A DNA stretch of 64,000 nt from Alphaproteobacteria bacterium (GTDB taxonomy: Bacteria > Pseudomonadota > Alphaproteobacteria > CACIAM-22H2): the NCBI GenBank assembly GCA_016793045.1, contig JAEUKZ010000028.1, forward strand, positions 484 to 64,483. The letters are read 5' to 3'. Each line of letters starts with the position of its first letter. Position 1 is the first letter of the stretch. The notes below the pieces were generated by a model. That model ran no database searches. It was not told the origin of the DNA and worked only from the letters and a program-made list of their open reading frames with translations. The translations under genes and the position numbers were made by a program. This document shows positions 1-64,000 of this stretch, piece after piece.

Positions 1-1
1 G

Positions 2-757
2 CTGATCGGGGCGCTTCGCGTCACCGCGTTCAACCCGATCTCCGCCGCGCTCTATACCCGCTACGATCAGCTCAGCGGCATCTTTTTCCACGGCCGGCCC
101 AATACCATCGCGCTGTCGTCGACCGGTCTGTGGATCCGCCAGGCCGATGCGGGCACGACTTCGATCGTCCACGCGCGGCGTGTCGTGACCGACGAGCTCG
201 AACTGTCCGGCGTCACCGTGTTCAACTTCGCGGGCGATCGTTTCATCAGCCGCATCGACGCGCCGACCGGCCGGCTCGAACCCGGCGCCTGGATTCTCGA
301 TCGGCCCACGGTCTTTTCCCCAGACGGGATGGCGCGCCGGATGGGCGAGATCAGAATTCCGACCACCCTGACCACTGAACGCATCCAAGGAACGCTTTCG
401 TCGCCGGAGACGGTGTCGTTCTGGGACCTGCCGGCATTCATCCGCCTGCTCGAATCGTCCGGCTTCCGCACGATCCGCCACGTCTTCCACTGGCACAGGC
501 TGGTCGCCTCGCCGTTCCTGCTGGTCGCAATCGTGCTCGTCGCGGCGACCTTCTCGCTGCGGCTGCCGCGCCGCGGCGGCGCCGCAATCATCCTCGGCAT
601 CGGCATCGGCGTGGGCTTCGCGATATTCCTGGTTTCCAACATCGTTGCGGCGTTCGGTCGCGGCGGCATCGTTCCACCGGCCCTCGCCGCCTGGGCCCCT
701 CCCGTGATCTGGTCGCTGCTGGCAACCGCGAGCCTGCTCCACCTCGAGGATGGCTGA
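2..757 (+). CDS. lptG: LPS export ABC permease LptG, C-terminal part (5' end outside window)
   Basis: Frame continues open from window start; multi-TM C-terminal region typical of LptF/LptG permeases; followed by surA-pdxA-rsmA as in many proteobacteria. Confidence 0.75.
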   Translation: MIGALRVTAFNPISAALYTRYDQLSGIFFHGRPNTIALSSTGLWIRQADAGTTSIVHARRVVTDELELSGVTVFNFAGDRFISRIDAPTGRLEPGAWILDRPTVFSPDGMARRMGEIRIPTTLTTERIQGTLSSPETVSFWDLPAFIRLLESSGFRTIRHVFHWHRLVASPFLLVAIVLVAATFSLRLPRRGGAAIILGIGIGVGFAIFLVSNIVAAFGRGGIVPPALAAWAPPVIWSLLATASLLHLEDG

Positions 758-825
758 GGCCGCGCGTTGCGGGGCCCGCCCGCCGAGACTATAAGACCCC
801 ACCGCACCTGCCGCTCCTGGAACCG

Positions 826-2160
826 ATGACGATTCGCCGATCCCCGCTGCCGCGTCTGGCCTCGATTGCCGCTCTGGCCGGCGCGCTCGTCTTTGCGGGC
901 GCGGTACCGCCGACCGATGCGCTCGCACAAGGACGGCCGCCGGGGCGCGGACCAGCCTCGCAGCCACCCGGCTCGCAAGGCGAGGTGATGCGGATCGCCG
1001 CGGTCGTCAACGACGATATCGTTTCGGTCTACGAGGTGCAGGCCCGCGTCCGGCTGCTGCTCGTCACGTCCGGGCTGCCACCCACTCCCGAGATGACGCA
1101 GCGGCTGCAAGGGCAGGTTCTGCGCCTGCTCATCGACGAGCGACTCCAGCTTCAAGAGGCCCAGCGGCTGGGCATCACGATCCAGGACGGCGAAATCGAA
1201 CAGGCCCTGCGCCGGATCGAGGAAGCCAACCGCATGCCGCCGAACATGCTGCCGGAGGTACTGCGGCGCGCCGGCGTCCCGCCGTCGGCGCTCAACGGCC
1301 AGATCCGGGTCGGCCTCGCCTGGCGCCGGACGATCGAGCAGCGGCTCATCCCGAACATCCAGATCAGCGACGAGGACGTTGCAGACGTCCGGCAGCGCTT
1401 GCAGGCGAGCCGCGGCAACGTCGAGAACCTGCTCGGCGAAATCTTTCTGCCGGTCGACAACCCCGAAAACGACGACGAGATCCGCAACACCGCGTTGAGC
1501 CTGATCGAGCAGATGCGGCGCGGCATGCCGTTTCCCGCGATCGCGCTGCAGTTCTCGCAATCGGCATCCGCGTCGAGCGGCGGCGACATCGGCTGGGTCG
1601 AACAGGGCACTCTCGACGATACCGCCGAGGCGGCGATCCGACAGCTCAACCCCGGCCAAATCACGACGCCGCTGCGCTCGATCGGCGGCTACTACATCTA
1701 CGCCCTGCGCCAGCGCCGCACCATCGCGATGGCAAATCCAGACGACACGATCGTCTCCGTTGCGCAGCTCCGCCTTCCGATCGGCGCGCGCGGCGACCAG
1801 CAGGCGCTGCAGGATCTGGCGGAACAGATTCGCGTCTCGGTCAACGGCTGCAACGACCTCAGACAAGTCGCATCGGAGTTGCGGGTGCCGCCGCCGTCAG
1901 AGCCGCAGCGCGGGCGCATCGGCGCCCTGCCGCCGCAGTTCCGCCAGATCATCAATGAGCTGCGGGTGGGGGAACCAAGCCGCGCGATCCAGCTTCCGCA
2001 GGGCATGATCATCCTCATGGTCTGCGAGCGCGCCGAGGAAGGCAACATGCCCAATCGCGATCAGATCGTTGAAACGCTGGTCCGCCAGCGCGTCGACACG
2101 CAGGCTCGCCGCCTGCTCCGCGACCTCCGCCGCGCGGCCTTCATCGACATTCGCGTCTGA
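826..2160 (+). CDS. surA: Periplasmic chaperone / peptidyl-prolyl isomerase SurA
   Basis: Signal peptide, SurA N-domain and parvulin-like region; conserved lptG-surA-pdxA-rsmA synteny. Confidence 0.85.
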   Translation: MTIRRSPLPRLASIAALAGALVFAGAVPPTDALAQGRPPGRGPASQPPGSQGEVMRIAAVVNDDIVSVYEVQARVRLLLVTSGLPPTPEMTQRLQGQVLRLLIDERLQLQEAQRLGITIQDGEIEQALRRIEEANRMPPNMLPEVLRRAGVPPSALNGQIRVGLAWRRTIEQRLIPNIQISDEDVADVRQRLQASRGNVENLLGEIFLPVDNPENDDEIRNTALSLIEQMRRGMPFPAIALQFSQSASASSGGDIGWVEQGTLDDTAEAAIRQLNPGQITTPLRSIGGYYIYALRQRRTIAMANPDDTIVSVAQLRLPIGARGDQQALQDLAEQIRVSVNGCNDLRQVASELRVPPPSEPQRGRIGALPPQFRQIINELRVGEPSRAIQLPQGMIILMVCERAEEGNMPNRDQIVETLVRQRVDTQARRLLRDLRRAAFIDIRV

Positions 2161-2164
2161 CTTG

Positions 2165-3202
2165 ATGCCGACACCAGCCGCGAGGCTGCACGGGCAGGCG
2201 ATCGCGCTGACGATGGGGGAGCCAGCCGGGATCGGAGGCGAACTCACGCTCAAGGCGTGGCTTGGCCGCGCCGACGCCGTCCCGCCGTTCTTCACCATCG
2301 ACGATCCCCGACGGCTTCGTGCTCTCGCCGAATCGCTCGGCTTGGCGGTCGCGATCCGTCCGATCGCGACGCCGGCTGACGCGCCCGGCATTTTCGGCGA
2401 CGCCCTGCCCGTGCTGCCGCTCGCGCTCCCGGCGCGCGTCACGCCGGGCCATCCCGATCCCGCCAACGCCGCCGCGGTGATCGAATCGATCGACCGGGCA
2501 GTCGCGCTCGCCATGCGCGGCGAGGTTGCCGCGATCGTCACCAATCCGATCAGCAAGAAGGCGCTTTACGACGTTGGCTTTCCTGACCCTGGGCACACCG
2601 AATATCTCGCCCGGCGCAGCGGCACGGCGCTGGCGCCCGTCATGATGCTCGTCGGCGGCGGGTTGCGCGTCGTCCCGATCACCGTCCACATGGCGCTGCG
2701 CGATGCGCTGAACGCACTCACCACCAAACTGATCGTCGCGACCGGACGCACGGTGGCCGAGGCGCTGCGCCGCGATTTCGGCGTCGCCGCGCCTCGGCTG
2801 GCGGTTGCCGGGCTCAATCCGCACGCCGGCGAAGGTGCCACCCTTGGCACGGAAGATCGCGACGTCATTGCGCCCGCCGTCGTCGCTCTCGGGGCGTTGG
2901 GGATTGCCGTGACCGGCCCCCATCCGGCTGACACGATGTTCCATCGCGCGGCGCGGATGCGCTATGACGCCGCGCTCTGCGCCTACCATGATCAGGCCCT
3001 GATCCCGGTCAAGACGATCGCCTTCGACGAGGCGTCGAACGTCACGCTCGGCCTGCCCTTCGTCCGCACCTCGCCCGATCATGGGACGGCTTTCGACATC
3101 GCAGGTCAGGGCCGTGCCGACCCGACCAGCCTGATCACGTCGCTCAGGCTCGCCGCCGCCCTGGCGGCGCAGCGCGCCAAGCCGGGCCCGGGGCCGCTTT
3201 GA
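2165..3202 (+). CDS. pdxA: 4-hydroxythreonine-4-phosphate dehydrogenase PdxA
   Basis: PdxA family motifs ([22 protein letters not shown]); start taken at internal ATG just after surA stop rather than the ORF-track 2069. Confidence 0.85.
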
Positions 3203-4050
3203 ACGCGCCCGCACAGGGCGACGACCTGCCGCCGCTGCGCGCCGTGATCGCGCATCATGGCCTTGCCGCGCGCCATTCGCTCGGCCAGCACTTCCTGCTC
3301 GATCTCAACCTCACTGGCCGGATCGCACGCGCGGCGGGCGACTTGACGTCCGGCACGACGATCGAAGTCGGACCCGGGCCGGGCGGCCTTACGCGCGCGC
3401 TTCTCGCCCGCGGCGCGCAGGTCGTCGCGCTCGAGCGCGATGAGCGCTGCCTGCCAGCGCTAGCTGAGGTCGCCGCCGCATGGCCGGGCAAGCTTGACGT
3501 ACGGCACGTCGACGCCACGACGGTCGCGGCGCATGAGATCGGCGCGCCGCCGCGCCGCATCGTCGCCAACCTGCCGTACAACGTCGCGACGCCGCTGCTG
3601 ATCGGCTGGCTCCATCATGCGGAGGCGTTCGAATCGCTGACGCTGATGTTTCAGAAGGAAGTTGCCGACCGCATCGTGGCCGCGCCGGACACGCCCGACT
3701 ATGGCCGGCTGTCGGTGATCGCGCAGTGGCGCTGCGATGCGAAGCGGCTGTTCGACATCGGACCGCGCGCCTTCACCCCGCCACCCAAGGTCGTCTCCAC
3801 CGTCGTTTCGCTGATACCGCGGCCCCGGCCAGCGGCGCCTGCGCGCATGCCCGATCTCGAGCGGGTGACAGCTGCAGCGTTCGGCCAACGGCGCAAGATG
3901 CTGCGCCAGAGCCTGCGCAGCCTGGGCGTCGACACCACGACACTGCTGAGCGACGCGGCGATCGACCCGACGCGTCGAGCCGAAACGCTGACGATCGCCG
4001 AGTTCGCGGCGCTCGCCCGGGCCTTCACTTCCCTTCGCGCAGGTGCCTGA
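3199..4050 (+). CDS. rsmA: 16S rRNA (adenine1518/1519-N6)-dimethyltransferase RsmA/KsgA
   Basis: KsgA motifs ([22 protein letters not shown]); TTG start overlapping pdxA stop. Confidence 0.85.
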
Positions 4051-4681
4051 CGAACTCGGGCAGACCGATCTGCCGACGGCGCCGGGCGCGTTCGGCGGTC
4101 AGGATCGCCTGCACGACCGCCACACTGGTGTCGAGGTCGCGATTGACCACGACGTAATCGTACTCCGGCCAGTGGCTCATCTCGTCCGACGCCTTCGCCA
4201 TGCGCGCCGCGACGACCGCCGGCGGATCCTGCGCGCGGGTGGTTAGCCGCCGCTCGAGTTCGCCGGTCGATGGTGGAAGGATGAACACGCTGACGACATC
4301 GTCGCGCGCGCTCGCGTTGAGCTGCTGCGTCCCTTGCCAATCGATATCGAAAAGCACGTCCTGCCCGCCATCGAGCGCCGCCAGCACCGGCGCGCGCGGC
4401 GTGCCGTAGTAGTTTCCGAATACCATCGCATGTTCGAGCAGTTCGCCGCCCGCGGCCATCGCCATGAAGCGCGGCTCGTCGATGAAGTGATAGTCCGTGC
4501 CGTCGATTTCGCCCGGCCGCATCTTCCGCGTCGTCACCGACACCGACATCGTCAGGCGCGGCTCACGCCGGCGCAACTCGCGCGAGATCGACGTCTTGCC
4601 CGCTCCCGATGGCGAGGACAGAACGAGCATCACGCCACGCCGCGAGATATCCACCGGCTGCCCGGTCCCGGCCGCGCTCAT
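4025..4681 (-). CDS. gmk: Guanylate kinase
   Basis: P-loop [10 protein letters not shown] and GMP-kinase core; internal ATG at 4679-4681 overlaps yicC stop (ATGA). Confidence 0.85.
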
Positions 4682-5553
4682 TCGACGTTGGCCGACTGCT
4701 CGCGCAGGCGGTCGATCGCCGCCTTCAGGGCCAGGCCGATCCGCGTGAGCTCGAGGTCCGACGACTTCGAACACAGCGTGTTCGCCTCGCGATTGAATTC
4801 CTGCGCCAGAAACTCGAGCTTACGGCCGACCGCACCGCTGCCCGTGAACAGCGCCCGCGCCTGCGTGACGTGGGCGCCGAGGCGGTCGATCTCCTCGCGC
4901 ACGTCGGCGCGAACCGCCATCAGCGCGACCTCCTGGGCCAGCCGATCGGGTGCAATGCCGCTGTCCGGTCCCAGCAACTCCGCGAGCTGGGCCTGTATGC
5001 GCGCCTTGATCGCCGCAGGCTGGGCCGCGGCCACACGCGCGGCCTGTCCCGCGAGATCCGTGATCTCCTCGAGATGAGCCGTGAGCGAAGCGAGAATCTC
5101 GCGCCCCTCGTCGTTGCGGGCGCGGGCAAGGCCGGCGACAGCCCGATCGAGCGTGGCGAGGATCGCGGCGTCGCGCGCCGCGATCACGGTCTCGTCCTCG
5201 GCAGCCGCTTCGCCGGTCTCGACCACGCCGCGGATCGCCAGCAGGCCGTCGATGCGCGGCGCAGCCGCGTCGATCTCGGACTGCAGTTCGCGCGCCGCGA
5301 CAAGAACCTGATCGAGCACGGCACGGTTGATCCGCACGCGCTCACCGCCATGCGGCGGCTCGACGTTGAGAACCGCCGAGACGTTTCCGCGGGACAAGCC
5401 CTTGGCAGCCGCCGCGCGCGCCGCCCCCTCGATTCGCTCGAAGCCGGGCGGCAGCCGAAAGCGAAGATCAAGGCCGCGCCCATTGACGGATTTGAGTTCC
5501 CACACCCACGCCCAGCCGTCAGCGCCGCCAGCGCTGCGGGCGTAGCCAGTCAT
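4678..5553 (-). CDS. YicC-family stress-induced protein
   Basis: C-terminal 291 aa of the long ORF match the YicC N- and C-terminal domain pattern; conserved yicC-gmk pair. Confidence 0.8.
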   Translation of the reverse strand: MTGYARSAGGADGWAWVWELKSVNGRGLDLRFRLPPGFERIEGAARAAAAKGLSRGNVSAVLNVEPPHGGERVRINRAVLDQVLVAARELQSEIDAAAPRIDGLLAIRGVVETGEAAAEDETVIAARDAAILATLDRAVAGLARARNDEGREILASLTAHLEEITDLAGQAARVAAAQPAAIKARIQAQLAELLGPDSGIAPDRLAQEVALMAVRADVREEIDRLGAHVTQARALFTGSGAVGRKLEFLAQEFNREANTLCSKSSDLELTRIGLALKAAIDRLREQSANVE

Positions 5554-5649
5554 GCTCGCGATCGCCACGGATGATCCAGAGTTTCTGGTTTCAGAGAAAG
5601 ACGGCGGACTATAAATCGGATGCGGTACGGGAACAATGGAGGCGCAACC

Positions 5650-6411
5650 ATGCGCGCGGCCCGCTCGATCCTCATCACCGGCGCGTCCAGCGGCATCGGG
5701 GCAGCGCTCGCCAACGCCTATGCGGCACCGGGCGTCCATCTCGCCCTCACCGGCCGCAATCAGGCGCGGCTCGATGACACTCGCGCTGCGGTCTCGGCGC
5801 GGGGCGCAACATGCGATGCAGCCTGCGTCGACGTGACCGACAGGCGCGAAATGGACCGCTGGATCGCACGATGCGACGCCGAGCACCCGCTCGACCTCGT
5901 CGTCGCCAATGCCGGTATTTCCCCCGGAACAAGCGCCGCCGACGATGAAGTCGAGCAGACGCGCCGCGTCTTCGCTGTCAACATCGGCGGCGTGGTCGAT
6001 ACGGTTCTCGCGGCACTGCCGGGCATGACCGCGCGCGGAAGCGGCCAGATCGCCATCATGGCTTCGCTGGCCGCATTCGCGGTCGCGCCCGATGCGCACG
6101 CCTATTGCGCCAGCAAGTTTGCGGTCCGCGCATGGGGTGAAGGCCTGCGCGGCCATCTTGCCCGGCGCGGCATTGCGGTGTCGGTCATCTGCCCAGGGTT
6201 CGTCGAATCGCGGATGACCGCGGTCAATCCACATCCTAAGCCGGGTCTCATCGACGCCGACCGGGCGGCCGCAATCATCATGCGGGGCCTTGCCGCCAAC
6301 CGTGGGCGGATCGTCTTTCCGTGGTGGCTCTATGCGATTTCGCGCGTCGCCGGCGCGTTACCGCCGGACCTGCTCGCACGCCTCGCCCGTCAGTTCCGGC
6401 GCGGCGCCTGA
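5650..6411 (+). CDS. SDR-family short-chain dehydrogenase/reductase
   Basis: TGASSGIG Rossmann motif, YxxxK catalytic motif; GGAGG RBS before internal ATG. Confidence 0.7.
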   Translation: MRAARSILITGASSGIGAALANAYAAPGVHLALTGRNQARLDDTRAAVSARGATCDAACVDVTDRREMDRWIARCDAEHPLDLVVANAGISPGTSAADDEVEQTRRVFAVNIGGVVDTVLAALPGMTARGSGQIAIMASLAAFAVAPDAHAYCASKFAVRAWGEGLRGHLARRGIAVSVICPGFVESRMTAVNPHPKPGLIDADRAAAIIMRGLAANRGRIVFPWWLYAISRVAGALPPDLLARLARQFRRGA

Positions 6412-7451
6412 CGCGGGCGCTGCGGTTCGGCCGGCGCCGCCGGCTCTTCCGCCGGCTGCTGACCGGTCGCCCTCGCGCGCTGGCGTTCGAGTTCGCGCAG
6501 GCGCGCGACGTTGGCGTTGTGCTCCTGCAGCGTGCGAGCGAACAGGTGGCCGCCATTGCCGTCGGCGACGAAGAACAACTCATCGCTCTGGGCCGGCCGC
6601 AGCACCGCCTGCAGGGCGGCCCGTCCGGGATTGGCGATCGGAGTCGGCGGCAGGCCCTCGACGACGTAGGTGTTCCACTGGGTCCGCTGCTGGAGGTCGG
6701 CGCGCGAAAGCGGGCGGTCGAGAGTCGTGCGCCCCTGCGTGATCCCGTAGATGACGGTCGGGTCGGCCTCGAGCTTGATGCCGCGCCGCAGACGGTTGAG
6801 ATAGACTGCCGCGACTCGTGGCCGCTCCGCCTGCAGCGCGGTCTCCTTCTCGACGATCGAGGCCAGGATCACGGCGTCGGTCGGGCCGCGCAGCGGCAGG
6901 TCGCGCGCGCGCCCGTTCCACAGTTCGTTGAGCGTCTCGGTCATCGTACGGCGCAGGCGCTGGACGAAGCGTTCGCGGCTGTCGCCCCACGAGTAAAAGT
7001 ACGTCTCCGGCAGCAGCTCGCCTTCCTGCGGAGTGCTCGTGACCTCGCCCTCCAGGCCCTCTGCCTGCCGGATGATCTGCAGCACCTGGAAGGTCGTAAG
7101 GCCTTCGGGGATGGTCAGACGCCGCACGACCGTCCGGCCGGCCGCGATCTGCTCGGCGACGGCGCGCGGTGTCGCAGCCGCGGCGAATGCGAACTCTCCA
7201 GAGCGCATGCGGCCGGACATGCCCTCGATGCGGGTGACGATGCGGAAGACATGCGCGTTGGAGATGACCCCTTCGCGCGCCAGGATCTCGGCGATGTCGT
7301 CGACGCTGCTGCCGCGCGGAATGATGACCGTGCGCTGATCGGCCAGCGGCCCGGGCGCGCCATAGGACTGCCAGACGAGATAGGCGGCGATCGCGGCGGC
7401 CGCGACGCCGAGAATCATCACGAACGAAGAAACGATTGCAAAGCGCAGCAT
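6390..7451 (-). CDS. mltG: Endolytic murein transglycosylase MltG (YceG family)
   Basis: N-terminal TM helix plus YceG-like domain; located downstream of fabF as in many bacteria. Confidence 0.85.
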   Translation of the reverse strand: MLRFAIVSSFVMILGVAAAAIAAYLVWQSYGAPGPLADQRTVIIPRGSSVDDIAEILAREGVISNAHVFRIVTRIEGMSGRMRSGEFAFAAAATPRAVAEQIAAGRTVVRRLTIPEGLTTFQVLQIIRQAEGLEGEVTSTPQEGELLPETYFYSWGDSRERFVQRLRRTMTETLNELWNGRARDLPLRGPTDAVILASIVEKETALQAERPRVAAVYLNRLRRGIKLEADPTVIYGITQGRTTLDRPLSRADLQQRTQWNTYVVEGLPPTPIANPGRAALQAVLRPAQSDELFFVADGNGGHLFARTLQEHNANVARLRELERQRARATGQQPAEEPAAPAEPQRPRQAPRRN

Positions 7452-7481
7452 CGCCTGGCGCTCCCCGCGCCCCCGCCCCCG

Positions 7482-8744
7482 TCAATTGACCGAGGCGAAG
7501 ATCAACGACGCGTTGGTGCCGCCAAAGCCGAAGGAATTCGAGAGCGCATATCGCACCTTCCGCTCCTTCGCCTTGTACGGCACGAGATCGATGTCGCAAC
7601 CCGGCGACGGCCGATCGAGATTGAGCGTCGGCGGCACGATTCCGTCGCGGATGCTGAGGATCGAGAACACCGCCTCGACCGCACCGGCGGCCCCCAGCAG
7701 ATGCCCGATCGCCGACTTGGTCGACGACATCGACAGCTTGTACGCGTGATCGCCGAACAGCCGCTTGAGCGCATTCAATTCGATCTCGTCGCCAAGCGGC
7801 GTCGAGGTTCCGTGCGCATTGACGTAGTCGATTGCGTCAGGCGCGATCTTCGCACGCTTGAGCGCCGCGCGCATGGCGCGGAAGCCGCCGCTGCCGTCTT
7901 CCGCCGGCGCGGTGATGTGGTGTGCATCGCCCGAAAGCCCGTAGCCGACGACCTCGGCATAGATCTTCGCGCCGCGCTTCTTGGCGTGCTCGTACTCTTC
8001 GAGCACGACGACGCCCGCGCCCTCGCCCATCACGAAGCCGTCGCGGTCGACGTCCCACGGCCGCGAGGCCTTCTCGGGCGTGTCGTTGAAGCCGGTCGAC
8101 AATGCGCGCGACGCGGCAAAGCCGGCGAGCCCGATGCGGCACACCGCGGCCTCCGTCCCGCCCGCGATCATCACGTCGGCATCCTCGAGCTGGATGAGGC
8201 GCGATGCATCGCCGATCGCGTGCGCTCCGGTCGCGCACGCCGTCACCACGGCATGGTTCGGCCCGCGGAAGCCGTAACGGATCGAAACCTGGCCCGAAGC
8301 GAGATTGATGAGGCTCGCCGGAATGAAGAACGGACTCACGCGGCGCGGGCCGCGCTCCTTGAGCAGGATCGACGTGTCGTGAATGCTTGGCAGGCCGCCG
8401 ATGCCCGAGCCGATCATCACCCCGGTCTGGTCGCGGCTTTCGTCGTCCTGCGGTTTCCAGCCCGAGTCCTCGACGGCCTGCGCGGCCGCCGCCATGGCGT
8501 AAAGGATGAACGTGTCGACCTTGCGCTGGTCCTTCGGCGCCATCCAGTCGTCGGCATTGAAAAGGCCGGAAGCCGTATCGCCTTTCGGCACCTGACCTGC
8601 GATCTTCGCCGGCAGGTCTGACACGTCGAACGATTGAATTCCGCGGATGCCCGACTGCCCGGCGAGCAGGCGCTTCCACGTCGGCTCGACGCCGCAACCC
8701 AGCGGCGTCACCAACCCGAGGCCAGTAACGACAACTCTGCGCAT
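7482..8744 (-). CDS. fabF: Beta-ketoacyl-ACP synthase II
   Basis: KAS II thiolase-fold motifs, active-site Cys and His-His; fab cluster. Confidence 0.9.
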   Translation of the reverse strand: MRRVVVTGLGLVTPLGCGVEPTWKRLLAGQSGIRGIQSFDVSDLPAKIAGQVPKGDTASGLFNADDWMAPKDQRKVDTFILYAMAAAAQAVEDSGWKPQDDESRDQTGVMIGSGIGGLPSIHDTSILLKERGPRRVSPFFIPASLINLASGQVSIRYGFRGPNHAVVTACATGAHAIGDASRLIQLEDADVMIAGGTEAAVCRIGLAGFAASRALSTGFNDTPEKASRPWDVDRDGFVMGEGAGVVVLEEYEHAKKRGAKIYAEVVGYGLSGDAHHITAPAEDGSGGFRAMRAALKRAKIAPDAIDYVNAHGTSTPLGDEIELNALKRLFGDHAYKLSMSSTKSAIGHLLGAAGAVEAVFSILSIRDGIVPPTLNLDRPSPGCDIDLVPYKAKERKVRYALSNSFGFGGTNASLIFASVN

Positions 8745-8772
8745 CGCAGGTCCAGCCGGTCCGAGCGCCCGG

Positions 8773-9015
8773 TTACTTGTTGTGCGTCTCGATGTACGCG
8801 ATCGCGTCCTTGACGGTCGTGATCTTCTCGGCCGCCTCGTCGGGGATCTCCGTGCCGAACTCTTCCTCGAACGCCATCACGAGCTCGACGGTGTCGAGCG
8901 AATCGGCGCCGAGATCGTCCACGAAGCTGGCGTTCTCGGTAACCTTGGCTTCGTCGACACCCAGATGCTCAACCACGATCTTCTTGACCCGCTCGGCAAC
9001 GTCGCTCATGTCCAC
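8773..9015 (-). CDS. acpP: Acyl carrier protein
   Basis: DSL phosphopantetheine-attachment motif (LGADSLD); 80 aa. Confidence 0.9.
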
Positions 9016-9159
9016 TCGACCTCTTGTCTATTCGCGATTCCGGATTGATCACCGATGCCGCAATCTGCGGGCCCTCCCGCCAGACGCGCCAAAAAGGTGA
9101 CGTTTGCTAACACAAAGGACGGGAGCGCGCCAGCTTTCGCAGCGCCGGCCCCGCCGCCG

Positions 9160-9894
9160 TCAAATCATGGCCATACCGCCATTCACGTGGAGCGTCTGCC
9201 CCGTGATATAGGCCGCCTCTGTGCTCGCCAGAAACGCCACCGCGGCCGCGATCTCCGCCGGCTCGCCGATCCGTCCCACCGGGATACGCGCCTTCAGCGC
9301 ATCCTTCTGGGCATCGGGAAGCACGTCGGTCATCGGGCTGACGATGAATCCCGGCGCCACGCAGTTCACGGTGATGCCGCGTGCCGCCATTTCCTGCGCA
9401 AGCGCCTTCGACATCCCGATCAGTCCGGCCTTGGCCGCCGCGTAATTCGCCTGCCCCGGGTTGCCGGTCACGCCGACGATCGAGGTGATGGAGACGATGC
9501 GCCCCCAGCGCCGGCGCATCATACCCTTCAGGGCGGCGCGCGACAGCTTGAATGCCGCCGTAAGATCGACGTCGATGACGCGCTGCCAGTCCTCATCCTT
9601 CATTCGCAGGGCAAGTCCGTCGCGCGTCAGGCCGGCATTGTTGACAAGGATGTCCACCTCACCCAGCGCCTTTTCCGCCGCCGCGAAGACCGCATCGACG
9701 CCGTCGGCGGCGCCGAGATCGCCGGGCACGACGACGCTGCCTGGGATCGCTGCCGCGACTGCATTGAGGGCGTCGACGCGCGTTCCGGACAGCGCGACCT
9801 GGGCGCCCTGCCCGGCAAGCGCCACCGCGATCGATTTGCCGATCGCCCCCGACGCGCCGGTCACCAGGGCCTTGCGGCCCGCGAGCGTGAACAT
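9160..9894 (-). CDS. fabG: 3-oxoacyl-ACP reductase
   Basis: SDR fold, TGASGAIG motif, NAG and YxxxK motifs; start taken at internal ATG (MFTLAGRK). Confidence 0.9.
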   Translation of the reverse strand: MFTLAGRKALVTGASGAIGKSIAVALAGQGAQVALSGTRVDALNAVAAAIPGSVVVPGDLGAADGVDAVFAAAEKALGEVDILVNNAGLTRDGLALRMKDEDWQRVIDVDLTAAFKLSRAALKGMMRRRWGRIVSITSIVGVTGNPGQANYAAAKAGLIGMSKALAQEMAARGITVNCVAPGFIVSPMTDVLPDAQKDALKARIPVGRIGEPAEIAAAVAFLASTEAAYITGQTLHVNGGMAMI

Positions 9895-9904
9895 GCTGAT
9901 CCCC

Positions 9905-10846
9905 CTAAAGCGTCTTGGCGAAGGCTTCGATGTCCGCCGGGCCGTTGATCGCAACGCCGGTGAGATCCGGATCGATGCGCTTCGCGAGGCCCGTCAGCAC
10001 ACGGCCGGCGCCGAGTTCGACCAGCGTCGAAACGCCCTGGCTCTTCATGTAGAGCGCGCATTCCCGCCAGCGGACCATCGCGGTCACCTGCTTGACCAAG
10101 AGCTCGCGGATCTCGCCGGGATCGCTCACCGCCGAGGCGATCACGTTGGCGACGAGCGGCACCGCCGGCGGCCTGATCGCGACTGCCGCGAGCGCTTCGC
10201 GCATCACGTCGGCAGCCGGCGCCATCAGCGCGCAATGGAACGGCGCGCTCACCGGCAGCAGGATCGCGCGGCGCGCCCCCTTGGACTTGGCAATCTCGAG
10301 CGCACGCTCGACGGCGCTGCGCGCGCCGCTGACGACGACCTGCCCGGGTGCATTGTCGTTGGCCGCGCTGCACACTTCGCCTTGCGCGGCCTCCGCTGCA
10401 ACCGCTTCGGCCGCTGGAAGGTCGAGCCCGAGCAGGGCCGCCATCGCGCCCTCGCCGACGGGCACTGCCTTCTGCATGGCGTCGCCGCGGCGCCGCAGCA
10501 GGCGCGCCGCGTCGCCCAGCGCGATCGAACCGGCCGCGGCCAGCGCCGCATACTCCCCGAGCGAATGGCCCGCGACGAAGCGCGCGCTGCGGGCCAGGTT
10601 CAGCTTTACGTCGGCTTCGAGCACCCGCATGACGGCCAGCGCGACGGCCATCAGGGCCGGCTGCGCGTTCGCCGTCAGCGTCAGCTCGCCCTCCGGCCCC
10701 TCGAACATCAAGCGCGAGAGGCGCTGCCCCAGCGCTTCGTCGACTTCCTCGAACACGAGGCGCGCGGTCGCAAACGCCGCCGCCAGATCGCGACCCATGC
10801 CGACGGCCTGGGAGCCCTGGCCGGGAAACGTGAATGCTCGTTGCAT
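9905..10846 (-). CDS. fabD: Malonyl-CoA:ACP transacylase
   Basis: FPGQGSQ and GHSLGE motifs. Confidence 0.9.
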   Translation of the reverse strand: MQRAFTFPGQGSQAVGMGRDLAAAFATARLVFEEVDEALGQRLSRLMFEGPEGELTLTANAQPALMAVALAVMRVLEADVKLNLARSARFVAGHSLGEYAALAAAGSIALGDAARLLRRRGDAMQKAVPVGEGAMAALLGLDLPAAEAVAAEAAQGEVCSAANDNAPGQVVVSGARSAVERALEIAKSKGARRAILLPVSAPFHCALMAPAADVMREALAAVAIRPPAVPLVANVIASAVSDPGEIRELLVKQVTAMVRWRECALYMKSQGVSTLVELGAGRVLTGLAKRIDPDLTGVAINGPADIEAFAKTL

Positions 10847-11064
10847 GGACAGCCGCTGCTGTAATGAAAGGCCGCGGTCACGTAAAGCTGCGTCGGCGAC
10901 GTGTCAAGGCCAGGGGCCCTGAAATGTCCGGCGACACCGCAGCGCGCCGCCTAAGTCCCTGAAATCCACCGATTTCCTGGCGCCGTCTGCGCACGGTGCG
11001 GACGGCCTGCGGCCCACCACCATCGCGGGCCGGGTGAGCGGCGGAGTCTGCGACGCGGTTGGTG

Positions 11065-11092
11065 TTGCACCGCAATTTGCTTTGTGTATAGT
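11065..11092 (+). promoter_or_regulatory. Candidate sigma70-type promoter for the rpsF operon (TTGCAC -35, 16-nt spacer, TATAGT -10)
   Basis: Read directly from sequence about 130 nt upstream of rpsF; coordinates approximate (+-2). Confidence 0.4.
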
Positions 11093-11220
11093 CCCGCCTC
11101 CCTCGCGGAAGGCGGCTTTTGCGCGGGAAATGCTCCTTGCCGGCGATATGCCGGCTAGGTCCGGGCGGCCGATCCATTGGGGACACGGCGCCGGGCCACT
11201 AACAGCCAAAAGGAGAACCG

Positions 11221-11655
11221 ATGCCGCTCTACGAATCCGTCTTCATTGCGCGCCAGGACGTGTCGACCACGCAGGTCGAGACGCTGACCGAGAACTTCGC
11301 CACGATCGTCAAGGATCGCGGCGGCGAAGTGAAGAAGCGCGAATACTGGGGCCTGCGCAACCTGACCTACCGGATCAAGAAGAACCGGAAGGGCCACTAC
11401 GTGCTGCTCAACATCGAGGCGCCGCCCGCGGCGGTTCTGGAGATGGAGCGCACGATGCGCCTCAGCGAAGACATCCTTCGCTATCTCACGGTCCGCGTCG
11501 ACGAGCTCGAAGAAGCACCGTCGGCGATGATGCAGCGCCGCGACGAACGCAGCGATCGCGACCGTGACCGCGGCGATCGTTTCGACCGCGACCGCGGTCC
11601 GCGCCGTCGTGACGGCGAAGGTGGCGACATGGCCCGGCCAGGAGGTGCAGCATGA
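11221..11655 (+). CDS. rpsF: 30S ribosomal protein S6 with Arg/Asp-rich C-terminal tail
   Basis: Conserved S6 N-terminus (YESVFI..); AAGGAG RBS; ATGA overlap with rpsR. Confidence 0.9.
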
Positions 11656-11915
11656 GCAACGGTGGTGGTGGTGGTGGTGGCAGCTTCGGCGGCCGGCGGC
11701 CGTTCTTCCGGCGCCGCAAGACCTGCCCGTTCTCCGGCCCCAACGCGCCGAAGATCGACTACAAGGACGTCCGCCTCCTGCAGCGCTTCATCTCGGAGCG
11801 CGGCAAGATCGTGCCGTCGCGCATCACTGCAGTATCGACCAAGAAGCAGCGCGAACTCGCCCAGGCGATCAAGCGCGCGCGGTTCCTGGCGCTGCTGCCT
11901 TACGTGGTCGCCTGA
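11652..11915 (+). CDS. rpsR: 30S ribosomal protein S18 with N-terminal poly-Gly tract
   Basis: S18 core ([20 protein letters not shown]); N-terminal G7 run. Confidence 0.9.
11661..11681 (+). repeat. (GGT)6-GGC trinucleotide microsatellite inside rpsR 5' coding region
   Basis: Seen directly: ggtggtggtggtggtggtggc encoding G7. Confidence 0.8.
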
Positions 11916-11942
11916 GCCCTCGCGGCCAGGCCGAACCGACCG

Positions 11943-12869
11943 ATGCCGATCCGGATCGTAGCTGCCGTGCTTGCGGCCGGTGCAGCGAGCGCCGTCCTGT
12001 TCGGGACGACGCTTACCGGCACCGTGCTGCTTGCCTATTTCGCGCAACTGCCGCTGTTCATCGTGGGCCTGAGCCACGGCTGGCCCGCGGCGGCTGCGGC
12101 AGGCGCGATCGGCATCGTAGGGGTCCTGACGATCGGCAGCTTCGGCCTCACGGTTGCATTTGCCGTGATGGAGGCCGTTCCGGTCGTCATCCTGTGCTGG
12201 CGGGCGCTGCGACATCGCTACGGCGCAGACGGCAAAGTCGAGTGGTACAGCGCGGGCGCACTCGCCACCGATGCCATGCTGCTCGCTTTGGCAGTCATGC
12301 TCGTGCAGGCCATCATCTTCGAGCAGTTCACGGGCGGCCCTGAGGGGCTCGAAGGGGTGATTGCGCAGATCGTGCCGATGCTCGGGCCGATGACGGGGCA
12401 GCAGGACGAAGCGGTGCGCACCCTGCTCGCCGCGATGCTGCCCCTGGTCCCTGGCTTCGCCGCAGCGTGGTGGTTCTGGATGACCATCGTGAACGGCGCG
12501 ATCGGGCAGTGGGTGGCGCAGCGTGGCGGCATGGCATGGCGGCCGAGCCCGCGGATGGCCGACCTGGAGATGCCGCGTTGGGTTTCCGAGTTCTTTGCCA
12601 TCGCGGTCATCGGATCGCTGTTTCCGGGGCTGGCGGGCCGGCTCGGCGAGAACATGGTCGTCGTCCTGCTCGGAGTGCTGGTCCTGGCCGGCTTCGCGAT
12701 CGTGCATGCGCTCGCCGCACGCTCGGCGAGCCGGATGCTGCTGATTTCGACCTATCTGATCGTGATCGTTTTCGGCGTTCCGCTCCTACTGCTCGCGATC
12801 GCTGGAGCGCTCGAACCTTGGTTGCGCCTGCGGGCGCGTTTTCTCAGCGGCGCGGCTCCCCGCGCCTAG
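11943..12869 (+). CDS. Polytopic inner-membrane protein, DUF2232-like, embedded between rpsR and rplI
   Basis: About 8 hydrophobic helices; this position between S18 and L9 is typically occupied by a conserved hypothetical membrane protein in alphaproteobacteria (recollection, not searched). Confidence 0.55.
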
Positions 12870-12895
12870 ATGATCCGTTTCGAGGAGTATCGACG

Positions 12896-13531
12896 ATGAG
12901 CGTCATGGAAGTGATCTTGCTGGAGCGCATCGAGTCGCTTGGCCAGATGGGCGACGTGGTGAAGGTGAAGCCGGGGTTCGCCCGGAACTACCTGCTGCCG
13001 CAGAAGAAGGCGATGCGGGCGACGAAGACCAATCTCGACTATTTCGCGACCCAGCGCGCGCAGCTCGAGGCGCAGAACCTGAAGCGTCGCGAGGACGCTC
13101 AGTCCGTCGCCGGCAAGATGGACAATGTTTCGGTCGTCATCCTTCGCCAGGCCGGCGAAAGCGGCCAGCTCTACGGCTCGGTGTCGACGCGCGACATTGC
13201 TACCGCGGTGACCGAGGCCGGGTACACGGTCGACCGCCGCCAGATCATGCTCGATCAGCCGATCAAGAGCCTCGGCCTGTACAAGACCCGCGTCGCGCTG
13301 CATCCCGAAGTCGTCGTCCAGGTGACGGTCAACGTCGCCCAGTCGGCGGAAGAGGCGGAGATGCAGGCCGCCGGTCGGACCGCCGGACAGCCCGCGGCCG
13401 AAACGGCTGAACCGGCCGACGGACCGCCAGCGCCCGTGGTCGAGGCCGCAGCCGCCGCTCCGGAAGCGGAAGGTGAGCCGGCTGCGGAGGCCAAGCCGAA
13501 GAAGTCCAAGAAGAAGAAGGCGGAAGAATAA
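12896..13531 (+). CDS. rplI: 50S ribosomal protein L9 with Ala/Glu/Pro/Lys-rich C-terminal extension
   Basis: L9 N-domain ([32 protein letters not shown]); internal ATG chosen. Confidence 0.9.
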
Positions 13532-13556
13532 ACTCCGCACCTTGAGTCGCAGCGCG

Positions 13557-13591
13557 CCGGAGCAGCTTGGAATCTTTACAAGCTGCTCCGG
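13557..13591 (+). terminator. Perfect 13-bp inverted repeat hairpin (ccggagcagcttg / 9-nt loop / caagctgctccgg) downstream of rplI
   Basis: Seen directly; no U-tract, so possibly a factor-dependent or GC-type terminator or a regulatory stem. Confidence 0.4.
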
Positions 13592-13673
13592 AGACTCCTA
13601 AGCTAGGCCTCAGGATTGTCGAGTTCGGGCGCGCGGGGCGGCCCGAGAATCGCAATCGGGAGGTGACCGCGCG

Positions 13674-14900
13674 GTGTTCCTGCTCGCACGTTTGCTCCGA
13701 CATCTCATTCGGATCGGCCGCTTCAGCATCGTGGATCACACGGGCCGGCGGTACGACTTCAGCGGTACGCCGGGCCCGGCCATCACCATCGCGTTCACCG
13801 ACGCCGCGGTCGCCCGCGAGATTGCGATAAACCCGCAGCTTCGCCTCGGCGAGGCCTATATCAACGGGCGGCTCAACTTCATCGAGGGGGACATCTACAC
13901 CCTCCTCGATCTCGCGGCGCTGAACACGCAGGGAAATCCGGTAGGGTTCGCACGCTGGCTGCGTCCGCTGGAGCGCTTGTTGAAGCGCTGGTCTCAGTAC
14001 AATCCCGCGCCTCGCGCCCGCCGCAACGTCGCACACCACTACGACCTGTCGGGCGAACTCTACTCGCTCTTTCTCGACAGCGACCGGCAGTACTCCTGCG
14101 CGTATTTCACCTCGGGGAACGACACTCTCGAGGTTGCCCAGGACAACAAGAAACGGCACATCGCGGCGAAGCTCAATCTGCGCCCCGGCAATAAGGTGCT
14201 CGACATCGGCTGCGGCTGGGGCGGCCTCGGCATCTATCTCGCCAGGGTCGGTGAGCATCGCGTGCTCGGCGTCACGCTGTCGGAGGAGCAGCACAAGGTC
14301 GCGAACGACCGGGCCGTGCAGGCCGGCGTGTCGGATCGCGTCTCCTTCGAGCTGCGCGACTACCGCCACGTGACCGGGGCTTTCGACCGCATCGTGTCGG
14401 TCGGCATGTTCGAGCATGTCGGCATACGTCACTATCGCGAATTCTTCGAGAAGCTGAATACGCTGCTCGCGGATGACGGCGTCGCGCTGCTCCACACCAT
14501 CGGCCGCGCCGACGGCCCTGGGGTCACGAATCCCTTCATCGACAAGTACATCTTCCCCGGCGGCTATGCGCCCGCGCTGTCCGAAGTCGTCCCCGAGATC
14601 GAGCGCGCCGGGCTGTTCCTCACGGACGTCGAGGTCCTGCGCCTGCACTATGCCGACACGCTGCTCGAATGGCGGCGCCGGTTCGCCGCATCGCGCGATC
14701 GGGTGAAGGCGATCTACGACGAGCGCTTCTGCCGGATGTGGGAGTTCTATCTTGCCGGTTCGGAGATCGCGTTCCGCCGACAGGGTCACGTGGTTTACCA
14801 GATCCAGATCACGAAACGCATCGATGCGCTGCCCCTGACCCGCGACTACATGGTGGACTGGGAGCGCGCGAATCTGGCGACCGCCAACCTCGCCGTCTGA
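13674..14900 (+). CDS. cfa: Cyclopropane-fatty-acyl-phospholipid synthase
   Basis: SAM-MTase motif VLDIGCGWGG and CFA synthase C-terminal region; GTG start with GGGAGG RBS. Confidence 0.85.
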   Translation: MFLLARLLRHLIRIGRFSIVDHTGRRYDFSGTPGPAITIAFTDAAVAREIAINPQLRLGEAYINGRLNFIEGDIYTLLDLAALNTQGNPVGFARWLRPLERLLKRWSQYNPAPRARRNVAHHYDLSGELYSLFLDSDRQYSCAYFTSGNDTLEVAQDNKKRHIAAKLNLRPGNKVLDIGCGWGGLGIYLARVGEHRVLGVTLSEEQHKVANDRAVQAGVSDRVSFELRDYRHVTGAFDRIVSVGMFEHVGIRHYREFFEKLNTLLADDGVALLHTIGRADGPGVTNPFIDKYIFPGGYAPALSEVVPEIERAGLFLTDVEVLRLHYADTLLEWRRRFAASRDRVKAIYDERFCRMWEFYLAGSEIAFRRQGHVVYQIQITKRIDALPLTRDYMVDWERANLATANLAV

Positions 14901-14911
14901 CGCTGGCGGAG

Positions 14912-14920
14912 TTATCCACG
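14912..14920 (+). promoter_or_regulatory. DnaA-box-like 9-mer TTATCCACG (8/9 match to TTATCCACA) overlapping a TATACT -10-like hexamer upstream of dnaB
   Basis: Seen directly; single site only; approximate coordinates. Confidence 0.25.
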
Positions 14921-14990
14921 CTATACTCCCTTTGCGCTGGCGATTCGCGTTGAGCGGCCACAGACCCAGCGCGTAGGGTCGGCACCCCCG

Positions 14991-16532
14991 ATGGAACCCG
15001 CGTCACGCATCACTCCGTTCAAGCCTCGCGAGGACGAGGTCCAGCCCCTGCGCACGCCGCCTCACAACTTCGAGGCGGAGATGATGGTGCTTGGTGCGCT
15101 GCTCGCCAACAACAAGGCCTTCGACCGCGTCTCGGAGTTCCTGCTGCCCGAGCACTTTGCCGATGACCGCCACGGCAAGATCTACGCCGCGATCGGCAAG
15201 CTCATCGAGCGCGGCAGCCTCGCCAACTCGGTCACCCTGAAGAACTACTTCGAGCAGGCGGGGGGCGAAGGCGCAGCCACGCTCGCCGAGCTGGGCGGCG
15301 CGCCATACCTTGCGAAGCTCGCCGGTGCGGTGGTCACGGTCGTCAATGCGATCGACTACGCCCGCACCGTCTACGACCTCTATCTGCGCAGGCAGCTGAT
15401 CGACATCGGCGAGGAGGTCACCAACACGGCGTACAGTTTCGATCTGGAAACCACGGCGGCCCAACAGATCGAAGCCGCGGAACAGAGGCTGTTCAATCTC
15501 GCCTCGCTCGGCAATTCGGAGCGATCGTTTTCCGGCTTCGCGACCGCCTTGCGGAAGGCGATCGACATGGCGGAGGCCGCGCATCGCCGCCAGAGCCACG
15601 TCACCGGCGTCACCACCGGGCTGATCGATCTCGACCGCAAGCTCGGTGGCCTCCATCCGTCGGACCTGATCATCCTGGCCGGCCGGCCCGGAATGGGAAA
15701 GACGTCGCTCGCGACCAAGATCGCCTTCAGCGCGGCCAAGGCGCGGCAGGATTGGCTGCGCAACAATCCCAATCCGGCGCCGGATGCGGTCCCCGAAGGC
15801 GGCGTGGTCGCCTTCTTCTCGCTCGAAATGTCGTCGGAACAGCTGGCCGGCCGTCTGCTCGCCGAGCAGACCGAGATCCCGTCGGACAAGATCCGGCGCG
15901 GCGAAGTGCGCGGCGACGACTTCCTCAAGTTCGCCCAGGTCAGCAAGGACTTCGCCACGCTGCCGCTGTTCATCGACGATACGCCGGCCGTCTCGGTGGC
16001 GCAGCTGCGCACACGTGCGCGACGCCTGCACCGTACACACGGCCTGGGCATGATCGTCGTCGACTACCTGCAGCTCATGTCGGCGTCCGCCGGACAGCGT
16101 CCGGAGAACCGGGTGCAGGAAATCTCGATGATCACCCGCGGCCTCAAGGCGATCGCCAAGGAACTGCAGGTGCCCGTCATCGCGCTGTCGCAGCTTTCGC
16201 GCGCGGTCGAGGCGCGCGAGGACAAGCGCCCGCAGCTCGCGGACCTTCGCGAATCCGGATCGATCGAGCAGGACGCCGACGTCGTGATGTTCGTGTACCG
16301 CGCCGCCTACTACAAGCGCGAGCCGACGCGCGAGGACGGCGAGACGCAGGAGCAGTACGCGAAGCGTCACGAGGAATGGCAGGCGGAGATCAACCTGATC
16401 TACAACGAAGCGGACGTGCTGATCGAGAAGCAACGCCACGGACCGACCGGCAAAGTCACGCTGTTCTTCGACGGCGCCTTCACCAAGTTCGACAATCTCG
16501 CACGCAGCGACTCCTCGGATGACGGGCACTGA
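14991..16532 (+). CDS. dnaB: Replicative DNA helicase DnaB
   Basis: DnaB N-domain and RecA-like domain with Walker A GRPGMGKT. Confidence 0.9.
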   Translation: MEPASRITPFKPREDEVQPLRTPPHNFEAEMMVLGALLANNKAFDRVSEFLLPEHFADDRHGKIYAAIGKLIERGSLANSVTLKNYFEQAGGEGAATLAELGGAPYLAKLAGAVVTVVNAIDYARTVYDLYLRRQLIDIGEEVTNTAYSFDLETTAAQQIEAAEQRLFNLASLGNSERSFSGFATALRKAIDMAEAAHRRQSHVTGVTTGLIDLDRKLGGLHPSDLIILAGRPGMGKTSLATKIAFSAAKARQDWLRNNPNPAPDAVPEGGVVAFFSLEMSSEQLAGRLLAEQTEIPSDKIRRGEVRGDDFLKFAQVSKDFATLPLFIDDTPAVSVAQLRTRARRLHRTHGLGMIVVDYLQLMSASAGQRPENRVQEISMITRGLKAIAKELQVPVIALSQLSRAVEAREDKRPQLADLRESGSIEQDADVVMFVYRAAYYKREPTREDGETQEQYAKRHEEWQAEINLIYNEADVLIEKQRHGPTGKVTLFFDGAFTKFDNLARSDSSDDGH

Positions 16533-17625
16533 GCCGCTGCCCTCCGCCGCCGTTCTGACCATCGATCTTGCGGCCGTCGTCGCAAATCATCGCCGCCTCG
16601 CCGCCCGTGCGCCAACTGCGCAGGTCGCCGGCGTGGTCAAGGCCGATGCCTACGGCCTCGGTGCGCGCCAGATCGCGCCGGCACTCGCCGCCGCCGGTTG
16701 CCGTAACTTCTTCGTCGCCCAGCTCGGCGAGGCGCTGGCGCTGAAGCCGCATCTGCCGCCGGATGCCGCGCTTTACGTGCTCAATGGCGTCCTGGCGGGC
16801 GAGGATCAGCATTACGTTGCGCACGCCATCACGCCTGTCCTCAACGATCTCGGGCAGGTCGCCCGCTGGTCCGAGGCGGCGCGCCGTATCGGTCGACCTC
16901 TGCCCGCCGCGGTCCATTTCGACACCGGGATGTCGCGGCTCGGACTGACGGCCGCAGAGGCGGAAGCGCTCCTGGCCGATGCGTCCCGGCTGGACGGCCT
17001 CGATCTTCGGCTGGTCATGAGCCATCTGGTCGCGTCTGAGGAGGCCGAGCACCCCCACAATGCACTCCAGTTCGAGCGCTTCGCCGTGCTGCGCCGGCGA
17101 TTTCCACACGTCAGGGCAAGCCTTGCCAACTCGTCGGGCGTATTCCTGAGCAACCAATGTCACTATGACCTGGTGCGCCCGGGTGCTGCGACCTACGGCA
17201 TCAACCCCCTGCCCGGCCAAGCCAACCCGATGCAATCGGTCGCGACCTTGACCGCCCGGGTGCTCCAGGTCCGTACAATTGACCCCCCCGAGGCCGTTGG
17301 ATATGGTGCGACCCATCGCGTTACCGGTCCGACGCGAATCGCGACGATCGGGTGCGGTTACGCCGATGGGTGGTTGCGGTCGCTCAGCAATCGCGGCAAC
17401 GCGATCCTCGCGGGGATGAGGGTTCCGGTGGTGGGTCGCGTATCCATGGATTTGATTACCCTCGATGTTACCGCGGTGCCCACGGTTCGGACCGGCGACC
17501 AGGCCGTGCTGATGGGGGCGGATCTGCCGGTTGACGAGGTCGCAGAGCGCGCGGGTACGAACGGCTACGAAGTGCTGACGCGGCTCGGACCGCGCCTCCA
17601 TCGCGTCTATCGCGCCGCCTCATGA
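16519..17625 (+). CDS. alr: Alanine racemase
   Basis: PLP-lysine motif VVKADAYGLG; dnaB-alr synteny. Confidence 0.85.
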   Translation: MTGTEPLPSAAVLTIDLAAVVANHRRLAARAPTAQVAGVVKADAYGLGARQIAPALAAAGCRNFFVAQLGEALALKPHLPPDAALYVLNGVLAGEDQHYVAHAITPVLNDLGQVARWSEAARRIGRPLPAAVHFDTGMSRLGLTAAEAEALLADASRLDGLDLRLVMSHLVASEEAEHPHNALQFERFAVLRRRFPHVRASLANSSGVFLSNQCHYDLVRPGAATYGINPLPGQANPMQSVATLTARVLQVRTIDPPEAVGYGATHRVTGPTRIATIGCGYADGWLRSLSNRGNAILAGMRVPVVGRVSMDLITLDVTAVPTVRTGDQAVLMGADLPVDEVAERAGTNGYEVLTRLGPRLHRVYRAAS

Positions 17626-18398
17626 ATCCGCTGGCGGCGATCGGCCGCGTCTTTCTCCACTTCCTGACCGGCGCCGGGCGCTTCGCGATCTTTGCGGGAC
17701 GCGGCGTCATCCACTGCCTGACGCCGCCCTGGTATCCGAGCCTGATCGGGCGCCAGATGCTCAATATCGGCTACTTCTCCCTGCCGGTCGTCGGCATGAC
17801 CGCGCTGTTCACCGGCATGGTGCTCGCACTGCAGAGCTATACGGGCTTCGCGCGCTTCAACGCGGAAAGTGCGATCGCGACGGTCGTCGTCCTCTCGATC
17901 ACGCGCGAACTCGGCCCGGTGATCGCCGGCCTGATGGTCGCGGGCCGCATCGGCGCGTCGATGGCGGCTGAGATCGGCACGATGCGCGTGACCGAACAGA
18001 TCGACGCGCTGCAGACCTTGTCCACCAATCCGTTCAAGTATCTCGTCGCGCCGCGCCTGCTCGCCGGATTGACCATGCTGCCGCTGCTCGTTCTGATCGC
18101 CGACATCATTGGCGTGTTTGGCGGCTATCTCGTCGGCGTCTACAATCTCGGCTTCAATCCGACGACGTTCCTGCGCCAGACGCGCGACTACCTCGAGTTC
18201 ATCGACGTGTTCTCGGGCCTCGTCAAGGCGAGCGTCTTCGGGTTCATCATCGCGCTGATGGGCTGCTATCACGGCTACTACAGCGAAGGCGGCGCACAGG
18301 GCGTCGGGCGGGCCACGACCAACGCCGTCGTTTCCGCGTCGATCCTGATCCTGCTGTGCAACTACGTGATCACCGGCTTTTTCTTCGGGACGAAGTGA
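17622..18398 (+). CDS. mlaE: Mla-type phospholipid ABC transporter permease
   Basis: MlaE/YrbE family signature region; adjacent ATPase. Confidence 0.85.
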   Translation: MNPLAAIGRVFLHFLTGAGRFAIFAGRGVIHCLTPPWYPSLIGRQMLNIGYFSLPVVGMTALFTGMVLALQSYTGFARFNAESAIATVVVLSITRELGPVIAGLMVAGRIGASMAAEIGTMRVTEQIDALQTLSTNPFKYLVAPRLLAGLTMLPLLVLIADIIGVFGGYLVGVYNLGFNPTTFLRQTRDYLEFIDVFSGLVKASVFGFIIALMGCYHGYYSEGGAQGVGRATTNAVVSASILILLCNYVITGFFFGTK

Positions 18399-18402
18399 GC
18401 CG

Positions 18403-19176
18403 ATGGCCGATACCCCTAAGATCGCGATCCGCGGCCTCGTGAAGTCCTTCGGGCCCAAGAAGGTGCTGCGCGGACTCGACCTCGATGTCGGCATCGCCGA
18501 ATCGCTGGTCGTCATCGGCGGATCGGGGACCGGTAAGTCGGTGCTGCTGAAGTGCGTGCTCGGCCTCATCGAGCCCGATGCTGGCAGCATCAAGATCGAC
18601 GGTGAGGAAGTCGTCGGCATGCGCACGCGCGACCGCGAGCGCGTGAACCGCAAGTTCGGCATGCTGTTCCAGGGCGCCGCACTGTTCGACTCGCTCACGG
18701 TCTGGGAAAACGTCGCCTTCGGCCTCATGCGCGCCCAGGGCGTACCGCGCGGCGAAGCCAAGGCGCGCGCCATCGCGAACCTCGCGCAGGTCGGCCTGCC
18801 GCCGGAGGTCGCCGAGCTTCAGCCTGCCGAACTGTCGGGCGGCATGAAGAAGCGCGTGTCGCTCGCACGCGCGATCGCAACGAAGCCTGAGATCATCTTT
18901 TTCGACGAGCCGACGACCGGACTCGATCCGATCATGTCGGCAGTCATCGACGGCCTGATCTCGAGCTGCGTGCACGACCTCGGTGCAACCGCCCTCTCGA
19001 TCACGCACGACATGGCGTCGGCCCGCCGGATCGCCCATCGCGTCGCCATGCTGCACGACGGCAAGATCATCTGGAACGGCCCGGTCGGCCAGATCGACCA
19101 CTGCGGCAATCCCTTTGTCGAGCAGTTCATCAATGGCCGGGCCGAGGGCCCGATCCAAATGCAGGTGCGGGCGTAG
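18403..19176 (+). CDS. mlaF: Mla-type ABC transporter ATP-binding protein
   Basis: Walker A GGSGTGKS, LSGGM signature, Walker B. Confidence 0.85.
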   Translation: MADTPKIAIRGLVKSFGPKKVLRGLDLDVGIAESLVVIGGSGTGKSVLLKCVLGLIEPDAGSIKIDGEEVVGMRTRDRERVNRKFGMLFQGAALFDSLTVWENVAFGLMRAQGVPRGEAKARAIANLAQVGLPPEVAELQPAELSGGMKKRVSLARAIATKPEIIFFDEPTTGLDPIMSAVIDGLISSCVHDLGATALSITHDMASARRIAHRVAMLHDGKIIWNGPVGQIDHCGNPFVEQFINGRAEGPIQMQVRA

Positions 19177-19191
19177 CCCAAGGGACGGGCG

Positions 19192-20607
19192 ATGGCGAAG
19201 AACGACGCGCGCTTCGTCTGCCAGGACTGCGGCGCGGTTCACCGCAAGTGGATGGGGCGCTGCGATGCCTGCGGCGCCTGGAACACGATCATCGAGGAAC
19301 AGGCGCCCGAGGCCGGTCCGCGTCCCGCGCCCAAGGGGCGCCGGATCGCGTTCGAACCGCTCAAGGGCGAAAGCGCTCCGCCGCCGCGGCGCCAGACCGG
19401 CATCGGCGAATTCGACAGAGTGTGTGGCGGCGGCCTCGTCGCCGGGTCCGCCGTGCTGGTGGGCGGCGATCCGGGCATCGGCAAGTCGACGCTGCTGCTT
19501 CAGGTCGTCGCCGGGCTCTCGACCAACACCCGCGTGCTCTACATCTCCGGCGAGGAAGCAATCGATCAGGTGCGACTGCGCGCGCAGCGCTTGGCTGTGG
19601 TCGACCGGCCGGTGTCGCTGGCCGCGGCCACCAATGTGGGCGACGTTATCGCCAGCCTCGACGGGCGTGACGCGCCGGAAGTCGTGGTCATCGATTCGAT
19701 CCAGACCATGTACGTCGATGCGCTGGATTCGGCCCCCGGGACGGTTGCGCAGGTCCGTGCCGCGGCGAGCGAACTCATCCGCGTCGCCAAGCGGCGCGGC
19801 ATCACGCTGCTGATCGTCGGCCACGTCACCAAGGAGGGGACGCTCGCCGGTCCGCGCGTGCTCGAGCATATGGTCGACACGGTGCTCTATTTCGAAGGCG
19901 AGCGGGGGCATCAGTTCCGCATCCTCCGGTCCGTCAAGAACCGCTTCGGCCCGACGGACGAGATTGGCGTGTTCGAGATGTCCGACCGCGGCCTGGGCGA
20001 GGTCCACAACCCGTCCGCGCTGTTCCTGTCCGAGCGCCGCGGCGACGTCAGCGGGGCTGCCGTCTTCGCCGGAATCGAAGGCACACGGCCCCTGCTCGTC
20101 GAGATTCAGGCCCTGGTGGCACCGACGGGCCTCGGAACCCCGCGCCGGGCGGTGGTCGGCTGGGATTCCGGGCGCTTGGCGATGATCCTCGCCGTCCTGG
20201 AGACCCGCTGCGGCCTTGTATTCGGCGGATCGGACGTTTATTTGAACGTGGCCGGCGGCTTGAGAATCGGGGAGCCGGCGGCCGATTTGGCGGTTGCCGC
20301 GGCGCTGGTTTCTTCGCTCACCGGCGAGATCGTCCCCCACGGGGCCGTGGTCTTCGGCGAAATCGGTCTATCCGGGGAAATCCGCGCGGTGGGACAAACC
20401 GAGGCACGGCTCAAGGAGGCGCAGAAGTTGGGATTTACCCAAGCCCTGATGCCGGCCGTTTCGCGCAGCGGTCGGGCTGCGTCCGCCGCCTCCGCCGCCG
20501 GCAGCGGATTCGCCCGCCGCGAGCTGGCCGAGCTTGCCGACCTGGTCGCGATATTCGCCGCCGCGGCGCAGCGCCGTCCGCGTCAATCCGAAACCGTTCG
20601 CAGCTGA
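19192..20607 (+). CDS. radA: DNA repair protein RadA/Sms
   Basis: N-terminal C4 zinc finger, Walker A GDPGIGKST, KNRFG motif, Lon-like C-domain. Confidence 0.9.
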   Translation: MAKNDARFVCQDCGAVHRKWMGRCDACGAWNTIIEEQAPEAGPRPAPKGRRIAFEPLKGESAPPPRRQTGIGEFDRVCGGGLVAGSAVLVGGDPGIGKSTLLLQVVAGLSTNTRVLYISGEEAIDQVRLRAQRLAVVDRPVSLAAATNVGDVIASLDGRDAPEVVVIDSIQTMYVDALDSAPGTVAQVRAAASELIRVAKRRGITLLIVGHVTKEGTLAGPRVLEHMVDTVLYFEGERGHQFRILRSVKNRFGPTDEIGVFEMSDRGLGEVHNPSALFLSERRGDVSGAAVFAGIEGTRPLLVEIQALVAPTGLGTPRRAVVGWDSGRLAMILAVLETRCGLVFGGSDVYLNVAGGLRIGEPAADLAVAAALVSSLTGEIVPHGAVVFGEIGLSGEIRAVGQTEARLKEAQKLGFTQALMPAVSRSGRAASAASAAGSGFARRELAELADLVAIFAAAAQRRPRQSETVRS

Positions 20608-20613
20608 TCCTCC

Positions 20614-21312
20614 ATGAATCCCGCCGATATCTTCGTCATCGTCATCGTCGTCCTGTCGGCCCTCGTGGGGCTGATGCGCGGGTTCATCCGCGAGGTCCTG
20701 TCGGTCGTCAGTTGGGTCGCAGCCGGCTTCGTTACCTACAAAACCTTCGAGTGGTCGCGGCTCGTCGCCCGCGACCTTTTGTCCTCCCTGCCGGTCGGCC
20801 CGACCATCTCGGACATCGCCGGCCCGACCGTCGTGTTCATCGTGACCCTGATCGCATGCTCGGTGGTTTCGCACTTCATTGCCTCGATGGTAACCGGAGG
20901 CATTCTCGGTGCCGTCGACCGCTCGCTGGGCTTCGTCTTCGGCGTGGCGCGCGGCCTCCTGCTCGTCGGCCTTGCATACCTGGCATTCAACTGGTTCGTA
21001 CCTGCGCAGCAGCGCCCCCCCTGGATCGACACCGCGCGATCGCTACCTCTTGTCAATGCAATCGCCGAGTATCTTCAGCAGATCGCGCCGGAAGGCTTCC
21101 GCGGGCCGCAGCGCCCGGCGGAGGACGAGACCTCACGGCGGGCGCGGCAAAGCGAAGACGCCGAGCGCGCACTGCGCGCGTTGAACAGCCCTGCGAATAC
21201 CGCCAATCGCGGTGCGCGCGGCAACGAAAATGGCTACAATCCGGGGGATCGCCGGCAGGTTGACCGACTGATCCAGGCCCAGCCGGGCCCACAGGGACAA
21301 ACCTCGCGATGA
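20614..21312 (+). CDS. cvpA: CvpA-family membrane protein
   Basis: CvpA-like TM N-terminus; conserved cvpA-purF pairing. Confidence 0.8.
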   Translation: MNPADIFVIVIVVLSALVGLMRGFIREVLSVVSWVAAGFVTYKTFEWSRLVARDLLSSLPVGPTISDIAGPTVVFIVTLIACSVVSHFIASMVTGGILGAVDRSLGFVFGVARGLLLVGLAYLAFNWFVPAQQRPPWIDTARSLPLVNAIAEYLQQIAPEGFRGPQRPAEDETSRRARQSEDAERALRALNSPANTANRGARGNENGYNPGDRRQVDRLIQAQPGPQGQTSR

Positions 21313-22757
21313 TCCAGACGAACCCGTTCGACGACGACAAGCTGCGCGAGGAGTGCGGCATCTTCGGCATCATTGGAACCAAGGATGCCGGAGCACATGC
21401 TGCGCTCGGCCTGCACGCGCTTCAGCATCGCGGACAGGAAGCCGCTGGGATCGTCGCCTTCGACGGCCAGCAGTTCCACAGCCATCGCGCGATGGGTCAG
21501 GTCGGCGACAATTTCGGCGCCGAGTCGGTCATCGCCCGCCTGCGCGGCCACGCGGCGATCGGCCACGTCCGCTACTCCACGACCGGCGAGACCATCCTGC
21601 GCAACGTGCAGCCGCTTTTCGCCGAGTTCGCCTTCGGCGGCTTCGCGGTCGGCCACAACGGCAATCTCACCAATGCGCACGGCATCCGTACCGAGCTCAT
21701 CCGGCGCGGCGCGATCTTCCAGTCGACCACCGATACCGAGGTCATCGTCCACCTGATGGCGAAGGCCGAGGGTGACGTCGTCGAGCGCCTGATTGCGGCG
21801 CTCCGCCACGTCGAGGGCGCCTATTCGCTGGTCTGTATCGCGCGCGACAAGGTGATCGGCGTGCGCGACCCGCTGGGCGTCCGCCCGCTGGTCCTCGGCG
21901 AACTCGAAGGCGCCGACATCCTGGCATCCGAGTCCTGCGCGCTCGATATCATCGGCGCGCGCTACGTCCGCGATATCGAACCTGGCGAGATGGTGGTGCT
22001 GGACGGCAAGCGAATAACGAGCCTGCGTCCGTTCCCGAAGCTCAAGCAGCGATTCTGCGTGTTCGAGTACATCTACTTCGCGCGGCCCGATTCGATCATG
22101 GAAGGCCAGTCGGTTTACGACGCGCGCAAGCGCATCGGCGCCGAACTCGCCCGCGAGAGTCACGTCCCCGCCGACGTGATCATTCCCGTCCCCGATTCCG
22201 GCGTGCCGGCGGCGCTGGGCTATTCGCAGGAAGCCAAGGTGCCGTTCGAACTCGGCATCATCCGCAATCACTATGTCGGGCGTACCTTCATCGAGCCGAC
22301 CGATCACATTCGCCACCTCGGCGTGAAACTGAAGCACAACGCAAACCGGGTGCACATCGAAGGGCGCCGGATCATCCTGGTCGACGATTCGATCGTCCGC
22401 GGCACCACGTCGAAGAAGATCGTCGAGATGATGCGACAGGCCGGCGCGAAGGAGGTGCACATGCGCATCTCGAGCCCGCCGACGATGCACTCGTGCTTCT
22501 ACGGCATCGATACGCCGCAGCCCGACAAGCTGCTCGCGCATAGATTCAACGTCGCCGGAATGGCGCAATTCATCGGCGTCGACAGCCTTGCGTTCATCTC
22601 GATGGACGGGCTCTATCGCGCGATGGGACATCCCGGCCGCGATGCCGCGGCGCCGAAGTTCTGCGACGCGTGCTTCTCGGGAGAGTACCCGACGCGGCTT
22701 ACCGATCTCGAGGATGGCGCGGCGCCGACGCAACTGCCGCTGCTCGAGATCGCCTGA
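21309..22757 (+). CDS. purF: Amidophosphoribosyltransferase
   Basis: N-terminal CGIFG Ntn nucleophile, PRTase motif. Confidence 0.9.
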   Translation: MIQTNPFDDDKLREECGIFGIIGTKDAGAHAALGLHALQHRGQEAAGIVAFDGQQFHSHRAMGQVGDNFGAESVIARLRGHAAIGHVRYSTTGETILRNVQPLFAEFAFGGFAVGHNGNLTNAHGIRTELIRRGAIFQSTTDTEVIVHLMAKAEGDVVERLIAALRHVEGAYSLVCIARDKVIGVRDPLGVRPLVLGELEGADILASESCALDIIGARYVRDIEPGEMVVLDGKRITSLRPFPKLKQRFCVFEYIYFARPDSIMEGQSVYDARKRIGAELARESHVPADVIIPVPDSGVPAALGYSQEAKVPFELGIIRNHYVGRTFIEPTDHIRHLGVKLKHNANRVHIEGRRIILVDDSIVRGTTSKKIVEMMRQAGAKEVHMRISSPPTMHSCFYGIDTPQPDKLLAHRFNVAGMAQFIGVDSLAFISMDGLYRAMGHPGRDAAAPKFCDACFSGEYPTRLTDLEDGAAPTQLPLLEIA

Positions 22758-22762
22758 CGACC

Positions 22763-23248
22763 GTGAAGCTGGGCCCGGTCGCGTTTGTCGGCAACGTCGT
22801 ATCCGGGGCGTTTGCCGCCGGCGGCGCGGCGATCGGCAGCCAGTTCCCGGAGTTCGTGCAGCAGTACCTCCAGCGGCTCGGCGGTCACCGCGACGAGGCC
22901 TGGCGATTCCTCGAAAACCTGATCCGCGCCGGCATGGCGCACGACAATCCGGTGCGCGCCGCCGCAGAGCAGCGCTTTCTCGAACTCGACAAGAGCCTCG
23001 CCGACATCACGATCAATCAGGGCTTCGCGCGCCTCGTCGCGTTCGTGGAAACGGTCGACTGGGACATCGCGCGCGCCGCAAGCCATGTCTTCCGGCCGGC
23101 CGTTCCACTCACCCCGGAAGGGTTCGCATTCGCCGGGATCGGCCTGCTTTCGGGCGTGCTGGCGTTTCATCTCTGTGCCGGGACGTGCAAGAGCGCCTGG
23201 AGCCTCGGCAAGCTCGCATTCAAGCGAAAGGCAGCAATATACAAATGA
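22763..23248 (+). CDS. Hypothetical protein (about 161 aa; C-terminal hydrophobic segment), wedged between purF and an SDR gene
   Basis: ORF 22670-23248 trimmed to first in-frame GTG after purF stop; 3' end overlaps next gene start (ATGA); family not recognised with confidence. Confidence 0.45.
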   Translation: MKLGPVAFVGNVVSGAFAAGGAAIGSQFPEFVQQYLQRLGGHRDEAWRFLENLIRAGMAHDNPVRAAAEQRFLELDKSLADITINQGFARLVAFVETVDWDIARAASHVFRPAVPLTPEGFAFAGIGLLSGVLAFHLCAGTCKSAWSLGKLAFKRKAAIYK

Positions 23249-23973
23249 CCGGAACACGTCTTGCCGGCCGCGTCGCCGTCGTAACCGGCGCCTCGCGCGG
23301 CATCGGACGCGCAGTCGCCCGCGCGATCGCCGCACAGGGCGCGCATGTCGTGCTGCTCGCACGCACCATCGGCGGCCTCGAGGAAGTGGACGACGAGATC
23401 AAGGCGGCCGGCGGCAGCGCCACGCTGGTGCCGATCGACCTCGGCGAGGTTGACCGCATCGATCCGCTCGGCCCGCAGCTGTTCGAGCGATTCGGGCGCG
23501 CCGACATTCTGGTCGGCAACGCGGCGTTGCTGGGCACACTTGGACCGCTTTCGCACCACGATCCTGCGCTGTGGGAACGCGTCCTGCGGGTCAACGTCAC
23601 CGCCAACTGGCGGCTGATCCGTACGCTCGAGCCGCTGCTGCGCCGGTCCGACGCGGGCCGGGCCGTCTTCGTGACGTCGGGCGCCGCGACCAACATCAAC
23701 GCGTATTGGGGCGCCTATTCGACCAGCAAAGCCGCGCTCGACGCGATGGTGCGATCATGGGCGGCGGAACTCGTCGAGACGTCCGTGCGGGTCAACTTGC
23801 TGAGCCCCGGCCCGATCCGCTCGTCGATGCGGGCCGACGCGTTTCCGGGCGAGGATCCCGCGACCCTGCGTGCGCCCGAGGCAATCGTGGGGCACTTCCT
23901 TGATCTCGTCGCGCCGGACTGCACGCGCCACGGCGAACTGATCCAGGCCTATACCCCGCAGCCGAAGGCTTAG
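23245..23973 (+). CDS. SDR-family oxidoreductase
   Basis: TGASRGIGRAVA and YSTSKAA motifs; internal ATG chosen. Confidence 0.75.
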   Translation: MTGTRLAGRVAVVTGASRGIGRAVARAIAAQGAHVVLLARTIGGLEEVDDEIKAAGGSATLVPIDLGEVDRIDPLGPQLFERFGRADILVGNAALLGTLGPLSHHDPALWERVLRVNVTANWRLIRTLEPLLRRSDAGRAVFVTSGAATNINAYWGAYSTSKAALDAMVRSWAAELVETSVRVNLLSPGPIRSSMRADAFPGEDPATLRAPEAIVGHFLDLVAPDCTRHGELIQAYTPQPKA

Positions 23974-23982
23974 CGGCAGGTC

Positions 23983-24600
23983 CTAGCTGCGGCCGCGCAG
24001 CCCGGACAGGTCGAAGGTGAGTTCGCTCACCGGCGCACCGCCATTGAGGAAAATCAGCCGCGCCGACCGCCCTGCTTCCACCGCCGAACGCGCGCGGTCG
24101 GCCTCAGGGCTGTCGCCGCCGTCGATGTAGCAGCGCAGGTGCGAGCCGCCGCGGCCGGACAGGCACGGCAGATTGACGACCGGCGCGCCATCCACTTCAA
24201 CCACGACGTTCGTGGCCGAGGTGCTACGCCACCAGACCGGAACCTCGAACGTCGTCGGACCGCCGACGAAAATCGAAGCCTGCGGCTGATCGGCGGCATC
24301 GCGGCTCACCGGCACGAGACGCCCGAGCACCGAAGTCCGCCCACGCCCGCCCATGCTCTGCCAGACCGTCCGCGCCGCCACGACATTGCCCCGCTCGGTG
24401 CGGAACTGGTTCGCGCCGACGGCCCCCGGCGCAGGCGGCAACGACGCCGCCGGCGTCGCCGGCACGGCGCGCGCGGCCACGGCGGGCGCCTGCGCGACCG
24501 CGCCTGGAGCCGCCGGCGCTGAGGCGGCGGGCGGTCGCGGCTGGCATGCCGATACGAGCGTAGCGAGCGAAAGCAAAGCGAACGCACTTCGTGACGTCAC
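23983..24600 (-). CDS. Hypothetical lipoprotein with Ala/Pro-rich linker and Cys-containing C-terminal domain
   Basis: GTG start preceded by GGAGG (7-nt spacer); signal peptide plus lipobox LVSAC; rest of the 397-aa track ORF judged spurious. Confidence 0.5.
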   Translation of the reverse strand: MTSRSAFALLSLATLVSACQPRPPAASAPAAPGAVAQAPAVAARAVPATPAASLPPAPGAVGANQFRTERGNVVAARTVWQSMGGRGRTSVLGRLVPVSRDAADQPQASIFVGGPTTFEVPVWWRSTSATNVVVEVDGAPVVNLPCLSGRGGSHLRCYIDGGDSPEADRARSAVEAGRSARLIFLNGGAPVSELTFDLSGLRGRS

Positions 24601-24680
24601 GGCGAATCCTCCTGCCGAAAGGCCTGCCCGGTGTAGCCGATCCAACTCGCCGCTGACAATCGCGCCGCCGGCCGGCGCTC

Positions 24681-25271
24681 CTAGTGGCGGGCGCTCCCGG
24701 CCGGCAGCGCGGGTCGAGACTCGCCTACGACGCTGGTCCAGATCACGCCCGCGACGCCGGAGATGTCGGCCAGCGCCTCTTGCATCAGCGAGGCATTGGT
24801 CGCGAAGGGAACGGCGATGCGGACTTCGACTTCGCCGTCGACGAAGTGCAGGTCGCCCGCGAACTTGCGCGCGATCGCCTGCATCGGCCGATTGTCGGTA
24901 AGGCACAGCATGAAGATCGATGCCGCCCCGCGGTTGCGCGCAATCGTCACGACGCGGCTCATGAGCTCGGTGCCGATGCCCTTCGCTTGCCACTCGGGCT
25001 CGACCGTGACGGCGACCTCGACGGCGCGCAGTTGTGCCGGCCCGAGCCAGCGGCATTCGGCCGCCGCACGCAGTGTGCCGTCCTCGAAGTATCCGACGAC
25101 CACCGTTCCCAGCCAGGGAATGCGCCGGCAGTAAGAATCGATCACCGCGTCGCTGACATGGCCCGCGAATCGACAATGCCGGTCAAGCGGCGACAGCCGC
25201 AGAAGGTGATCGCGAAGCCGCAGCGCTTCCGCGGCAACCAGCTTTCGAAAAATACGCATCGTCGCCTCCAT
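24681..25271 (-). CDS. GNAT-family N-acetyltransferase
   Basis: Acetyl-CoA binding motif region (QAKGIGTELM); start uncertain (25271 or 25259). Confidence 0.65.
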   Translation of the reverse strand: MEATMRIFRKLVAAEALRLRDHLLRLSPLDRHCRFAGHVSDAVIDSYCRRIPWLGTVVVGYFEDGTLRAAAECRWLGPAQLRAVEVAVTVEPEWQAKGIGTELMSRVVTIARNRGAASIFMLCLTDNRPMQAIARKFAGDLHFVDGEVEVRIAVPFATNASLMQEALADISGVAGVIWTSVVGESRPALPAGSARH

Positions 25272-25433
25272 TGCACGACAACGCGTTTCGCTCCCTTGCG
25301 GCTCCGTCGAGCGGACGGAATCGGTGTTCGACGATCCGACCATACATGACCGGCGCGGACCGTGCCATTGCGCCAGCGCCGACGCCGCACGGTCGAAGAT
25401 CGGGCCGCGCAGAACAACGGCTGCGCCCGCGCG

Positions 25434-26789
25434 CTATTCCTCGTCGACGAACGGGTTCTTGCTCGCCTTGAGAACGAACCGGATCGGCGTTCCAGGCAGC
25501 TCGAAGGTCTCGCGCAAGCTGTTGGTGAGGTAGCGCATGTAGTCGTCGGGCAGCGTCGTCAGCTTGTTGCCGAAGATTGCGATCGTCGGCGGGCGCTGCG
25601 CGACCTGCCGTGCGAAGCGCAGGCGCGGGCGACGACCCGATACCAGCGGAGGCGGGTGCGCCTCAGTGGCACCAGCAAGCCAGCGATTGAGCTTGGGTGT
25701 CGGCAGATCGGTGTTCCAGACGTCATGCGCTTCGGCGACCGCCTCCATCAAGCGGTCGAGCCGCGTTCCGGCGAGGGCCGACACGGTGACGACGGCCATG
25801 CCCTTGGTCTGCGGCAGCGAAATCTCGAGCCGGTCGCGCAGCCGCTTGAGGGTCGCGGGACCATCCTCGATGAGATCCCACTTGTTGGCGGCGAGGACGA
25901 TGGCACGCCCCTCTTCGATGATCAGGCGCGCGATCTGAAGATCCTGCTTCTCGAGCAGCATCGTCGCGTCGATCATCAGCACCACGACGTGAACCTGCCG
26001 GATCGTGCCGATCGTGTCGCCGACCGCCAGCTTCTCGACGCGATCCTCGATCCGCGCCTTGCGGCGGAGGCCGGCCGTGTCGACGAGGACGAACGAGCGG
26101 CCCCGCCACTGCCAGGGCAGCGCGATCGAATCGCGTGTGATGCCCGGCTCCGGTCCGGTCAGCACGCGGTCTTCGCCGAGCAGGCGATTGATCGTCGTCG
26201 ACTTGCCGACGTTCGGACGGCCGACCACCGCGAGCCGGATCGGCCGCGTCGCGGGATCGACCGCCTCCGCGCCCCCTTCGACCGTGTTCGCGCGCTCGCC
26301 GGCGGCCTCGCGGATGGCGCTGTACAGGTCAACGAGCCCCAACGCGTGCTCGGCCGAGATCGCGATCGGTTCACCGAAGCCGAGCCCGTAGGCCTCCGCG
26401 ATGCCTGCGCGCGCGGCATTGCTCTCGCACTTGTTGGCGATGGCGACGATCGGTTTGCCGAGCCGCCGCAGCCAGCCGGCGAAGTGGCGGTCCGCCGAGG
26501 TCAGGCCGTCGCGCGCATCGATGACGAAGAGAACGAGGTCCGCGTCGCGGACCGCTGCCTCCGTCTGGGCGCGCATCCGCGCCTCGAGTGATTGCGCCGA
26601 CGCTTCCTCCAGCCCCGCAGTATCGATAACGGTGAAGCTCAGGTCGTAAAGGGTTGCATCGCCAACGCGACGATCGCGGGTCAGGCCCGGACGCTCGTCG
26701 ACCAGGGCCGCGCGGCGGCCGACCAGCCGGTTAAAGAGAGTCGACTTGCCGACATTCGGGCGCCCGACGATTGCGACGGTGAATGCCAT
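25434..26789 (-). CDS. der: Ribosome-associated GTPase Der/EngA
   Basis: Two tandem GTPase domains (GRPNVGKS twice) and KH-like C-domain. Confidence 0.9.
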   Translation of the reverse strand: MAFTVAIVGRPNVGKSTLFNRLVGRRAALVDERPGLTRDRRVGDATLYDLSFTVIDTAGLEEASAQSLEARMRAQTEAAVRDADLVLFVIDARDGLTSADRHFAGWLRRLGKPIVAIANKCESNAARAGIAEAYGLGFGEPIAISAEHALGLVDLYSAIREAAGERANTVEGGAEAVDPATRPIRLAVVGRPNVGKSTTINRLLGEDRVLTGPEPGITRDSIALPWQWRGRSFVLVDTAGLRRKARIEDRVEKLAVGDTIGTIRQVHVVVLMIDATMLLEKQDLQIARLIIEEGRAIVLAANKWDLIEDGPATLKRLRDRLEISLPQTKGMAVVTVSALAGTRLDRLMEAVAEAHDVWNTDLPTPKLNRWLAGATEAHPPPLVSGRRPRLRFARQVAQRPPTIAIFGNKLTTLPDDYMRYLTNSLRETFELPGTPIRFVLKASKNPFVDEE

Positions 26790-26799
26790 CAGCGCGCGC

Positions 26800-28149
26800 T
26801 CAGCGCAGCGCGACGAGATCGGCGCTCTCGGTCAGCACGAAGATCGTGCCTCCGGCCACGACCGGCGATACGCGCACCGGTCCGGGCAGAGCCACCCGCG
26901 CCGCGATCGAGCCGTTGGCCGGATCGATTGCAAGCAACTCTTCGTTCGTCCCGGCAACCATCAGACGTCCGCCTGCTAGAACCGGCCCGGTCCAGTCGAT
27001 GCGGTTGCGTCTTCGCTCCTCGTCGAGGAATTGCGGCAATTGCTGTGCCCAGCGGATGCGCCCGTCGCGACGCGTCATCGCGACCAACTGCGCATCGCCG
27101 GTCGTGACGAACACGAAATCGCCCGCGACCCAGGGATGCACGCGCGAGCCGACCTCGCGCTCCCAGATCCGCCCGCCCGTCCGCAGCTCGAGGGCCGCCA
27201 TGCGACCGCCATTGCTCACCACCATGACCTGGCCGCGGTCGATGATCGGGAGGCCGCGGATGTCGGCGAGCGCGCTGATCGCATCCGTGCGCAGCAGGCC
27301 GGTCAGCGCGTCGGACCACAGGACGCGGCCGGTGTCGCCGCGCAGCGCGAAGATCTCGCCCGACGAGAACGCCGCGATCAATACGTTCCCTTCGGCCGCG
27401 GGACTGGCGTTGCCGTAGAAGCCGGCGTTCTCCGCCGTCGCGCTGTAGCTCCACAGTCGGCGCCCGGTTGCAGCATCGAGCGCATTGACCTGATTGTCGA
27501 CGGACAGGACGTAGACCCGTCCCTCGGATACCGTCGCGCCCGCGCGGGCCGGCGCGGTCAGACCTGCACGCCACATCTCCTGGCCCGTGGCAGGATCGAG
27601 CGCGAGGACCTGAGCGAAGCCGCTTGTCACGTAAATCCGGCCGCCATCGAACGCGACGCCGCCGCCCGCGCCCTCGCTGCGCGCGTCGCGCGGCTCGGTC
27701 CCGAAGCGCCATAGACGCCGCCCGTTCTGCGCGTCATAGGCGGAGACCGCCGCCTCCGCATCGACAACGAAGACGCGGCCGTCGACGACGATCGGCGACG
27801 AACTGATGAAGCCATTGCGGCTTGAGCTGGTGCCGACACCGGTGCGCCATGCGACCGTGAGGCCCGACGCGGCCAGGTGATGGAGATTGTGCGCGGCATT
27901 GCCTCCGGCCTGCGGCCAGGACGAATTGGCAACCGCTTCCGGGATGACGACCGAAAGCCCTGCGAGACGGCTGTCGACCTCCGCCGTGTGCTCCTCCGGC
28001 AAGACGGGCAGGCGCTGGCCCTGAAGCGGACGCTTGTTGCCGCTCGATCCGCCGAAGATGTCGAGCGACTCGAAAAACTCGCAGCCCGAAAGCGACAGCG
28101 CCGCCACGGCAAGGCAGACGCAGAGCAGGCCGCGGCGGCTGCGCATCAT
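26800..28149 (-). CDS. bamB: Outer-membrane protein assembly factor BamB (PQQ-repeat beta-propeller lipoprotein)
   Basis: Lipobox LSLSGC, repeated PQQ-like blades; yfgM-bamB-der synteny. Confidence 0.8.
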   Translation of the reverse strand: MMRSRRGLLCVCLAVAALSLSGCEFFESLDIFGGSSGNKRPLQGQRLPVLPEEHTAEVDSRLAGLSVVIPEAVANSSWPQAGGNAAHNLHHLAASGLTVAWRTGVGTSSSRNGFISSSPIVVDGRVFVVDAEAAVSAYDAQNGRRLWRFGTEPRDARSEGAGGGVAFDGGRIYVTSGFAQVLALDPATGQEMWRAGLTAPARAGATVSEGRVYVLSVDNQVNALDAATGRRLWSYSATAENAGFYGNASPAAEGNVLIAAFSSGEIFALRGDTGRVLWSDALTGLLRTDAISALADIRGLPIIDRGQVMVVSNGGRMAALELRTGGRIWEREVGSRVHPWVAGDFVFVTTGDAQLVAMTRRDGRIRWAQQLPQFLDEERRRNRIDWTGPVLAGGRLMVAGTNEELLAIDPANGSIAARVALPGPVRVSPVVAGGTIFVLTESADLVALR

Positions 28150-28832
28150 CCGCCGAGCGCCTGCAGCATTTCGGCCGCGCGGGCGCGGATGCCCTGGGGC
28201 GCGGCCTGGTCATCGGCAATGCGGGTGTACAGTTCGCGTGCGCGCGCGGCGTCGCCGGCGCGCGCCGCAGCGACGGCGCCGATCTCGAGCGCAATGTGCC
28301 GCCAGCGGCTTGCCGCGCCGGTCAACGGCTCGATGGCACGGTCAATCGCGGCGCGATCGCTGGTCTCAACGTTGCCAAGCGTCATCAGGACGCTTGCGAC
28401 CGTGCGGAGTTCCGAGACGACGCGGTCGTCTGCGGCGATCGACTGATAGATCGCCTGCGCCGCCGGACGATCGCCGGAGTTGGCCTTGAGCGCGGCCTCG
28501 TGGAGGCGCGCGAGAACGGCAAAGCCCGGACGCCCATCGCGCGCGATCGAGCTGAAGCTGGCCTGCGCCGCGTCGCGATCACCGGCGCCCGCCCGCCCCA
28601 TCGCCTCGAAGAAGCGGATGGATTCGGCCGCCGCCTGGCGGCGGTCATACTCACGCCAGCCGATGAACCCGCCGGCGGCGACAAGCACCGCGGCGACACC
28701 GGCGGCGATCGTGGTGCCATACGCCTTCCAGAAGTTCAGCGCGCGCTCGCGCCGAAGGTCTTCCTCGATCTCCTGAATCAGCTCCTGCGACAAGGGGCCG
28801 CGTCCTTCACGTCGTTCGCATGCGGGGGGCAA
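28146..28832 (-). CDS. YfgM-like membrane-anchored tetratricopeptide protein
   Basis: Single N-terminal TM helix plus TPR-like C-terminal; position upstream of bamB; true start may be an internal TTG. Confidence 0.6.
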   Translation of the reverse strand: MPPACERREGRGPLSQELIQEIEEDLRRERALNFWKAYGTTIAAGVAAVLVAAGGFIGWREYDRRQAAAESIRFFEAMGRAGAGDRDAAQASFSSIARDGRPGFAVLARLHEAALKANSGDRPAAQAIYQSIAADDRVVSELRTVASVLMTLGNVETSDRAAIDRAIEPLTGAASRWRHIALEIGAVAAARAGDAARARELYTRIADDQAAPQGIRARAAEMLQALGG

Positions 28833-29043
28833 AAAAGCGCGCTACCTTAGCGACTGTGCCGTGCCAGTGCAAACGAAAGCACGGCCTTACAACCCCTTGA
28901 TTTGTCGGCCGGAGCAGCGCGTTCAGCCGCGTCAGCCGCCGCCGCGAGGGCCATCGGCGGGCGTCGTCTTGCGATGGACTTGGGGTCACAAATCGGTCAA
29001 ACTTTGATGATGCGATGAACGATGGGAGGACCGCTCCGCCGTC

Positions 29044-29379
29044 ATGGCCGATGTGGTATCGCTCGCCGATCGACGGTCCGGTTCGAAGCCGGTCTGCTTC
29101 GACCGCATAGAACTTCGCAAGCTTCTGGATGTCTATTCGCGACGCGTCGCCACGGGTGAATGGCGCGACTACGCGATCGAACATCGCCCTGACATGGCAG
29201 CCTTCGCCATCTTCCGCCGGGCCTATGACCAGCCGCTTTTCGTCGTCGCCAAGTACCCGCCGGGCAGCGACCGGAAAGGCACCTACAGTGTCACCGCCGG
29301 CACGCGCAAATTGTCGCATGGCTGGTCCATCGACGACGTTCTGCAGGTGTTCAACCGCAGCCTTCGCCTCGCAACCTGA
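29044..29379 (+). CDS. DUF2794-like small cytoplasmic protein (111 aa)
   Basis: Conserved-looking core (FDRIELRKLLDVYSRRVATGEWRDYAI); family name from memory. Confidence 0.5.
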   Translation: MADVVSLADRRSGSKPVCFDRIELRKLLDVYSRRVATGEWRDYAIEHRPDMAAFAIFRRAYDQPLFVVAKYPPGSDRKGTYSVTAGTRKLSHGWSIDDVLQVFNRSLRLAT

Positions 29380-29406
29380 CGGTGTCGAGGGCGGCCGCGC
29401 GCAGGC

Positions 29407-30615
29407 TCACGGCGCGGACGGTTCGATGCGGTGGATGTCGTGCGTTACGACGCCCTGCTCCGCGCTCGGACGCTGAAGCCACTCGGGGCGTGCCAGCGTA
29501 CGCGCGATGTCGGCACCGCCCGCCGCCCAGTGGTCGCGCATCGTTGCAAGCCCGAACTCGTAGTCCTTTGCTTCGCCGAGCGCCACCTTCGCCCGATAGA
29601 TCAGGTGGATGACGTTGTAGACCTTGCTGCAGGCGAGGTCGGCCAGTTCGATGACCTCGGGATCCGCGCGCGCCTCCGCCGGAAGCTGCTCGCAAAGCTT
29701 CAGGATCGCGCGCCGCAGCTTCTGCGCGTAAAGCGCCGCGTCGGTCACCATGCGGGTCCGGCTCGAGTACTGGATGTCCTTCTGCCGCTCCATCGCATCG
29801 AAGATGTGCTGAGGCTGCGGGCCGCTCGCGCTCCACAGATCGACCTGAAACGCCAGCGTATCGCGACGCGGACCGGCCTCGAGCACGTGCATCAGCGGGG
29901 TGTTTGAAACGAGCCCCCCATCCCAATAGCAGTCATCGCCGATCTGGACCGGGGGAAAGCCCGGCGGCAGCGCGCCGGACGCCATGATGTGCTCCGGCCC
30001 GATTCGGATCCGGGCGGAATCGAAGTAGGTGAAGTTGCCGGTGGTCACCGACACGGCCCCGACGCTGACGCGCAGGTCCGCGCTGTTCAGCAGGTCGAAA
30101 TCCACGAGCCGCTCGAGGGTCGCGCGCAGCGGCGACGTGTCGTAGTAGCTCGTCGAGCCGGCGCTGCCCGGCGGCTGCGCCCATGGCGGCGGGACACGCG
30201 GCAGGAAGAACCCGGACTGTCCCTGGACGATCGTACGAACGGCCGACAAGGCATTGGCATACGTGCGAAAATCGTCGGTCAACGGCAGCAGCCGGGTGAG
30301 CGACTGCAGATCGATGATCGGCGGGATGAAGCTCGGCTCGCACACCGTTTCCCAGAACTCCCGCAATCGGCCGATGCGCCTCTCCGGCGGATTGCCCGCG
30401 ATCAGCGCGACGTTGATCGCGCCGATCGAGATCCCGGCATACCAGTTCGGCCGAATCCCCGCGGCGTGGAGGCCTTCATAGACGCCCGCCTGATATGAGC
30501 CGAGCGCGCCGCCGCCCTGGAGCACCAGCGCCACGGTCTCATAGTCGGGGAGAACCAGCGCGTCGGTCCGCTTCGTGGCGCCCGCCACGATGTCGGTCCC
30601 GGCGACAATCTTCAT
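29407..30615 (-). CDS. Patatin-like phospholipase family protein
   Basis: Oxyanion GGGALG and nucleophile elbow GISIG, catalytic DGG; about 400 aa with C-terminal extension. Confidence 0.8.
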   Translation of the reverse strand: MKIVAGTDIVAGATKRTDALVLPDYETVALVLQGGGALGSYQAGVYEGLHAAGIRPNWYAGISIGAINVALIAGNPPERRIGRLREFWETVCEPSFIPPIIDLQSLTRLLPLTDDFRTYANALSAVRTIVQGQSGFFLPRVPPPWAQPPGSAGSTSYYDTSPLRATLERLVDFDLLNSADLRVSVGAVSVTTGNFTYFDSARIRIGPEHIMASGALPPGFPPVQIGDDCYWDGGLVSNTPLMHVLEAGPRRDTLAFQVDLWSASGPQPQHIFDAMERQKDIQYSSRTRMVTDAALYAQKLRRAILKLCEQLPAEARADPEVIELADLACSKVYNVIHLIYRAKVALGEAKDYEFGLATMRDHWAAGGADIARTLARPEWLQRPSAEQGVVTHDIHRIEPSAP

Positions 30616-30763
30616 GATGCGGCCTCCTTGCTGCGCGGCCCACGGCTCGTCGACCACTTTGCGCGACGGTCAGCCGCACTGGCAATGCCATCGCCGGAAC
30701 CCCGACCCTTGCAATCCCGCCCGCGAAATCGTATGGGCAAGCCCGTTTGGCCCGCGAGGGGAA

Positions 30764-31267
30764 ATGCCGTCCATCGCGAATCTCGTCGCTGCGTTCACCG
30801 TCGGATGCGGCGTATTCTTCGGCGCGCAGGATCTGCGCGCCCAGTCGGTCGAGACGTGCTACCTCGCGCGGGCGGAAGTCGAAGCCGCCCTCGGCGCGCA
30901 AGTCCGCGATGAGCCGCCGCTCGAACGCGCCCAACCGAACGGATCGGCCTTCTGCACGTTCGCCATTCGACGTGTCTTGCGGGACTCGCGCTATCGCATC
31001 CTGTTCGTGCGCATCGACGTCCACGCCAACGAACGACAGGCGCGCGCGCGCGGCGTGCGCTGGATGTCCGGCACCGGCGAAATCCCGCGCGTGGCGATTG
31101 CGAACCTCGGCGACGAGGCCTGGTATGGCGGCATGACCGCCTTCCGCAAAGGCAGCACGACCGTGGTCGTCAATGCGACCGGCGATCTCGTCGCCAACGT
31201 CTCCGGCGCGCGCGACCGCGAGATCGAGGAACGCCTCGCCCGCCTGATCGGCGCCCGCCTGCCCTAG
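30764..31267 (+). CDS. Hypothetical exported protein (167 aa, 3 Cys)
   Basis: Internal ATG with GAGGGGAA RBS; N-terminal hydrophobic signal-like segment; divergent from patatin gene. Confidence 0.4.
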   Translation: MPSIANLVAAFTVGCGVFFGAQDLRAQSVETCYLARAEVEAALGAQVRDEPPLERAQPNGSAFCTFAIRRVLRDSRYRILFVRIDVHANERQARARGVRWMSGTGEIPRVAIANLGDEAWYGGMTAFRKGSTTVVVNATGDLVANVSGARDREIEERLARLIGARLP

Positions 31268-31302
31268 CCAGGCCGCCACCACCCTCTTCAAGGATATCCT
31301 CG

Positions 31303-32085
31303 ATGAGCCGCGCCGATCTTGACCAGCGCTACCTTGCCGCCGCCGCGATCGCCCGCGAAGCGGGCCTGCTCGCGCGCCGCTACTACGAGGACCCCAAGCT
31401 CCGCGCCATCGACTACAAGGGACCGCAGGATCACATCACTGCCGCGGACGGCGCGGTGGAAAAGCTCATCAAGCAGCGCCTCGGCGAAGCGTTTCCGTCC
31501 GACGACACGTTTGGCGAGGAAAGCGGCGGTCATTTCGGCGAGCGCGTCTGGGTCATAGACCCGATCGACGGCACCGCCAATTTCGGCCGCGACGTCGCTC
31601 ATTGGTGCGTCTCGATCGCCTATGTCGAGGCGGGCAAGATCGAGATCGGCGCGATCTACGCCCCGCTCACCGACGAACTGTTCATGGCCCGCCGCGGCGG
31701 CGGCGCCACCGTCAATGGCCGTCCCATGCGGGCGAGCCCGCAGACCGACATCCGGCGCTCGATCGTCGAGTGCGGCTGGTCGGCGCGCCGTCCGATGGCC
31801 GACTATCTGCGCGTGATCGACCGTGTCGTCGGCGCTGGCGGCGTCTTCCGCCGTGCGGGTTCGGGTGCGCTCGGGATTGCCTATGTCGCGGACGGTCGCG
31901 CCGAGGGCTACTGCGAGCTTCACATCAACTCGTGGGATGCCCTCGCCGGGATCGTCATGGTCACCGAGGCCGGCGGCTGGGTGAACGACTTTCTCGCCGG
32001 CGACGGCATGAGCAAGGGCAACGCGGTACTGTGCACCTGCCCGGGTCTCAAGGACGCGCTCGTGGACCTGACCGGCATCCGCTGA
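31303..32085 (+). CDS. Inositol-monophosphatase-family (SuhB/CysQ-fold) phosphatase
   Basis: IMPase motifs WVIDPIDGT and WDxAAG. Confidence 0.8.
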   Translation: MSRADLDQRYLAAAAIAREAGLLARRYYEDPKLRAIDYKGPQDHITAADGAVEKLIKQRLGEAFPSDDTFGEESGGHFGERVWVIDPIDGTANFGRDVAHWCVSIAYVEAGKIEIGAIYAPLTDELFMARRGGGATVNGRPMRASPQTDIRRSIVECGWSARRPMADYLRVIDRVVGAGGVFRRAGSGALGIAYVADGRAEGYCELHINSWDALAGIVMVTEAGGWVNDFLAGDGMSKGNAVLCTCPGLKDALVDLTGIR

Positions 32086-32214
32086 ACGCGGCGCGAGCGC
32101 CCCGCTCGCGATCTCGCGCTTGCACGCGTTGTAACATTAGTGCCACATTCCGCAACGTAAGCTGGCACGATGCAAAGTTGCGAAGCCAGCGACCCTTAAC
32201 GGGAGGAATCGAAC

Positions 32215-33267
32215 ATGCGTAGTCGTCGTGGCTTGCTTGCCACCTTGCTGTGCGGTCTCGCGACGGCCGGTTCGCTGGGTGCCGGGTCGGCGCATGCCCA
32301 GCAGCGCGGCTCGGGCGAAGTCGTCGTCTACTGCACCGTCCAGGAGGAATGGTGCCGTCCGATGATGGCAGCCTTCGAGCGCGAAACCGGCATCCGCGTC
32401 GCGATGACGCGCAAGAGCTCCGGCGAGTTCTATGCGCAGATCCGCGCCGAGGCCTCCAACCCGCGCGGCGACGTCTGGTGGGGCGGCACTGGCGACCCGC
32501 ACGTCCAGGCTGCGCAGGAGAACCTGACGCTCGAGTACCGCTCGCCGCTCCTGGCCGAACTGCACCCCTGGGCAGTGCGTCAGGCCGAGCAGACGAATTA
32601 CCGCACGGTCGGCATCTATTCGGGCGCTCTGGGCTACAGCTACAACGTCACGCAGCTTCAGCGCCGCAACCTCCCGGTGCCGCGTTGCTGGTCGGACCTC
32701 CTCAATCCCGCCTTCCGGGACGAGATCCAGGTCGCCGACCCGAATTCGTCGGGTACTGCCTACACGATGCTCGCGACCCTGGTGCAGATCATGGGCGAGG
32801 ATCCCGCCTTCACCTACATGCGCAACCTGCATCGCAATATCAATCAGTACACGCGCTCCGGGGCGGCGCCGGCGCGTTCAGCGGCGACCGGAGAAAGTCT
32901 GATCGGCATCACCTTCCTGCACGATGCGGTCACGCAGAAGGTCGGCGGCGCACCTGTCGAGATCGTGGCCCCCTGCGAGGGCACCGGCTACGAGATCGGT
33001 TCGATGTCCCTGATCCGAGGCGGCCCGAATCAGGAGAATGCACGGCGCTTCTACGACTGGGCCCTGACCGCGCAGGCGCAGGCGATCGGCGCGCAGGCGC
33101 GCGCCTACCAGCTGCCGTCGAACCGCAACGCGCCGATCCCGCCGGAAGCCCCGCGCTTCGAGAACATCCGTCTGATCGACTACAACTTCGCACGCTGGGG
33201 CGAGTCGTCCGTGCGCAATGCCCTGCTCGAGCGCTGGGGCCGCGAGGTTCGCCAGGCGCCTCGCTGA
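32215..33267 (+). CDS. ABC transporter periplasmic substrate-binding protein, FbpA/AfuA (iron(III)/sugar-phosphate) family, paralog 1
   Basis: Signal peptide; SBP family-1 fold features; about 65% identical to paralog at 35498. Confidence 0.8.
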   Translation: MRSRRGLLATLLCGLATAGSLGAGSAHAQQRGSGEVVVYCTVQEEWCRPMMAAFERETGIRVAMTRKSSGEFYAQIRAEASNPRGDVWWGGTGDPHVQAAQENLTLEYRSPLLAELHPWAVRQAEQTNYRTVGIYSGALGYSYNVTQLQRRNLPVPRCWSDLLNPAFRDEIQVADPNSSGTAYTMLATLVQIMGEDPAFTYMRNLHRNINQYTRSGAAPARSAATGESLIGITFLHDAVTQKVGGAPVEIVAPCEGTGYEIGSMSLIRGGPNQENARRFYDWALTAQAQAIGAQARAYQLPSNRNAPIPPEAPRFENIRLIDYNFARWGESSVRNALLERWGREVRQAPR

Positions 33268-35485
33268 ACGCAATCGCACCGGAGGAGCGCGGGCCATCAA
33301 GCGCAACGTCGCGATCTGCCTCGCCGCAGGGTGGCTCGGCTATGCCGTGCTGCCGTGGTACGGGGTCGGGCGCGACGGAATCCTCGCGCTCGCATGGCTC
33401 GCGACCTACCCCGATGCGGCGAGCGCGCCGGCGCTCGTCCAGGCCCTCGCCCACGGGCGCGCATGGCTCCTGCCGATCGGGCTCGCCCTTGCGTTGCCCC
33501 TCGCGACCTTGACCCTGCCGCGCGAGCATCCGGCCTTCGGCCGGCTGCTCGTCGCCGGCGGCGCACTCGGTCTGATCTTTGCCGCCATCGCTGGCTTCGG
33601 CATCATCAATAGCGGTCCTCGCTGGGGCTGGGTCGCCGCGATGTTCGGCGACGCGCGTCAGCCCGGCTTTGGCGTTGGCGCCGTGATCACGGTCGGGGCG
33701 TTGGTGATGCTGTTTGCGAACGGCATCGCGGCGCGCGGCAATTTCCGCGGCGATGCGTTCATCGCCGGCTCGCTCACGGTGATCGTCGCGCTCATCGCGA
33801 TGTTCGTCGCTTTTCCGGTCGCCGGCGTGCTGCTCAGCGCGGTCCAGGACGCGGACGGCAACTTCACGATCCAGCGCTTCGTCGAACGCATTCTGGCCGA
33901 CAACGTGTGGGGCCTGGGCTGCATCGCCGGCGGGACGAGCTGCGGCGTCGCCTGGAACACGATTTTCCTCGGTATCCTCGCGGCCGTCTTCTCGACCGCG
34001 CTCGGCCTCGCGTTTGCGCTGATCGCGACCCGGACGACGTTCCGCTGGAAGAAGGGCCTGCGCGTCCTCACCATTCTGCCGATCATCACCCCGCCTTTCG
34101 TGATCAGCCTTGCGCTGATCATCCTGTTCGGCCGGACCGGCATCGTCACCGGCTGGCTCGGCGTGCTGTTCGACATCCCGCGTTCGCGCTGGCTATATGG
34201 CCTTCCCGGCGTACTGATCGCGCAGGTCCTGTCGTTCACCCCGGTCGCGTTCATGGTCCTCATCGGCGTCGTCGAGGGGATCAGCCCGTCGCTCGAAGAA
34301 GCGTCGCAGACGCTCGGCGCCAAGGCGGCCAAGACCTTCCGGACCGTGACGTGGCCGCTCATGCGCCCCGGCATTGCCAGTGCCCTGCTGCTCGGCTTCG
34401 TCGAGAGCCTTGCCGATTTCGGCAATCCGCTCGTCCTCGGCGGCAACTACGAGGTTCTGTCGACGCAGATCTACTTCGCGATCGTGGGCGCCGCGTACGA
34501 TCCCGGACGCGCCGCGATGCTCGCGGTTGTGTTGCTGTTCTTTACGCTCGGCGCCTTCTGGGTCCAGAACCGGTGGCTCGGCGAAACGAGCTACGTGACC
34601 GTGACCGGCAAGGGCGATGCCGGCCTCACGGCGGCACTGCCGCGCGGGGTGCGCTGGCTATGCTATGCGACGGCACTGCCTTGGGCGGTATTCACGCTCA
34701 CCATCTATGGGATCATCCTGGTTGGCGGCTTCGTGCACGACATGGGCCGCGGCGACATGACCTTCACCTGGCGCCACTATCTGACCGCCTTCCAGGTCGA
34801 GCAGACCGGGCACGGCCTGTTCTTCAGCGGCTCCGCCTGGCAGTCGTTCTTCACGACCATCCAGGTCTCCGCGATCGCGGCGCCACTCACCGCCGCCATC
34901 GGTCTGCTGACCGCCTGGCTCCTGGCGCGCCAGCGCTTCGCCGGCCGTCGCGCCTTCGAATTCGCAACGATGATGAGCTTCGCGATTCCCGGCACCGTGA
35001 TCGGCGTCGCCTACATCGTCGCCTTCAATGTCCCGCCGATCGAGATTACCGGTACCGGGATGATCCTGGTGATCTGCTTCGTGTTCCGCAACATGCCGGT
35101 CGGCACGCGCGCCGGCCTCGCAGCGCTCGCCCAGATCGACAAGAGCCTCGATGAGGCATCGCTGACGCTCGGCGGCCGCTCGGCGACCACTTTGTTCCGC
35201 GTCGTGCTGCCGCTGCTGCGCCCGGCCATCGTAGCGACGCTGGTCTTCAGCTTTGTCCATGCGATGACGGCGGTAAGCGCGATCATCTTCCTCGTGAGTG
35301 CGCGCTACAACATGGCGACCGCCTACATCGGCAGTCGCGTTGAAGCCGGCGAGTACGCCCTGGCGATCGCCTATTCTTCGGTTCTCATCGTCGTCATGCT
35401 GCTGTCGATCCTGCTGATCCAGTTCGCGGTCGGCCAGCGCAAGCTCGGACGCCGCGCGCCTGCTGTCAGCCTCGGCACGGCCTAA
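33218..35485 (+). CDS. Fused two-domain ABC transporter permease (FbpB/AfuB type)
   Basis: Two tandem BPD-transporter domains with EAA-like loops; no canonical start found after the SBP stop, so the ATG at 33218 (50-nt overlap) was kept. Confidence 0.75.
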   Translation: MPCSSAGAARFARRLAERNRTGGARAIKRNVAICLAAGWLGYAVLPWYGVGRDGILALAWLATYPDAASAPALVQALAHGRAWLLPIGLALALPLATLTLPREHPAFGRLLVAGGALGLIFAAIAGFGIINSGPRWGWVAAMFGDARQPGFGVGAVITVGALVMLFANGIAARGNFRGDAFIAGSLTVIVALIAMFVAFPVAGVLLSAVQDADGNFTIQRFVERILADNVWGLGCIAGGTSCGVAWNTIFLGILAAVFSTALGLAFALIATRTTFRWKKGLRVLTILPIITPPFVISLALIILFGRTGIVTGWLGVLFDIPRSRWLYGLPGVLIAQVLSFTPVAFMVLIGVVEGISPSLEEASQTLGAKAAKTFRTVTWPLMRPGIASALLLGFVESLADFGNPLVLGGNYEVLSTQIYFAIVGAAYDPGRAAMLAVVLLFFTLGAFWVQNRWLGETSYVTVTGKGDAGLTAALPRGVRWLCYATALPWAVFTLTIYGIILVGGFVHDMGRGDMTFTWRHYLTAFQVEQTGHGLFFSGSAWQSFFTTIQVSAIAAPLTAAIGLLTAWLLARQRFAGRRAFEFATMMSFAIPGTVIGVAYIVAFNVPPIEITGTGMILVICFVFRNMPVGTRAGLAALAQIDKSLDEASLTLGGRSATTLFRVVLPLLRPAIVATLVFSFVHAMTAVSAIIFLVSARYNMATAYIGSRVEAGEYALAIAYSSVLIVVMLLSILLIQFAVGQRKLGRRAPAVSLGTA

Positions 35486-35497
35486 GGGAGGGTATCT

Positions 35498-36520
35498 ATG
35501 CGGACCATTGCCATCCTCGCCATGCTTGCGGCCTTCCTGATCGCGCCCGGTCTGGCGCGTGCCCAGGGCGAAGTCGTCGTCTACTGCAGCGTGCTGGTCG
35601 ACTGGTGCAACCTGATGTCGCAGGAGTTCACCCGCGCCACCGGCATCCGCGTCGTGTTGACCCAGAAGGGGTCGGGCGAGACCTTCGCCCAGATCCGCGC
35701 GGAGGCGAACAATCCCCGCGGCGACGTCTGGTGGGGCGGCACCGGCGACCCGCATCTGCAGGCGGCAGAAGCCAACCTGACCGAGGAGTACCGCTCGCCC
35801 GCCCTGCCGCGCCTTCACGACTGGGCGCAGCGGCAGGCCCAGCAGTCGGGGTTCCGGACCGTCGGGATCTATGCGGGCGCGCTCGGCTTCACCTACAACA
35901 CCCAAGCTTTGGCGCGCGGGCGGATGCCCGAGCCGCGCTGCTGGCGCGACCTGCTGCAGCCGGCCTTCCGCGGCGAAGTGCAAATGTCCAATCCGCCGTC
36001 GTCGGGCACGGCCTATACTGCGCTTGCCACGCTCGTCCAGCTGTGGGGCGAGGAAGAGGCGTTCAACTACCTGCGCCAGCTTCACCGCCAGATCAACCAG
36101 TACACGCGCTCGGGGCCCGCGCCGTCGCGCAATGCCGCGCGCGGCGAGACCACGGTGGGCATCATGTTCCTGCACGATGCCGTCGCGGAAGCGATCGAGG
36201 GAGCACCGCTGCGGGTCGTAGCGCCGTGCGAGGGCACGGGGTACGAGATCGGCTCGATGTCGATCATCCGCGGCGGCCCCAATCGCGAGAATGCGCGGCG
36301 CTGGTACGAATTCGCGCTGACCCCGGCGGCCCAGGCGCTTGCGGTACGGGCGAAGTCCTACCAGATTCCCTCGCATCGCGATGCTCCGGTGCCGGAGCAG
36401 GCGCCACGCCTCGCGGACATCCGCCTGATCGACTACGACTTCGCGCGCTACGGCACGACCGCCGAGCGCAATCGCCTGATCCAGCGCTGGGAGCGCGAGG
36501 TCGGCAGCCAGCCTCGCTGA
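35498..36520 (+). CDS. ABC transporter periplasmic substrate-binding protein, FbpA/AfuA family, paralog 2
   Basis: Signal peptide; co-linear with paralog 1 including conserved N-terminal Cys pair and C-terminal ERW(G/E)REV motif. Confidence 0.8.
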   Translation: MRTIAILAMLAAFLIAPGLARAQGEVVVYCSVLVDWCNLMSQEFTRATGIRVVLTQKGSGETFAQIRAEANNPRGDVWWGGTGDPHLQAAEANLTEEYRSPALPRLHDWAQRQAQQSGFRTVGIYAGALGFTYNTQALARGRMPEPRCWRDLLQPAFRGEVQMSNPPSSGTAYTALATLVQLWGEEEAFNYLRQLHRQINQYTRSGPAPSRNAARGETTVGIMFLHDAVAEAIEGAPLRVVAPCEGTGYEIGSMSIIRGGPNRENARRWYEFALTPAAQALAVRAKSYQIPSHRDAPVPEQAPRLADIRLIDYDFARYGTTAERNRLIQRWEREVGSQPR

Positions 36521-36529
36521 ACAGAGCCA

Positions 36530-37603
36530 TTGCCCATGCCGAAGTCCGGTCCTTCATCCGTCGAATTTTCGGCCGTCACCAAGCGGTACGGAACGGTAAC
36601 AGCTGTCGACGCGGTGTCCTTCACGATCGAGCCGGGCACCTTGGTGACGCTGCTGGGGCCGTCGGGCTGCGGCAAGACGACCACACTGCGCCTGATCGCC
36701 GGGCTGGAGATCGCCAGCGAAGGGACGATCAGCATCGGCGGCCGCGATGTCACGCGCCTTTCCGCCGCGGATCGCAGCGTGAGCATGGTGTTTCAGTCCT
36801 ACGCGCTGTTTCCGCACATGTCGGTGCTCGACAACGTCGCCTATGGTCCGACCGTCTCGGGGCGGCGCAAAGCCGATGCGCGCGCGATGGCGCACGAGAA
36901 GCTCGACCTGCTCGGCCTCAAGGGCTTCGAAGGCCGGATGCCGTCGGAACTCTCGGGCGGACAGCAGCAGCGTGTGGCCGTCGCCCGTGCGCTGGTGCTC
37001 GAACCGGAGGTGCTGCTCTTCGACGAGCCGCTGTCCAATCTCGATGCCAAGCTGCGCCGCCGCGTGCGCGAGGACATCCGCGAACTGCAGCAGCGGCTGA
37101 ATCTCACCGTCGGCTACGTCACGCACGACCAGCAGGAGGCGCTTGCCGTCTCCGACCGCATCATCGTGATGTCGAATGCGCGCATCGCGCAATCAGGGCC
37201 GCCGCGCGAGCTGTACGAAGCGCCGGCCAATCCGTTCGTCGCCGACTTCATCGGCGACGCCAATCTGCTCGATGCCGAACTCCTGTCGGTGGAAGGGGCG
37301 CGCGCCCAGGTCCGCTTCGGCCCGGTCGTGCTTGACCTGCCGCACCGCGGTGCGGGCACCGGCGGGATCAAGCTTTCGATCCGGCCGGAGGCATTCCTGC
37401 TTTCCGCCACCCGTCCGAACCGGCCCTGCATTGCGGGCACCATCGCCAAGGCCGCCTATCTCGGCGCACACATGGAGTACAGCGTCACCACGGAGGGGGG
37501 CGAACTGTTCGTCGTCGATCGCGACGTGATGCGGCCCATCGCGGTCGGCTCAACGGTCTGGATCGACCTTGCCGACCATGGCGTGACGGTCGTCCCGGTC
37601 TGA
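36530..37603 (+). CDS. ABC transporter ATP-binding protein (FbpC/PotA-like, with C-terminal TOBE-like domain)
   Basis: Walker A GPSGCGKTT, LSGGQQQR, Walker B. Confidence 0.85.
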   Translation: MPMPKSGPSSVEFSAVTKRYGTVTAVDAVSFTIEPGTLVTLLGPSGCGKTTTLRLIAGLEIASEGTISIGGRDVTRLSAADRSVSMVFQSYALFPHMSVLDNVAYGPTVSGRRKADARAMAHEKLDLLGLKGFEGRMPSELSGGQQQRVAVARALVLEPEVLLFDEPLSNLDAKLRRRVREDIRELQQRLNLTVGYVTHDQQEALAVSDRIIVMSNARIAQSGPPRELYEAPANPFVADFIGDANLLDAELLSVEGARAQVRFGPVVLDLPHRGAGTGGIKLSIRPEAFLLSATRPNRPCIAGTIAKAAYLGAHMEYSVTTEGGELFVVDRDVMRPIAVGSTVWIDLADHGVTVVPV

Positions 37604-37667
37604 GCCAGGTCCGCCGGGCAGGCGCTTCTCCCCCGCACCCCGGCGGTCCAAGATCGCGGCCACGATC

Positions 37668-39254
37668 ATGGACGCACTCTCATCGGCCCGACTCTCGCTT
37701 CGCTCCGCCCTCCCGCTGGCGGTGCTCTACGTCCTTGTGATCTGGGCGAGCTATGCGGCCGGCTTCGATGAAGATGAGATCATTCCGATCTGGCCGGCGG
37801 CCGGCATCCTGATCTATGCCGCGTTCCGCTTTGGCTGGCCCGGCCTGATTCTTTTCGGTGCCCTCGACTTCGCGGCCGCTCAACTTGCCTTGCCGAGCCA
37901 CGAGCCAGCGCCGCTGATCGATGCGCTGTTCGCGCTCGCCAACATCGCGGCCGTCGCCGCCACCATGGCCTTGCCTGGCGCACGAGCGGCGTTCTTTGCC
38001 ATGTTCGAACGTTCGCGGGCGATGCTGTGGGTCCTCGCCGCGGCGGCCTCGCTATCGAGCGGCCTGTCCGCACTTCTCGCGCTCGCCATTCTGCGCACGC
38101 TGTCCGCCTTCGCCCTCGCCCCCGAGCCGTTGCTGTGGGAGGTCGGGCTGCGCTGGTTTCTGTCCGACTACGTCGGGACGGTGATCGCCGCACCGCTGCT
38201 GCTGGCATGGTCGCGCCACCGTGGTGAAGGCGGTGCGACGATGTCGGTTCACCTGGCCTGTGCGGCTGTCGCGGTCGCGGTCATGCTCGCCCTCACGGTG
38301 CTGATCCCGCTGCCACCCGGCGCCTCGCGATTCTCCCTTCTGCTGGGACTTTCCCCATTGCTGCTCTGGGCGGCGTTGACGACGAGCCCGCTCGGTCTCA
38401 CCGCGCTGCTGGCCGTCACCGGCACCGGCGCCGCGGCCCTGACGATCGAAGTGATCGGGCCTGCATCGGGGATGCGGCCGGAAACCGCGATCCTGGTCGT
38501 CCAGGCCTATCTGCTCGCAGCCGCCTTGTCGGCACTCGTGGTCCTGGTCAGCCGCCGCGAACAGACGCGGCTCGCCTACGAACGCGGCAATCTCGCGCGC
38601 TTCTTCTCCCCCCGCGTCGTCGAACTGGTCGCCGCCGGGTTCGAGGAGGCCGGGCGTGATCGCGTGCAGGACGTCGCGGTGCTGTTCATCGACATCCGGG
38701 GCTTCACGGGCTTCGCGGAAACCGAAGCGCCCGCCCGCGTGATGAGCGTCCTGCGCGGCTTCGCAGCGCGCGTCGAGACCCGCGTCTTCGACCACGACGG
38801 CACGCTCGACAAGTACCTCGGCGACGGGGTCATGGCGACGTTCGGCGTTCCGAAGGCGAGCGTCGCCGACGCCCGCAACGCGCTCGCCTGCGCGCGCGGC
38901 CTGCTCGAAGACGTCGCCGAATGGAACCGCGAACGAACCACGGGCGGCGAACCGCCGATCGAGGTCGGGATCGGCATCCACCTCGGCCCCGTGGTGCTTG
39001 GAACGATCGGCAGCGAGCGGACGAAGTCGCTCTCGGTGCTCGGCGACACCGTCAACACAGCATCGCGGCTGCAGGCACTGTCGCGCGAACTCGGTACGCA
39101 GCTGGTGACGAGCGGCGACGTCGTCAACGCCGTTCGCGCGGAGGCCGAGCCAGGCGCGCAGACACTTCTCGCGGGGCTGCGATCCGCCGGCGCGCGCCCG
39201 GTCCGCGGGCGCAGCGCGGCGACGGAGATCTGGATTCTCGACGAAACGCGCTGA
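37668..39254 (+). CDS. MASE1-like membrane sensor fused to class III adenylate/guanylate cyclase domain
   Basis: About 300 aa polytopic N-terminal region, C-terminal CHD motifs (FIDIRGFT, KYLGDG, GDTVNTASR). Confidence 0.75.
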   Translation: MDALSSARLSLRSALPLAVLYVLVIWASYAAGFDEDEIIPIWPAAGILIYAAFRFGWPGLILFGALDFAAAQLALPSHEPAPLIDALFALANIAAVAATMALPGARAAFFAMFERSRAMLWVLAAAASLSSGLSALLALAILRTLSAFALAPEPLLWEVGLRWFLSDYVGTVIAAPLLLAWSRHRGEGGATMSVHLACAAVAVAVMLALTVLIPLPPGASRFSLLLGLSPLLLWAALTTSPLGLTALLAVTGTGAAALTIEVIGPASGMRPETAILVVQAYLLAAALSALVVLVSRREQTRLAYERGNLARFFSPRVVELVAAGFEEAGRDRVQDVAVLFIDIRGFTGFAETEAPARVMSVLRGFAARVETRVFDHDGTLDKYLGDGVMATFGVPKASVADARNALACARGLLEDVAEWNRERTTGGEPPIEVGIGIHLGPVVLGTIGSERTKSLSVLGDTVNTASRLQALSRELGTQLVTSGDVVNAVRAEAEPGAQTLLAGLRSAGARPVRGRSAATEIWILDETR

Positions 39255-40142
39255 TCACAGCCCCGCCCGTGCCGCCTCCCGGCGAAGGTAGTCGTTCCCC
39301 ATCCGCGCATAGGTGAGCGGATGCGCCTTGGCCGGGTCCTGCTCGGCCTCGACGACCAGCCATCCCGCGTAGCGCCGCTTGGCGAGCACGGCGAAGAGGC
39401 TCGGATAGTCGACGATCCCGTCGCCTGGCACCGTGAAGACGCCGGCCAGGACCGCCTTGAGGAACGGCCAGTCCGCAGCCTTTGCCTGCTCCAGGACTCC
39501 GCGGCGGATGTCCTTGCAGTGGACGTGCACGATCCGGCCCGCATGCTGCTTCGCGCACGCGAGCGGGTCACCGCCGGCGTAGGTGAGATGACCCGTGTCG
39601 AGGAGCAGCCCCACCTCCGGTCCAGTCGACGCCATCAGCCGATCGATCTCGCCCGCTGTCTCGACCACCGTCCCCATGTGATGATGGTAGGCCAGCGCGA
39701 CGCCCTGCCCGGCGAGATAGCGCGCGACCTCGCCGATGCGGCTCGTGAACTGCGTCCACTCGGCGTCGCTCATCCGCGGCCGCTGCGACAGCGGCGTGCC
39801 CTTCTCGCCATGGACGGCGCCTGACACTTCGGCGAAGACCATCGCTGTGCAGCCCATCGCCTTGTGCAGCGCGAGATGGTCCTGCATCGCCGCGATCTCC
39901 GCGGCCGCATCGCGCTCACGCAGCCGTGCGCTGTACCAGCCCGACACGACCGCGAGCCCGTGCCGCGCCATGATCGGGCGCAGCAGGTCAGCCTTGCGCG
40001 GGAACTTGTTGCCAAGTTCCATGCCGTCATAGCCCGCCTGCTTCGCCTCCGACAGGCAGGTTTCGAGCGGCGTATCGCCGCCCAGTTCCGGCATGTCGTC
40101 GTTGGTCCAGGTCAGCGGGTTGATCCCGATCCGCACGGCCAT
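39255..40142 (-). CDS. iolE: Sugar-phosphate isomerase/epimerase (xylose-isomerase-like TIM barrel), IolE-like inosose dehydratase
   Basis: N-terminus RIGINPLTWTNDD and overall length typical of IolE. Confidence 0.7.
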   Translation of the reverse strand: MAVRIGINPLTWTNDDMPELGGDTPLETCLSEAKQAGYDGMELGNKFPRKADLLRPIMARHGLAVVSGWYSARLRERDAAAEIAAMQDHLALHKAMGCTAMVFAEVSGAVHGEKGTPLSQRPRMSDAEWTQFTSRIGEVARYLAGQGVALAYHHHMGTVVETAGEIDRLMASTGPEVGLLLDTGHLTYAGGDPLACAKQHAGRIVHVHCKDIRRGVLEQAKAADWPFLKAVLAGVFTVPGDGIVDYPSLFAVLAKRRYAGWLVVEAEQDPAKAHPLTYARMGNDYLRREAARAGL

Positions 40143-40256
40143 GACGGCTCTCTCCCTAGGTGTTTGGCCTTGACGCGCCGCGCACGTTACGGACTTATGA
40201 CGCCGCCAACAAGGGCGTTCGGCCCTGCAGGAAATGCCCAGGAATCAGAGGACGCG

Positions 40257-41249
40257 ATGATCACCTTCGCCATGTTCGGGGCTGGCCGGATCGGCAAGAT
40301 CCACGCCGCCAACATCGCCGGCGCCGAAGGCGCGCGGCTCGCCTATATCGTCGATGTCGACCGCGCGGCGATGGACCATATCGCCAAGCTGACCGGTGCC
40401 AGGCCCGCGACCCGCGAGGAAGTCCTCGCCGACCGATCGGTCGACGCCGTCGTCATCGCCTCGCCGACCGACACCCACGCGGAGCTCTGCGTCGCCGCCG
40501 CCAAGGCCGGCAAGGCGATCTTCTGCGAAAAGCCGATCGACCTGTCGCTGAAGCGCGTCGATGCCTGCCTCGCCGCCGTGCGCCGCGCCGGCGTTCCGAT
40601 GATGGTCGGCTTCAACCGCCGCTTCGATCCCAACTTCGCCGCGCTGAAGTCACGCATGGACAAGGGCGAGATCGGCACGCTCGAGCAGGTCATCATCACC
40701 AGCCGCGACCCGGGCCTGCCGCCGATCACGTACCTGAAGGCATCCGGCGGCCAGTTCCGCGACATGACGATCCACGACTTCGATACGGCGCGCTGGCTGC
40801 TTGGGGAAGACCCGGCGGAAGTCTATGCGACGGGAAGCTGCCTCGTCGATCCGGGCCTCGCCAAGATCGGCGACATCGATTCCTGCATGGTCGTGATGCG
40901 GACCGCCTCAGGCAAGCTCGCGCACATCAACAACAGCCGCCGCGCGACGTATGGCTACGACCAGCGGGTCGAGGCCTTCGGCTCGAAGGGCCGGATGATC
41001 GCAGGCAACGTCGCCCCGACGACCGTCGAACTGGCGAACGGCGATACGGTGAGTGCCGACAAGCCGCTGCACTTCTTCCTCGAACGCTATGCCCAGGCCT
41101 ATCGGATCGAACTTGCGGCGTTCCTGAACGCGCTCGCGAAAAAGCGGCCGATGCCGGTCGGCGCCGCCGATGGTCGCGCCGCGCTGGTGCTCGCGGAAGC
41201 GGCCCTCGCGTCGCTCAAGTCGGGCCGCGCTGTGAAGCCGAAGTTCTGA
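40257..41249 (+). CDS. iolG: myo-inositol 2-dehydrogenase (Gfo/Idh/MocA family; IdhA/IolG-like)
   Basis: GAGRIGKxHA Rossmann motif, FCEKP, NRRFDP, ITSRDP and RDMTIHDFD motifs closely matching rhizobial IdhA from memory. Confidence 0.85.
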   Translation: MITFAMFGAGRIGKIHAANIAGAEGARLAYIVDVDRAAMDHIAKLTGARPATREEVLADRSVDAVVIASPTDTHAELCVAAAKAGKAIFCEKPIDLSLKRVDACLAAVRRAGVPMMVGFNRRFDPNFAALKSRMDKGEIGTLEQVIITSRDPGLPPITYLKASGGQFRDMTIHDFDTARWLLGEDPAEVYATGSCLVDPGLAKIGDIDSCMVVMRTASGKLAHINNSRRATYGYDQRVEAFGSKGRMIAGNVAPTTVELANGDTVSADKPLHFFLERYAQAYRIELAAFLNALAKKRPMPVGAADGRAALVLAEAALASLKSGRAVKPKF

Positions 41250-41260
41250 GGGAGCATTCC

Positions 41261-42037
41261 ATGTCCCAACGTCTCGATGGCCGAATCATCCTGATCACCG
41301 GCGGCACCCAGGGCGTCGGCGAAGCGACCGCGCGCATCTGCGCCCAGGCCGGCGCCGCCGGCCTCTGCATCACCGGGCGCGACGCCCGGCGCGGCGAGGC
41401 GGTCGCGGCCGAGCTGTCGAAGACCACGCCGACGATCTTCGTGCAGGCCCTGCTCGAAGACGCGGATCAGGTCCGCGGCATTGCCGCGGCGACGGAGAAG
41501 CGGTTCGGATACTTCGACGGGCTGGTCAATGCCGCCGGCCTCACCGATCGCGGAACGATCGAGGACACGCCGGTCGAGCTGTGGGACCGGCTGATGGACG
41601 TCAACGTCCGCGCGCCGTTCATCCTGACGCAGGAGATGGCGCGCCGGCTGGAGGCCAAGAAAAAGCCTGGCGCGATCGTGAACATCATCACGCGGTCGAG
41701 CCACGGCGGGCAGCCCTTCCTCACCGCCTATTCGACGTCCAAGGGCGCGCTGGCGACGCTGACCAAGAACACCGCGCACGGCCTGCGCAAGCACCGAATC
41801 CGCGTCAACGGCATCAATGTCGGCTGGATGGATACCCCCGGCGAACATGCCATCCAGATGCGCGAGGGCAAGCCCGCCAACTGGCTCGAGATCGCGGAAC
41901 GCACGCAGCCCTTCGGCCGCCTCGTGAAGGCCCAGGACATGGCGGTGCTGTCGCTCTATCTCCTCAGCGACGCGTCGATGCCGATGACTGGCGCGCTGAT
42001 CGACTACGACCAGAACGTCATGGGCGCCTACGACTGA
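41261..42037 (+). CDS. SDR-family oxidoreductase
   Basis: ITGGTQGVG and YSTSKGA motifs. Confidence 0.75.
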   Translation: MSQRLDGRIILITGGTQGVGEATARICAQAGAAGLCITGRDARRGEAVAAELSKTTPTIFVQALLEDADQVRGIAAATEKRFGYFDGLVNAAGLTDRGTIEDTPVELWDRLMDVNVRAPFILTQEMARRLEAKKKPGAIVNIITRSSHGGQPFLTAYSTSKGALATLTKNTAHGLRKHRIRVNGINVGWMDTPGEHAIQMREGKPANWLEIAERTQPFGRLVKAQDMAVLSLYLLSDASMPMTGALIDYDQNVMGAYD

Positions 42038-42039
42038 CC

Positions 42040-42552
42040 GTGTCGGACACAGGCCCGAAGGCGCTGCGGACCGCGCGGCTCGTTCTGCGGCCGCTCGCGG
42101 CGCGCGATGTCGATGCCCTTCACCCGATCCTGACGTCGACGTCGGTCCGCCGCTTCCTGTTCGACGGCGAGACGGTCAGCCGCGACTTCCTCGCTGCAGC
42201 CATCGACGCATCGATCCGCAACTTTGCCGACCGCGGGTGGGGCCTCTTCGGCATCACGCTCGAAGACGATGTGCCGCAGGGCCTGTGCGGGTTTCACATG
42301 GTCGGCACGCCGGCCGAGCGCCAACTCGTCTACGCACTGGCGCCGGCGATCTGGGGCCAGGGGCTTGGGGGCGAAGCGGTCGGCGCGGTGGTCAAGCACG
42401 CGCTCGACGTCTGCGGCATGAAGTCGATCGTCGCCGCCGTCGATGCCCCAAACACCGCATCGATCGCCATCCTGCGACGACTCGGCTTCGAGCCGGAAGT
42501 CCGTCTCGTCGAGCGTGGCCGCGACGTCATACGCCACGTCCTGCGCGGCTGA
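42040..42552 (+). CDS. GNAT-family N-acetyltransferase (RimJ/RimL-like)
   Basis: GTG start 3 nt after SDR stop; GNAT core (QGLGGEAVGAV). Confidence 0.65.
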   Translation: MSDTGPKALRTARLVLRPLAARDVDALHPILTSTSVRRFLFDGETVSRDFLAAAIDASIRNFADRGWGLFGITLEDDVPQGLCGFHMVGTPAERQLVYALAPAIWGQGLGGEAVGAVVKHALDVCGMKSIVAAVDAPNTASIAILRRLGFEPEVRLVERGRDVIRHVLRG

Positions 42553-42562
42553 GCCCCGGTGC

Positions 42563-42745
42563 TCAGCGCTTGTCGAGTTTGTGCGCCTCGTGTGCGCGCT
42601 TGGCCCGGCTTGCCTCTGCCTCGCGCTTTTCGCGTTCGGCCTTCGGTTGGCCGAAGCGCGCGCGATTGTCGGCTGCCTTGGCGGCGTCCTCCTCGCGCGC
42701 CTTGCGCTTGCGGACCAGGCGCAGATTGACGGTTTCGGCCATCAC
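42563..42745 (-). CDS. DUF4169-like highly charged mini-protein (60 aa)
   Basis: Lys/Arg/Glu-rich; ATGA overlap with upstream CoA-transferase gene. Confidence 0.45.
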   Translation of the reverse strand: MMAETVNLRLVRKRKAREEDAAKAADNRARFGQPKAEREKREAEASRAKRAHEAHKLDKR

Positions 42746-43968
42746 CCCTCCCCGCCGCCCTTGCGCCGCTTGGCGGCCAAGATCCCCTCTTCGGTCAGCG
42801 CGGCGATCTCGCTCGCCAAATAGCCGGCCTCTTCGAGCACCGCCGCGCCGTCTCGGTTGAAGCGCGGCGGCGTGCGGCGGACCGAGCCCGGCGTCCGGCT
42901 GAGCTTGATCGGGATGCCGGTGCCGCGATAGTCGCCGCTTTCGACGACCATCCGCCGGTGAACCGCATGCGGATCGGCGAGCACTTCCGGAATGTCCATG
43001 ACCGCGCCGGCGGGAACGCCGATGCGGATCAGCCGCTCCGCGAGCGCGCCGCCATCGTGGCCGGCGAGCAGCCCCTCCAGTTCGCCGCGCAGCGCGTCGC
43101 GATTGACCACCCGGTCGCCGTTGGTGAGGAAGCGCTTGTCCTTGGAGAGCGCCGGCGCGCCGAGTTCGGCGCAGAGCCGCTCGAATTGCCGATCATTGCC
43201 GACCGCGAGAAAGACCGAGCGCCCGCGGGTCTTGTAGCTGTCATAGGGCGAAATGTTCGGATGCGCGTTGCCGATGCGCTGCGGCGGCTTGCCCGACATC
43301 AGGTAGTTCGCGGCCTGCGGATGGAGCAGCGAGATGGCGCAATCGTACAGGCTGCAGTCGACCGCCTGGCCCTTGCCGGTGCGCGCACGCTCGAACAGCG
43401 CCATCAGGATGCCGATCGCGGCGTTGAGGCCGGTGCCGAGATCCACGATCGGCGTGCCCATCCGCACCGGCCCCGATTCCGGCGTGCCGTTGATGCTCAT
43501 CAGGCCCGACACCGCCTGCACCGCGGCGTCGTAGCCCGGCAGGCCGCCACGCGGGCCGTCCGGCCCGAAGCCGGTGATGTGGCAATAGACCAGGCGCGGG
43601 AACTTCTTCGCCAGCGTGTCGGCGTAACCGATGCCCCATTTCTCCAGGGTGCCGGGCTTGAAGTTGTGGATGAGTACGTCTGCGCCTTCGAGCAGGCGCA
43701 TCAGCACCTCGCGCCCTGCCGGCTTGGCGAGGTCGAGGGCCACTCCCCGCTTGTTCCGGTTGACGCCGACGAAATACGACGCGGCGTCATCGCGGAACGG
43801 CGGGCCCCAGTCGCGCACCTCGTCGCCCTGCGGCGGCTCGATCTTGATCACGTCAGCGCCGTGGTCGCCCAGGATCTGCGTGCAGTACGGACCGCCCAGG
43901 ACGCGGGTCAGGTCGATCACCTTCACGCCGGCCAGCGCACCCTGCGCAGGCTGTGTCTCAGCCGCCAT
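42742..43968 (-). CDS. Family III CoA-transferase (CaiB/BaiF family)
   Basis: N-terminal GVKVIDLTRVLGGPYCTQILGDHGADVIKIE and conserved Asp region. Confidence 0.8.
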   Translation of the reverse strand: MAAETQPAQGALAGVKVIDLTRVLGGPYCTQILGDHGADVIKIEPPQGDEVRDWGPPFRDDAASYFVGVNRNKRGVALDLAKPAGREVLMRLLEGADVLIHNFKPGTLEKWGIGYADTLAKKFPRLVYCHITGFGPDGPRGGLPGYDAAVQAVSGLMSINGTPESGPVRMGTPIVDLGTGLNAAIGILMALFERARTGKGQAVDCSLYDCAISLLHPQAANYLMSGKPPQRIGNAHPNISPYDSYKTRGRSVFLAVGNDRQFERLCAELGAPALSKDKRFLTNGDRVVNRDALRGELEGLLAGHDGGALAERLIRIGVPAGAVMDIPEVLADPHAVHRRMVVESGDYRGTGIPIKLSRTPGSVRRTPPRFNRDGAAVLEEAGYLASEIAALTEEGILAAKRRKGGGEG

Positions 43969-43982
43969 TGCTCCTCCGAATG

Positions 43983-44705
43983 TCAGGCTGCGGCCGCCCA
44001 GGCAGCCGCAAAACGTGGATAGGTTTCGGCAATCTCGTCGCGCACCCGACCGGCGAGCAAGGCCCTTTCGGCCTCATCCGGTCCCGGCGTCTGCGGCACG
44101 TCGCCTGCGACGTCATAGTCGAACCCGGTCTGCGCACGCACGCTCGCCGCGTCCTCACCGGGATGCGTGCTCGCAAGGCGGAAGCGGCCCGCGGAGAATT
44201 CGAACACGCAACGGCCGGTCACCAGCGCGACCGGCCCGCCCCTGCGATAGATGCGGGGAGCGCTTGTTCCGGGCGCCGAGATGAAGTCCACCTTGGGAAC
44301 GAGGACGCGCGGGCTGTGTTCCTCGCGGAAGAGGATCACGCGCGGGATCAGGAAATAAAGATAGGCCGAGCCGAACGAGCCGGGGAAACGATGCGTCAAC
44401 GACGGATAGTCGCCGAGCCCGACGAGATTGATGTTCGCAGCTCCATCGATCTGGCCGCCGCCGAGGAAGAAGGCGTCGATGCGACCCTGCGCCGCACAAT
44501 CGAACAGTTCGCGCCCCCCGTCGGTGAAGCTGTTGTGCTTGATGCTGCCGAGCATCAGCACGCGCGTAGCGCCGCCGGACCTGGCGCGCGTCAGCAGCGC
44601 CGCGGCGCCCGGGATCGGCGACGACGCTCCAACGGCGATGGTGCGCGCACCGTCCAGCAGGCGTGACAGGGTGACGACGAGCAGCTCGGTGCGGGCGCGG
44701 TCCAT
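43983..44705 (-). CDS. CoA-transferase subunit B-like (family I, 3-oxoacid/glutaconate type)
   Basis: C-terminal 240 aa of ORF 43983-45119; start ATG overlaps subunit A stop (TGATG). Confidence 0.65.
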   Translation of the reverse strand: MDRARTELLVVTLSRLLDGARTIAVGASSPIPGAAALLTRARSGGATRVLMLGSIKHNSFTDGGRELFDCAAQGRIDAFFLGGGQIDGAANINLVGLGDYPSLTHRFPGSFGSAYLYFLIPRVILFREEHSPRVLVPKVDFISAPGTSAPRIYRRGGPVALVTGRCVFEFSAGRFRLASTHPGEDAASVRAQTGFDYDVAGDVPQTPGPDEAERALLAGRVRDEIAETYPRFAAAWAAAA

Positions 44706-45526
44706 CACGCCGCCGCCTTCGCGGCGAGAAACCCATCGAGCCATTTGCGGAAGCCCGCCTCGGTTCGCGCCGCCGCGGCGTATGCCGCGATCGCTGCCTC
44801 GTCGGCCGGATAGATGTCCAGCAGTCCGATCGGCCACGCGCCGCGCGGCGCCACGGCAATGCGCTCGACATAGAGCGCCGGCACGACACCGGCAGCAGTG
44901 GCTTCGTCGGCGAGTAGCGAACCGTCGACGATCTCTTCCACGGTCACGATGCTCGCCTTGGCCGCGTGAGCCATGGTGACGAGCTCGCGCCTTCGCCCGA
45001 TCCAGATGTTGCCGTCTTTGTCCGCCTTGGCGGCGTGGAACAGCGCGACGTCGGGCCGGATCGCCGGCAGCGTGACGATCGGGTCCCCCGCCGCAAATGG
45101 ATTGTCGATGACGCGCCAATCCGTGCGGTTGGCAAGAATGTCGCTGCCGATCAGCCCGCGCAGCGGCATGAAGGGAATGCCCTTTTCCGCCGCCTGCAGC
45201 GCCGCATGGATCGCAGGACAGGTCGTGTCGCGCATCCGCAGCGTCCGTCCGACGATCGCGGCGTTGAACCGCGGCGCCGGTCCGGCCTCGCCGAGCGTCA
45301 CCGCTGCAGCCTCGAGCTCGGCCACGCAGCCCGCACCGACCAGGATGTCGGCCTGCATTCCGCTGGTCGGCACGGCGACAAGCCGCAAGTCGCGGATGCC
45401 ACGTCTGGCGATCGCCCGTGTCGCTGCAATCGACACGCCGCTGTAGTCAGGCGGGATCGCGACCAGCATTCCCGGCCGGATCGCAGCCACGAGGTCTTCG
45501 ATGGTCGTCAGCATCGGCCCGATCAT
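44705..45526 (-). CDS. CoA-transferase subunit A-like (family I)
   Basis: Internal ATG chosen (alternative start 45514); glutaconate/3-oxoadipate CoA-transferase A-like. Confidence 0.65.
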   Translation of the reverse strand: MIGPMLTTIEDLVAAIRPGMLVAIPPDYSGVSIAATRAIARRGIRDLRLVAVPTSGMQADILVGAGCVAELEAAAVTLGEAGPAPRFNAAIVGRTLRMRDTTCPAIHAALQAAEKGIPFMPLRGLIGSDILANRTDWRVIDNPFAAGDPIVTLPAIRPDVALFHAAKADKDGNIWIGRRRELVTMAHAAKASIVTVEEIVDGSLLADEATAAGVVPALYVERIAVAPRGAWPIGLLDIYPADEAAIAAYAAAARTEAGFRKWLDGFLAAKAAA

Positions 45527-45566
45527 ACGCAGCCCAGCGAGTGCGGCAAAGCGCCCTGCGCGCGGG

Positions 45567-47138
45567 TCAGGCTTCCCAGACCGTGCGGCTCTGCTCGCGC
45601 ATGAACTGCGGGACATAGAATGGCCCGAGCCCACCCTTGTTGGTCACGCCCGATCCCTTCCACCCGCAGAAGCTCTGGATGCCCGGCCAGGCGCCGGTCG
45701 TCGCGCCGGAGCGCCGGTTGGCGTAGAGCACGCCGGCCTCCGCGGTCGCAAGGAAGCGATCGATTTCAGCCGGGTCGCGGCTGAACAGACCGGCTGTGAG
45801 GCCATAACCGACGGCGTTGCCGTGCGCGATCCCTTCCGCAAGATTGTTGCACGCGACGACCGAGAGGAAGGGCAGGAAGAGTTCTTCGCGGTTGAGACGG
45901 TGATCGGACGGCAATCCCGTGACCACGGTGGGTTCGGCATACCAGCCGTGCGCGTAGATGCCGCCGCGCAGCCGCGTGCCGCCGCGCACGACCTGTCCGT
46001 CATGGTCAGCGCGCGCGACGGCCTCGAGGAAGCGTTCTCCGGCATCGGCGCCGATCAGCGGCCCCATGTAGACCTCGCGCTGCTCCGGCGTCCCGATGAC
46101 GATGCGCGACGTCTTTTCGGCGAGTACATCGACGAATGTCTGCAGCACCGATGCCTCGACATAGGCGACCGAGCATGCACTGCATTTCTGCCCCTGAAGC
46201 CCGAAGGCCGAGCGCATCACGCCCTCCGCGGCGACGTCGAGATCGGCCGCCGCGGTGACATAGGTCGGATTCTTGCCGCCCATCTCGACGATGACCGGAC
46301 GCGCAAACGGCCCCGCGGCGACCTTGCGGTAGATCTCCATGCCGACGGCATGACTGCCCGTGAAGGCGATGCCGTCGACGCCGGGATGATCGGCGAGGTG
46401 GCGCCCGGCACCTTCGCCGCACAGCAGGCTGACCAGTCCGTGCGGCAGCCCGGCTTCCTCGCAGATTGCCACCAGCATCGCGCCGGTGAGGCAGGCCTTC
46501 GCGCTCGGCTTGTAGACGACCGCATTGCCGCCGACCAGCGCCCCCGTCATCATCCCGACCGACAGCGCCAGCGGAAAGTTGAACGGCGCGATCACTCCGA
46601 AGACACCGACCGGCCGCAGCACGACCTGGGTCGCCTCGTTGGGAAAGGCGCGCGCCATGGCGCGGGCATAGCCCTCATTGCGCTCCATTTCGTCGCAATA
46701 GTAGGTGATCAGGTCGATCGCCTCTTCGGCTTCGCCCATCGATTCGAGCCGCGACTTGCCGACCTCGTAGAGGCACGCCATGCCGAACTCGAAGCGACGC
46801 GCGCGCAGAACCTCGGCCAGGCGCCGCAGGGTCGCCACGCGCTCGCGCCAGTGCAGCGCGGCCCATGCGGGCTGTGCGGCCTTGGCCGCGCGCACCGCGC
46901 GATCGACCGCGCCCGGCGACGCCGCCACGAACTCGCCGATGACGATGCGATCGTCGATCGGGCTGACGGTCGAGAACCGCACGCCGTCATCGTCCACCTG
47001 ATCGCCAATGATATTCGGCCAGAACCGACCAAACGCCGCGCGGAAGCCGGGCAGCGCCGTATCGAGATAGTCGTGCAGCGGCGCGAAATCTGCGGTGACG
47101 TTCGAATAGGTGACGCGCGGCAGGGCAGCGACGGACAT
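45567..47138 (-). CDS. Aldehyde dehydrogenase, 1-pyrroline-5-carboxylate dehydrogenase (RocA)-like subfamily
   Basis: EMGGKNP, GQKCSA catalytic Cys motif and C-terminal region co-linear with RocA-type P5CDH (from memory); GAGGG RBS. Confidence 0.8.
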   Translation of the reverse strand: MSVAALPRVTYSNVTADFAPLHDYLDTALPGFRAAFGRFWPNIIGDQVDDDGVRFSTVSPIDDRIVIGEFVAASPGAVDRAVRAAKAAQPAWAALHWRERVATLRRLAEVLRARRFEFGMACLYEVGKSRLESMGEAEEAIDLITYYCDEMERNEGYARAMARAFPNEATQVVLRPVGVFGVIAPFNFPLALSVGMMTGALVGGNAVVYKPSAKACLTGAMLVAICEEAGLPHGLVSLLCGEGAGRHLADHPGVDGIAFTGSHAVGMEIYRKVAAGPFARPVIVEMGGKNPTYVTAAADLDVAAEGVMRSAFGLQGQKCSACSVAYVEASVLQTFVDVLAEKTSRIVIGTPEQREVYMGPLIGADAGERFLEAVARADHDGQVVRGGTRLRGGIYAHGWYAEPTVVTGLPSDHRLNREELFLPFLSVVACNNLAEGIAHGNAVGYGLTAGLFSRDPAEIDRFLATAEAGVLYANRRSGATTGAWPGIQSFCGWKGSGVTNKGGLGPFYVPQFMREQSRTVWEA

Positions 47139-47198
47139 TCAACCCTCATTCACTCTGCGATTCGCCGGGATTCTACCACTTTGGCCCCGCCGGCGGGC

Positions 47199-47924
47199 TC
47201 AGAACAGGCTGCCCTGGCGGACGTCGCGCGGACGCTTCGCCGGCTTTGCGGCAGGCTCGTCGTTCGCCGGCGGCGCAAGGCAGCCGGGATCGTCGTGCCG
47301 CACGTCGTTGACATAGGCCGAAACCGGCGTGACCGCGAACCAGTCTCCCGGCGGCGCCTGGATCAGCGGCATGGGATCGACGCTCGCATCGAGCCAGGCG
47401 TCGTAATCCGCGGGCGCAAGCACGATCGGCACCCGGTCGTGATAGTCCGTCATCATGCCGGTCGCCGCCGTGTTGACGATGGTGAATGTTTCGACGATCT
47501 CGCGCTCTGGCGACTGCCATCGCTCCCACAGACCGGCGAAGGCGAAGGGCCGACCATCGCGCATGCGGAAAAGGAACGGATGCTTCGGCGGATTCTGGCC
47601 GACCGTCTGCCATTCATAGAAGCCGTCGGCCGGCACGAGACAGCGCCGCGCACGGAAGGCGGCGCGGTAGGCGGGCTTCTCTGCCACGCTCTCGCCGCGC
47701 GCGTTGATCATGCGGCTCCCCACCGACAGGTCCTTGGCCCAGGACGGCACCAACCCCCATCGCAGCAGATCGATCGCGCGCGCACCCGCGGCGCGACGGA
47801 TCACCGGCACGCGTTGCGTCGGCGCCACGTTGTAGCGCGGCGGTAGGTTCGGCGCCGGGTTCCTGAACCCGAACACCGCACGCAGCCCCTCAACCGGGGT
47901 CGTAATCAGGTAGCGACCGCACAT
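47199..47924 (-). CDS. SOS-response-associated peptidase (SRAP/YedK), abasic-site processing protein
   Basis: N-terminal MCGR with catalytic Cys2, conserved SRAP core. Confidence 0.8.
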   Translation of the reverse strand: MCGRYLITTPVEGLRAVFGFRNPAPNLPPRYNVAPTQRVPVIRRAAGARAIDLLRWGLVPSWAKDLSVGSRMINARGESVAEKPAYRAAFRARRCLVPADGFYEWQTVGQNPPKHPFLFRMRDGRPFAFAGLWERWQSPEREIVETFTIVNTAATGMMTDYHDRVPIVLAPADYDAWLDASVDPMPLIQAPPGDWFAVTPVSAYVNDVRHDDPGCLAPPANDEPAAKPAKRPRDVRQGSLF

Positions 47925-48109
47925 GCGCCGGACCCTGTCCTTCCTTTGTCGCTTGGCCGTGCGTGGTTTGCGCGATATTCCTTCGTTCGTCCAGTGCGTC
48001 GGCGCGCGGGGCCACGTCATTCGAAGGCACTAAGACCACCGCTTGAAATCCGTCCGCCGGCCATACTTAATGGTCGCCAATGTCCGCAGCACCCCAGGGG
48101 AGTCACGCG

Positions 48110-50449
48110 ATGGCTAAATTCGGCATGGGCCAGTCGGTCCGGCGCGTCGAGGATGCTCGCTTCATCACCGGCGCCGGCCGCTACAACGACGACATCAATC
48201 TGCCCGGCCAGTGCTACGCATTCTTCCTGCGCTCGCCGCACGCCCATGCGCGGATCAAGAGCATCGACGTCGGTGCCGCCAAGCGCGTGCCGGGCATCCT
48301 CGGCGTCTTCACCGGCGCCGATGTCAAGGCAGCCGGCCTCGGCGACATGCCGTGCGACGGCGTCGTGCCGAATCGCGACGGCTCCAAGATGCAGGTGCCG
48401 CCCAGGCCGATCGTCGCCGTCGATACGGTCCGCTTTGTCGGCGACACCGTCGCGATCGTGGTCGGCGAAACGCTGGCCGCCGCACGCGACGCGGCCGAGA
48501 CGATCGAGGTCGACTACGACCCCCTGCCCGCCGTCGTCGACACCAAAGGCGCGCTGGCGGGCGATGCGCCGCAGGTCTGGCCGTTCGCCAAGAAGAACCT
48601 CGCCGTCGACTGGGGCCTCGGCGACGAGGCGGCAACCGACGCAGCCTTCAAGAAGGCCGCGCGCATCATCAGCGTCGACTTGATCAACAACCGCGTCGTC
48701 CCCAATTCGATGGAGCCGCGCGGTGCGCTCGGCGATTTCGCCGCGGGCGAGAACAAGTTCACGCTCTACACTTCGAGCCAGGGCGGCCACACGATCCGCA
48801 AGACGATCGCGAAGGACATCTTCCACGTCCCGGAATCGTCGCTGCGCGTCGTGACCGGCGATGTCGGCGGCGGCTTCGGGATGAAGATCTTTCCCTACCC
48901 CGAGTACGCCGGCGTCTTGTTCGCCGCGCGCGCGCTCAAGCGCCCGGTCAAGTGGACGCCCGACCGCAGCGATGCGTTCCTCACCGACACGCACGGCCGC
49001 GACAACGTTACGCGCGGCGAACTCGCGATCGACAAGGACGGCAAGTTCCTGGCGCTTCGGGTCGAGATCGTCGCCAATCTCGGCGCCTATCTTTCCCACT
49101 ACGGACCGTTCATTCCGACCTTCGCCGGCGCCAAGATGCACAACGGGGTCTACGGGCTCAGCGCCATCTACATCCACGTGCTGGGGGTCTACACCCATAC
49201 TGCACCGGTCGACGCCTATCGCGGTGCCGGGCGCCCGGAAGCGAACTATCTCGTCGAGCGGCTCGTCGACGTCGCCGCGCGCGAAACCGGTCTCGGTCCG
49301 GTCGAGATCCGCAGGCGCAACTTCATCCCGCCATCAGCCATGCCCTACACGACCGCGGCCGGCGCGGTCTACGATAGCGGCGAATTCGCCCGCAATCTCG
49401 ACGACGCGCTGAAGGCGATCGACTGGCAGGGCTTTCCGCAGCGCCGCGCCGAATCCGAACGCGCCGGCAAGCTTCGCGGCATCGGCCTCGCCACCTACAT
49501 CGAGGCCTGCGGCGGGGCACCCGACGAGACCGCCGAGATCCACTTCATGCCGGCGGGCGAGGTTCATGTGCTGGTCGGCAACCAGTCGAACGGCCAGGGC
49601 CACGAGACGGCCTACATGCAGCTCATTCACGACCGGCTGGGCATCGACTTCGACAAGATCAAGGTGATCCAGGGCGACACCGACCAGATCCAGTACGGCC
49701 GCGGGACCGGCGGCAGCCGCGCCCTCTCGGTCGGCGGCGGGGCCATCGTCAATGCGTCGGAGCTGATCGTCACCAAGGGCAAGAAGATCGCCGGCCATCT
49801 GATGGAGACGTCGGAGGCCGACATCGAATTCGCCAACGGCCAATTCGTCGTCGCCGGCACCGATCGGGCGATGTCGATTTTCGACGTCGCCGCCGCCGCG
49901 CGCGACCCGAAGAAGCTCCCCGTCGGCATGGCGCCGGGCCTTGACGAGAAGGCCAACTACAACCCGGCCGACGCGACCTATCCCAACGGCTGCCACATCG
50001 TCGAGGTCGAGATCGACGCCGCGACCGGCGTGCCGCGGATCGTCAACTACGTGATCGTCGACGATTTCGGCAAGGTCATAAACCCGATGCTCGTCGCGGG
50101 CCAAGTTCACGGCGGCACGGTGCAAGGGATCGGACAAGCCCTTCTCGAAGGCTGCCAATACGACCCCGCGTCCGGCCAGCTCCTGACCGGCTCGTTCATG
50201 GACTATTGCATGCCGCGCGCCGACGACGTGCCGTCCTTCAACTTCGCCTACAACGAGGTGCCGTGCGCGCACAACGTGCTCGGCGTGAAGGGCGCGGGCG
50301 AGGCCGGCTCGATGGGCGCGCCGCCGGCGGTGATCAATGCCATCGTCGACGCGCTGCAGCCCTACGGCGTGCGCCACATCGACATGCCGGCGACGGCCGA
50401 GCGGATCTGGCGCCTGATCGAGCGCAAGACGCCGCGCGCAGCCGAATAG
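48110..50449 (+). CDS. Xanthine-dehydrogenase-family molybdopterin-binding large subunit, form II CoxL-like
   Basis: About 780 aa; AYRGAGR active-site loop variant (form II); no medium or small subunit genes adjacent. Confidence 0.8.
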   Translation: MAKFGMGQSVRRVEDARFITGAGRYNDDINLPGQCYAFFLRSPHAHARIKSIDVGAAKRVPGILGVFTGADVKAAGLGDMPCDGVVPNRDGSKMQVPPRPIVAVDTVRFVGDTVAIVVGETLAAARDAAETIEVDYDPLPAVVDTKGALAGDAPQVWPFAKKNLAVDWGLGDEAATDAAFKKAARIISVDLINNRVVPNSMEPRGALGDFAAGENKFTLYTSSQGGHTIRKTIAKDIFHVPESSLRVVTGDVGGGFGMKIFPYPEYAGVLFAARALKRPVKWTPDRSDAFLTDTHGRDNVTRGELAIDKDGKFLALRVEIVANLGAYLSHYGPFIPTFAGAKMHNGVYGLSAIYIHVLGVYTHTAPVDAYRGAGRPEANYLVERLVDVAARETGLGPVEIRRRNFIPPSAMPYTTAAGAVYDSGEFARNLDDALKAIDWQGFPQRRAESERAGKLRGIGLATYIEACGGAPDETAEIHFMPAGEVHVLVGNQSNGQGHETAYMQLIHDRLGIDFDKIKVIQGDTDQIQYGRGTGGSRALSVGGGAIVNASELIVTKGKKIAGHLMETSEADIEFANGQFVVAGTDRAMSIFDVAAAARDPKKLPVGMAPGLDEKANYNPADATYPNGCHIVEVEIDAATGVPRIVNYVIVDDFGKVINPMLVAGQVHGGTVQGIGQALLEGCQYDPASGQLLTGSFMDYCMPRADDVPSFNFAYNEVPCAHNVLGVKGAGEAGSMGAPPAVINAIVDALQPYGVRHIDMPATAERIWRLIERKTPRAAE

Positions 50450-50471
50450 CCGCGCGCGGGGCCGCAACCGA

Positions 50472-51263
50472 ATGGCTGCAATAACGCTGGCCCGCTCCGC
50501 GGTCGTCCAGGAACTCGCAGACATCGTGCGCAACGCGGCGGCACCCGCGCTCGCGTACTACCAGAACGAGTTTTCGGTCCGCACCAAGACCGACGCCACG
50601 CTGGTGACCGATGCCGACGAGGCGGTCGAGGCGGCGCTCATTCACGCGCTGCAGCGCTTCAGCCCGGACGTTCCGATCGTTTCGGAAGAGGCGGTGTCGC
50701 GCGGCGAATGCCGCTGGCGCGGCGGCGACGACATGCCGGACCGCTACTGGCTGGTCGATCCGATCGATGGCACGCGCGGCTTCATCAACCGCACCGGAGA
50801 GTTCACGGTCAACGTCGCGCTTGTCGACAATCGCCGTCCGGTCATCGGCATCGTCCACCAACCGATTTCCGGCGCCACCTGGACCGGGGCGGGACCGAAC
50901 ACCGCGCTCGAATGGCGCCCCAACAGCCGCGCGCGCCAGATCCGCGTGCGCCCGCCGTCGTCGCGCGGCCTCACGGTCGTGTCGAGCCGCGACCACGGCG
51001 ACCAGGACGCGCTCGCCGCCATGCTGTCCGACTACAAGGTCGCGAACCACAAGCGCATCGGCAGCGCCGTCAAGTTCTGCATGGTCGCGTGCGGCGAGGC
51101 CGACCTCTATCCACGCCTCGGCCGGACGATGGAATGGGACACGGCGGCTGGCCAGGCCGTGCTCGAAGCGGCGGGCGGCAAGGTGATGACGCTTGCCGGG
51201 CAGCCGTTGTTCTACGGCAAGCCCGCGTTCGAGAATCCCGACTTCATCGCCAAGGGCGCATAG
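50472..51263 (+). CDS. cysQ: 3'(2'),5'-bisphosphate nucleotidase CysQ (IMPase superfamily)
   Basis: WLVDPIDGT motif; 263 aa. Confidence 0.75.
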   Translation: MAAITLARSAVVQELADIVRNAAAPALAYYQNEFSVRTKTDATLVTDADEAVEAALIHALQRFSPDVPIVSEEAVSRGECRWRGGDDMPDRYWLVDPIDGTRGFINRTGEFTVNVALVDNRRPVIGIVHQPISGATWTGAGPNTALEWRPNSRARQIRVRPPSSRGLTVVSSRDHGDQDALAAMLSDYKVANHKRIGSAVKFCMVACGEADLYPRLGRTMEWDTAAGQAVLEAAGGKVMTLAGQPLFYGKPAFENPDFIAKGA

Positions 51264-51272
51264 GCTGCCAAT

Positions 51273-51911
51273 CTAACCGGCAAGCCGGGCAAGAATCTCG
51301 CGCGCCAGCGCCGCAATCTCTTCAGCCGCGGGGGAATCGGGGTCGGCTTCCGTGACGCCAAGGCCGAGCGCCATGCTCGCCGCAAAGGCGACGCGGTTGC
51401 CGAGGGCCGCCTGTGCAACCGCGACGCCGTATCCGGCGGCACCCTGCGCCATCTCGCTGGTCAGGCGCGCGCGCGCCGGCAGGCGGTTGAGCACCATCAG
51501 GACCGGGCGCCGTTCGAGCCGCGCGAGATCGAGCGTCGGCCGCGTCGCCCAGACGTCGATCGGCGAGGGCTGAAGCGGAACGACGACGATGTGTGCCGCC
51601 CGGATCGCGATCTTCGCCTCGGTTTCGAGATGCGGCGGCGAGTCGATGACGACGATGTCGTGATCGCGCGCGAGCCGCTCTGCCTCGACAGCAAGCCGCC
51701 AGCCCTGAAGCTGCGAGTGGGTGAAGCCGATCCGGTCGGCGCCAAGGCGGGCGCGGCGCAGCTCGACCCAGTGCGACAGGCTTGCCTGCGGATCGATGTC
51801 GGCGACCGCGACGCGCAGCGTCGGCGCCCAGGCCGCGACGAGATGCGCCGCCAGCGTGGTCTTGCCGGCGCCGCCCTTCTGCTGTGCGATCGTAACGATG
51901 CGTGCGGTCAT
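51273..51911 (-). CDS. Orphan ParA/MinD-family ATPase (212 aa)
   Basis: Deviant Walker A QKGGAGKTT; no parB-like partner nearby. Confidence 0.75.
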   Translation of the reverse strand: MTARIVTIAQQKGGAGKTTLAAHLVAAWAPTLRVAVADIDPQASLSHWVELRRARLGADRIGFTHSQLQGWRLAVEAERLARDHDIVVIDSPPHLETEAKIAIRAAHIVVVPLQPSPIDVWATRPTLDLARLERRPVLMVLNRLPARARLTSEMAQGAAGYGVAVAQAALGNRVAFAASMALGLGVTEADPDSPAAEEIAALAREILARLAG

Positions 51912-52003
51912 CGAGCCCCCGTCCCCATAGTGGCCCGGTGCGGCCCGTCCTCACAAGGCGCGCGCTTGCCTATCGCCGCCGTGTCGCCTATGCCCTACTG
52001 CCC

Positions 52004-52987
52004 ATGCCGCAGGACCGCCGCATTCTCAAGGCCACGCCGCACGCGCTTGCCCGCTCCGTCCGCCAGCTCCGGCGCGGCGGCCTGGTGGCGTTGCCGACGG
52101 AGACGGTCTATGGCCTCGGCGGCGATGCCACGCGACGCGCCGCGGTCGCGCGGATCTATGCAGCCAAGGGCCGCCCGGCCTTCAATCCGCTCATCGTCCA
52201 CGTCGCGGCGGTCGAGGCGGCGCGGGCAATCGCACGATTCGATGCCCGCGCACGGGTCCTTGCCGCACGTTTCTGGCCTGGCCCTCTGACCCTCGTCCTG
52301 GGACGCAGGCCGGGATCGCGCGTGCCGCGCGTCGTCGCGGCCGGCCGCGAAACCCTCGCGATCCGCGTGCCCGCCCATCCCGTCGCAAGGCGACTGCTGC
52401 AGGCGTTCGGGCGCCCGGTGGTGGCGCCGAGCGCAAATCGCTCAGGCAAGGTGAGCCCGACGACGGCGCGCCACGTCGCGATTGGCCTGGCAAAGTACGT
52501 CCCGCTGATCCTGGATGCCGGCCGCGCCGATGTCGGAGTGGAATCGACGGTCGTCGATCTCTCGGGCCGCGTGGCCGTCCTGCTGCGTCCCGGCGCGGTG
52601 ACCCGCGAGCAGCTCGAACAGGCGATCGGCCCGATCGCGTCGCTCGACGATGAAGCCGGCGACAGCGCCCGCGCGTCGCCGGGCCGGCTCGCCAGCCACT
52701 ATGCCCCGACGCTTCCGCTGCGGCTCGGCGCGGGCGCCCCGCGGGACGACGAGGCCTTTCTCGCGTTCGGTCCCGCGCCGCCCGGCGTTGGCGCCGATCG
52801 GATGATCAACCTGAGCGCAACGGGCGATCTGGTCGAAGCCGCAGCAAGGCTTTTCGACGCGCTGCGCGCGCTCGATCGGCGGCAATTCTCCGGCATCGCG
52901 GTCGCGCCGATCCCGGACCACGGAATCGGCGCTGCAATCAACGACCGGCTGCGCCGGGCGGCTGCGCCGCGGCCGGCGCGTCGATAG
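52004..52987 (+). CDS. L-threonylcarbamoyladenylate synthase (Sua5/YrdC type, with Sua5 C-domain)
   Basis: YrdC-domain motifs (PTETVYGLG, KGRPAFNPLIVH); internal ATG chosen. Confidence 0.8.
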   Translation: MPQDRRILKATPHALARSVRQLRRGGLVALPTETVYGLGGDATRRAAVARIYAAKGRPAFNPLIVHVAAVEAARAIARFDARARVLAARFWPGPLTLVLGRRPGSRVPRVVAAGRETLAIRVPAHPVARRLLQAFGRPVVAPSANRSGKVSPTTARHVAIGLAKYVPLILDAGRADVGVESTVVDLSGRVAVLLRPGAVTREQLEQAIGPIASLDDEAGDSARASPGRLASHYAPTLPLRLGAGAPRDDEAFLAFGPAPPGVGADRMINLSATGDLVEAAARLFDALRALDRRQFSGIAVAPIPDHGIGAAINDRLRRAAAPRPARR

Positions 52988-53951
52988 CAGCCACGAAGCT
53001 CTCGATCGCCCGTGCCACCGCCCGCGCCGTCGCCTCCTGGGTCAGCACGGTCTCGCCGGAAGCCCCTGCGATCACGGCGCGTCGTCCGCGCGACGAGAGC
53101 TGGGCCAAGTCCGCCTGCATCTCGTCCCAGGCCGCTGGCTCGATATTGGCGACCTGCTCCGAGTTGATCACCAGCAGCGGCAGATCGCGCAAGGTGTGCA
53201 CCACGCCCGCCTGAGCGAGCGAATCGTCGAGCACCGCCACCTCGTCGCCGGCGGCTTCGAGGTGTGACGGCAGCGCCGCAAAGGAACGGATGACCTGGCG
53301 CGCCGACGGCGGAAGATCGCCCGCCATGTTGGCGGCGAAGCTCCGTACCCGCATGAGTCCGAAATGCGCCAGGACTTCGGCGAGGCCGTAGCTCACCCGC
53401 AGGTCGGAGAATTGGCGGCGGACGCGGTCCGGCAAGCGCCGGAACTGGTCGGGATGCATCGAATCGATGGTAATGACGCCGACCACCGCGCCGCGGTACC
53501 GCGCGGCGTAGGTGCGAACGTAAGCGCCGCCGAGGCCATGCCCGACCATCACATAAGGCGACCGCTCGCCTGCCTGATCGAGGAGTCGATTGAGCAGTCG
53601 TATGGCGGTGATCGTATCGCGCACGCCGCTTCCGCTCTCGCTCCAACCCAGTCCGCTGCGGTCGTAGGCGCAGACGCGCCGCGTCGAGCGCAACGTATCG
53701 ACCACCCACGCCCAGTAGGCGGAGAATCCGCCGAGGCTCGCCTCCAGCACGATGGTCGGTCCGTCGCCGTCACCACGGCAGTCGATGTGGAGGCGGCGGT
53801 CGCCGACTTCGATCAGACGGCCCGGCGCGGGGAAGGCCTCGCGATCCGCCCAGGTTGCATAGAGCTGCACGCCGGCGCCGAATGCGGCCAACCCGATCAC
53901 TGCAACCAGTGCAACCCGTCCCCACCTGCGCAAGTTCACCCTTGCCCCCAT
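52938..53951 (-). CDS. Alpha/beta-hydrolase-fold protein with non-canonical nucleophile elbow (GHGLGG)
   Basis: C-terminal 337 aa of the 807-aa track ORF; the upstream portion judged antisense artefact. Confidence 0.6.
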   Translation of the reverse strand: MGARVNLRRWGRVALVAVIGLAAFGAGVQLYATWADREAFPAPGRLIEVGDRRLHIDCRGDGDGPTIVLEASLGGFSAYWAWVVDTLRSTRRVCAYDRSGLGWSESGSGVRDTITAIRLLNRLLDQAGERSPYVMVGHGLGGAYVRTYAARYRGAVVGVITIDSMHPDQFRRLPDRVRRQFSDLRVSYGLAEVLAHFGLMRVRSFAANMAGDLPPSARQVIRSFAALPSHLEAAGDEVAVLDDSLAQAGVVHTLRDLPLLVINSEQVANIEPAAWDEMQADLAQLSSRGRRAVIAGASGETVLTQEATARAVARAIESFVAAIDAPAAAQPPGAAGR

Positions 53952-54044
53952 CGCTCCCGGCCGAGGGCTCACTCTAGCGCGCCTTGGCGCCAGCGCAATG
54001 CGCGGAGCCTTGCCGGCCCAAGGGGGGTGCGGTACCTCTCTCGC

Positions 54045-55487
54045 ATGACTGTCGTCACACACACCAAGCGTGATGCCGCTGCCGCTCGTCTGAAGGCCGC
54101 ACTCGGCTCGAAGGGCTGGACCGATAGGGCGGACGACATGGAGCCGCATCTCGCCGACATGCGCGGCCACTACCGCGGCCGCGCGGCGATGGTCTGCTAT
54201 CCGCAGTCGACCGCAGAGGTCGCCACGGTGGTCGCGATCTGTGCCGATGCGGGCGTGCCGATCGTCCCGCAAGGTGGCAACACCGGACTGTGCGGTGGCG
54301 CGACTCCGTTTGACGAGGACGCGATCCTGCTCAACTTGCGACGGATGAACCGCATCCGAGCGATCGATCCCCTCAACGACGCGATTACCGTTGAGGCCGG
54401 CTGCATCCTCGCCGAGATTCAGCGCGCGGCCGACGATGCCGATCGGCTTTTCCCGCTCAGCCTGGGCTCCGAGGGCAGCTGCCAGATCGGCGGCAACCTT
54501 TCGACCAATGCCGGCGGCAATGCGGTGCTGCGCTATGGGATGGCGCGCGACCTCGTCCTGGGCCTCGAGGTCGTTCTCCCCGACGGGCGCGTGCTCGACG
54601 ACCTGAGCGCCCTGCGCAAGGACAATACGGGCTACAACCTGCGTCACCTGTTCATGGGGGCCGAGGGCACGCTCGGGATCATCACCGCCGCCACGCTCAA
54701 GCTGTTCTCCAAGCCGCGCTCGCTCGAAACCGCCTTCGTCGCCGTGCGCGATCCGCACGCAGCGATCCGGCTGCTGGCGCGCGCCAAAGCCGGCAGCGGC
54801 GACACCGTGGTGGCGTTCGAGCTGATCGGCCGCGCACCGCTCGACATGGTCCTGCGCCACATTCCCGGCGCACATGATCCGCTGCGCGGCCGCCACGACT
54901 GGTACGTGCTGATGGAGCTGGCCGGCGGCGACCTCGGCAGCGCGCTGCGCGACCGGCTCGAAGATGTGCTCGCCAGCGCCGCCGAAGACGGCGACGTCGC
55001 CGACGCCGCATTCGCCGACAGCGTCCAGCAGCGTCAGGCGATGTGGAAGCTGCGCGAGAGCATCACCGAAGCGCAGCGCAGCGAAGGCGGCAGCATCAAG
55101 CACGACGTCTCGGTGCCGGTCTCGGTCGTCGCAGACTTCATCGCCGAGGCAACGGCGGCGTGCGTGGCCGCCTTGCCCGGCCTGCGCGTGGTCCCCTTCG
55201 GGCACGCCGGCGACGGCAACATCCATTTCAACCTCAGCCAGCCGGCAGACCTGCCCAAACAGGGCCCGGAACGCGATGCCTTCATGGCGCGCTGGCAGGA
55301 GTTCAACGACATCGTGCACGGCATCGTCGCCCGCCATGGCGGAAGCATTTCGGCTGAGCATGGGATCGGCCTGCTCAAGCGCGACGAGCTCACGCGCTAC
55401 AAATCACCCGTCGCCCTCGAGGTGATGCGGACGCTCAAGCAGGCGCTCGATCCGCGCGGCATCATGAACCCCGGCAAGGTCATATGA
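54045..55487 (+). CDS. FAD-linked oxidase (GlcD / D-lactate / D-2-hydroxyacid dehydrogenase family)
   Basis: FAD-binding PCMH domain (PQGGNTGLCGGA) and C-terminal FAD-oxidase domain (HAGDGNIHFN, SAEHGIG). Confidence 0.8.
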   Translation: MTVVTHTKRDAAAARLKAALGSKGWTDRADDMEPHLADMRGHYRGRAAMVCYPQSTAEVATVVAICADAGVPIVPQGGNTGLCGGATPFDEDAILLNLRRMNRIRAIDPLNDAITVEAGCILAEIQRAADDADRLFPLSLGSEGSCQIGGNLSTNAGGNAVLRYGMARDLVLGLEVVLPDGRVLDDLSALRKDNTGYNLRHLFMGAEGTLGIITAATLKLFSKPRSLETAFVAVRDPHAAIRLLARAKAGSGDTVVAFELIGRAPLDMVLRHIPGAHDPLRGRHDWYVLMELAGGDLGSALRDRLEDVLASAAEDGDVADAAFADSVQQRQAMWKLRESITEAQRSEGGSIKHDVSVPVSVVADFIAEATAACVAALPGLRVVPFGHAGDGNIHFNLSQPADLPKQGPERDAFMARWQEFNDIVHGIVARHGGSISAEHGIGLLKRDELTRYKSPVALEVMRTLKQALDPRGIMNPGKVI

Positions 55488-56119
55488 TCAAACGCCCCCT
55501 TCTGGCGCTCGCCTTGTTACTGGTGCTGGCCCTGCCGGCACTGGCGCAGCAGGACCTCCGCCTCGCCGGCGATCTCTGTTTTCCCACACGGACCGGACAG
55601 ACGCTCCGCAATGTGGGCGCCATCGGCAATCCGCGCGACCCGCGCGCCGGAGACTGGCAGCGGACCCTCGGGGACCAGCTGCGCATCGGACCGAGAGGCC
55701 CGGAGGTCACGCTTGCTGGCTGGACCTGGCCCGGCAACGCCGTGGCCCTCGCCATCCTGATGCCGCAGCGCGCCGGCGTTCGCGTGCTCGGCGTGTGGGA
55801 GGATTGCTTTGGGCCGCTCGGATGCGAACTGGCGATCACCGATCAGCAGTCGGGGCCGCCTGCAATGATCGTCGTCGAAAGCCGCTGCAATTCGGCCGTC
55901 GATGATCCGCGCGCGCGGCGGCCGCGTATCGAGGTCCGTCGCCATATCGTGGCCATCGGCATCCGCGCCGACCGCGCCTGGCTCGCAGGGGAAGTCGAAC
56001 TCGACCATCATCCCGAGGCTCGTGTCCATCTCGACGATCGCGGTCGGACGCTGGTCATCACCCTTTCGGACGGCGAAACCCGCCTGCCGCTCGACCTGCC
56101 AGGCGGCCGACGCCGCTGA
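55484..56119 (+). CDS. Hypothetical secreted protein (211 aa, signal peptide, 4 Cys)
   Basis: Start ATG overlaps FAD-oxidase stop (ATGA), suggesting translational coupling. Confidence 0.5.
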   Translation: MIKRPLLALALLLVLALPALAQQDLRLAGDLCFPTRTGQTLRNVGAIGNPRDPRAGDWQRTLGDQLRIGPRGPEVTLAGWTWPGNAVALAILMPQRAGVRVLGVWEDCFGPLGCELAITDQQSGPPAMIVVESRCNSAVDDPRARRPRIEVRRHIVAIGIRADRAWLAGEVELDHHPEARVHLDDRGRTLVITLSDGETRLPLDLPGGRRR

Positions 56120-56144
56120 GCGGTCGGCAAACTCGGAGCATTCG

Positions 56145-57938
56145 ATGACCGACTATCGCCCGCCGATCCGCGAGATGCAGTTCGTGCTCCAGCATGTCGT
56201 CGGCCTCGAGCGGCTGGCGGCCCTGCCCGGCGGCGAAGCCGTAGAGACGGACCTGGTCGGACATGTCCTCGAGGAGGCCGGCAAGCTCGCGGCGGACGTG
56301 CTGGCGCCGCTCAACCGGGTCGGCGACCGCGAGCCGGCGCGTCTCGACAACGGCGTCGTCCGCACCCCGCCGGGTTTCCGCGAGGCCTACCGTCACTATG
56401 TCGAGGGCGGCTGGAACAGCGTGCCGTTCCCGCCCGATCACGGCGGCCAGGGTCTGCCCTGGGTGGTCGCAACGGCCGTCCAGGAAATGTGGAACGCGGC
56501 CAATATGGGCTGGGCGCTCGGGCCGATGCTGACCGTCGGGGCGGTCGAGGCCCTGGCTGCGCACGGCACGGCCGAGCAGAAGCGGCTCTACCTGCCCAAG
56601 CTCGTCTCCGGCGAATGGACCGGGACGATGAACCTCACCGAGCCGCAGGCGGGCTCTGACGTCGGGGCGCTGCGCACGCGCGCCGTTCGCGAAGGCGACC
56701 ACTACCGAATCACCGGGCAAAAGATCTTCATCACCTACGGCGACCAGGACTGGACCGACAACATCGTCCACCTCGTCCTCGCGCGGCTGCCCGACGCGCC
56801 GGCCGGATCGCGCGGCATCTCGCTCTTTCTCGTCCCCAAGTTCCTCGTGCGCTCCGACGGGTCGCTGGGCGAGCGCAACGACCTCCGCGTCGTTTCGCTC
56901 GAGCACAAGCTCGGGATCCACGCCTCGCCGACCTGCGTTATGGCCTATGGCGACAACGGCGGCGCGATCGGGACCCTTATCGGAAAGGAGAATGAGGGCC
57001 TCGCCTGCATGTTCACGATGATGAACAACATGCGGCTGGATGTCGGCATCCAGGGCGTCGCGCTGGCCGAACGCGCCTACCAGCATGCGCTCGGCTATGC
57101 CCGGCAGCGCGTGCAGAGCCGCGACCTCGGCAGTCGCAGTGCCGAGCCGGTGGCGATCCTCCGCCACCCGGATGTACGCCGAATGCTGATGACCATGAAG
57201 GCACTGACCGAAGCGACCCGGGCCCTCGCCTACTCCACCTTCGCATCCCTCGATCTTGCCAATCGGCTGCCGCCGGGACCCGAGCAGGCCGCCATGGCCG
57301 CCCGCGCCGACCTGCTGACGCCCGTCGTCAAGGCGTGGTCGACCGATGTCGGCTGCGATGTGGCCTCGCTGGGCGTCCAGATCCACGGCGGTATGGGTTT
57401 CATCGAGGAAACCGGCGCCGCCCAGTACTATCGCGACGTCCGGATCACGCCGATCTACGAAGGCACCAACGGCATCCAGGCCAACGACCTGGTATTCCGC
57501 AAGGTCGGCCGCGACAAGGGCGTGGCCGCCCGCGCCTTCCTCGCTGAAATCCGCGAAATCGCCGTCGATCTGGCCGCGCAGCCAGGCGACGACGCCGCCG
57601 TCGTCGGCCGCGCGCTCGGCGCCGGCCACGACGCCCTCGAAGGGGCGACCGACTGGATCGTCGCCTCGTCGGAGGGCGACCATCGCCACGCCGCTGCCAG
57701 CGCGGCAGCCTATCTGCGCCTGTTCGGGATCGTCGCCGGAGGAGCCATGATGGCGCGGCAGATCTGCGCAGCGCAGCGCGCCCTCGCTGTGCAGGGCAGC
57801 GACTCGGCGTTCCTCGAAACCCGAATCGCCGTCGCGCGCTTCTACGCCGACCATGTGCTGAGCCAAGCGCCCGCACTCGTGCATCCGATCGTGGCCGGCG
57901 CGACGAGCGCACTGGCGCTCGACGACGACCGCTTCTGA
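56145..57938 (+). CDS. Long-type acyl-CoA dehydrogenase (about 597 aa, with C-terminal extension domain)
   Basis: ACAD N, middle and C-domain motifs (YEGTNGIQ); internal ATG with GGAG RBS. Confidence 0.85.
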   Translation: MTDYRPPIREMQFVLQHVVGLERLAALPGGEAVETDLVGHVLEEAGKLAADVLAPLNRVGDREPARLDNGVVRTPPGFREAYRHYVEGGWNSVPFPPDHGGQGLPWVVATAVQEMWNAANMGWALGPMLTVGAVEALAAHGTAEQKRLYLPKLVSGEWTGTMNLTEPQAGSDVGALRTRAVREGDHYRITGQKIFITYGDQDWTDNIVHLVLARLPDAPAGSRGISLFLVPKFLVRSDGSLGERNDLRVVSLEHKLGIHASPTCVMAYGDNGGAIGTLIGKENEGLACMFTMMNNMRLDVGIQGVALAERAYQHALGYARQRVQSRDLGSRSAEPVAILRHPDVRRMLMTMKALTEATRALAYSTFASLDLANRLPPGPEQAAMAARADLLTPVVKAWSTDVGCDVASLGVQIHGGMGFIEETGAAQYYRDVRITPIYEGTNGIQANDLVFRKVGRDKGVAARAFLAEIREIAVDLAAQPGDDAAVVGRALGAGHDALEGATDWIVASSEGDHRHAAASAAAYLRLFGIVAGGAMMARQICAAQRALAVQGSDSAFLETRIAVARFYADHVLSQAPALVHPIVAGATSALALDDDRF

Positions 57939-58104
57939 CGCGGACTTCCGCGCACGCTCGATGAGCGCGGTGTGTTTTCCATGCCGCGTTTACCGAAAAT
58001 TTCGACTTTTGACCCTTTTTTCTCTTGCAACAGAGGTCGATTGGTCCCAAATAGCGAAACTCGCGTTTTACGCGGGATGCTCCAACCTGGGGGTGACTCG
58101 AGAG

Positions 58105-58647
58105 ATGACCAACAAGGCGGCGGCGATGAAGCCGATGGTGAAACTGGGTGTCGTGTCGGGTGGCCGTCGCAATGACGGCGCGGCGACGAAACCGGTAAAG
58201 GCAGCAGCTAAGGTTGCTCCCGTCGTCGAACCGCTTCCGCTTGTCGCGGATGCGATGGACGTCCAGACGGTCGCGAAGGATTACTTCGTCGAGCGCAACG
58301 GCGTGAAGTTCGCCGGGACCCATCTGTTGGTCGAGCTCTGGGGCGCGTCGAATCTCGGCGATCTGGCGGTAACCGACCAGATGCTGCGCGACGCCACCGA
58401 AGCGGCCGGCGCCACCCTGCTTCATATCCACCTCCACCATTTCGGCCCGAATGCCGGGCTGTCTGGCGTGGCGGTGCTCGCCGAATCGCATATCTCGATC
58501 CACACTTGGCCGGAACGCGGCTATGCGGCGCTGGACATCTTCATGTGCGGTGCCTGCGATCCGTACAAGGCGATCCCGATCCTGCGCCAGGCCTTCCAGC
58601 CGGTGACGGTCCAGCTTTCCGAGCAGAAGCGCGGAATTTTCGCGTGA
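58105..58647 (+). CDS. speD: S-adenosylmethionine decarboxylase proenzyme (SpeH/SpeD class 1) with N-terminal extension
   Basis: Self-processing motif ESHISIHTWPE; start ambiguous (58105 or 58255). Confidence 0.75.
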   Translation: MTNKAAAMKPMVKLGVVSGGRRNDGAATKPVKAAAKVAPVVEPLPLVADAMDVQTVAKDYFVERNGVKFAGTHLLVELWGASNLGDLAVTDQMLRDATEAAGATLLHIHLHHFGPNAGLSGVAVLAESHISIHTWPERGYAALDIFMCGACDPYKAIPILRQAFQPVTVQLSEQKRGIFA

Positions 58648-59492
58648 GCGAGGGCTGGTTCGAGGAGAAGCTTTTTCCTCACGTCCGTCAAAGCTTCGAG
58701 ATCAGCCGGATCATCTATCGCGAGCGCACGGAGCACCAGGATCTGGTGATCTTCGAGACGCCGACCTATGGCCGCGTGCTCGCGCTGGACGACATCATCC
58801 AGGTGACCGAGAAGGATGAGTTCGTCTACCACGAGATGATGACGCATGTGCCGATCCTGGCCCATGGCCGGGCACGCCGTGTCCTCATCATCGGCGGTGG
58901 CGACGGCGGCATCTTGCGCGAGGCGCTCAAACACGACGTCGAGCGCGTCACCATGGTCGAGATCGACCGCGGCGTCGTCGATATGTGCCTGAAGTACATG
59001 CCGTCGATCCCCGCCAAGGCCTTCCGCGACAAGCGGACCGATCTGGTCATCACCGACGGCGCCAAGTACGTCGCCGAGACCGCGGACCGGTTCGACGTCA
59101 TCATCGTCGACTCGACCGACCCGATGGGGCCGGGCGAAGTTCTGTTCACCGAGGCGTTCTACAAGAACTGCCGGCGCTGCCTGAACGCGGGCGGAATCCT
59201 GGTCAACCAGAACGGCGTGCCGTTCATGCAGCCGAGCGAAATTCCGATGACCTGGAAGCGTCGGCGCAAGTTCTTCAAGGACACTGGCTTCTACGTCGCC
59301 GCGGTGCCGAGCTACTACGGCGGCTTCATGACGCTCGGCTGGGCGGCGCTCGACCCGAAGTCGCGCGCGGTCTCCCCCGCCGTGCTCGAACGGCGTTTTC
59401 ACGCTCTGCGGCTCAAGACGAAGTACTATTCGCCGGCAATCCATCGCGCGGCGTTCGCTTTGCCGCGCTTCGTCGACGGCCTGATGCGCTGA
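58644..59492 (+). CDS. speE: Spermidine synthase (polyamine aminopropyltransferase)
   Basis: GGGDGG motif, DSTDP; GTG start overlapping speD stop (GTGA). Confidence 0.85.
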   Translation: MSEGWFEEKLFPHVRQSFEISRIIYRERTEHQDLVIFETPTYGRVLALDDIIQVTEKDEFVYHEMMTHVPILAHGRARRVLIIGGGDGGILREALKHDVERVTMVEIDRGVVDMCLKYMPSIPAKAFRDKRTDLVITDGAKYVAETADRFDVIIVDSTDPMGPGEVLFTEAFYKNCRRCLNAGGILVNQNGVPFMQPSEIPMTWKRRRKFFKDTGFYVAAVPSYYGGFMTLGWAALDPKSRAVSPAVLERRFHALRLKTKYYSPAIHRAAFALPRFVDGLMR

Positions 59493-59500
59493 GCCAGCGC

Positions 59501-59519
59501 CCCGGCCGGCCGGCCGGGA
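59501..59519. terminator. GC-only palindrome (ccggccggccggccgg core) between convergent speE and a minus-strand small ORF
   Basis: Seen directly; approximate coordinates. Confidence 0.3.
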
Positions 59520-59587
59520 CGTTCAACGCGCCCGCAAGTCTCAGGAACAGCTCGCGCGCCCGCGTGGCCGGCGCCGGCGATCTCGGC

Positions 59588-59932
59588 TTAGCCGCCCGTC
59601 GGCGGAGCCATCAGGACGACCATGTCCGGCGGAAAATACAGCGTGATCCCGTTGTCGAAGGCGTAATAGCGATACCCCGAAACGTCCTCGCCGGCCGCGG
59701 TCACGTGCGACGAAATCGTGCCCGACGACGTCATGGCCGCCGAGCCCCCCGGATCGATGCCGACGGCAGGAACGCCGAAGCTCTGCATCGCGACCTCGCC
59801 ACCCGCATCGGGCACGAGGTCCTGAAGCGTCAGGACCATGATCGGCTCCGCCGCGGAGGCCGCAATATTCGTAAATTGCCCTTCTTCGGGTAGCGCCACG
59901 GCGTTCTCTCCACACGGCTCGGTCAACACCAA
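59588..59932 (-). CDS. Questionable small ORF (114 aa, TTG start) in the AT-richer spacer upstream of the RHH/PAS gene
   Basis: No recognisable family, weak start context. Confidence 0.2.
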   Translation of the reverse strand: MVLTEPCGENAVALPEEGQFTNIAASAAEPIMVLTLQDLVPDAGGEVAMQSFGVPAVGIDPGGSAAMTSSGTISSHVTAAGEDVSGYRYYAFDNGITLYFPPDMVVLMAPPTGG

Positions 59933-60001
59933 TACAATTTGCCTAGATTCCTTTCAATACGGTTTAAACCGGCACGGCGGCCGAAACTCACATCGGGATA
60001 C

Positions 60002-60664
60002 TTATAGCCGGCGGTTTTCGATCAACATGACCAGGCAGGAATGGGTTCCAGCCGACTGCCGCTGCACCGGGACGAGCCGGCATGGCGCCGCGGCGACCCG
60101 GCCCGGGCTCACATACATGATATGCCCAAGCGCCATGCCGAGTTTGCGGTCTGAGAAGGCCTTGCGGATCTGCTCAAACGGCTGCTGCGTCCGTAATTTC
60201 ATGAAGAAATCGAATGGCTTGCCGGGCAATTGCGGATGTCCCGGTCCAAACCAGCGCCCGAACCCACTGTTAAAGTGCGATATTTCTCCGTTCGCGCCGA
60301 TCACGAGCGCCGGGATCGGCAGCGCCTCGACGAGCACACCGATATCAGTATCTCCGCTGGTTCGGCTGGCTTCCTGAAGTTGCGCCTGAAGCTGGTCGCC
60401 ACGCCGCGCGGCAGAGTCGAGGCAGAACAGGCGAAGCCGCGAGGCGAGGTTGCTGCCTTCCGGCGCGTCCTTCGCAACGCTGGCAACGAGCCGGCCAAGC
60501 CGGATGCCTTCGTCCCGCGCCGCGCGTTCGAGCGCCGCCCAGAATTCGGGCTCCAGTCGGAGCGAGTAACGCCGTCCGTCGGACTGGACGATGCGCTGCT
60601 GCGGCGCTCCAGGCGGCGCCGGCTCTTCGGCCGACGCGACAAGCGCAGGTTCCCCCATCCCCAT
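60002..60664 (-). CDS. RHH_4-like ribbon-helix-helix N-domain fused to PAS-like C-domain (220 aa)
   Basis: C-terminal part of 664-aa track ORF; RHH_4-like segment RRYSLRLEPEFWAALERAARDEGIRLGRLVASV...NLASRLRLF; upstream portion overlaps dinB and is judged artefact. Confidence 0.5.
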   Translation of the reverse strand: MGMGEPALVASAEEPAPPGAPQQRIVQSDGRRYSLRLEPEFWAALERAARDEGIRLGRLVASVAKDAPEGSNLASRLRLFCLDSAARRGDQLQAQLQEASRTSGDTDIGVLVEALPIPALVIGANGEISHFNSGFGRWFGPGHPQLPGKPFDFFMKLRTQQPFEQIRKAFSDRKLGMALGHIMYVSPGRVAAAPCRLVPVQRQSAGTHSCLVMLIENRRL

Positions 60665-60717
60665 AGCCTCTTCGACACACAACCCGGTGTGCATCGGACC
60701 ATATTGCCCGCGAATCG

Positions 60718-62067
60718 TTAACGCAAGGTTTTCGCCCGGCGAATGCTGCCCGGTCGGAATCCGCGCCCGCGGGTGATCGCGCCGTCGCCGAACTTGGCGC
60801 GGACGGCGTCGATCGCCTGCTCGATTGCGCGCGATTCCGTCGCCTGGGAGAACAGGTCGGGCGTGTCGGCCGTGGTCGCGTCGGAAAGATCGGCGAGCCC
60901 GACGCCGACCAGGCGGAAGCGCCCGGTGCCAACCGCGCCGGCGAGCAGCGCATGGGCGGTCTCCCAGATCCGCTCCGCGAGCTGCGTCGGCTCGGCGAGC
61001 GTGCGCCGGCGGGTCAGCAGGCGGAAATCGGCGCGGCGTAGCTTGAGGACGACGCTGCGCCCGGCGAGCCCCGCCTTCTTCAGCCGCCGCGACACGGTCT
61101 CGCAAAGCGGCCACAGCTCGGCAGCGATCGGCTCGACGCCTTCGAGGTCGCGCGCGAAGGTCGTCTCGGCCGAGATGCCGCGCGCGTCGTGGTCGGGCTC
61201 GACCGTCCGCCCGTCGCGCCCAAAGGCACGCTCGGCGAGCCAGGCCCCCATCGTCCCGTAGCGCGCCCGCAGCGCCTCGGGACCGAGCGCCTGGAGATCG
61301 CCGATCCGCCGGATGCCGTCGGCGGCGAGGCGCATGTCGAGCTTGGGGCCGACGCCGGGGATCGCGCGCACCGGCCGCGGCCCCAGCAGCGCCGTCGCCT
61401 CCGCCCGCCCGATCACCCCGAAGCCGCGCGGCTTGTCCATCTCCGAGGCGAGCTTGGCGAGAAACTTGCTCCACGACAGGCCGATCGACACGGTAATACC
61501 GACGTGACGCTCGACGTCGCGGGCCACCCCGGCGAGAACCGCTGCGGCGCTGCGCCCGTGCACGGCCTGGGTGCCCGACAGGTCGAGATAAGCCTCGTCG
61601 AGCGACACCGGCTCGACCAGCGGCGTAGCCGCCGCGAAGATCGCCCGCACCTGCCGGCTCGCCGCCGCGTATTTCGCCATGTCGGGGCGGATCACCACCG
61701 CCTGCGGGCACGCCTTGAGCGCCTTGAACATCGGCATCGCCGAGTGGACGCCAAAACGGCGCGCGATGTAGCAGGCGGTGCTGACGACGCCGCGCGTGCC
61801 GCCGCCGACGATCACCGGCCTGTCGGCGAGCGCGGGGTCGTCGCGCTTCTCGATGCTGGCGTAGAAGGCGTCGCAGTCGATATGGGCGAGCGTGAGGTCG
61901 GCGATCTCCGGATGGCGCAGCAGCCGCGCCGAGCCGCAGCGCGGACAGCGGTCGACCTCCGCGCCGGCCTCGATCGGCGCGAGACAATCCCGGCACAGCC
62001 CCGGCGGCGGCCCGCCGTCGTGTTCGCCGCTCACCGGTCCGCTTGCCCTTGAGCGGGGGTCAGCCAT
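60718..62067 (-). CDS. dinB: DNA polymerase IV (DinB) with N-terminal C4 zinc-ribbon-like extension
   Basis: Y-family core (DCDAFYASIE, SLDEAYLD); N-terminal CxxC-x13-CxxC. Confidence 0.85.
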   Translation of the reverse strand: MADPRSRASGPVSGEHDGGPPPGLCRDCLAPIEAGAEVDRCPRCGSARLLRHPEIADLTLAHIDCDAFYASIEKRDDPALADRPVIVGGGTRGVVSTACYIARRFGVHSAMPMFKALKACPQAVVIRPDMAKYAAASRQVRAIFAAATPLVEPVSLDEAYLDLSGTQAVHGRSAAAVLAGVARDVERHVGITVSIGLSWSKFLAKLASEMDKPRGFGVIGRAEATALLGPRPVRAIPGVGPKLDMRLAADGIRRIGDLQALGPEALRARYGTMGAWLAERAFGRDGRTVEPDHDARGISAETTFARDLEGVEPIAAELWPLCETVSRRLKKAGLAGRSVVLKLRRADFRLLTRRRTLAEPTQLAERIWETAHALLAGAVGTGRFRLVGVGLADLSDATTADTPDLFSQATESRAIEQAIDAVRAKFGDGAITRGRGFRPGSIRRAKTLR

Positions 62068-62111
62068 CGCGTAACGTCGCGCGAGCAACCTGGAGTCGCG
62101 GGGAAAAATCC

Positions 62112-63086
62112 ATGGAAGCCTTCGGCGCGCTCGTCATCGCCATCTTCGTGATCTTGCTCCTCCTCATCCTGATGGGTGTCAAGACCGTCCCGCAGGGGTC
62201 GGAATGGACGGTAGAGCGCCTTGGCCGCTACACCAAGACGCTGTCGCCCGGACTCAATCTGATCGTGCCGTTCATCGACCGCATCGGCGCCAAGCTGTCG
62301 ATGCAGGAGACGGTGCTCGACATCCCGAGCCAGGAAGTGATCACCAAGGACAACGCCACCGTCACCGCCGACGGCGTGGTGTTCTTCCAGGTCTTCGACG
62401 CCGCCAAGGCAGCCTACGAAGTGCAGAACATGCACATCGCGCTGGTCAACCTGGCGATGACCAACATCAGAAACGTCATCGGCTCGATGGACCTCGACGA
62501 GGTGCTGTCCAACCGCGACCAGATCAACGCCCGCCTGCTCTCGGTGATCGACCAGGCGACGGGGCCCTGGGGCCTCAAGGTCACCCGCATCGAGCTGCGC
62601 AACATCCAGCCGCCGGCCAACCTGCTCGAGGCGATGGCCAAGCAGATGACCGCCGAACGGAACAAGCGCGCCGACATCCTCAACGCCGAGGGCGACAAGC
62701 AGGCCGCGATCCTGCGCGCCGAGGGCTCGAAGCAGTCGGCGATCCTCGAAGCCGAGGGCAAGCGCGAGGCCGCGTTCCGCGAGGCCGAGGCGCGCGAACG
62801 CCTCGCCCAGGCCGAAGCCAAGGCGACCCAGATGGTGTCCGAGGCGATCGCGGGCGGCAACGTCTCGGCGATCAACTACTTCGTCGCGCAGAAATACGTC
62901 GAGGCGTTCGGCAAGCTGGCCGAGAGCAGCAACCAGAAGCTCATCCTCATGCCGATGGAGACGGCCGGCGTGCTCGGCTCGCTCGCCGGCATCGCCGAGC
63001 TCGCCAAGGACGCCGTCCAGGCCCGTACCGCCGCCGGCGGCACCGGGCCGCAGACGCCGTCGCCGTGGTCCGGCCAGCCGCGCTGA
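62112..63086 (+). CDS. SPFH/band-7 (stomatin-like) membrane protein
   Basis: N-terminal TM helix plus SPFH domain and coiled-coil Ala/Glu-rich C-region; internal ATG. Confidence 0.85.
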   Translation: MEAFGALVIAIFVILLLLILMGVKTVPQGSEWTVERLGRYTKTLSPGLNLIVPFIDRIGAKLSMQETVLDIPSQEVITKDNATVTADGVVFFQVFDAAKAAYEVQNMHIALVNLAMTNIRNVIGSMDLDEVLSNRDQINARLLSVIDQATGPWGLKVTRIELRNIQPPANLLEAMAKQMTAERNKRADILNAEGDKQAAILRAEGSKQSAILEAEGKREAAFREAEARERLAQAEAKATQMVSEAIAGGNVSAINYFVAQKYVEAFGKLAESSNQKLILMPMETAGVLGSLAGIAELAKDAVQARTAAGGTGPQTPSPWSGQPR

Positions 63087-63113
63087 CCGCCCGCACACGA
63101 GGGGCCCACCGTC

Positions 63114-63563
63114 ATGGACATGTCCCAGTGGCTGGATTGGTACTGGTTCGTCATCGGAACCGTGCTGATCGTTCTCGAGGTCTTCGTCTTCGGCGCGGTG
63201 CTGCTGTGGCTCGGCATCGCGGCGATCCTGATGGGCGTCATCACGATCTACTGGCCGGGCATCCCGTGGCAGACCCAGCTCTGGGTCTACATGGTGATCG
63301 CGGCGATCACGCTCGCGCTCGGGCTGTGGATGCGCAAGAAGTTCATGGGCAAGCCGCGCGAGCAGCTCGTCAACGTGCGCATGCACAAGTTCGCGGGCGA
63401 ACGCGGCATCCTCGACACCCCGATCGTCGCCGGACGCGGCTCGATGAAGATGGGCGACACGGTTTGGCCGGTGAAGGGCCCCGACATGCCCGCGGGCACC
63501 GTCGTCGTGGTGACCGGTTTCGACGGCACCAACCTGACGATCGCCAAGCTTGAGCATCGCTGA
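63114..63563 (+). CDS. NfeD-family membrane protein (stomatin operon partner)
   Basis: Two TM helices plus C-terminal OB-fold-like region; classic SPFH-NfeD pair. Confidence 0.8.
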   Translation: MDMSQWLDWYWFVIGTVLIVLEVFVFGAVLLWLGIAAILMGVITIYWPGIPWQTQLWVYMVIAAITLALGLWMRKKFMGKPREQLVNVRMHKFAGERGILDTPIVAGRGSMKMGDTVWPVKGPDMPAGTVVVVTGFDGTNLTIAKLEHR

Positions 63564-63587
63564 CGCGGCGCCCGCGCGGCGGGCGCG

Positions 63588-64000
63588 ATGACCGCGCCGC
63601 TGCGACCGCCGCGCGGCTTCGCCGCGGTCGCCCTCGCCGTCGCGCTTGGGACCGCGGGCGGCGCGCTCTTCCAACTCCTGCAGCTGCCGCTGCCGTGGAT
63701 GCTCGGCTCGCTCACCGTCGTGACGCTCGCGGCGATGCTCGGCATGCGCATGCATCTGCCTTCGGTCGTGCGCGACGGCGCGGTGCCGATCATCGGCCTG
63801 ATGCTCGGCGCCGCCTTCACGCCCGAGGTCATCGCGCGCATGGCCGAATGGTGGCTGACGATGTCGGCGATGGTCGTGTGGGCGGTCGCCGGCACGGCGC
63901 TCGCGTACAGCTATTTCCGCTTGTTCACCGGCTACGACCGCGTCACCGCGTTCTTCAGCGCGACCCCCGGCGGCCTCAACGACATGATGCTGCTCGGCCG
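63588..64000 (+). CDS. AbrB-duplication-family membrane protein, N-terminal part (3' end outside window)
   Basis: Hand-translated: MTAPLRPPRGFAAVALAVALGTAGGALFQLLQLPLPWMLGSL...; not in ORF track because no stop lies within the window. Confidence 0.55.
   Translation, partial: MTAPLRPPRGFAAVALAVALGTAGGALFQLLQLPLPWMLGSLTVVTLAAMLGMRMHLPSVVRDGAVPIIGLMLGAAFTPEVIARMAEWWLTMSAMVVWAVAGTALAYSYFRLFTGYDRVTAFFSATPGGLNDMMLLG

Follow-up and report, generated by a model that had tools for sequence, protein, structure and literature searches.

The closest described relatives of the locus are AfuABC of Actinobacillus pleuropneumoniae and Citrobacter rodentium (PDB 4R72-4R75) and the system of VcA0625 in Vibrio cholerae (8X1A). 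Their hosts are gut or respiratory pathogens. In these systems, an operon encodes a binding protein together with a TOBE ATPase and a fused permease about 700 residues long, and the products are misannotated as iron transporters. In AfuA, mutation of S37, T150, H205, D206, or E229 weakens or abolishes binding of glucose-6-phosphate (G6P), and H205, D206, and E229 are essential for it (PMC4546632). AfuA has a paralog in P5PA, which belongs to the pyridoxal-5'-phosphate importer P5PAB of Actinobacillus (6WCE). P5PA keeps the phosphate site, its ligand has been changed by a few pocket substitutions, and both D206 and E229 are replaced by alanine. This ligand switch sets a precedent for new specificities in the AfuA family.

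Paralogous binding proteins of different specificity can share one translocator, as do HisJ and ArgT with HisQMP, LivJ with LivK, and CysP with Sbp. The ferric importers FbpABC, HitABC, and SfuABC belong to the same broad binding-protein superfamily as AfuABC and have the same transporter architecture.

The locus lies in a 64-kb stretch of DNA (the window) and is established by sequence and fold as an AfuABC-type importer, with a single fused permease and a single ATPase, together with two binding proteins (SBP1 and SBP2) predicted to dock on the same translocator (Table 1). The two-domain permease and the TOBE-containing ATPase are encoded together with both binding proteins. The transporter genes are tightly spaced, with gaps of 12 nt between permease and SBP2 and of 9-15 nt between SBP2 and ATPase. 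All gene positions in a preliminary description of the locus proved correct, and BLASTP and Pfam bear out its outline of two about 65% identical binding proteins around a single fused permease, followed by one ATPase.

Table 1. Genes and spacer of the locus, in positions of the 64-kb window
Feature	Position	Strand	Evidence
IMPase-family phosphatase gene	31303..32085	+	Pfam Inositol_P, E 1e-55
IMPase-SBP1 intergenic spacer, 129 bp	32086..32214	+	direct sequence reading
SBP1 gene, AfuA-type binding protein	32215..33267	+	PDB matches AfuA 4R72, VcA0625 8X1A
Fused AfuB-type permease ORF, 755 aa	33218..35485	+	two BPD_transp_1 domains
SBP2 gene, second AfuA-type binding protein	35498..36520	+	AfuA 4R72 match, E 5e-92
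AfuC/FbpC-type ABC ATPase, C-terminal TOBE	36530..37603	+	Pfam ABC_tran + TOBE_2
MASE1 membrane sensor fused to class III nucleotide cyclase	37668..39254	+	Pfam MASE1 + Guanylate_cyc
iolE, myo-inosose-2 dehydratase	39255..40142	-	TIGR04379
iolG, inositol 2-dehydrogenase, divergent from iolE	40257..41249	+	TIGR04380; start ATG 40257 from sequence
SDR oxidoreductase, PRK06198 subfamily	41261..42037	+	NF004847, 350 bits vs cutoff 240
GNAT acetyltransferase	about 42040..42552	+	Pfam Acetyltransf_3

SBP1 and SBP2 share 65% identity over 320 residues in a gapless alignment (BLASTP, E 2e-163). Both carry Sec-type signal peptides, and both genes show strong third-position GC. Searched against the PDB with phmmer, SBP1 matches AfuA (4R72, E 3e-84) and VcA0625 (8X1A, E 1e-84), and SBP2 also matches AfuA. 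The matches to P5PA (E ~1e-71 to 1e-74), PhnS (4R6Y, ~1e-10), and FbpA (1e-4 or weaker) are weaker. The two proteins are 42-46% identical to AfuA and 21% identical to FbpA. An AF2 model of SBP1 (pLDDT 90) superimposes on G6P-bound AfuA (4R73) with a TM score of 0.94 and an rmsd of 1.5 Å, and the best structural matches in Foldseek are G6P-bound AfuA and VcA0625. By these comparisons, both binding proteins, which have the AfuA fold (class II, cluster D), group with AfuA, VcA0625, and P5PA and not with FbpA, PhnS, or ThiB, the clades between which the preliminary description had wished to decide; their scores against the NCBIfam models PhnS2 and sfuA fall well under the cutoffs. SBP2 has a separate set of orthologs, with 70-92% identity.

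The permease start is uncertain: from the ATG at 33218 the gene would share 50 nt with SBP1, and from a GTG further on it would encode about 725 residues. Permease homologues in related loci have 686-745 residues, compared with 755 for the ORF here. The best NCBIfam model for the permease is fused PhnU2 (256 bits, cutoff 593.25). The ATPase likely starts at ATG 36536, and its best models are ferric and PhnT2 ATPases, both under cutoff (354 bits against 457.7 for PhnT2).

The ligand pocket was compared with that of AfuA, using the residue list of PMC8427247 and PMC4546632 and AfuA numbering, and was surveyed in 215 homologs (128 of the SBP1 clade, or clade 1, and 87 of the SBP2 clade, or clade 2). 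Sixteen of the 19 AfuA pocket residues are identical in the binding proteins, including all phosphate and ring contacts. The phosphate-coordinating residues S37, G38, T60, S148, G149, T150, and G185 are shared by SBP1 and SBP2 and hardly vary among the 215 homologs. The ring-binding residues Y103, H205, D206, E229, and Q269 are likewise identical in both proteins, which, in contrast to P5PA, thus retain D206 and E229 as well as H205. The H205-D206-E229 motif persists in relatives with as little as about 30% identity and therefore does not define the ligand.

The remaining pocket lining of the G6P binders (S9, T11, G36, and I/V186) is not matched and reads T/Q/S/A in SBP1 and S/L/G/P in SBP2. 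Three of these positions separate the paralogs. Position 11, T in AfuA, is Q in 128 of 128 clade-1 proteins and L in 83 of 87 clade-2 proteins. Position 36, G in AfuA, is S in all 128 of clade 1 and G in 85 of the 87 of clade 2. Position 186, I in AfuA, is A throughout clade 1 (128/128) and P in most of clade 2 (83/87). Compared at the ligand contacts, as the preliminary description had proposed, the paralogs thus differ by variants that are each near-fixed within a clade. On sequence grounds, these differences fit two related ligands for SBP1 and SBP2, and such three-residue signatures may provide a simple, testable specificity code.

The two-receptor layout, in which one operon joins two paralogous SBP genes to a single set of permease and ATPase genes, resembles that of HisJ/ArgT-HisQMP, LivJ/LivK, and CysP/Sbp, and the genes predict that both receptors dock on the same permease. 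Unlike in those systems, the second SBP gene is located between permease and ATPase, and members of the SBP2 clade are also found as orphan genes or beside other SBP classes. The layout had been called unusual, and it is indeed rare among close relatives: a second SBP is found in one of the 80 nearest genome loci, where it belongs to a separate divergent system. The order IMPase-SBP-permease-SBP-ATPase nonetheless recurs on three other contigs (L084, L085, and L099), and SBP2 is placed between permease and ATPase in these three and in L086, L088, and L096. One locus, L159, contains three SBPs. A third SBP class, with W203, F205, and A206, is present in L086, L088, L096, and L159; this class has also lost the H205/D206 pair, which P5PA partly lacks.

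The gene upstream of SBP1 is part of a conserved association. Of 110 related loci whose flanks are long enough, 85 have an IMPase-family gene immediately before the SBP1-type gene (genomes, 62/77; metagenomes, 23/33), a frequency far above expectation for a family with few copies per genome. The pairing occurs in Acetobacteraceae, Hyphomicrobiales, Betaproteobacteria, and Rokubacteria. In the 63 genome loci whose upstream flank spans 6 kb or more, iolE is present in 53, and iolG, an SDR gene kept beside it, and iolD in 50 each. Elioraea and Roseomonas carry a single array of iolG-SDR-IMPase-SBP-permease-ATPase, divergent from iolD-iolE, and the Hyphomicrobiales loci additionally carry iolC. 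No other recognisable inositol transporter was found in the clusters whose gene content was fully read. The closest relatives of the transporter belong to Acetobacteraceae and Rhodospirillales-like genomes, with no sign of Sphingomonadales.

The iolE and iolG genes of the window are true equivalogs (TIGR04379, 418.9 bits, cutoff 290; TIGR04380, 434 bits, cutoff 355). The iolD gene, present in most related loci, is missing here: tblastn with IolD and IolC as queries gave zero matches in the window, and no family matching iolB, iolC, or iolA was found among the other window genes scanned. In L084, the closest relative by synteny, the surroundings are free of iol genes. For these two reasons, the catabolic link is weaker here than in Acetobacteraceae. 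Homologues of the MASE1 cyclase are absent from the genome and look-up loci tested (L001-L089), and those of the GNAT gene from the related loci tested; the two genes adjoin the transporter but lie outside the conserved unit. Of the inositol-related neighbourhood first described, the linkage with IMPase, iolG, SDR, and iolE, to which iolD can be added, is strongly conserved across several phyla; the genes for the cyclase and the acetyltransferase accompany the transporter in this window alone.

The IMPase paralog displays readable DPIDGT and WD..AG motifs and has no signal peptide. Its best NCBIfam match is inositol-1-monophosphatase, with 163 bits against a cutoff of 332, and it scores under all NCBIfam equivalog cutoffs. 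The enzyme appears to be a dedicated cytoplasmic paralog whose predicted role is to remove the phosphate from the imported ligand.

The conserved pairing of the importer with IMPase-like and inositol-breakdown genes suggests that these bacteria import intact inositol phosphate. On balance, we favor a pathway in which an inositol monophosphate-like ligand is taken up, dephosphorylated in the cytoplasm, and then passed to Iol catabolism, with SBP2 probably devoted to a second ligand. SBP1, of the widespread clade, would capture a cyclic polyol monophosphate, most likely myo-inositol monophosphate. The ligand would enter the cell with its phosphate still attached, and the upstream-encoded IMPase-family enzyme would strip the phosphate. 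Free inositol would proceed to IolG, IolE, and, where present, IolD, giving carbon and phosphate. SBP2, with its different pocket, probably supplies the shared permease with another phosphorylated sugar or cyclitol, related to the first ligand. Clade, pocket, and neighbourhood all support the initial reading of the locus, which had envisaged import of a phosphorylated cyclitol or sugar phosphate followed by dephosphorylation and inositol oxidation.

A wider proposal, to which we give a little less than an even chance, is that an undescribed branch of AfuA serves as the receptor of a dedicated route for intact inositol monophosphate in soil, freshwater, and hot-spring bacteria. Exchangeable binding proteins of the Q/S/A, L/G/P, and W/F/A classes would then let one translocator take different phosphorylated ligands or isomers. 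No published description of such a system was found. Inositol phosphates are a major organic phosphorus pool of soils and sediments, and extracellular phytases and phosphatases are commonly assumed to remove their phosphate groups. High-affinity import of intact inositol monophosphate, if true, would offer an additional route to carbon and phosphorus, and import without prior extracellular dephosphorylation would be a real route in organic phosphorus turnover. It would also extend the ligand range of the AfuA family past hexose phosphates and vitamin B6, and thousands of annotations as 'iron(III) transport' that distort metagenomic estimates of iron uptake would have to be revised. The hypothesis is open to direct testing, since cultivable strains carry the cluster, among them Elioraea tepidiphila DSM 17972 and members of Roseomonas and Falsiroseomonas.

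The locus could instead encode an ordinary AfuABC importer of hexose or heptose phosphates (G6P, F6P, and S7P), its IMPase and iol neighbours being unrelated to the substrate or merely co-regulated. The 16 shared pocket residues include S37, T150, H205, D206, and E229, and the top structural matches are the G6P-bound AfuA and VcA0625. IMPase and iol genes are also missing from some SBP1-clade loci and from most loci of the SBP2 clade, which is not itself tied to these genes; of the 77 SBP1-clade genome loci, 15 have no IMPase gene and stand among unrelated neighbours. Moreover, AfuA binds no G1P (PMC4546632), and an inositol phosphate likewise has its phosphate directly on the ring. However, imported G6P requires no phosphatase, yet the IMPase gene is upstream in most related loci across distant lineages, mostly within iolG/iolE/iolD clusters. 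The three pocket positions are unlike those of both G6P binders and near-fixed in each clade. The identity to AfuA is modest, and P5PA, at 54% identity to AfuA, already binds a different ligand. We regard a hexose-phosphate substrate as unlikely, though with a real chance of being correct. Besides the pocket differences, the importer departs from the AfuABC and VcA0625 systems in having two binding proteins per translocator, an IMPase-family phosphatase, and iol genes, and it is found in environmental Alpha- and Betaproteobacteria and Rokubacteria.

IMPase-family enzymes accept several polyol phosphates. The ligand may accordingly be another phosphorylated compound that such an enzyme can hydrolyse, including a sugar-alcohol phosphate, scyllo- or chiro-inositol phosphate, or a phosphodiester such as glycerophosphoinositol, and the main purpose may be phosphorus scavenging. 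The invariant phosphate-binding residues, the low equivalog scores of the IMPase paralog, and a gene for a Na/Pi-cotransporter-PhoU or phosphonate-binding protein flanking several loci are all compatible with such a ligand. The commonest neighbours are nevertheless bona fide iolG and iolE, above equivalog cutoffs, and iolD, pointing to an inositol product, and glycerophosphodiesterase was not seen in the clusters inspected. We consider this alternative rather improbable.

Import of free, unphosphorylated myo-inositol, with the IMPase serving endogenous inositol-phosphate turnover only, would fit the observation that the importer seems to be the sole transporter in iolG/iolE/iolD clusters of otherwise standard make-up. 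The established myo-inositol uptake systems IbpA-IatP-IatA and IolT/IolF also lie inside iol clusters and supply IolG. They transport free inositol by a ribose-type binding protein, as in known inositol ABC importers, or by an MFS carrier (PMC11065229), whereas the receptors here are AfuA-type and predicted to bind phosphate, and a phosphatase gene accompanies them. The invariance of all seven phosphate-coordinating positions in both clades would make little sense if the ligand carried no phosphate, so this reading is very unlikely.

A ferric-iron FbpABC importer or a 2-aminoethylphosphonate PhnS2/T2/U2 importer is hardly credible, despite source annotations of homologs as 'iron(III) transport system substrate-binding protein' and phnS2, PhnU2, PhnT2, and ferric ATPase as top NCBIfam names, as FbpA matches at an E value of about 1e-4, all phosphonate-system scores are far under curated cutoffs (202 and 179 bits for the binding proteins, against 392.75), and phosphonate catabolic genes were not recognised in the window. 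In the alignment to Neisseria FbpA, verified as 1R1N, the iron ligands His9, Glu57, Tyr195, and Tyr196 correspond to Gln/Leu, Gly, Thr/Met, and Phe. Unlike in FbpABC, HitABC, and SfuABC, none of the four ligands is thus kept, in line with the initial view that the locus is probably not a ferric-iron importer.

The IMPase-SBP1 spacer matches no Rfam family, and neither a consensus sigma-70 promoter nor a terminator was found in it. The spacer may nevertheless contain an internal promoter or operator. Recognisable in it are GTAAC-like repeats, a ribosome-binding site (GGGAGGA), and a GC-rich hairpin that lacks a T-run. CTTAAC/GTAAC-like words are present in the equivalent spacer of 13 of 67 relatives.

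By sequence and fold, the locus encodes an importer of the AfuABC type that combines two periplasmic receptors (SBP1 and SBP2) with one fused permease and one ATPase. The phosphate site and the polyol-ring site of the receptors are intact, and an iron site is absent. Genes were selected by third-position GC and family matches; spurious ORFs are common because the G+C content is about 68% across the window. SBP1 and SBP2 share 65% identity over 320 residues with no gaps, and the transporter genes are spaced by just 9-15 nt. Where the permease starts is uncertain, its ORF encoding 755 aa versus 686-745 aa in relatives, and the ATPase probably starts at the ATG at 36536. Apart from these two small start-site corrections, the gene set, the SBP identity, the signal peptides, and the tight spacing confirm the SBP-permease-SBP-ATPase importer amid inositol genes given in the preliminary description.

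Genes of the importer region in the window, followed by selected features of related loci (L numbers) on other genomes and metagenome contigs
Feature	Location	Strand	Remarks
230-aa ORF	30575-31267	+	directly 5' of IMPase gene; third-position GC 0.83, coding-like
IMPase-family gene	31303-32085	+	
SBP1	32215-33267	+	Sec-type signal peptide
Permease ORF	33218-35485	+	two BPD_transp_1 domains
SBP2	35498-36520	+	Sec-type signal peptide
ABC ATPase	36530-37603	+	TOBE_2 domain
MASE1 + class III cyclase gene	37668-39254	+	
iolE	39255-40142	-	TIGR04379, 419 bits vs cutoff 290
iolG	40257-41249	+	divergent from iolE; TIGR04380, 434 bits vs cutoff 355
SDR	41261-42037	+	PRK06198 subfamily
GNAT	about 42040-42552	+	
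Family III CoA-transferase, CoA-transferase subunit genes, aldehyde dehydrogenase	42742-47138	-	downstream of iol segment
CysQ, 3'(2'),5'-bisphosphate nucleotidase	50418-51263	+	second IMPase-family gene; TIGR01331, 248 bits vs cutoff 229
PRK06198-subfamily SDR, example	L001 8351-9139		
iolE-iolG intervals compared	L085 12357-15243; L001 4558-7287		
CoA-transferase genes	L084 11223-14048		
Three-SBP cluster	L159 8114-15504		
Third-class SBP genes	L086 8951-9970; L088 8939-9979; L096 598-1620; L159 13435-14415		
Na/Pi-cotransporter-PhoU gene	L003 2889-4550; L085 3887-5584; L087 3985-5658; L099 11304-12941; L104; L119		

The remaining window genes are housekeeping genes, including dnaB, alr, mlaEF, radA, purF, der, bamB, tsaC, and a dinB-like gene. 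The second IMPase-family gene was considered as a further relevant phosphatase and set aside; it encodes CysQ, is unrelated, and shares just 26% identity with the IMPase gene next to the importer. The 230-aa ORF matched no Pfam or NCBIfam family.

Searched against all PDB sequences, SBP1 and SBP2 match Actinobacillus AfuA (4R72-4R75) with E values of 3e-84 and 5e-92, and 8X1A with 1e-84 and 5e-91, respectively. The latter is named in its PDB entry as the periplasmic G6P-binding protein VcA0625; a literature search found no paper on it. Both proteins also match P5PA (6WCE), a pyridoxal-phosphate binder, at about 1e-71 to 1e-74, followed by PhnS (4R6Y) at about 1e-10 and ferric FbpA proteins at about 1e-4 or weaker. 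The best-named NCBIfam matches are phnS2, PhnU2, and PhnT2, which reach only about half of the curated cutoffs. The AlphaFold model of SBP1 (mean pLDDT 90, pTM 0.83) can be superimposed on G6P-bound AfuA and 8X1A with a TM score of 0.94 and an rmsd of 1.5 Å. Ferric binding proteins lie far down its structural match list, with E values of about 1e-20 and identities of 16-18%. The E values of both receptors and the fold of SBP1 place them with AfuA, 8X1A, and P5PA, not with PhnS or FbpA.

The AfuA pocket is lined by 19 residues (PMC4546632; PMC8427247), which were mapped onto SBP1, SBP2, and 215 homologs. All seven phosphate contacts (S37, G38, T60, S148, G149, T150, and G185) and all five ring contacts (Y103, H205, D206, E229, and Q269) are identical in SBP1 and SBP2. 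Three positions are unlike both G6P binders, AfuA and VcA0625, and the SBP1 and SBP2 clades each have their own, almost fixed variant. Position 11, T in the G6P binders, is Q in the SBP1 clade (128/128) and L in the SBP2 clade (83/87). Position 36, G in the G6P binders, is S (128/128) and G (85/87), and position 186, I in AfuA and V in VcA0625, is A (128/128) and P (83/87). The two paralogs, for which two related ligands had been envisaged, carry distinct residue sets at these positions, Q/S/A and L/G/P. Since the phosphate and ring contacts are kept and three positions are clade-specific, both receptors should bind a phosphorylated cyclic polyol, and their ligands should differ from each other and from those of AfuA.

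The pocket is close enough to that of AfuA that G6P or F6P may also be the ligand. The core Y...SGT...SG...F-HD...E...Q is found down to about 30% identity among 86 full-length family representatives (50% clustering), and marks the family, not G6P binding. Despite 54% identity to AfuA, P5PA binds another ligand (PMC8427247). A ferric-iron importer, already held improbable in the preliminary description, is ruled out as far as the alignment reaches: the iron ligands His9, Glu57, Tyr195, and Tyr196 of Neisseria FbpA (sequence identical to 1R1N) are replaced by Gln/Leu, Gly, Thr/Met, and Phe in SBP1/SBP2, so that none is retained.

Scanning a single genome for each species gave 80 SBP1-clade loci, which were annotated by tblastn with the window proteins. 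For 77 loci, the upstream sequence extends 1.2 kb or more; 62 of these have an IMPase-family gene directly upstream on the same strand. Where at least 6 kb was available (63 loci), iolE is present in 53, and iolG, the SDR gene, and iolD in 50 each. Metagenome loci of the Q/S/A type give the same picture, with the IMPase gene in 23/33 and iol genes in 14/20. In Elioraea tepidiphila and Roseomonas sp. AR75, a single array iolG-SDR-IMPase-SBP-permease-ATPase is divergent from iolD-iolE. Acetobacteraceae loci carry the full array, Hyphomicrobiales loci a rearranged array with iolC (PfkB plus DUF2090) added, and Betaproteobacteria loci mostly IMPase-SBP-permease-ATPase alone. In Rokubacteria and Methylomirabilota, SBP-permease-ATPase is followed by iolE-iolD. 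Where the IMPase gene is missing, the adjacent genes are unrelated and encode, for example, other ABC systems or a phosphonate-binding protein. The conserved core is the IMPase-importer pair, which the iol genes usually accompany. The clusters read gene by gene, those of E. tepidiphila, Roseomonas sp. AR75, and L085, an alphaproteobacterial MAG, contain no other gene recognisable as an inositol transporter.

Within the inositol-related neighbourhood described earlier, the IMPase, iolE, iolG, and SDR genes are thus conserved; the MASE1 cyclase and GNAT genes have no homolog in any related locus tested and look like local, lineage-specific insertions. The SDR of the uncharacterised PRK06198 subfamily stands with iolG in 50 of the 63 loci, and no iolC was found within 10 kb in Acetobacteraceae clusters; this SDR may be part of a variant lower inositol pathway. 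A Na/Pi-cotransporter-PhoU gene was rejected as a conserved partner, being present in only nine of loci L001-L089 and a few metagenome loci. At best a weak hint, it might handle phosphate split off the ligand after import, unless its presence beside the cluster is coincidental.

The conserved context suggests a route for an inositol phosphate. SBP1 would capture an inositol monophosphate-like ligand, which would be imported with its phosphate still attached. The IMPase paralog lacks a signal peptide and has recognisable DPIDGT and WD..AG motifs; in the cytoplasm, it would release phosphate and inositol. IolG and IolE would then degrade the inositol, together with IolD and IolC at loci that encode them. 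More tentatively, SBP2 would deliver a second phosphorylated sugar or cyclitol. A weak point of this reading is that AfuA rejects G1P (PMC4546632), in which the phosphate is attached directly to the ring, just as in inositol phosphates. Further weak points are the absence of IolD from the whole 64-kb window (tblastn) and of iol genes close to the importer on L084, a JGI metagenome contig that has flanking genes in common with the window and is its closest syntenic relative.

In the window, iolB, iolC, and iolA were not recognised either. Within 39255-40256, which comprises iolE and the spacer up to iolG, the gap between the two genes is just 114 bp, whereas the relatives compared (L085 and L001) have iolD between iolE and the divergent iolG. 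Without an iolD copy elsewhere in the genome, the inositol pathway at this locus would not proceed beyond the IolE step. The MASE1-cyclase gene starts 64 nt past the ATPase gene, roughly where relatives carry iolE-iolD. CoA-transferase genes are common to the window and L084, and these flanks are therefore ancestral context. The iol segment looks either inserted or only partly retained in the window lineage.

SBP2 is not a recent local duplicate: a separate set of orthologs shares 70-92% identity with it. The order IMPase-SBP(Q/S/A)-permease-SBP(L/G/P)-ATPase is found three more times, in L084, L085, and the contig L099; in L085, the transporter is followed by iolE-iolD and iolG-SDR, much as iol genes follow it in the window. 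The L/G/P class also follows a third SBP class in Ferrovibrio-like genomes (L086, L088, and L096) and occurs as an orphan gene in L087, L089, and L101. On the metagenome contig L159, three SBPs surround one permease in the order IMPase-SBP(Q/S/A)-SBP(L/S/I)-permease-SBP(L/S/A with W/F/A)-ATPase, adjoining iolG-SDR. The two-SBP layout, previously called unusual, is thus rare but recurrent, and not unique to the window. The SBP2 clade acts like an accessory receptor and has no link of its own to inositol genes. The third class has a pocket with T37, P60, W203, F205, and A206, has lost the His-Asp ring-binding pair, and is always accompanied by another SBP on the same transporter (L086, L088, L096, and L159). 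A sugar phosphate is unlikely to be the ligand of this class.

Among characterised systems, the nearest are AfuABC (G6P, F6P, and S7P), VcA0625 (G6P), and P5PAB (pyridoxal phosphate). The window locus shares every family-level feature of AfuABC that was tested and departs only in that its pockets are not fully identical to those of the G6P binders. Unlike the known systems, it is coupled in a conserved way to iol genes and an IMPase-family phosphatase, has pocket signatures almost fixed by clade, and has several receptors on one translocator. A full-text search of incomplete coverage found no paper in which uptake of inositol phosphates is ascribed to an ABC importer, of the AfuA type or any other. 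The AfuA study does not mention inositol, and inositol phosphates were not among the ligands tried (PMC4546632). Inositol phosphate import, as predicted from genome context, is specific, concerns many organisms, and is testable in cultivable strains.

Between 30000 and 43500, no regulatory RNA matched Rfam at E up to 0.1. A consensus scan gave no promoter, and terminator-like matches were intragenic only. A sigma-54 promoter match (TGGCAC...TTGC) in the spacer 32086-32214 was rejected on reading the sequence, its spacing being wrong. The cluster contains no evident regulator gene. A common-motif search of the IMPase-SBP spacers of 67 loci returned only weak CTTAAC/GTAAC-like words (13/67). GTAAC/GTTAC-like words occur in two intergenic regions of the window, 32086-32214 and 40143-40256 (GTTGTAACATTAG, CGCAACGTAAGC, and CACGTTACGGAC), and may constitute a shared operator.

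Follow-up and report, generated by a model that had tools for sequence, protein, structure and literature searches.

What does a protein pair with the fold of glutaconate CoA-transferase do when it lacks the residue on which CoA transfer depends? The question is raised by a block of five genes in the window, that is, the whole 64,000-nucleotide stretch of alphaproteobacterial DNA analysed here, in which such a pair lies between an aldehyde dehydrogenase and a CoA-transferase of another type. We asked which of the five genes belong together, and what kind of reaction they may carry out.

Layout of the block

Positions 42563-47138 are filled by five co-directional open reading frames on the minus strand, all with a high GC3 (0.80-0.86), as in real genes, in a window of 68% GC. 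They encode an aldehyde dehydrogenase (ALDH) resembling P5C dehydrogenases (45567-47138, 523 aa; Pfam Aldedh, 2.5e-120), the alpha subunit of a heterodimer with the glutaconate-CoA-transferase fold, here called A (44705-45526, 273 aa; CoA_trans, 9e-13), its beta subunit B (43983-44705, 240 aa; CoA_trans, 6e-6), a family III (CaiB/BaiF) CoA-transferase of the SUGCT/YfdE type, here called CaiB (42742-43968, 408 aa; CoA_transf_3, 1.6e-126), and a highly charged DUF4169 mini-protein (42563-42742, 59 aa; DUF4169, 9.7e-18). These profile searches support the fold-level families named in the preliminary description, and the coordinates, together with the overlaps and short gaps read from the sequence, confirm its five tightly packed minus-strand genes.

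A and B do share the TGATG described earlier (TGA 44707-44705, ATG 44705-44703). The junction between CaiB and the mini-gene, previously given as ATGA, reads instead GGGGTGATGG. Since homologues of the mini-protein begin with MAET, its start is the ATG at 42742-42740; the CaiB stop is the TGA at 42744-42742, and the block therefore contains a second TGATG one-base overlap. B and CaiB are separated by 14 bp carrying a GGAGGAG ribosome-binding site, and ALDH and A by 40 bp. A has two candidate starts, ATG 45526 and ATG 45514. A weak sigma-70-like site on the minus strand (45522-45549; TTGCCG, 16 nt, TATGAT; 9/12 matches) lies in the ALDH-A gap and is the only one in 6 kb, against 0.4 ± 0.7 expected from shuffles, which is at most suggestive of a possible internal promoter for the last four genes. 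Upstream of ALDH, at 60 bp and on the same strand, is a gene for an SOS-response-associated peptidase (SRAP; 47199-48020, minus strand; Pfam SRAP, 2.3e-69). At the other end the block is closed by a convergent GNAT acetyltransferase gene (42028-42552, plus strand; Acetyltransf_3, 2.1e-24), 10 bp from the DUF4169 stop, an arrangement found again at locus L180.

The A and B subunits

Three two-subunit systems share the fold of A and B: GctAB, the glutaconate CoA-transferase of Acidaminococcus fermentans (PDB 1POI) and founding member of this branch of the class I enzymes, AibAB of Myxococcus xanthus (PDB 5MZW-5N03), and IpdAB of Mycobacterium and Rhodococcus (PDB 6CO6, 6COJ, 6CON). Among PDB sequences, A matched AibA (2.7e-24), GctA (2e-22) and IpdA (2e-16), and the best single-sequence match of B by phmmer was AibB (3.9e-17). 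In profile comparisons GctAB scored best for both subunits: with A, GctA reached 2.8e-28 and IpdA 1.6e-27, GctAB, AibAB and IpdAB spanning 1e-24 to 1e-28, and with B, GctB reached 1.1e-24, IpdB being the weakest of the three (1e-14 vs 1e-23 to 1e-25). A and B thus score about equally against the three systems and therefore form a separate clade.

In glutaconate CoA-transferase, Glu54 of the beta subunit is catalytically essential and forms the enzyme-CoA thioester (PMC5380842), whereas in AibB this conserved glutamate is replaced by Cys56 (PMC7756340). Met51 of B aligns opposite AibB Cys56 (phmmer; hhalign probability 99.8%), at the site of GctB Glu54. The position is L, V, M or I in 56 close homologues, and L, I, V or M, rarely T or C, in 54 full-length distant representatives of 50%-identity clusters; no Glu or Asp was found there in either set. 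The class I mechanism is defined by this glutamate; B does not have it, and class I CoA transfer is therefore very unlikely. The earlier reading of the pair as a family I CoA-transferase, and so of the block as holding two different CoA-transferases, does not survive this result.

The pair is strongly conserved, at 59-75% identity across alphaproteobacterial orders and the Comamonadaceae, with many invariant polar residues in B such as D87, N93, R106 and the nearly invariant H130, which argues for a constrained active site. In A, the DTTCPA motif is invariant among close homologues, and C103 falls in the profile alignment at IpdA Glu105, the residue that differs between the wild type (REMDEGMV, 6co6) and the crystallised variant (REMDAGMV, 6coj). 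The same cysteine occurs in a Nocardioides homologue whose B apparently keeps the glutamate, so it cannot serve to mark new chemistry. Homologues of A number more than 7,800, the best 120 being 68-99% identical, and the A/B clade is both widespread and uncharacterised. Because the residue needed for CoA transfer is missing, A/B is probably a CoA-transferase look-alike, in which a CoA-ester would be reworked rather than CoA transferred.

The family III CoA-transferase

In CaiB the motif bearing the catalytic Asp (G145-Y146-D147) is intact, and it aligned in all PDB matches, namely Brucella 4ed9 (1e-93), SUGCT (4e-77) and YfdE (2e-75), with which the protein also shares the full-length fold. Among NCBIfam models, succinate--glutarate CoA-transferase fitted best, with 347 bits where the cut-off is 750. 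Since CaiB lies far below every equivalog cut-off, no substrate was assigned to it; its closest relatives are transferases of the dicarboxylate type. Judged by its sequence, it is a bona fide family III enzyme and probably the sole real CoA-transferase in the block. On roseobacter plasmids, CaiB homologues about 57% identical belong to another cluster, whose genes include an acyl-CoA dehydrogenase, an iron alcohol dehydrogenase and an SSADH.

Gene neighbourhoods

B directly follows A in 78 of the 78 genome loci with room for it. A CaiB orthologue comes after B in 10 of 71 genome loci, and the other 61 have none adjacent. The order A-B-CaiB was found in all five plasmid clusters inspected, from Paracoccus, Cereibacter, Sagittula and Pseudosulfitobacter (Rhodobacterales) and from Diaphorobacter (Comamonadaceae), with 59-64% identity on the plasmids of Paracoccus denitrificans (PDEN_RS22900-22910) and Pseudosulfitobacter; it recurs in distant lineages with gaps of 45-82 bp or overlaps. 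The conserved unit is these three genes. Otherwise the surroundings of A/B are heterogeneous. GFO/IDH/MocA and SDR oxidoreductases are frequent, the former following B in 33 of the 83 loci that we analysed, chiefly in MAGs of Pseudolabrys/Xanthobacteraceae; MTHFR and a sugar kinase with an aldolase also occur, as do genes that we take, from our own reading of their sequences, to be creatinase-like, dimethylglycine-dehydrogenase-like and agmatinase-like. These neighbourhoods gave no hint of a substrate.

The complete five-gene order was found only in the two closest relatives (L180, L181). The preliminary description had proposed a single five-gene catabolic unit, naming lack of co-conservation as a reason to give it up; because the neighbourhood comparison shows that the five genes are not co-conserved, that proposal falls, and A-B-CaiB is what remains of it.

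ALDH is a case in point. It keeps E285 as general base (EMGGKN) and C319 as nucleophile (GQKCSA), and its description as RocA/P5CDH-like holds, the best PDB matches being PutA and the P5CDH of T. thermophilus (282-264 bits vs about 205 for the next ALDH class). In NCBIfam, too, P5CDH models come first, but at 368 and 351 bits against cut-offs of 648 and 660, far enough below to place it in a paralogous clade. We rejected it as a module member: an orthologue accompanies A/B in 1 of 80 loci, it adjoins A/B only here and in the two close relatives, and elsewhere it has other partners. In a relative at 68% identity, six unrelated genes over 4.2 kb separate ALDH from A/B. Within 8 kb of the ALDH orthologues of 60-66% identity there is no A, B or CaiB; one of these orthologues is grouped with SRAP and an MFS transporter, and the others with FAD-dependent amine oxidoreductases and/or aminotransferases, which likewise flank ALDH homologues of 49-54% identity on four plasmids. 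No proline dehydrogenase was found among the genes examined around ALDH. In other genomes, ALDH seems to serve the oxidation of amine or amino-acid aldehydes. Its conserved neighbour is SRAP, adjacent or near at L004, L011, L180, L182 and L183, which has no metabolic role. As ALDH is only 40 bp from A and on the same strand, co-transcription and a local functional link may exist.

DUF4169 adjoins B or CaiB in seven loci of the close clade (A about 70% or more identical) and also at L180 and L181, and L182 has a 58-residue open reading frame at its position. It was rejected as a module member as well, with B next door in 1 of 80 independent metagenomic DUF4169 loci; the usual neighbours there, by our own reading of the sequences, are fumC, AsmA-family and SspB-like genes rather than CoA enzymes. 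ALDH and DUF4169 do not belong to the module but accompany it as lineage-specific neighbours, and may be co-expressed with it here.

Discussion

We favour, as the reading that is rather probable, a composite block whose core is a three-gene module in which CaiB loads CoA and the glutamate-less A/B pair converts the resulting acyl-CoA by non-transferase chemistry. By analogy with SUGCT and YfdE, CaiB would move CoA from a succinyl-CoA or acetyl-CoA donor to a carboxylic acid, for which a short dicarboxylate is the most likely candidate, and it is the likely supplier of the acyl-CoA that the A/B heterodimer would then bind. In this conversion A/B could act like AibAB and decarboxylate a thioester of the glutaconyl type, or like IpdAB and cleave its substrate by hydrolysis or as a lyase; the product would enter ordinary acyl-CoA metabolism. 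The type of reaction is drawn solely from relatives about 30% identical to A/B. This scheme does not account for the source of acyl-CoA at loci without CaiB, and A/B might even use a substrate other than a CoA-ester.

A more specific version, that A/B is a soluble AibAB-like decarboxylase of glutaconyl- or 3-methylglutaconyl-CoA type and that CaiB attaches CoA to the free unsaturated dicarboxylate, is possible though doubtful. AibAB is a 3-methylglutaconyl-CoA decarboxylase (PMC7756340). Like A/B it has two subunits and a non-acidic residue in place of the beta glutamate, AibA and AibB gave the best single-sequence PDB matches, and CaiB is closest to transferases of C5/C6 dicarboxylates, by its succinate--glutarate model and by SUGCT, which acts on hydroxymethylglutarate. 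However, AibAB is only about 31% identical to A/B and is equalled by GctAB and IpdAB in profile scores, and B lacks an 11-residue loop holding AibB Glu72, which contacts Cys56. The substrate of AibAB comes from HMG-CoA dehydration, whereas A/B has a family III CoA-transferase beside it; no neighbourhood that we examined matches the context of the aib operon (HMG-CoA synthase, LiuC, AibC).

We consider unlikely an IpdAB-like role for A/B, in which it would open or cleave a beta-keto or cyclic acyl-CoA as a hydrolase or retro-Claisen lyase. IpdAB also lacks the beta glutamate and acts on an acyl-CoA; it had no CoA-transferase activity on the short-chain acyl substrates that were tried, and is classed as a COCHEA-CoA hydrolase (PMC5380842). 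Its alpha subunit resembles A, whose invariant C103 takes exactly the place of IpdA Glu105, and the oxidoreductases frequent beside A/B could make keto intermediates. Against this, that glutamate is itself a cysteine in A, the beta subunits are weakly similar, and the surroundings show neither steroid genes nor a KstR2-type context.

That A/B is a working class I CoA-transferase, forming with CaiB and ALDH a five-gene route from a semialdehyde through the acid to its acyl-CoA, would fit the CoA_trans matches, the translationally coupled two-subunit layout, the tight packing and the order kept in two close relatives, but it is highly improbable: the glutamate is missing from B and its whole clade, both glutamate-less relatives are non-transferases (PMC5380842, PMC7756340), and neither ALDH nor DUF4169 is co-conserved with A/B. 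Least probable of all is that A/B lacks catalytic activity or does not work on CoA-esters, being for instance a scaffold, a binding subunit or an enzyme of free acids, and is linked to CaiB by chance; the 61 loci with no adjacent CoA-activating enzyme and the diverse contexts would allow this, but against it stand the strong conservation of A/B and the recurrence of A-B-CaiB in distant lineages. Under the composite reading that we favour, A/B would represent a widespread branch of the glutaconate-CoA-transferase fold with a chemistry other than CoA transfer, and this clade merits biochemical study.

Results

The five minus-strand genes reported at 42563-47138 are all present, and a Pfam family could be assigned to each. 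In the order of transcription they encode an aldehyde dehydrogenase (ALDH; 45567-47138, 523 aa, Aldedh 2.5e-120), subunits A (44705-45526, 273 aa, CoA_trans 9e-13) and B (43983-44705, 240 aa, CoA_trans 6e-6), a CaiB-like family III CoA-transferase (42742-43968, 408 aa, CoA_transf_3 1.6e-126) and a mini-protein of 59 aa (42563-42742, DUF4169 9.7e-18). The third-position GC of the five ORFs is 0.80-0.86, as in real genes, in a window of 68% GC. The TGATG overlap described for A and B is present in the sequence. At the CaiB/DUF4169 junction, where ATGA had been read, the sequence is GTGATG, and because DUF4169 homologues begin with MAET this junction is a second TGATG overlap. Gaps of 40 bp and 14 bp separate ALDH from A and B from CaiB, respectively, the latter with GGAGGAG ahead of CaiB. 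An SRAP gene lies 60 bp upstream of ALDH on the same strand, and a convergent GNAT gene ends 10 bp past the DUF4169 stop. The Rfam scan of the 40-50 kb region gave no match, and the terminator scan found none after the block. The promoter scan returned a single weak sigma-70-like site (45549-45522, 9/12 matches, not significant), the sole hint of an internal promoter, and ALDH may be co-transcribed with the downstream genes in the window.

The preliminary description took A and B for a two-subunit family I CoA-transferase, an assignment that holds for the fold and the adjoining subunit genes and fails at the active site. The two-subunit CoA_trans fold is recognized by Pfam and by PDB matches to glutaconate CoA-transferase (GctAB), the 3-methylglutaconyl-CoA decarboxylase AibAB and the COCHEA-CoA hydrolase IpdAB; the Pfam matches are weak, and neither subunit reaches any NCBIfam cut-off. 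Among solved structures, the nearest ones are all from the glutaconate-CoA-transferase branch (AibA 2.7e-24, AibB 3.9e-17, also GctAB and IpdAB). AibAB is the best single-sequence match at 31% identity, family profiles score GctAB and IpdA equally, and the profile scores for A against GctA, AibA and IpdA are about the same (1e-27 to 1e-28). Since the profiles score all three alike, the A/B clade is a separate lineage and not an orthologue of GctAB, AibAB or IpdAB.

In class I CoA-transferases, the enzyme-CoA thioester is formed on a glutamate of the beta subunit, Glu54 in GctB (PMC5380842). The same position is occupied by Cys56 in AibB (PMC7756340) and by Gly57 in IpdB, and IpdAB was without transferase activity on the short-chain substrates tried (PMC5380842). 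In B, Met51 lies opposite AibB Cys56 in the phmmer and hhalign (probability 99.8%) alignments. Position 51 is L, V, M or I in 56 homologues from related loci; in 54 full-length distant representatives it is L, I, V or M and in rare cases T or C, but Glu or Asp in none of them. These representatives come from a 50%-identity library that contains 129 clusters of the family at E<=1e-30. A one-residue alignment shift restores no glutamate, because the adjacent Leu52 is hydrophobic too and largely conserved. B is thus devoid of the catalytic beta-subunit glutamate and, judging from sequence together with the published mechanism, the whole A/B clade is without a nucleophile for class I CoA transfer.

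The active site of the heterodimer is located where A and B meet. Other positions are well kept: His130 of B (LFREEH) is nearly invariant, D87, N93 and R106 are also retained, and the DTTCPA motif of A is invariant among close homologues. Cys103 of A (RDTTCPAI) stands opposite the residue that differs between wild-type IpdA (REMDEGMV) and the 6coj variant (REMDAGMV), which we take to be IpdA Glu105. This glutamate of the alpha subunit is reportedly catalytic, according to a structural study of IpdAB from 2018. The Glu105 of an IpdAB-type hydrolase is therefore absent from A, with Cys103 in its place. The idea that C103 marks a new chemistry was weakened by the same cysteine in a homologue from Nocardioides sp. 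JS614, and there is some circularity in the invariance of C103 across our 80 genome loci, whose retrieval pattern included TCPA. The JS614 pair (L178, plasmid pNOCA01, 6974-8715) is a distant homologue at 36% identity, located beside an acetate--CoA ligase family gene in a cluster that, read from its annotation, resembles an alkene-monooxygenase/coenzyme-M cluster. Since the glutamate seems to be retained in its B subunit (LLVEGA), the JS614 pair represents a different and probably genuine transferase clade.

The identification of the fourth gene product as a CaiB/BaiF family III CoA-transferase was borne out. The CoA_transf_3 domain is full-length (residues 12-373), and end-to-end matches were obtained with Brucella 4ED9 (1e-93), human SUGCT (4e-77) and E. 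coli YfdE (2e-75). The catalytic residue of family III is the Asp of a G-Y/F-D motif, and G145-Y146-D147 of CaiB is intact, lying opposite GYD of SUGCT and 4ED9 and AYD of YfdE; the protein looks functional. Its best NCBIfam model, succinate--glutarate CoA-transferase (NF052585), scores 347 bits against a cut-off of 750, and CaiB also falls below the cut-offs of the NCBIfam oxalate and mesaconate CoA-transferase models. A short dicarboxylate would be a reasonable default for its substrate.

We then asked which genes accompany A and B elsewhere, using an A-anchored survey of 80 genome loci, one per species, retrieved with the TCPA-containing pattern and comprising a large share of Pseudolabrys/Xanthobacteraceae MAGs. 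B directly follows A in 78 of the 78 loci with room for it. A CaiB orthologue (59-72% identity) follows B in 10 of the 71 loci with enough sequence, at 45-82 bp in nine of them and 1.5 kb in the tenth. Plasmids of Paracoccus denitrificans PD1222 (PDEN_RS22900-22910) and Pseudosulfitobacter also carry the A-B-CaiB triad, at 59-64% identity, and the three genes stand in the same order on plasmids of Cereibacter sphaeroides KD131, Sagittula and the betaproteobacterium Diaphorobacter. On the Rhodobacterales plasmids, the triad comes first in a conserved cluster, with an IclR regulator and an ABC transporter divergent from it; the downstream genes encode a 2-hydroxyacid dehydrogenase, a class II aldolase, an FGGY kinase, a ThDP enzyme resembling acetolactate synthase, and a molybdenum oxidoreductase. 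In 33 of the 83 loci analysed, mostly Pseudolabrys/Xanthobacteraceae MAGs, the gene directly after B encodes a GFO/IDH/MocA oxidoreductase, a distant relative (~25% identical) of the window's own at 40245-41249, which may hint at a functional link. In other lineages B is followed by a gene for a 390-aa protein without Pfam family or by unrelated genes.

The ALDH shows a different distribution. It belongs to the ALDH superfamily, with an Aldedh domain carrying E285 (EMGGKN) and C319 (GQKCSA), the general base and the catalytic cysteine of these enzymes, and its scores lie below the cut-offs of the RocA models (351.5 versus 659.65 bits for TIGR01237, 368.3 versus 648 bits for PRK03137). An ALDH orthologue occurs within 10 kb of A/B in a single one of the 80 genome loci, 5.9 kb away. 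When ALDH was the anchor, the arrangement SRAP-ALDH-A-B-CaiB-DUF4169, with GNAT, SDR and GFO next to it on the opposite strand, was found only in the two closest relatives, L180 and L181 (ALDH 94% and 84% identical to that of the window). In L181, A is called as two ORFs (1912-2765; 204 and 89 aa), neither with a Pfam match; either the gene is a pseudogene with a frameshift or the assembly is wrong here. In the 68%-identity relative, a 4.2-kb stretch containing six unrelated genes lies between ALDH and A/B, and B and CaiB are not contiguous, having a DPBB_1 gene in between. Neither A nor B nor CaiB lies within 8 kb of the ALDHs at 60-66% identity; the neighbours of these ALDHs are SRAP and an MFS transporter in one locus, sarcosine-oxidase genes, a DAO-type oxidoreductase and an aminotransferase in the second, and a TRAP-type transporter and a class III aminotransferase in the third. 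Each of four plasmid homologues (49-54%) is flanked by an aminotransferase and an FAD-binding oxidoreductase.

The mini-protein matches PF13770 over residues 3-57 (64.6 bits, gathering cut-off 25), and a homology search gave 8 close matches; no DUF4169 homologues were found on plasmids. DUF4169 lies downstream of B or CaiB in seven close-clade loci besides L180 and L181. In a metagenome scan of 80 loci encoding DUF4169 proteins 45-66% identical to it, B adjoins DUF4169 once, and the recurrent neighbours, read from sequence, are fumC, AsmA-family and SspB-like genes. In four DUF4169 loci (L113, 5192-5482, and three others), a protein of about 96 aa, ribbon-helix-helix-like by eye, is encoded beside DUF4169, a hint that the two genes form a pair, possibly with a regulatory or toxin-antitoxin-like role. 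The literature searched held no study of DUF4169 function.

On the CaiB side of the block, a plus-strand GFO/IDH/MocA-SDR-GNAT run (SDR 41261-42037, GNAT 42028-42552) converges on it, beside a minus-strand xylose-isomerase-like TIM-barrel gene (39255-40142). Further out on the plus strand is an ABC importer of the PotD/Afu/Fbp type (32200-37603), whose genes encode, in order, a solute-binding protein (32200-33267), a long fused permease (33176-35485), a second solute-binding protein (35486-36520) and a TOBE_2-domain ATPase (36521-37603). In the Rhodobacterales plasmid clusters, and likewise in several relatives, A/B adjoins an ABC transporter of the same general class; similarity between the window's solute-binding proteins and those of Paracoccus and Pseudosulfitobacter was not detected. 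A plus-strand gene fusing a MASE1 membrane-sensor domain to an adenylate/guanylate cyclase domain (37668-39254) sits between the transporter and the sugar-type oxidoreductase genes and is syntenic in L181. On the other side, a plus-strand gene (48080-50449) encodes a 789-aa molybdopterin-binding subunit of the xanthine-dehydrogenase/aldehyde-oxidase type, without FeS or FAD subunit genes alongside, with SRAP divergent upstream and an inositol monophosphatase downstream. At least one relative (L182, the 68%-identity relative) shares its order with Inositol_P and Sua5, and the gene is found again with SRAP, sometimes with Inositol_P, in two further loci (L001 and L010). A molybdenum enzyme shared with the Paracoccus cluster was rejected as a link, as nothing in that cluster matched the window protein at E<=1e-8; in Cereibacter, the enzyme of the Paracoccus type carries the annotation S/N-oxide reductase.

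Discussion

The five-gene pathway proposed in the preliminary description is not supported. The lack of co-conservation that it had named as counter-evidence was found for the ALDH and DUF4169 genes and not for A-B-CaiB, ALDH has other contexts elsewhere, and the five genes do not form a conserved operon. The best-supported model is a three-gene module, A-B-CaiB. According to this model, the family III transferase would make an acyl-CoA, which the glutamate-less A/B heterodimer would then convert, either by a decarboxylation as in AibAB or by a hydrolytic or lyase cleavage as in IpdAB. However, A/B stands without an adjoining CoA-activating gene in the majority of loci, and its neighbourhoods vary so much that they point to no one substrate.

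An organosulfur theme for the triad was not adopted, as the JS614 pair falls in another clade and the remaining associations are anecdotal. On the plasmid of Diaphorobacter sp. HDW4B (L175, 8989-18783), annotated cysteine dioxygenase and 3-sulfinopropanoyl-CoA desulfinase genes are found ~5-6 kb from the triad, and a glutathione reductase and a GST-like gene lie in between, a possible organosulfur context; the Rhodobacterales-type clusters also carry S/N-oxide reductase and rhodanese genes.

Proteins that have this fold without the glutamate and with a non-transferase chemistry are not a new kind, since AibAB and IpdAB are already known. The A/B clade differs from both in its gene context and in its recurring family III transferase partner. 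Compared with AibAB, it has Met where AibB has Cys, and the AibB loop is deleted in its B subunit; compared with IpdAB, its A subunit has Cys where IpdA has Glu. In the aib operon the decarboxylase is accompanied by HMG-CoA synthase, a LiuC-type dehydratase and the AibC reductase, whereas neither the window nor the related neighbourhoods examined showed any of these. We tentatively suggest, as a possibility that falls somewhat short of an even chance, that the A/B pairs, which are widespread in Alphaproteobacteria and in some Betaproteobacteria, make up a third functional class of enzymes with the glutaconate-CoA-transferase fold but without its glutamate. They would act on an acyl-CoA or another substrate in a reaction unlike AibAB decarboxylation or IpdAB hydrolysis and would be carried as a portable module in several different catabolic clusters. 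No characterised member of the clade was found in the literature searched or in the curated NCBIfam library.

The case of ALDH and DUF4169 indicates that tight packing, and even translational coupling, can come from lineage-specific juxtaposition without shared function. The glutamate-less relatives studied so far both turned out to have an unexpected chemistry, one being a cofactor-free decarboxylase (AibAB) and the other a ring-opening hydrolase (IpdAB). As both were surprising, the A/B clade, with its own invariant residues, is a reasonable search ground for another reaction, and the presence of the triad in the genetically tractable Paracoccus denitrificans PD1222 makes the question directly testable. 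Thousands of A/B pairs are labelled 'glutaconate CoA-transferase', 'CoA transferase' or 'CoA synthetase' in databases. If the whole clade is without the nucleophile, such labels would mislead pathway reconstruction in many soil and marine Alphaproteobacteria.
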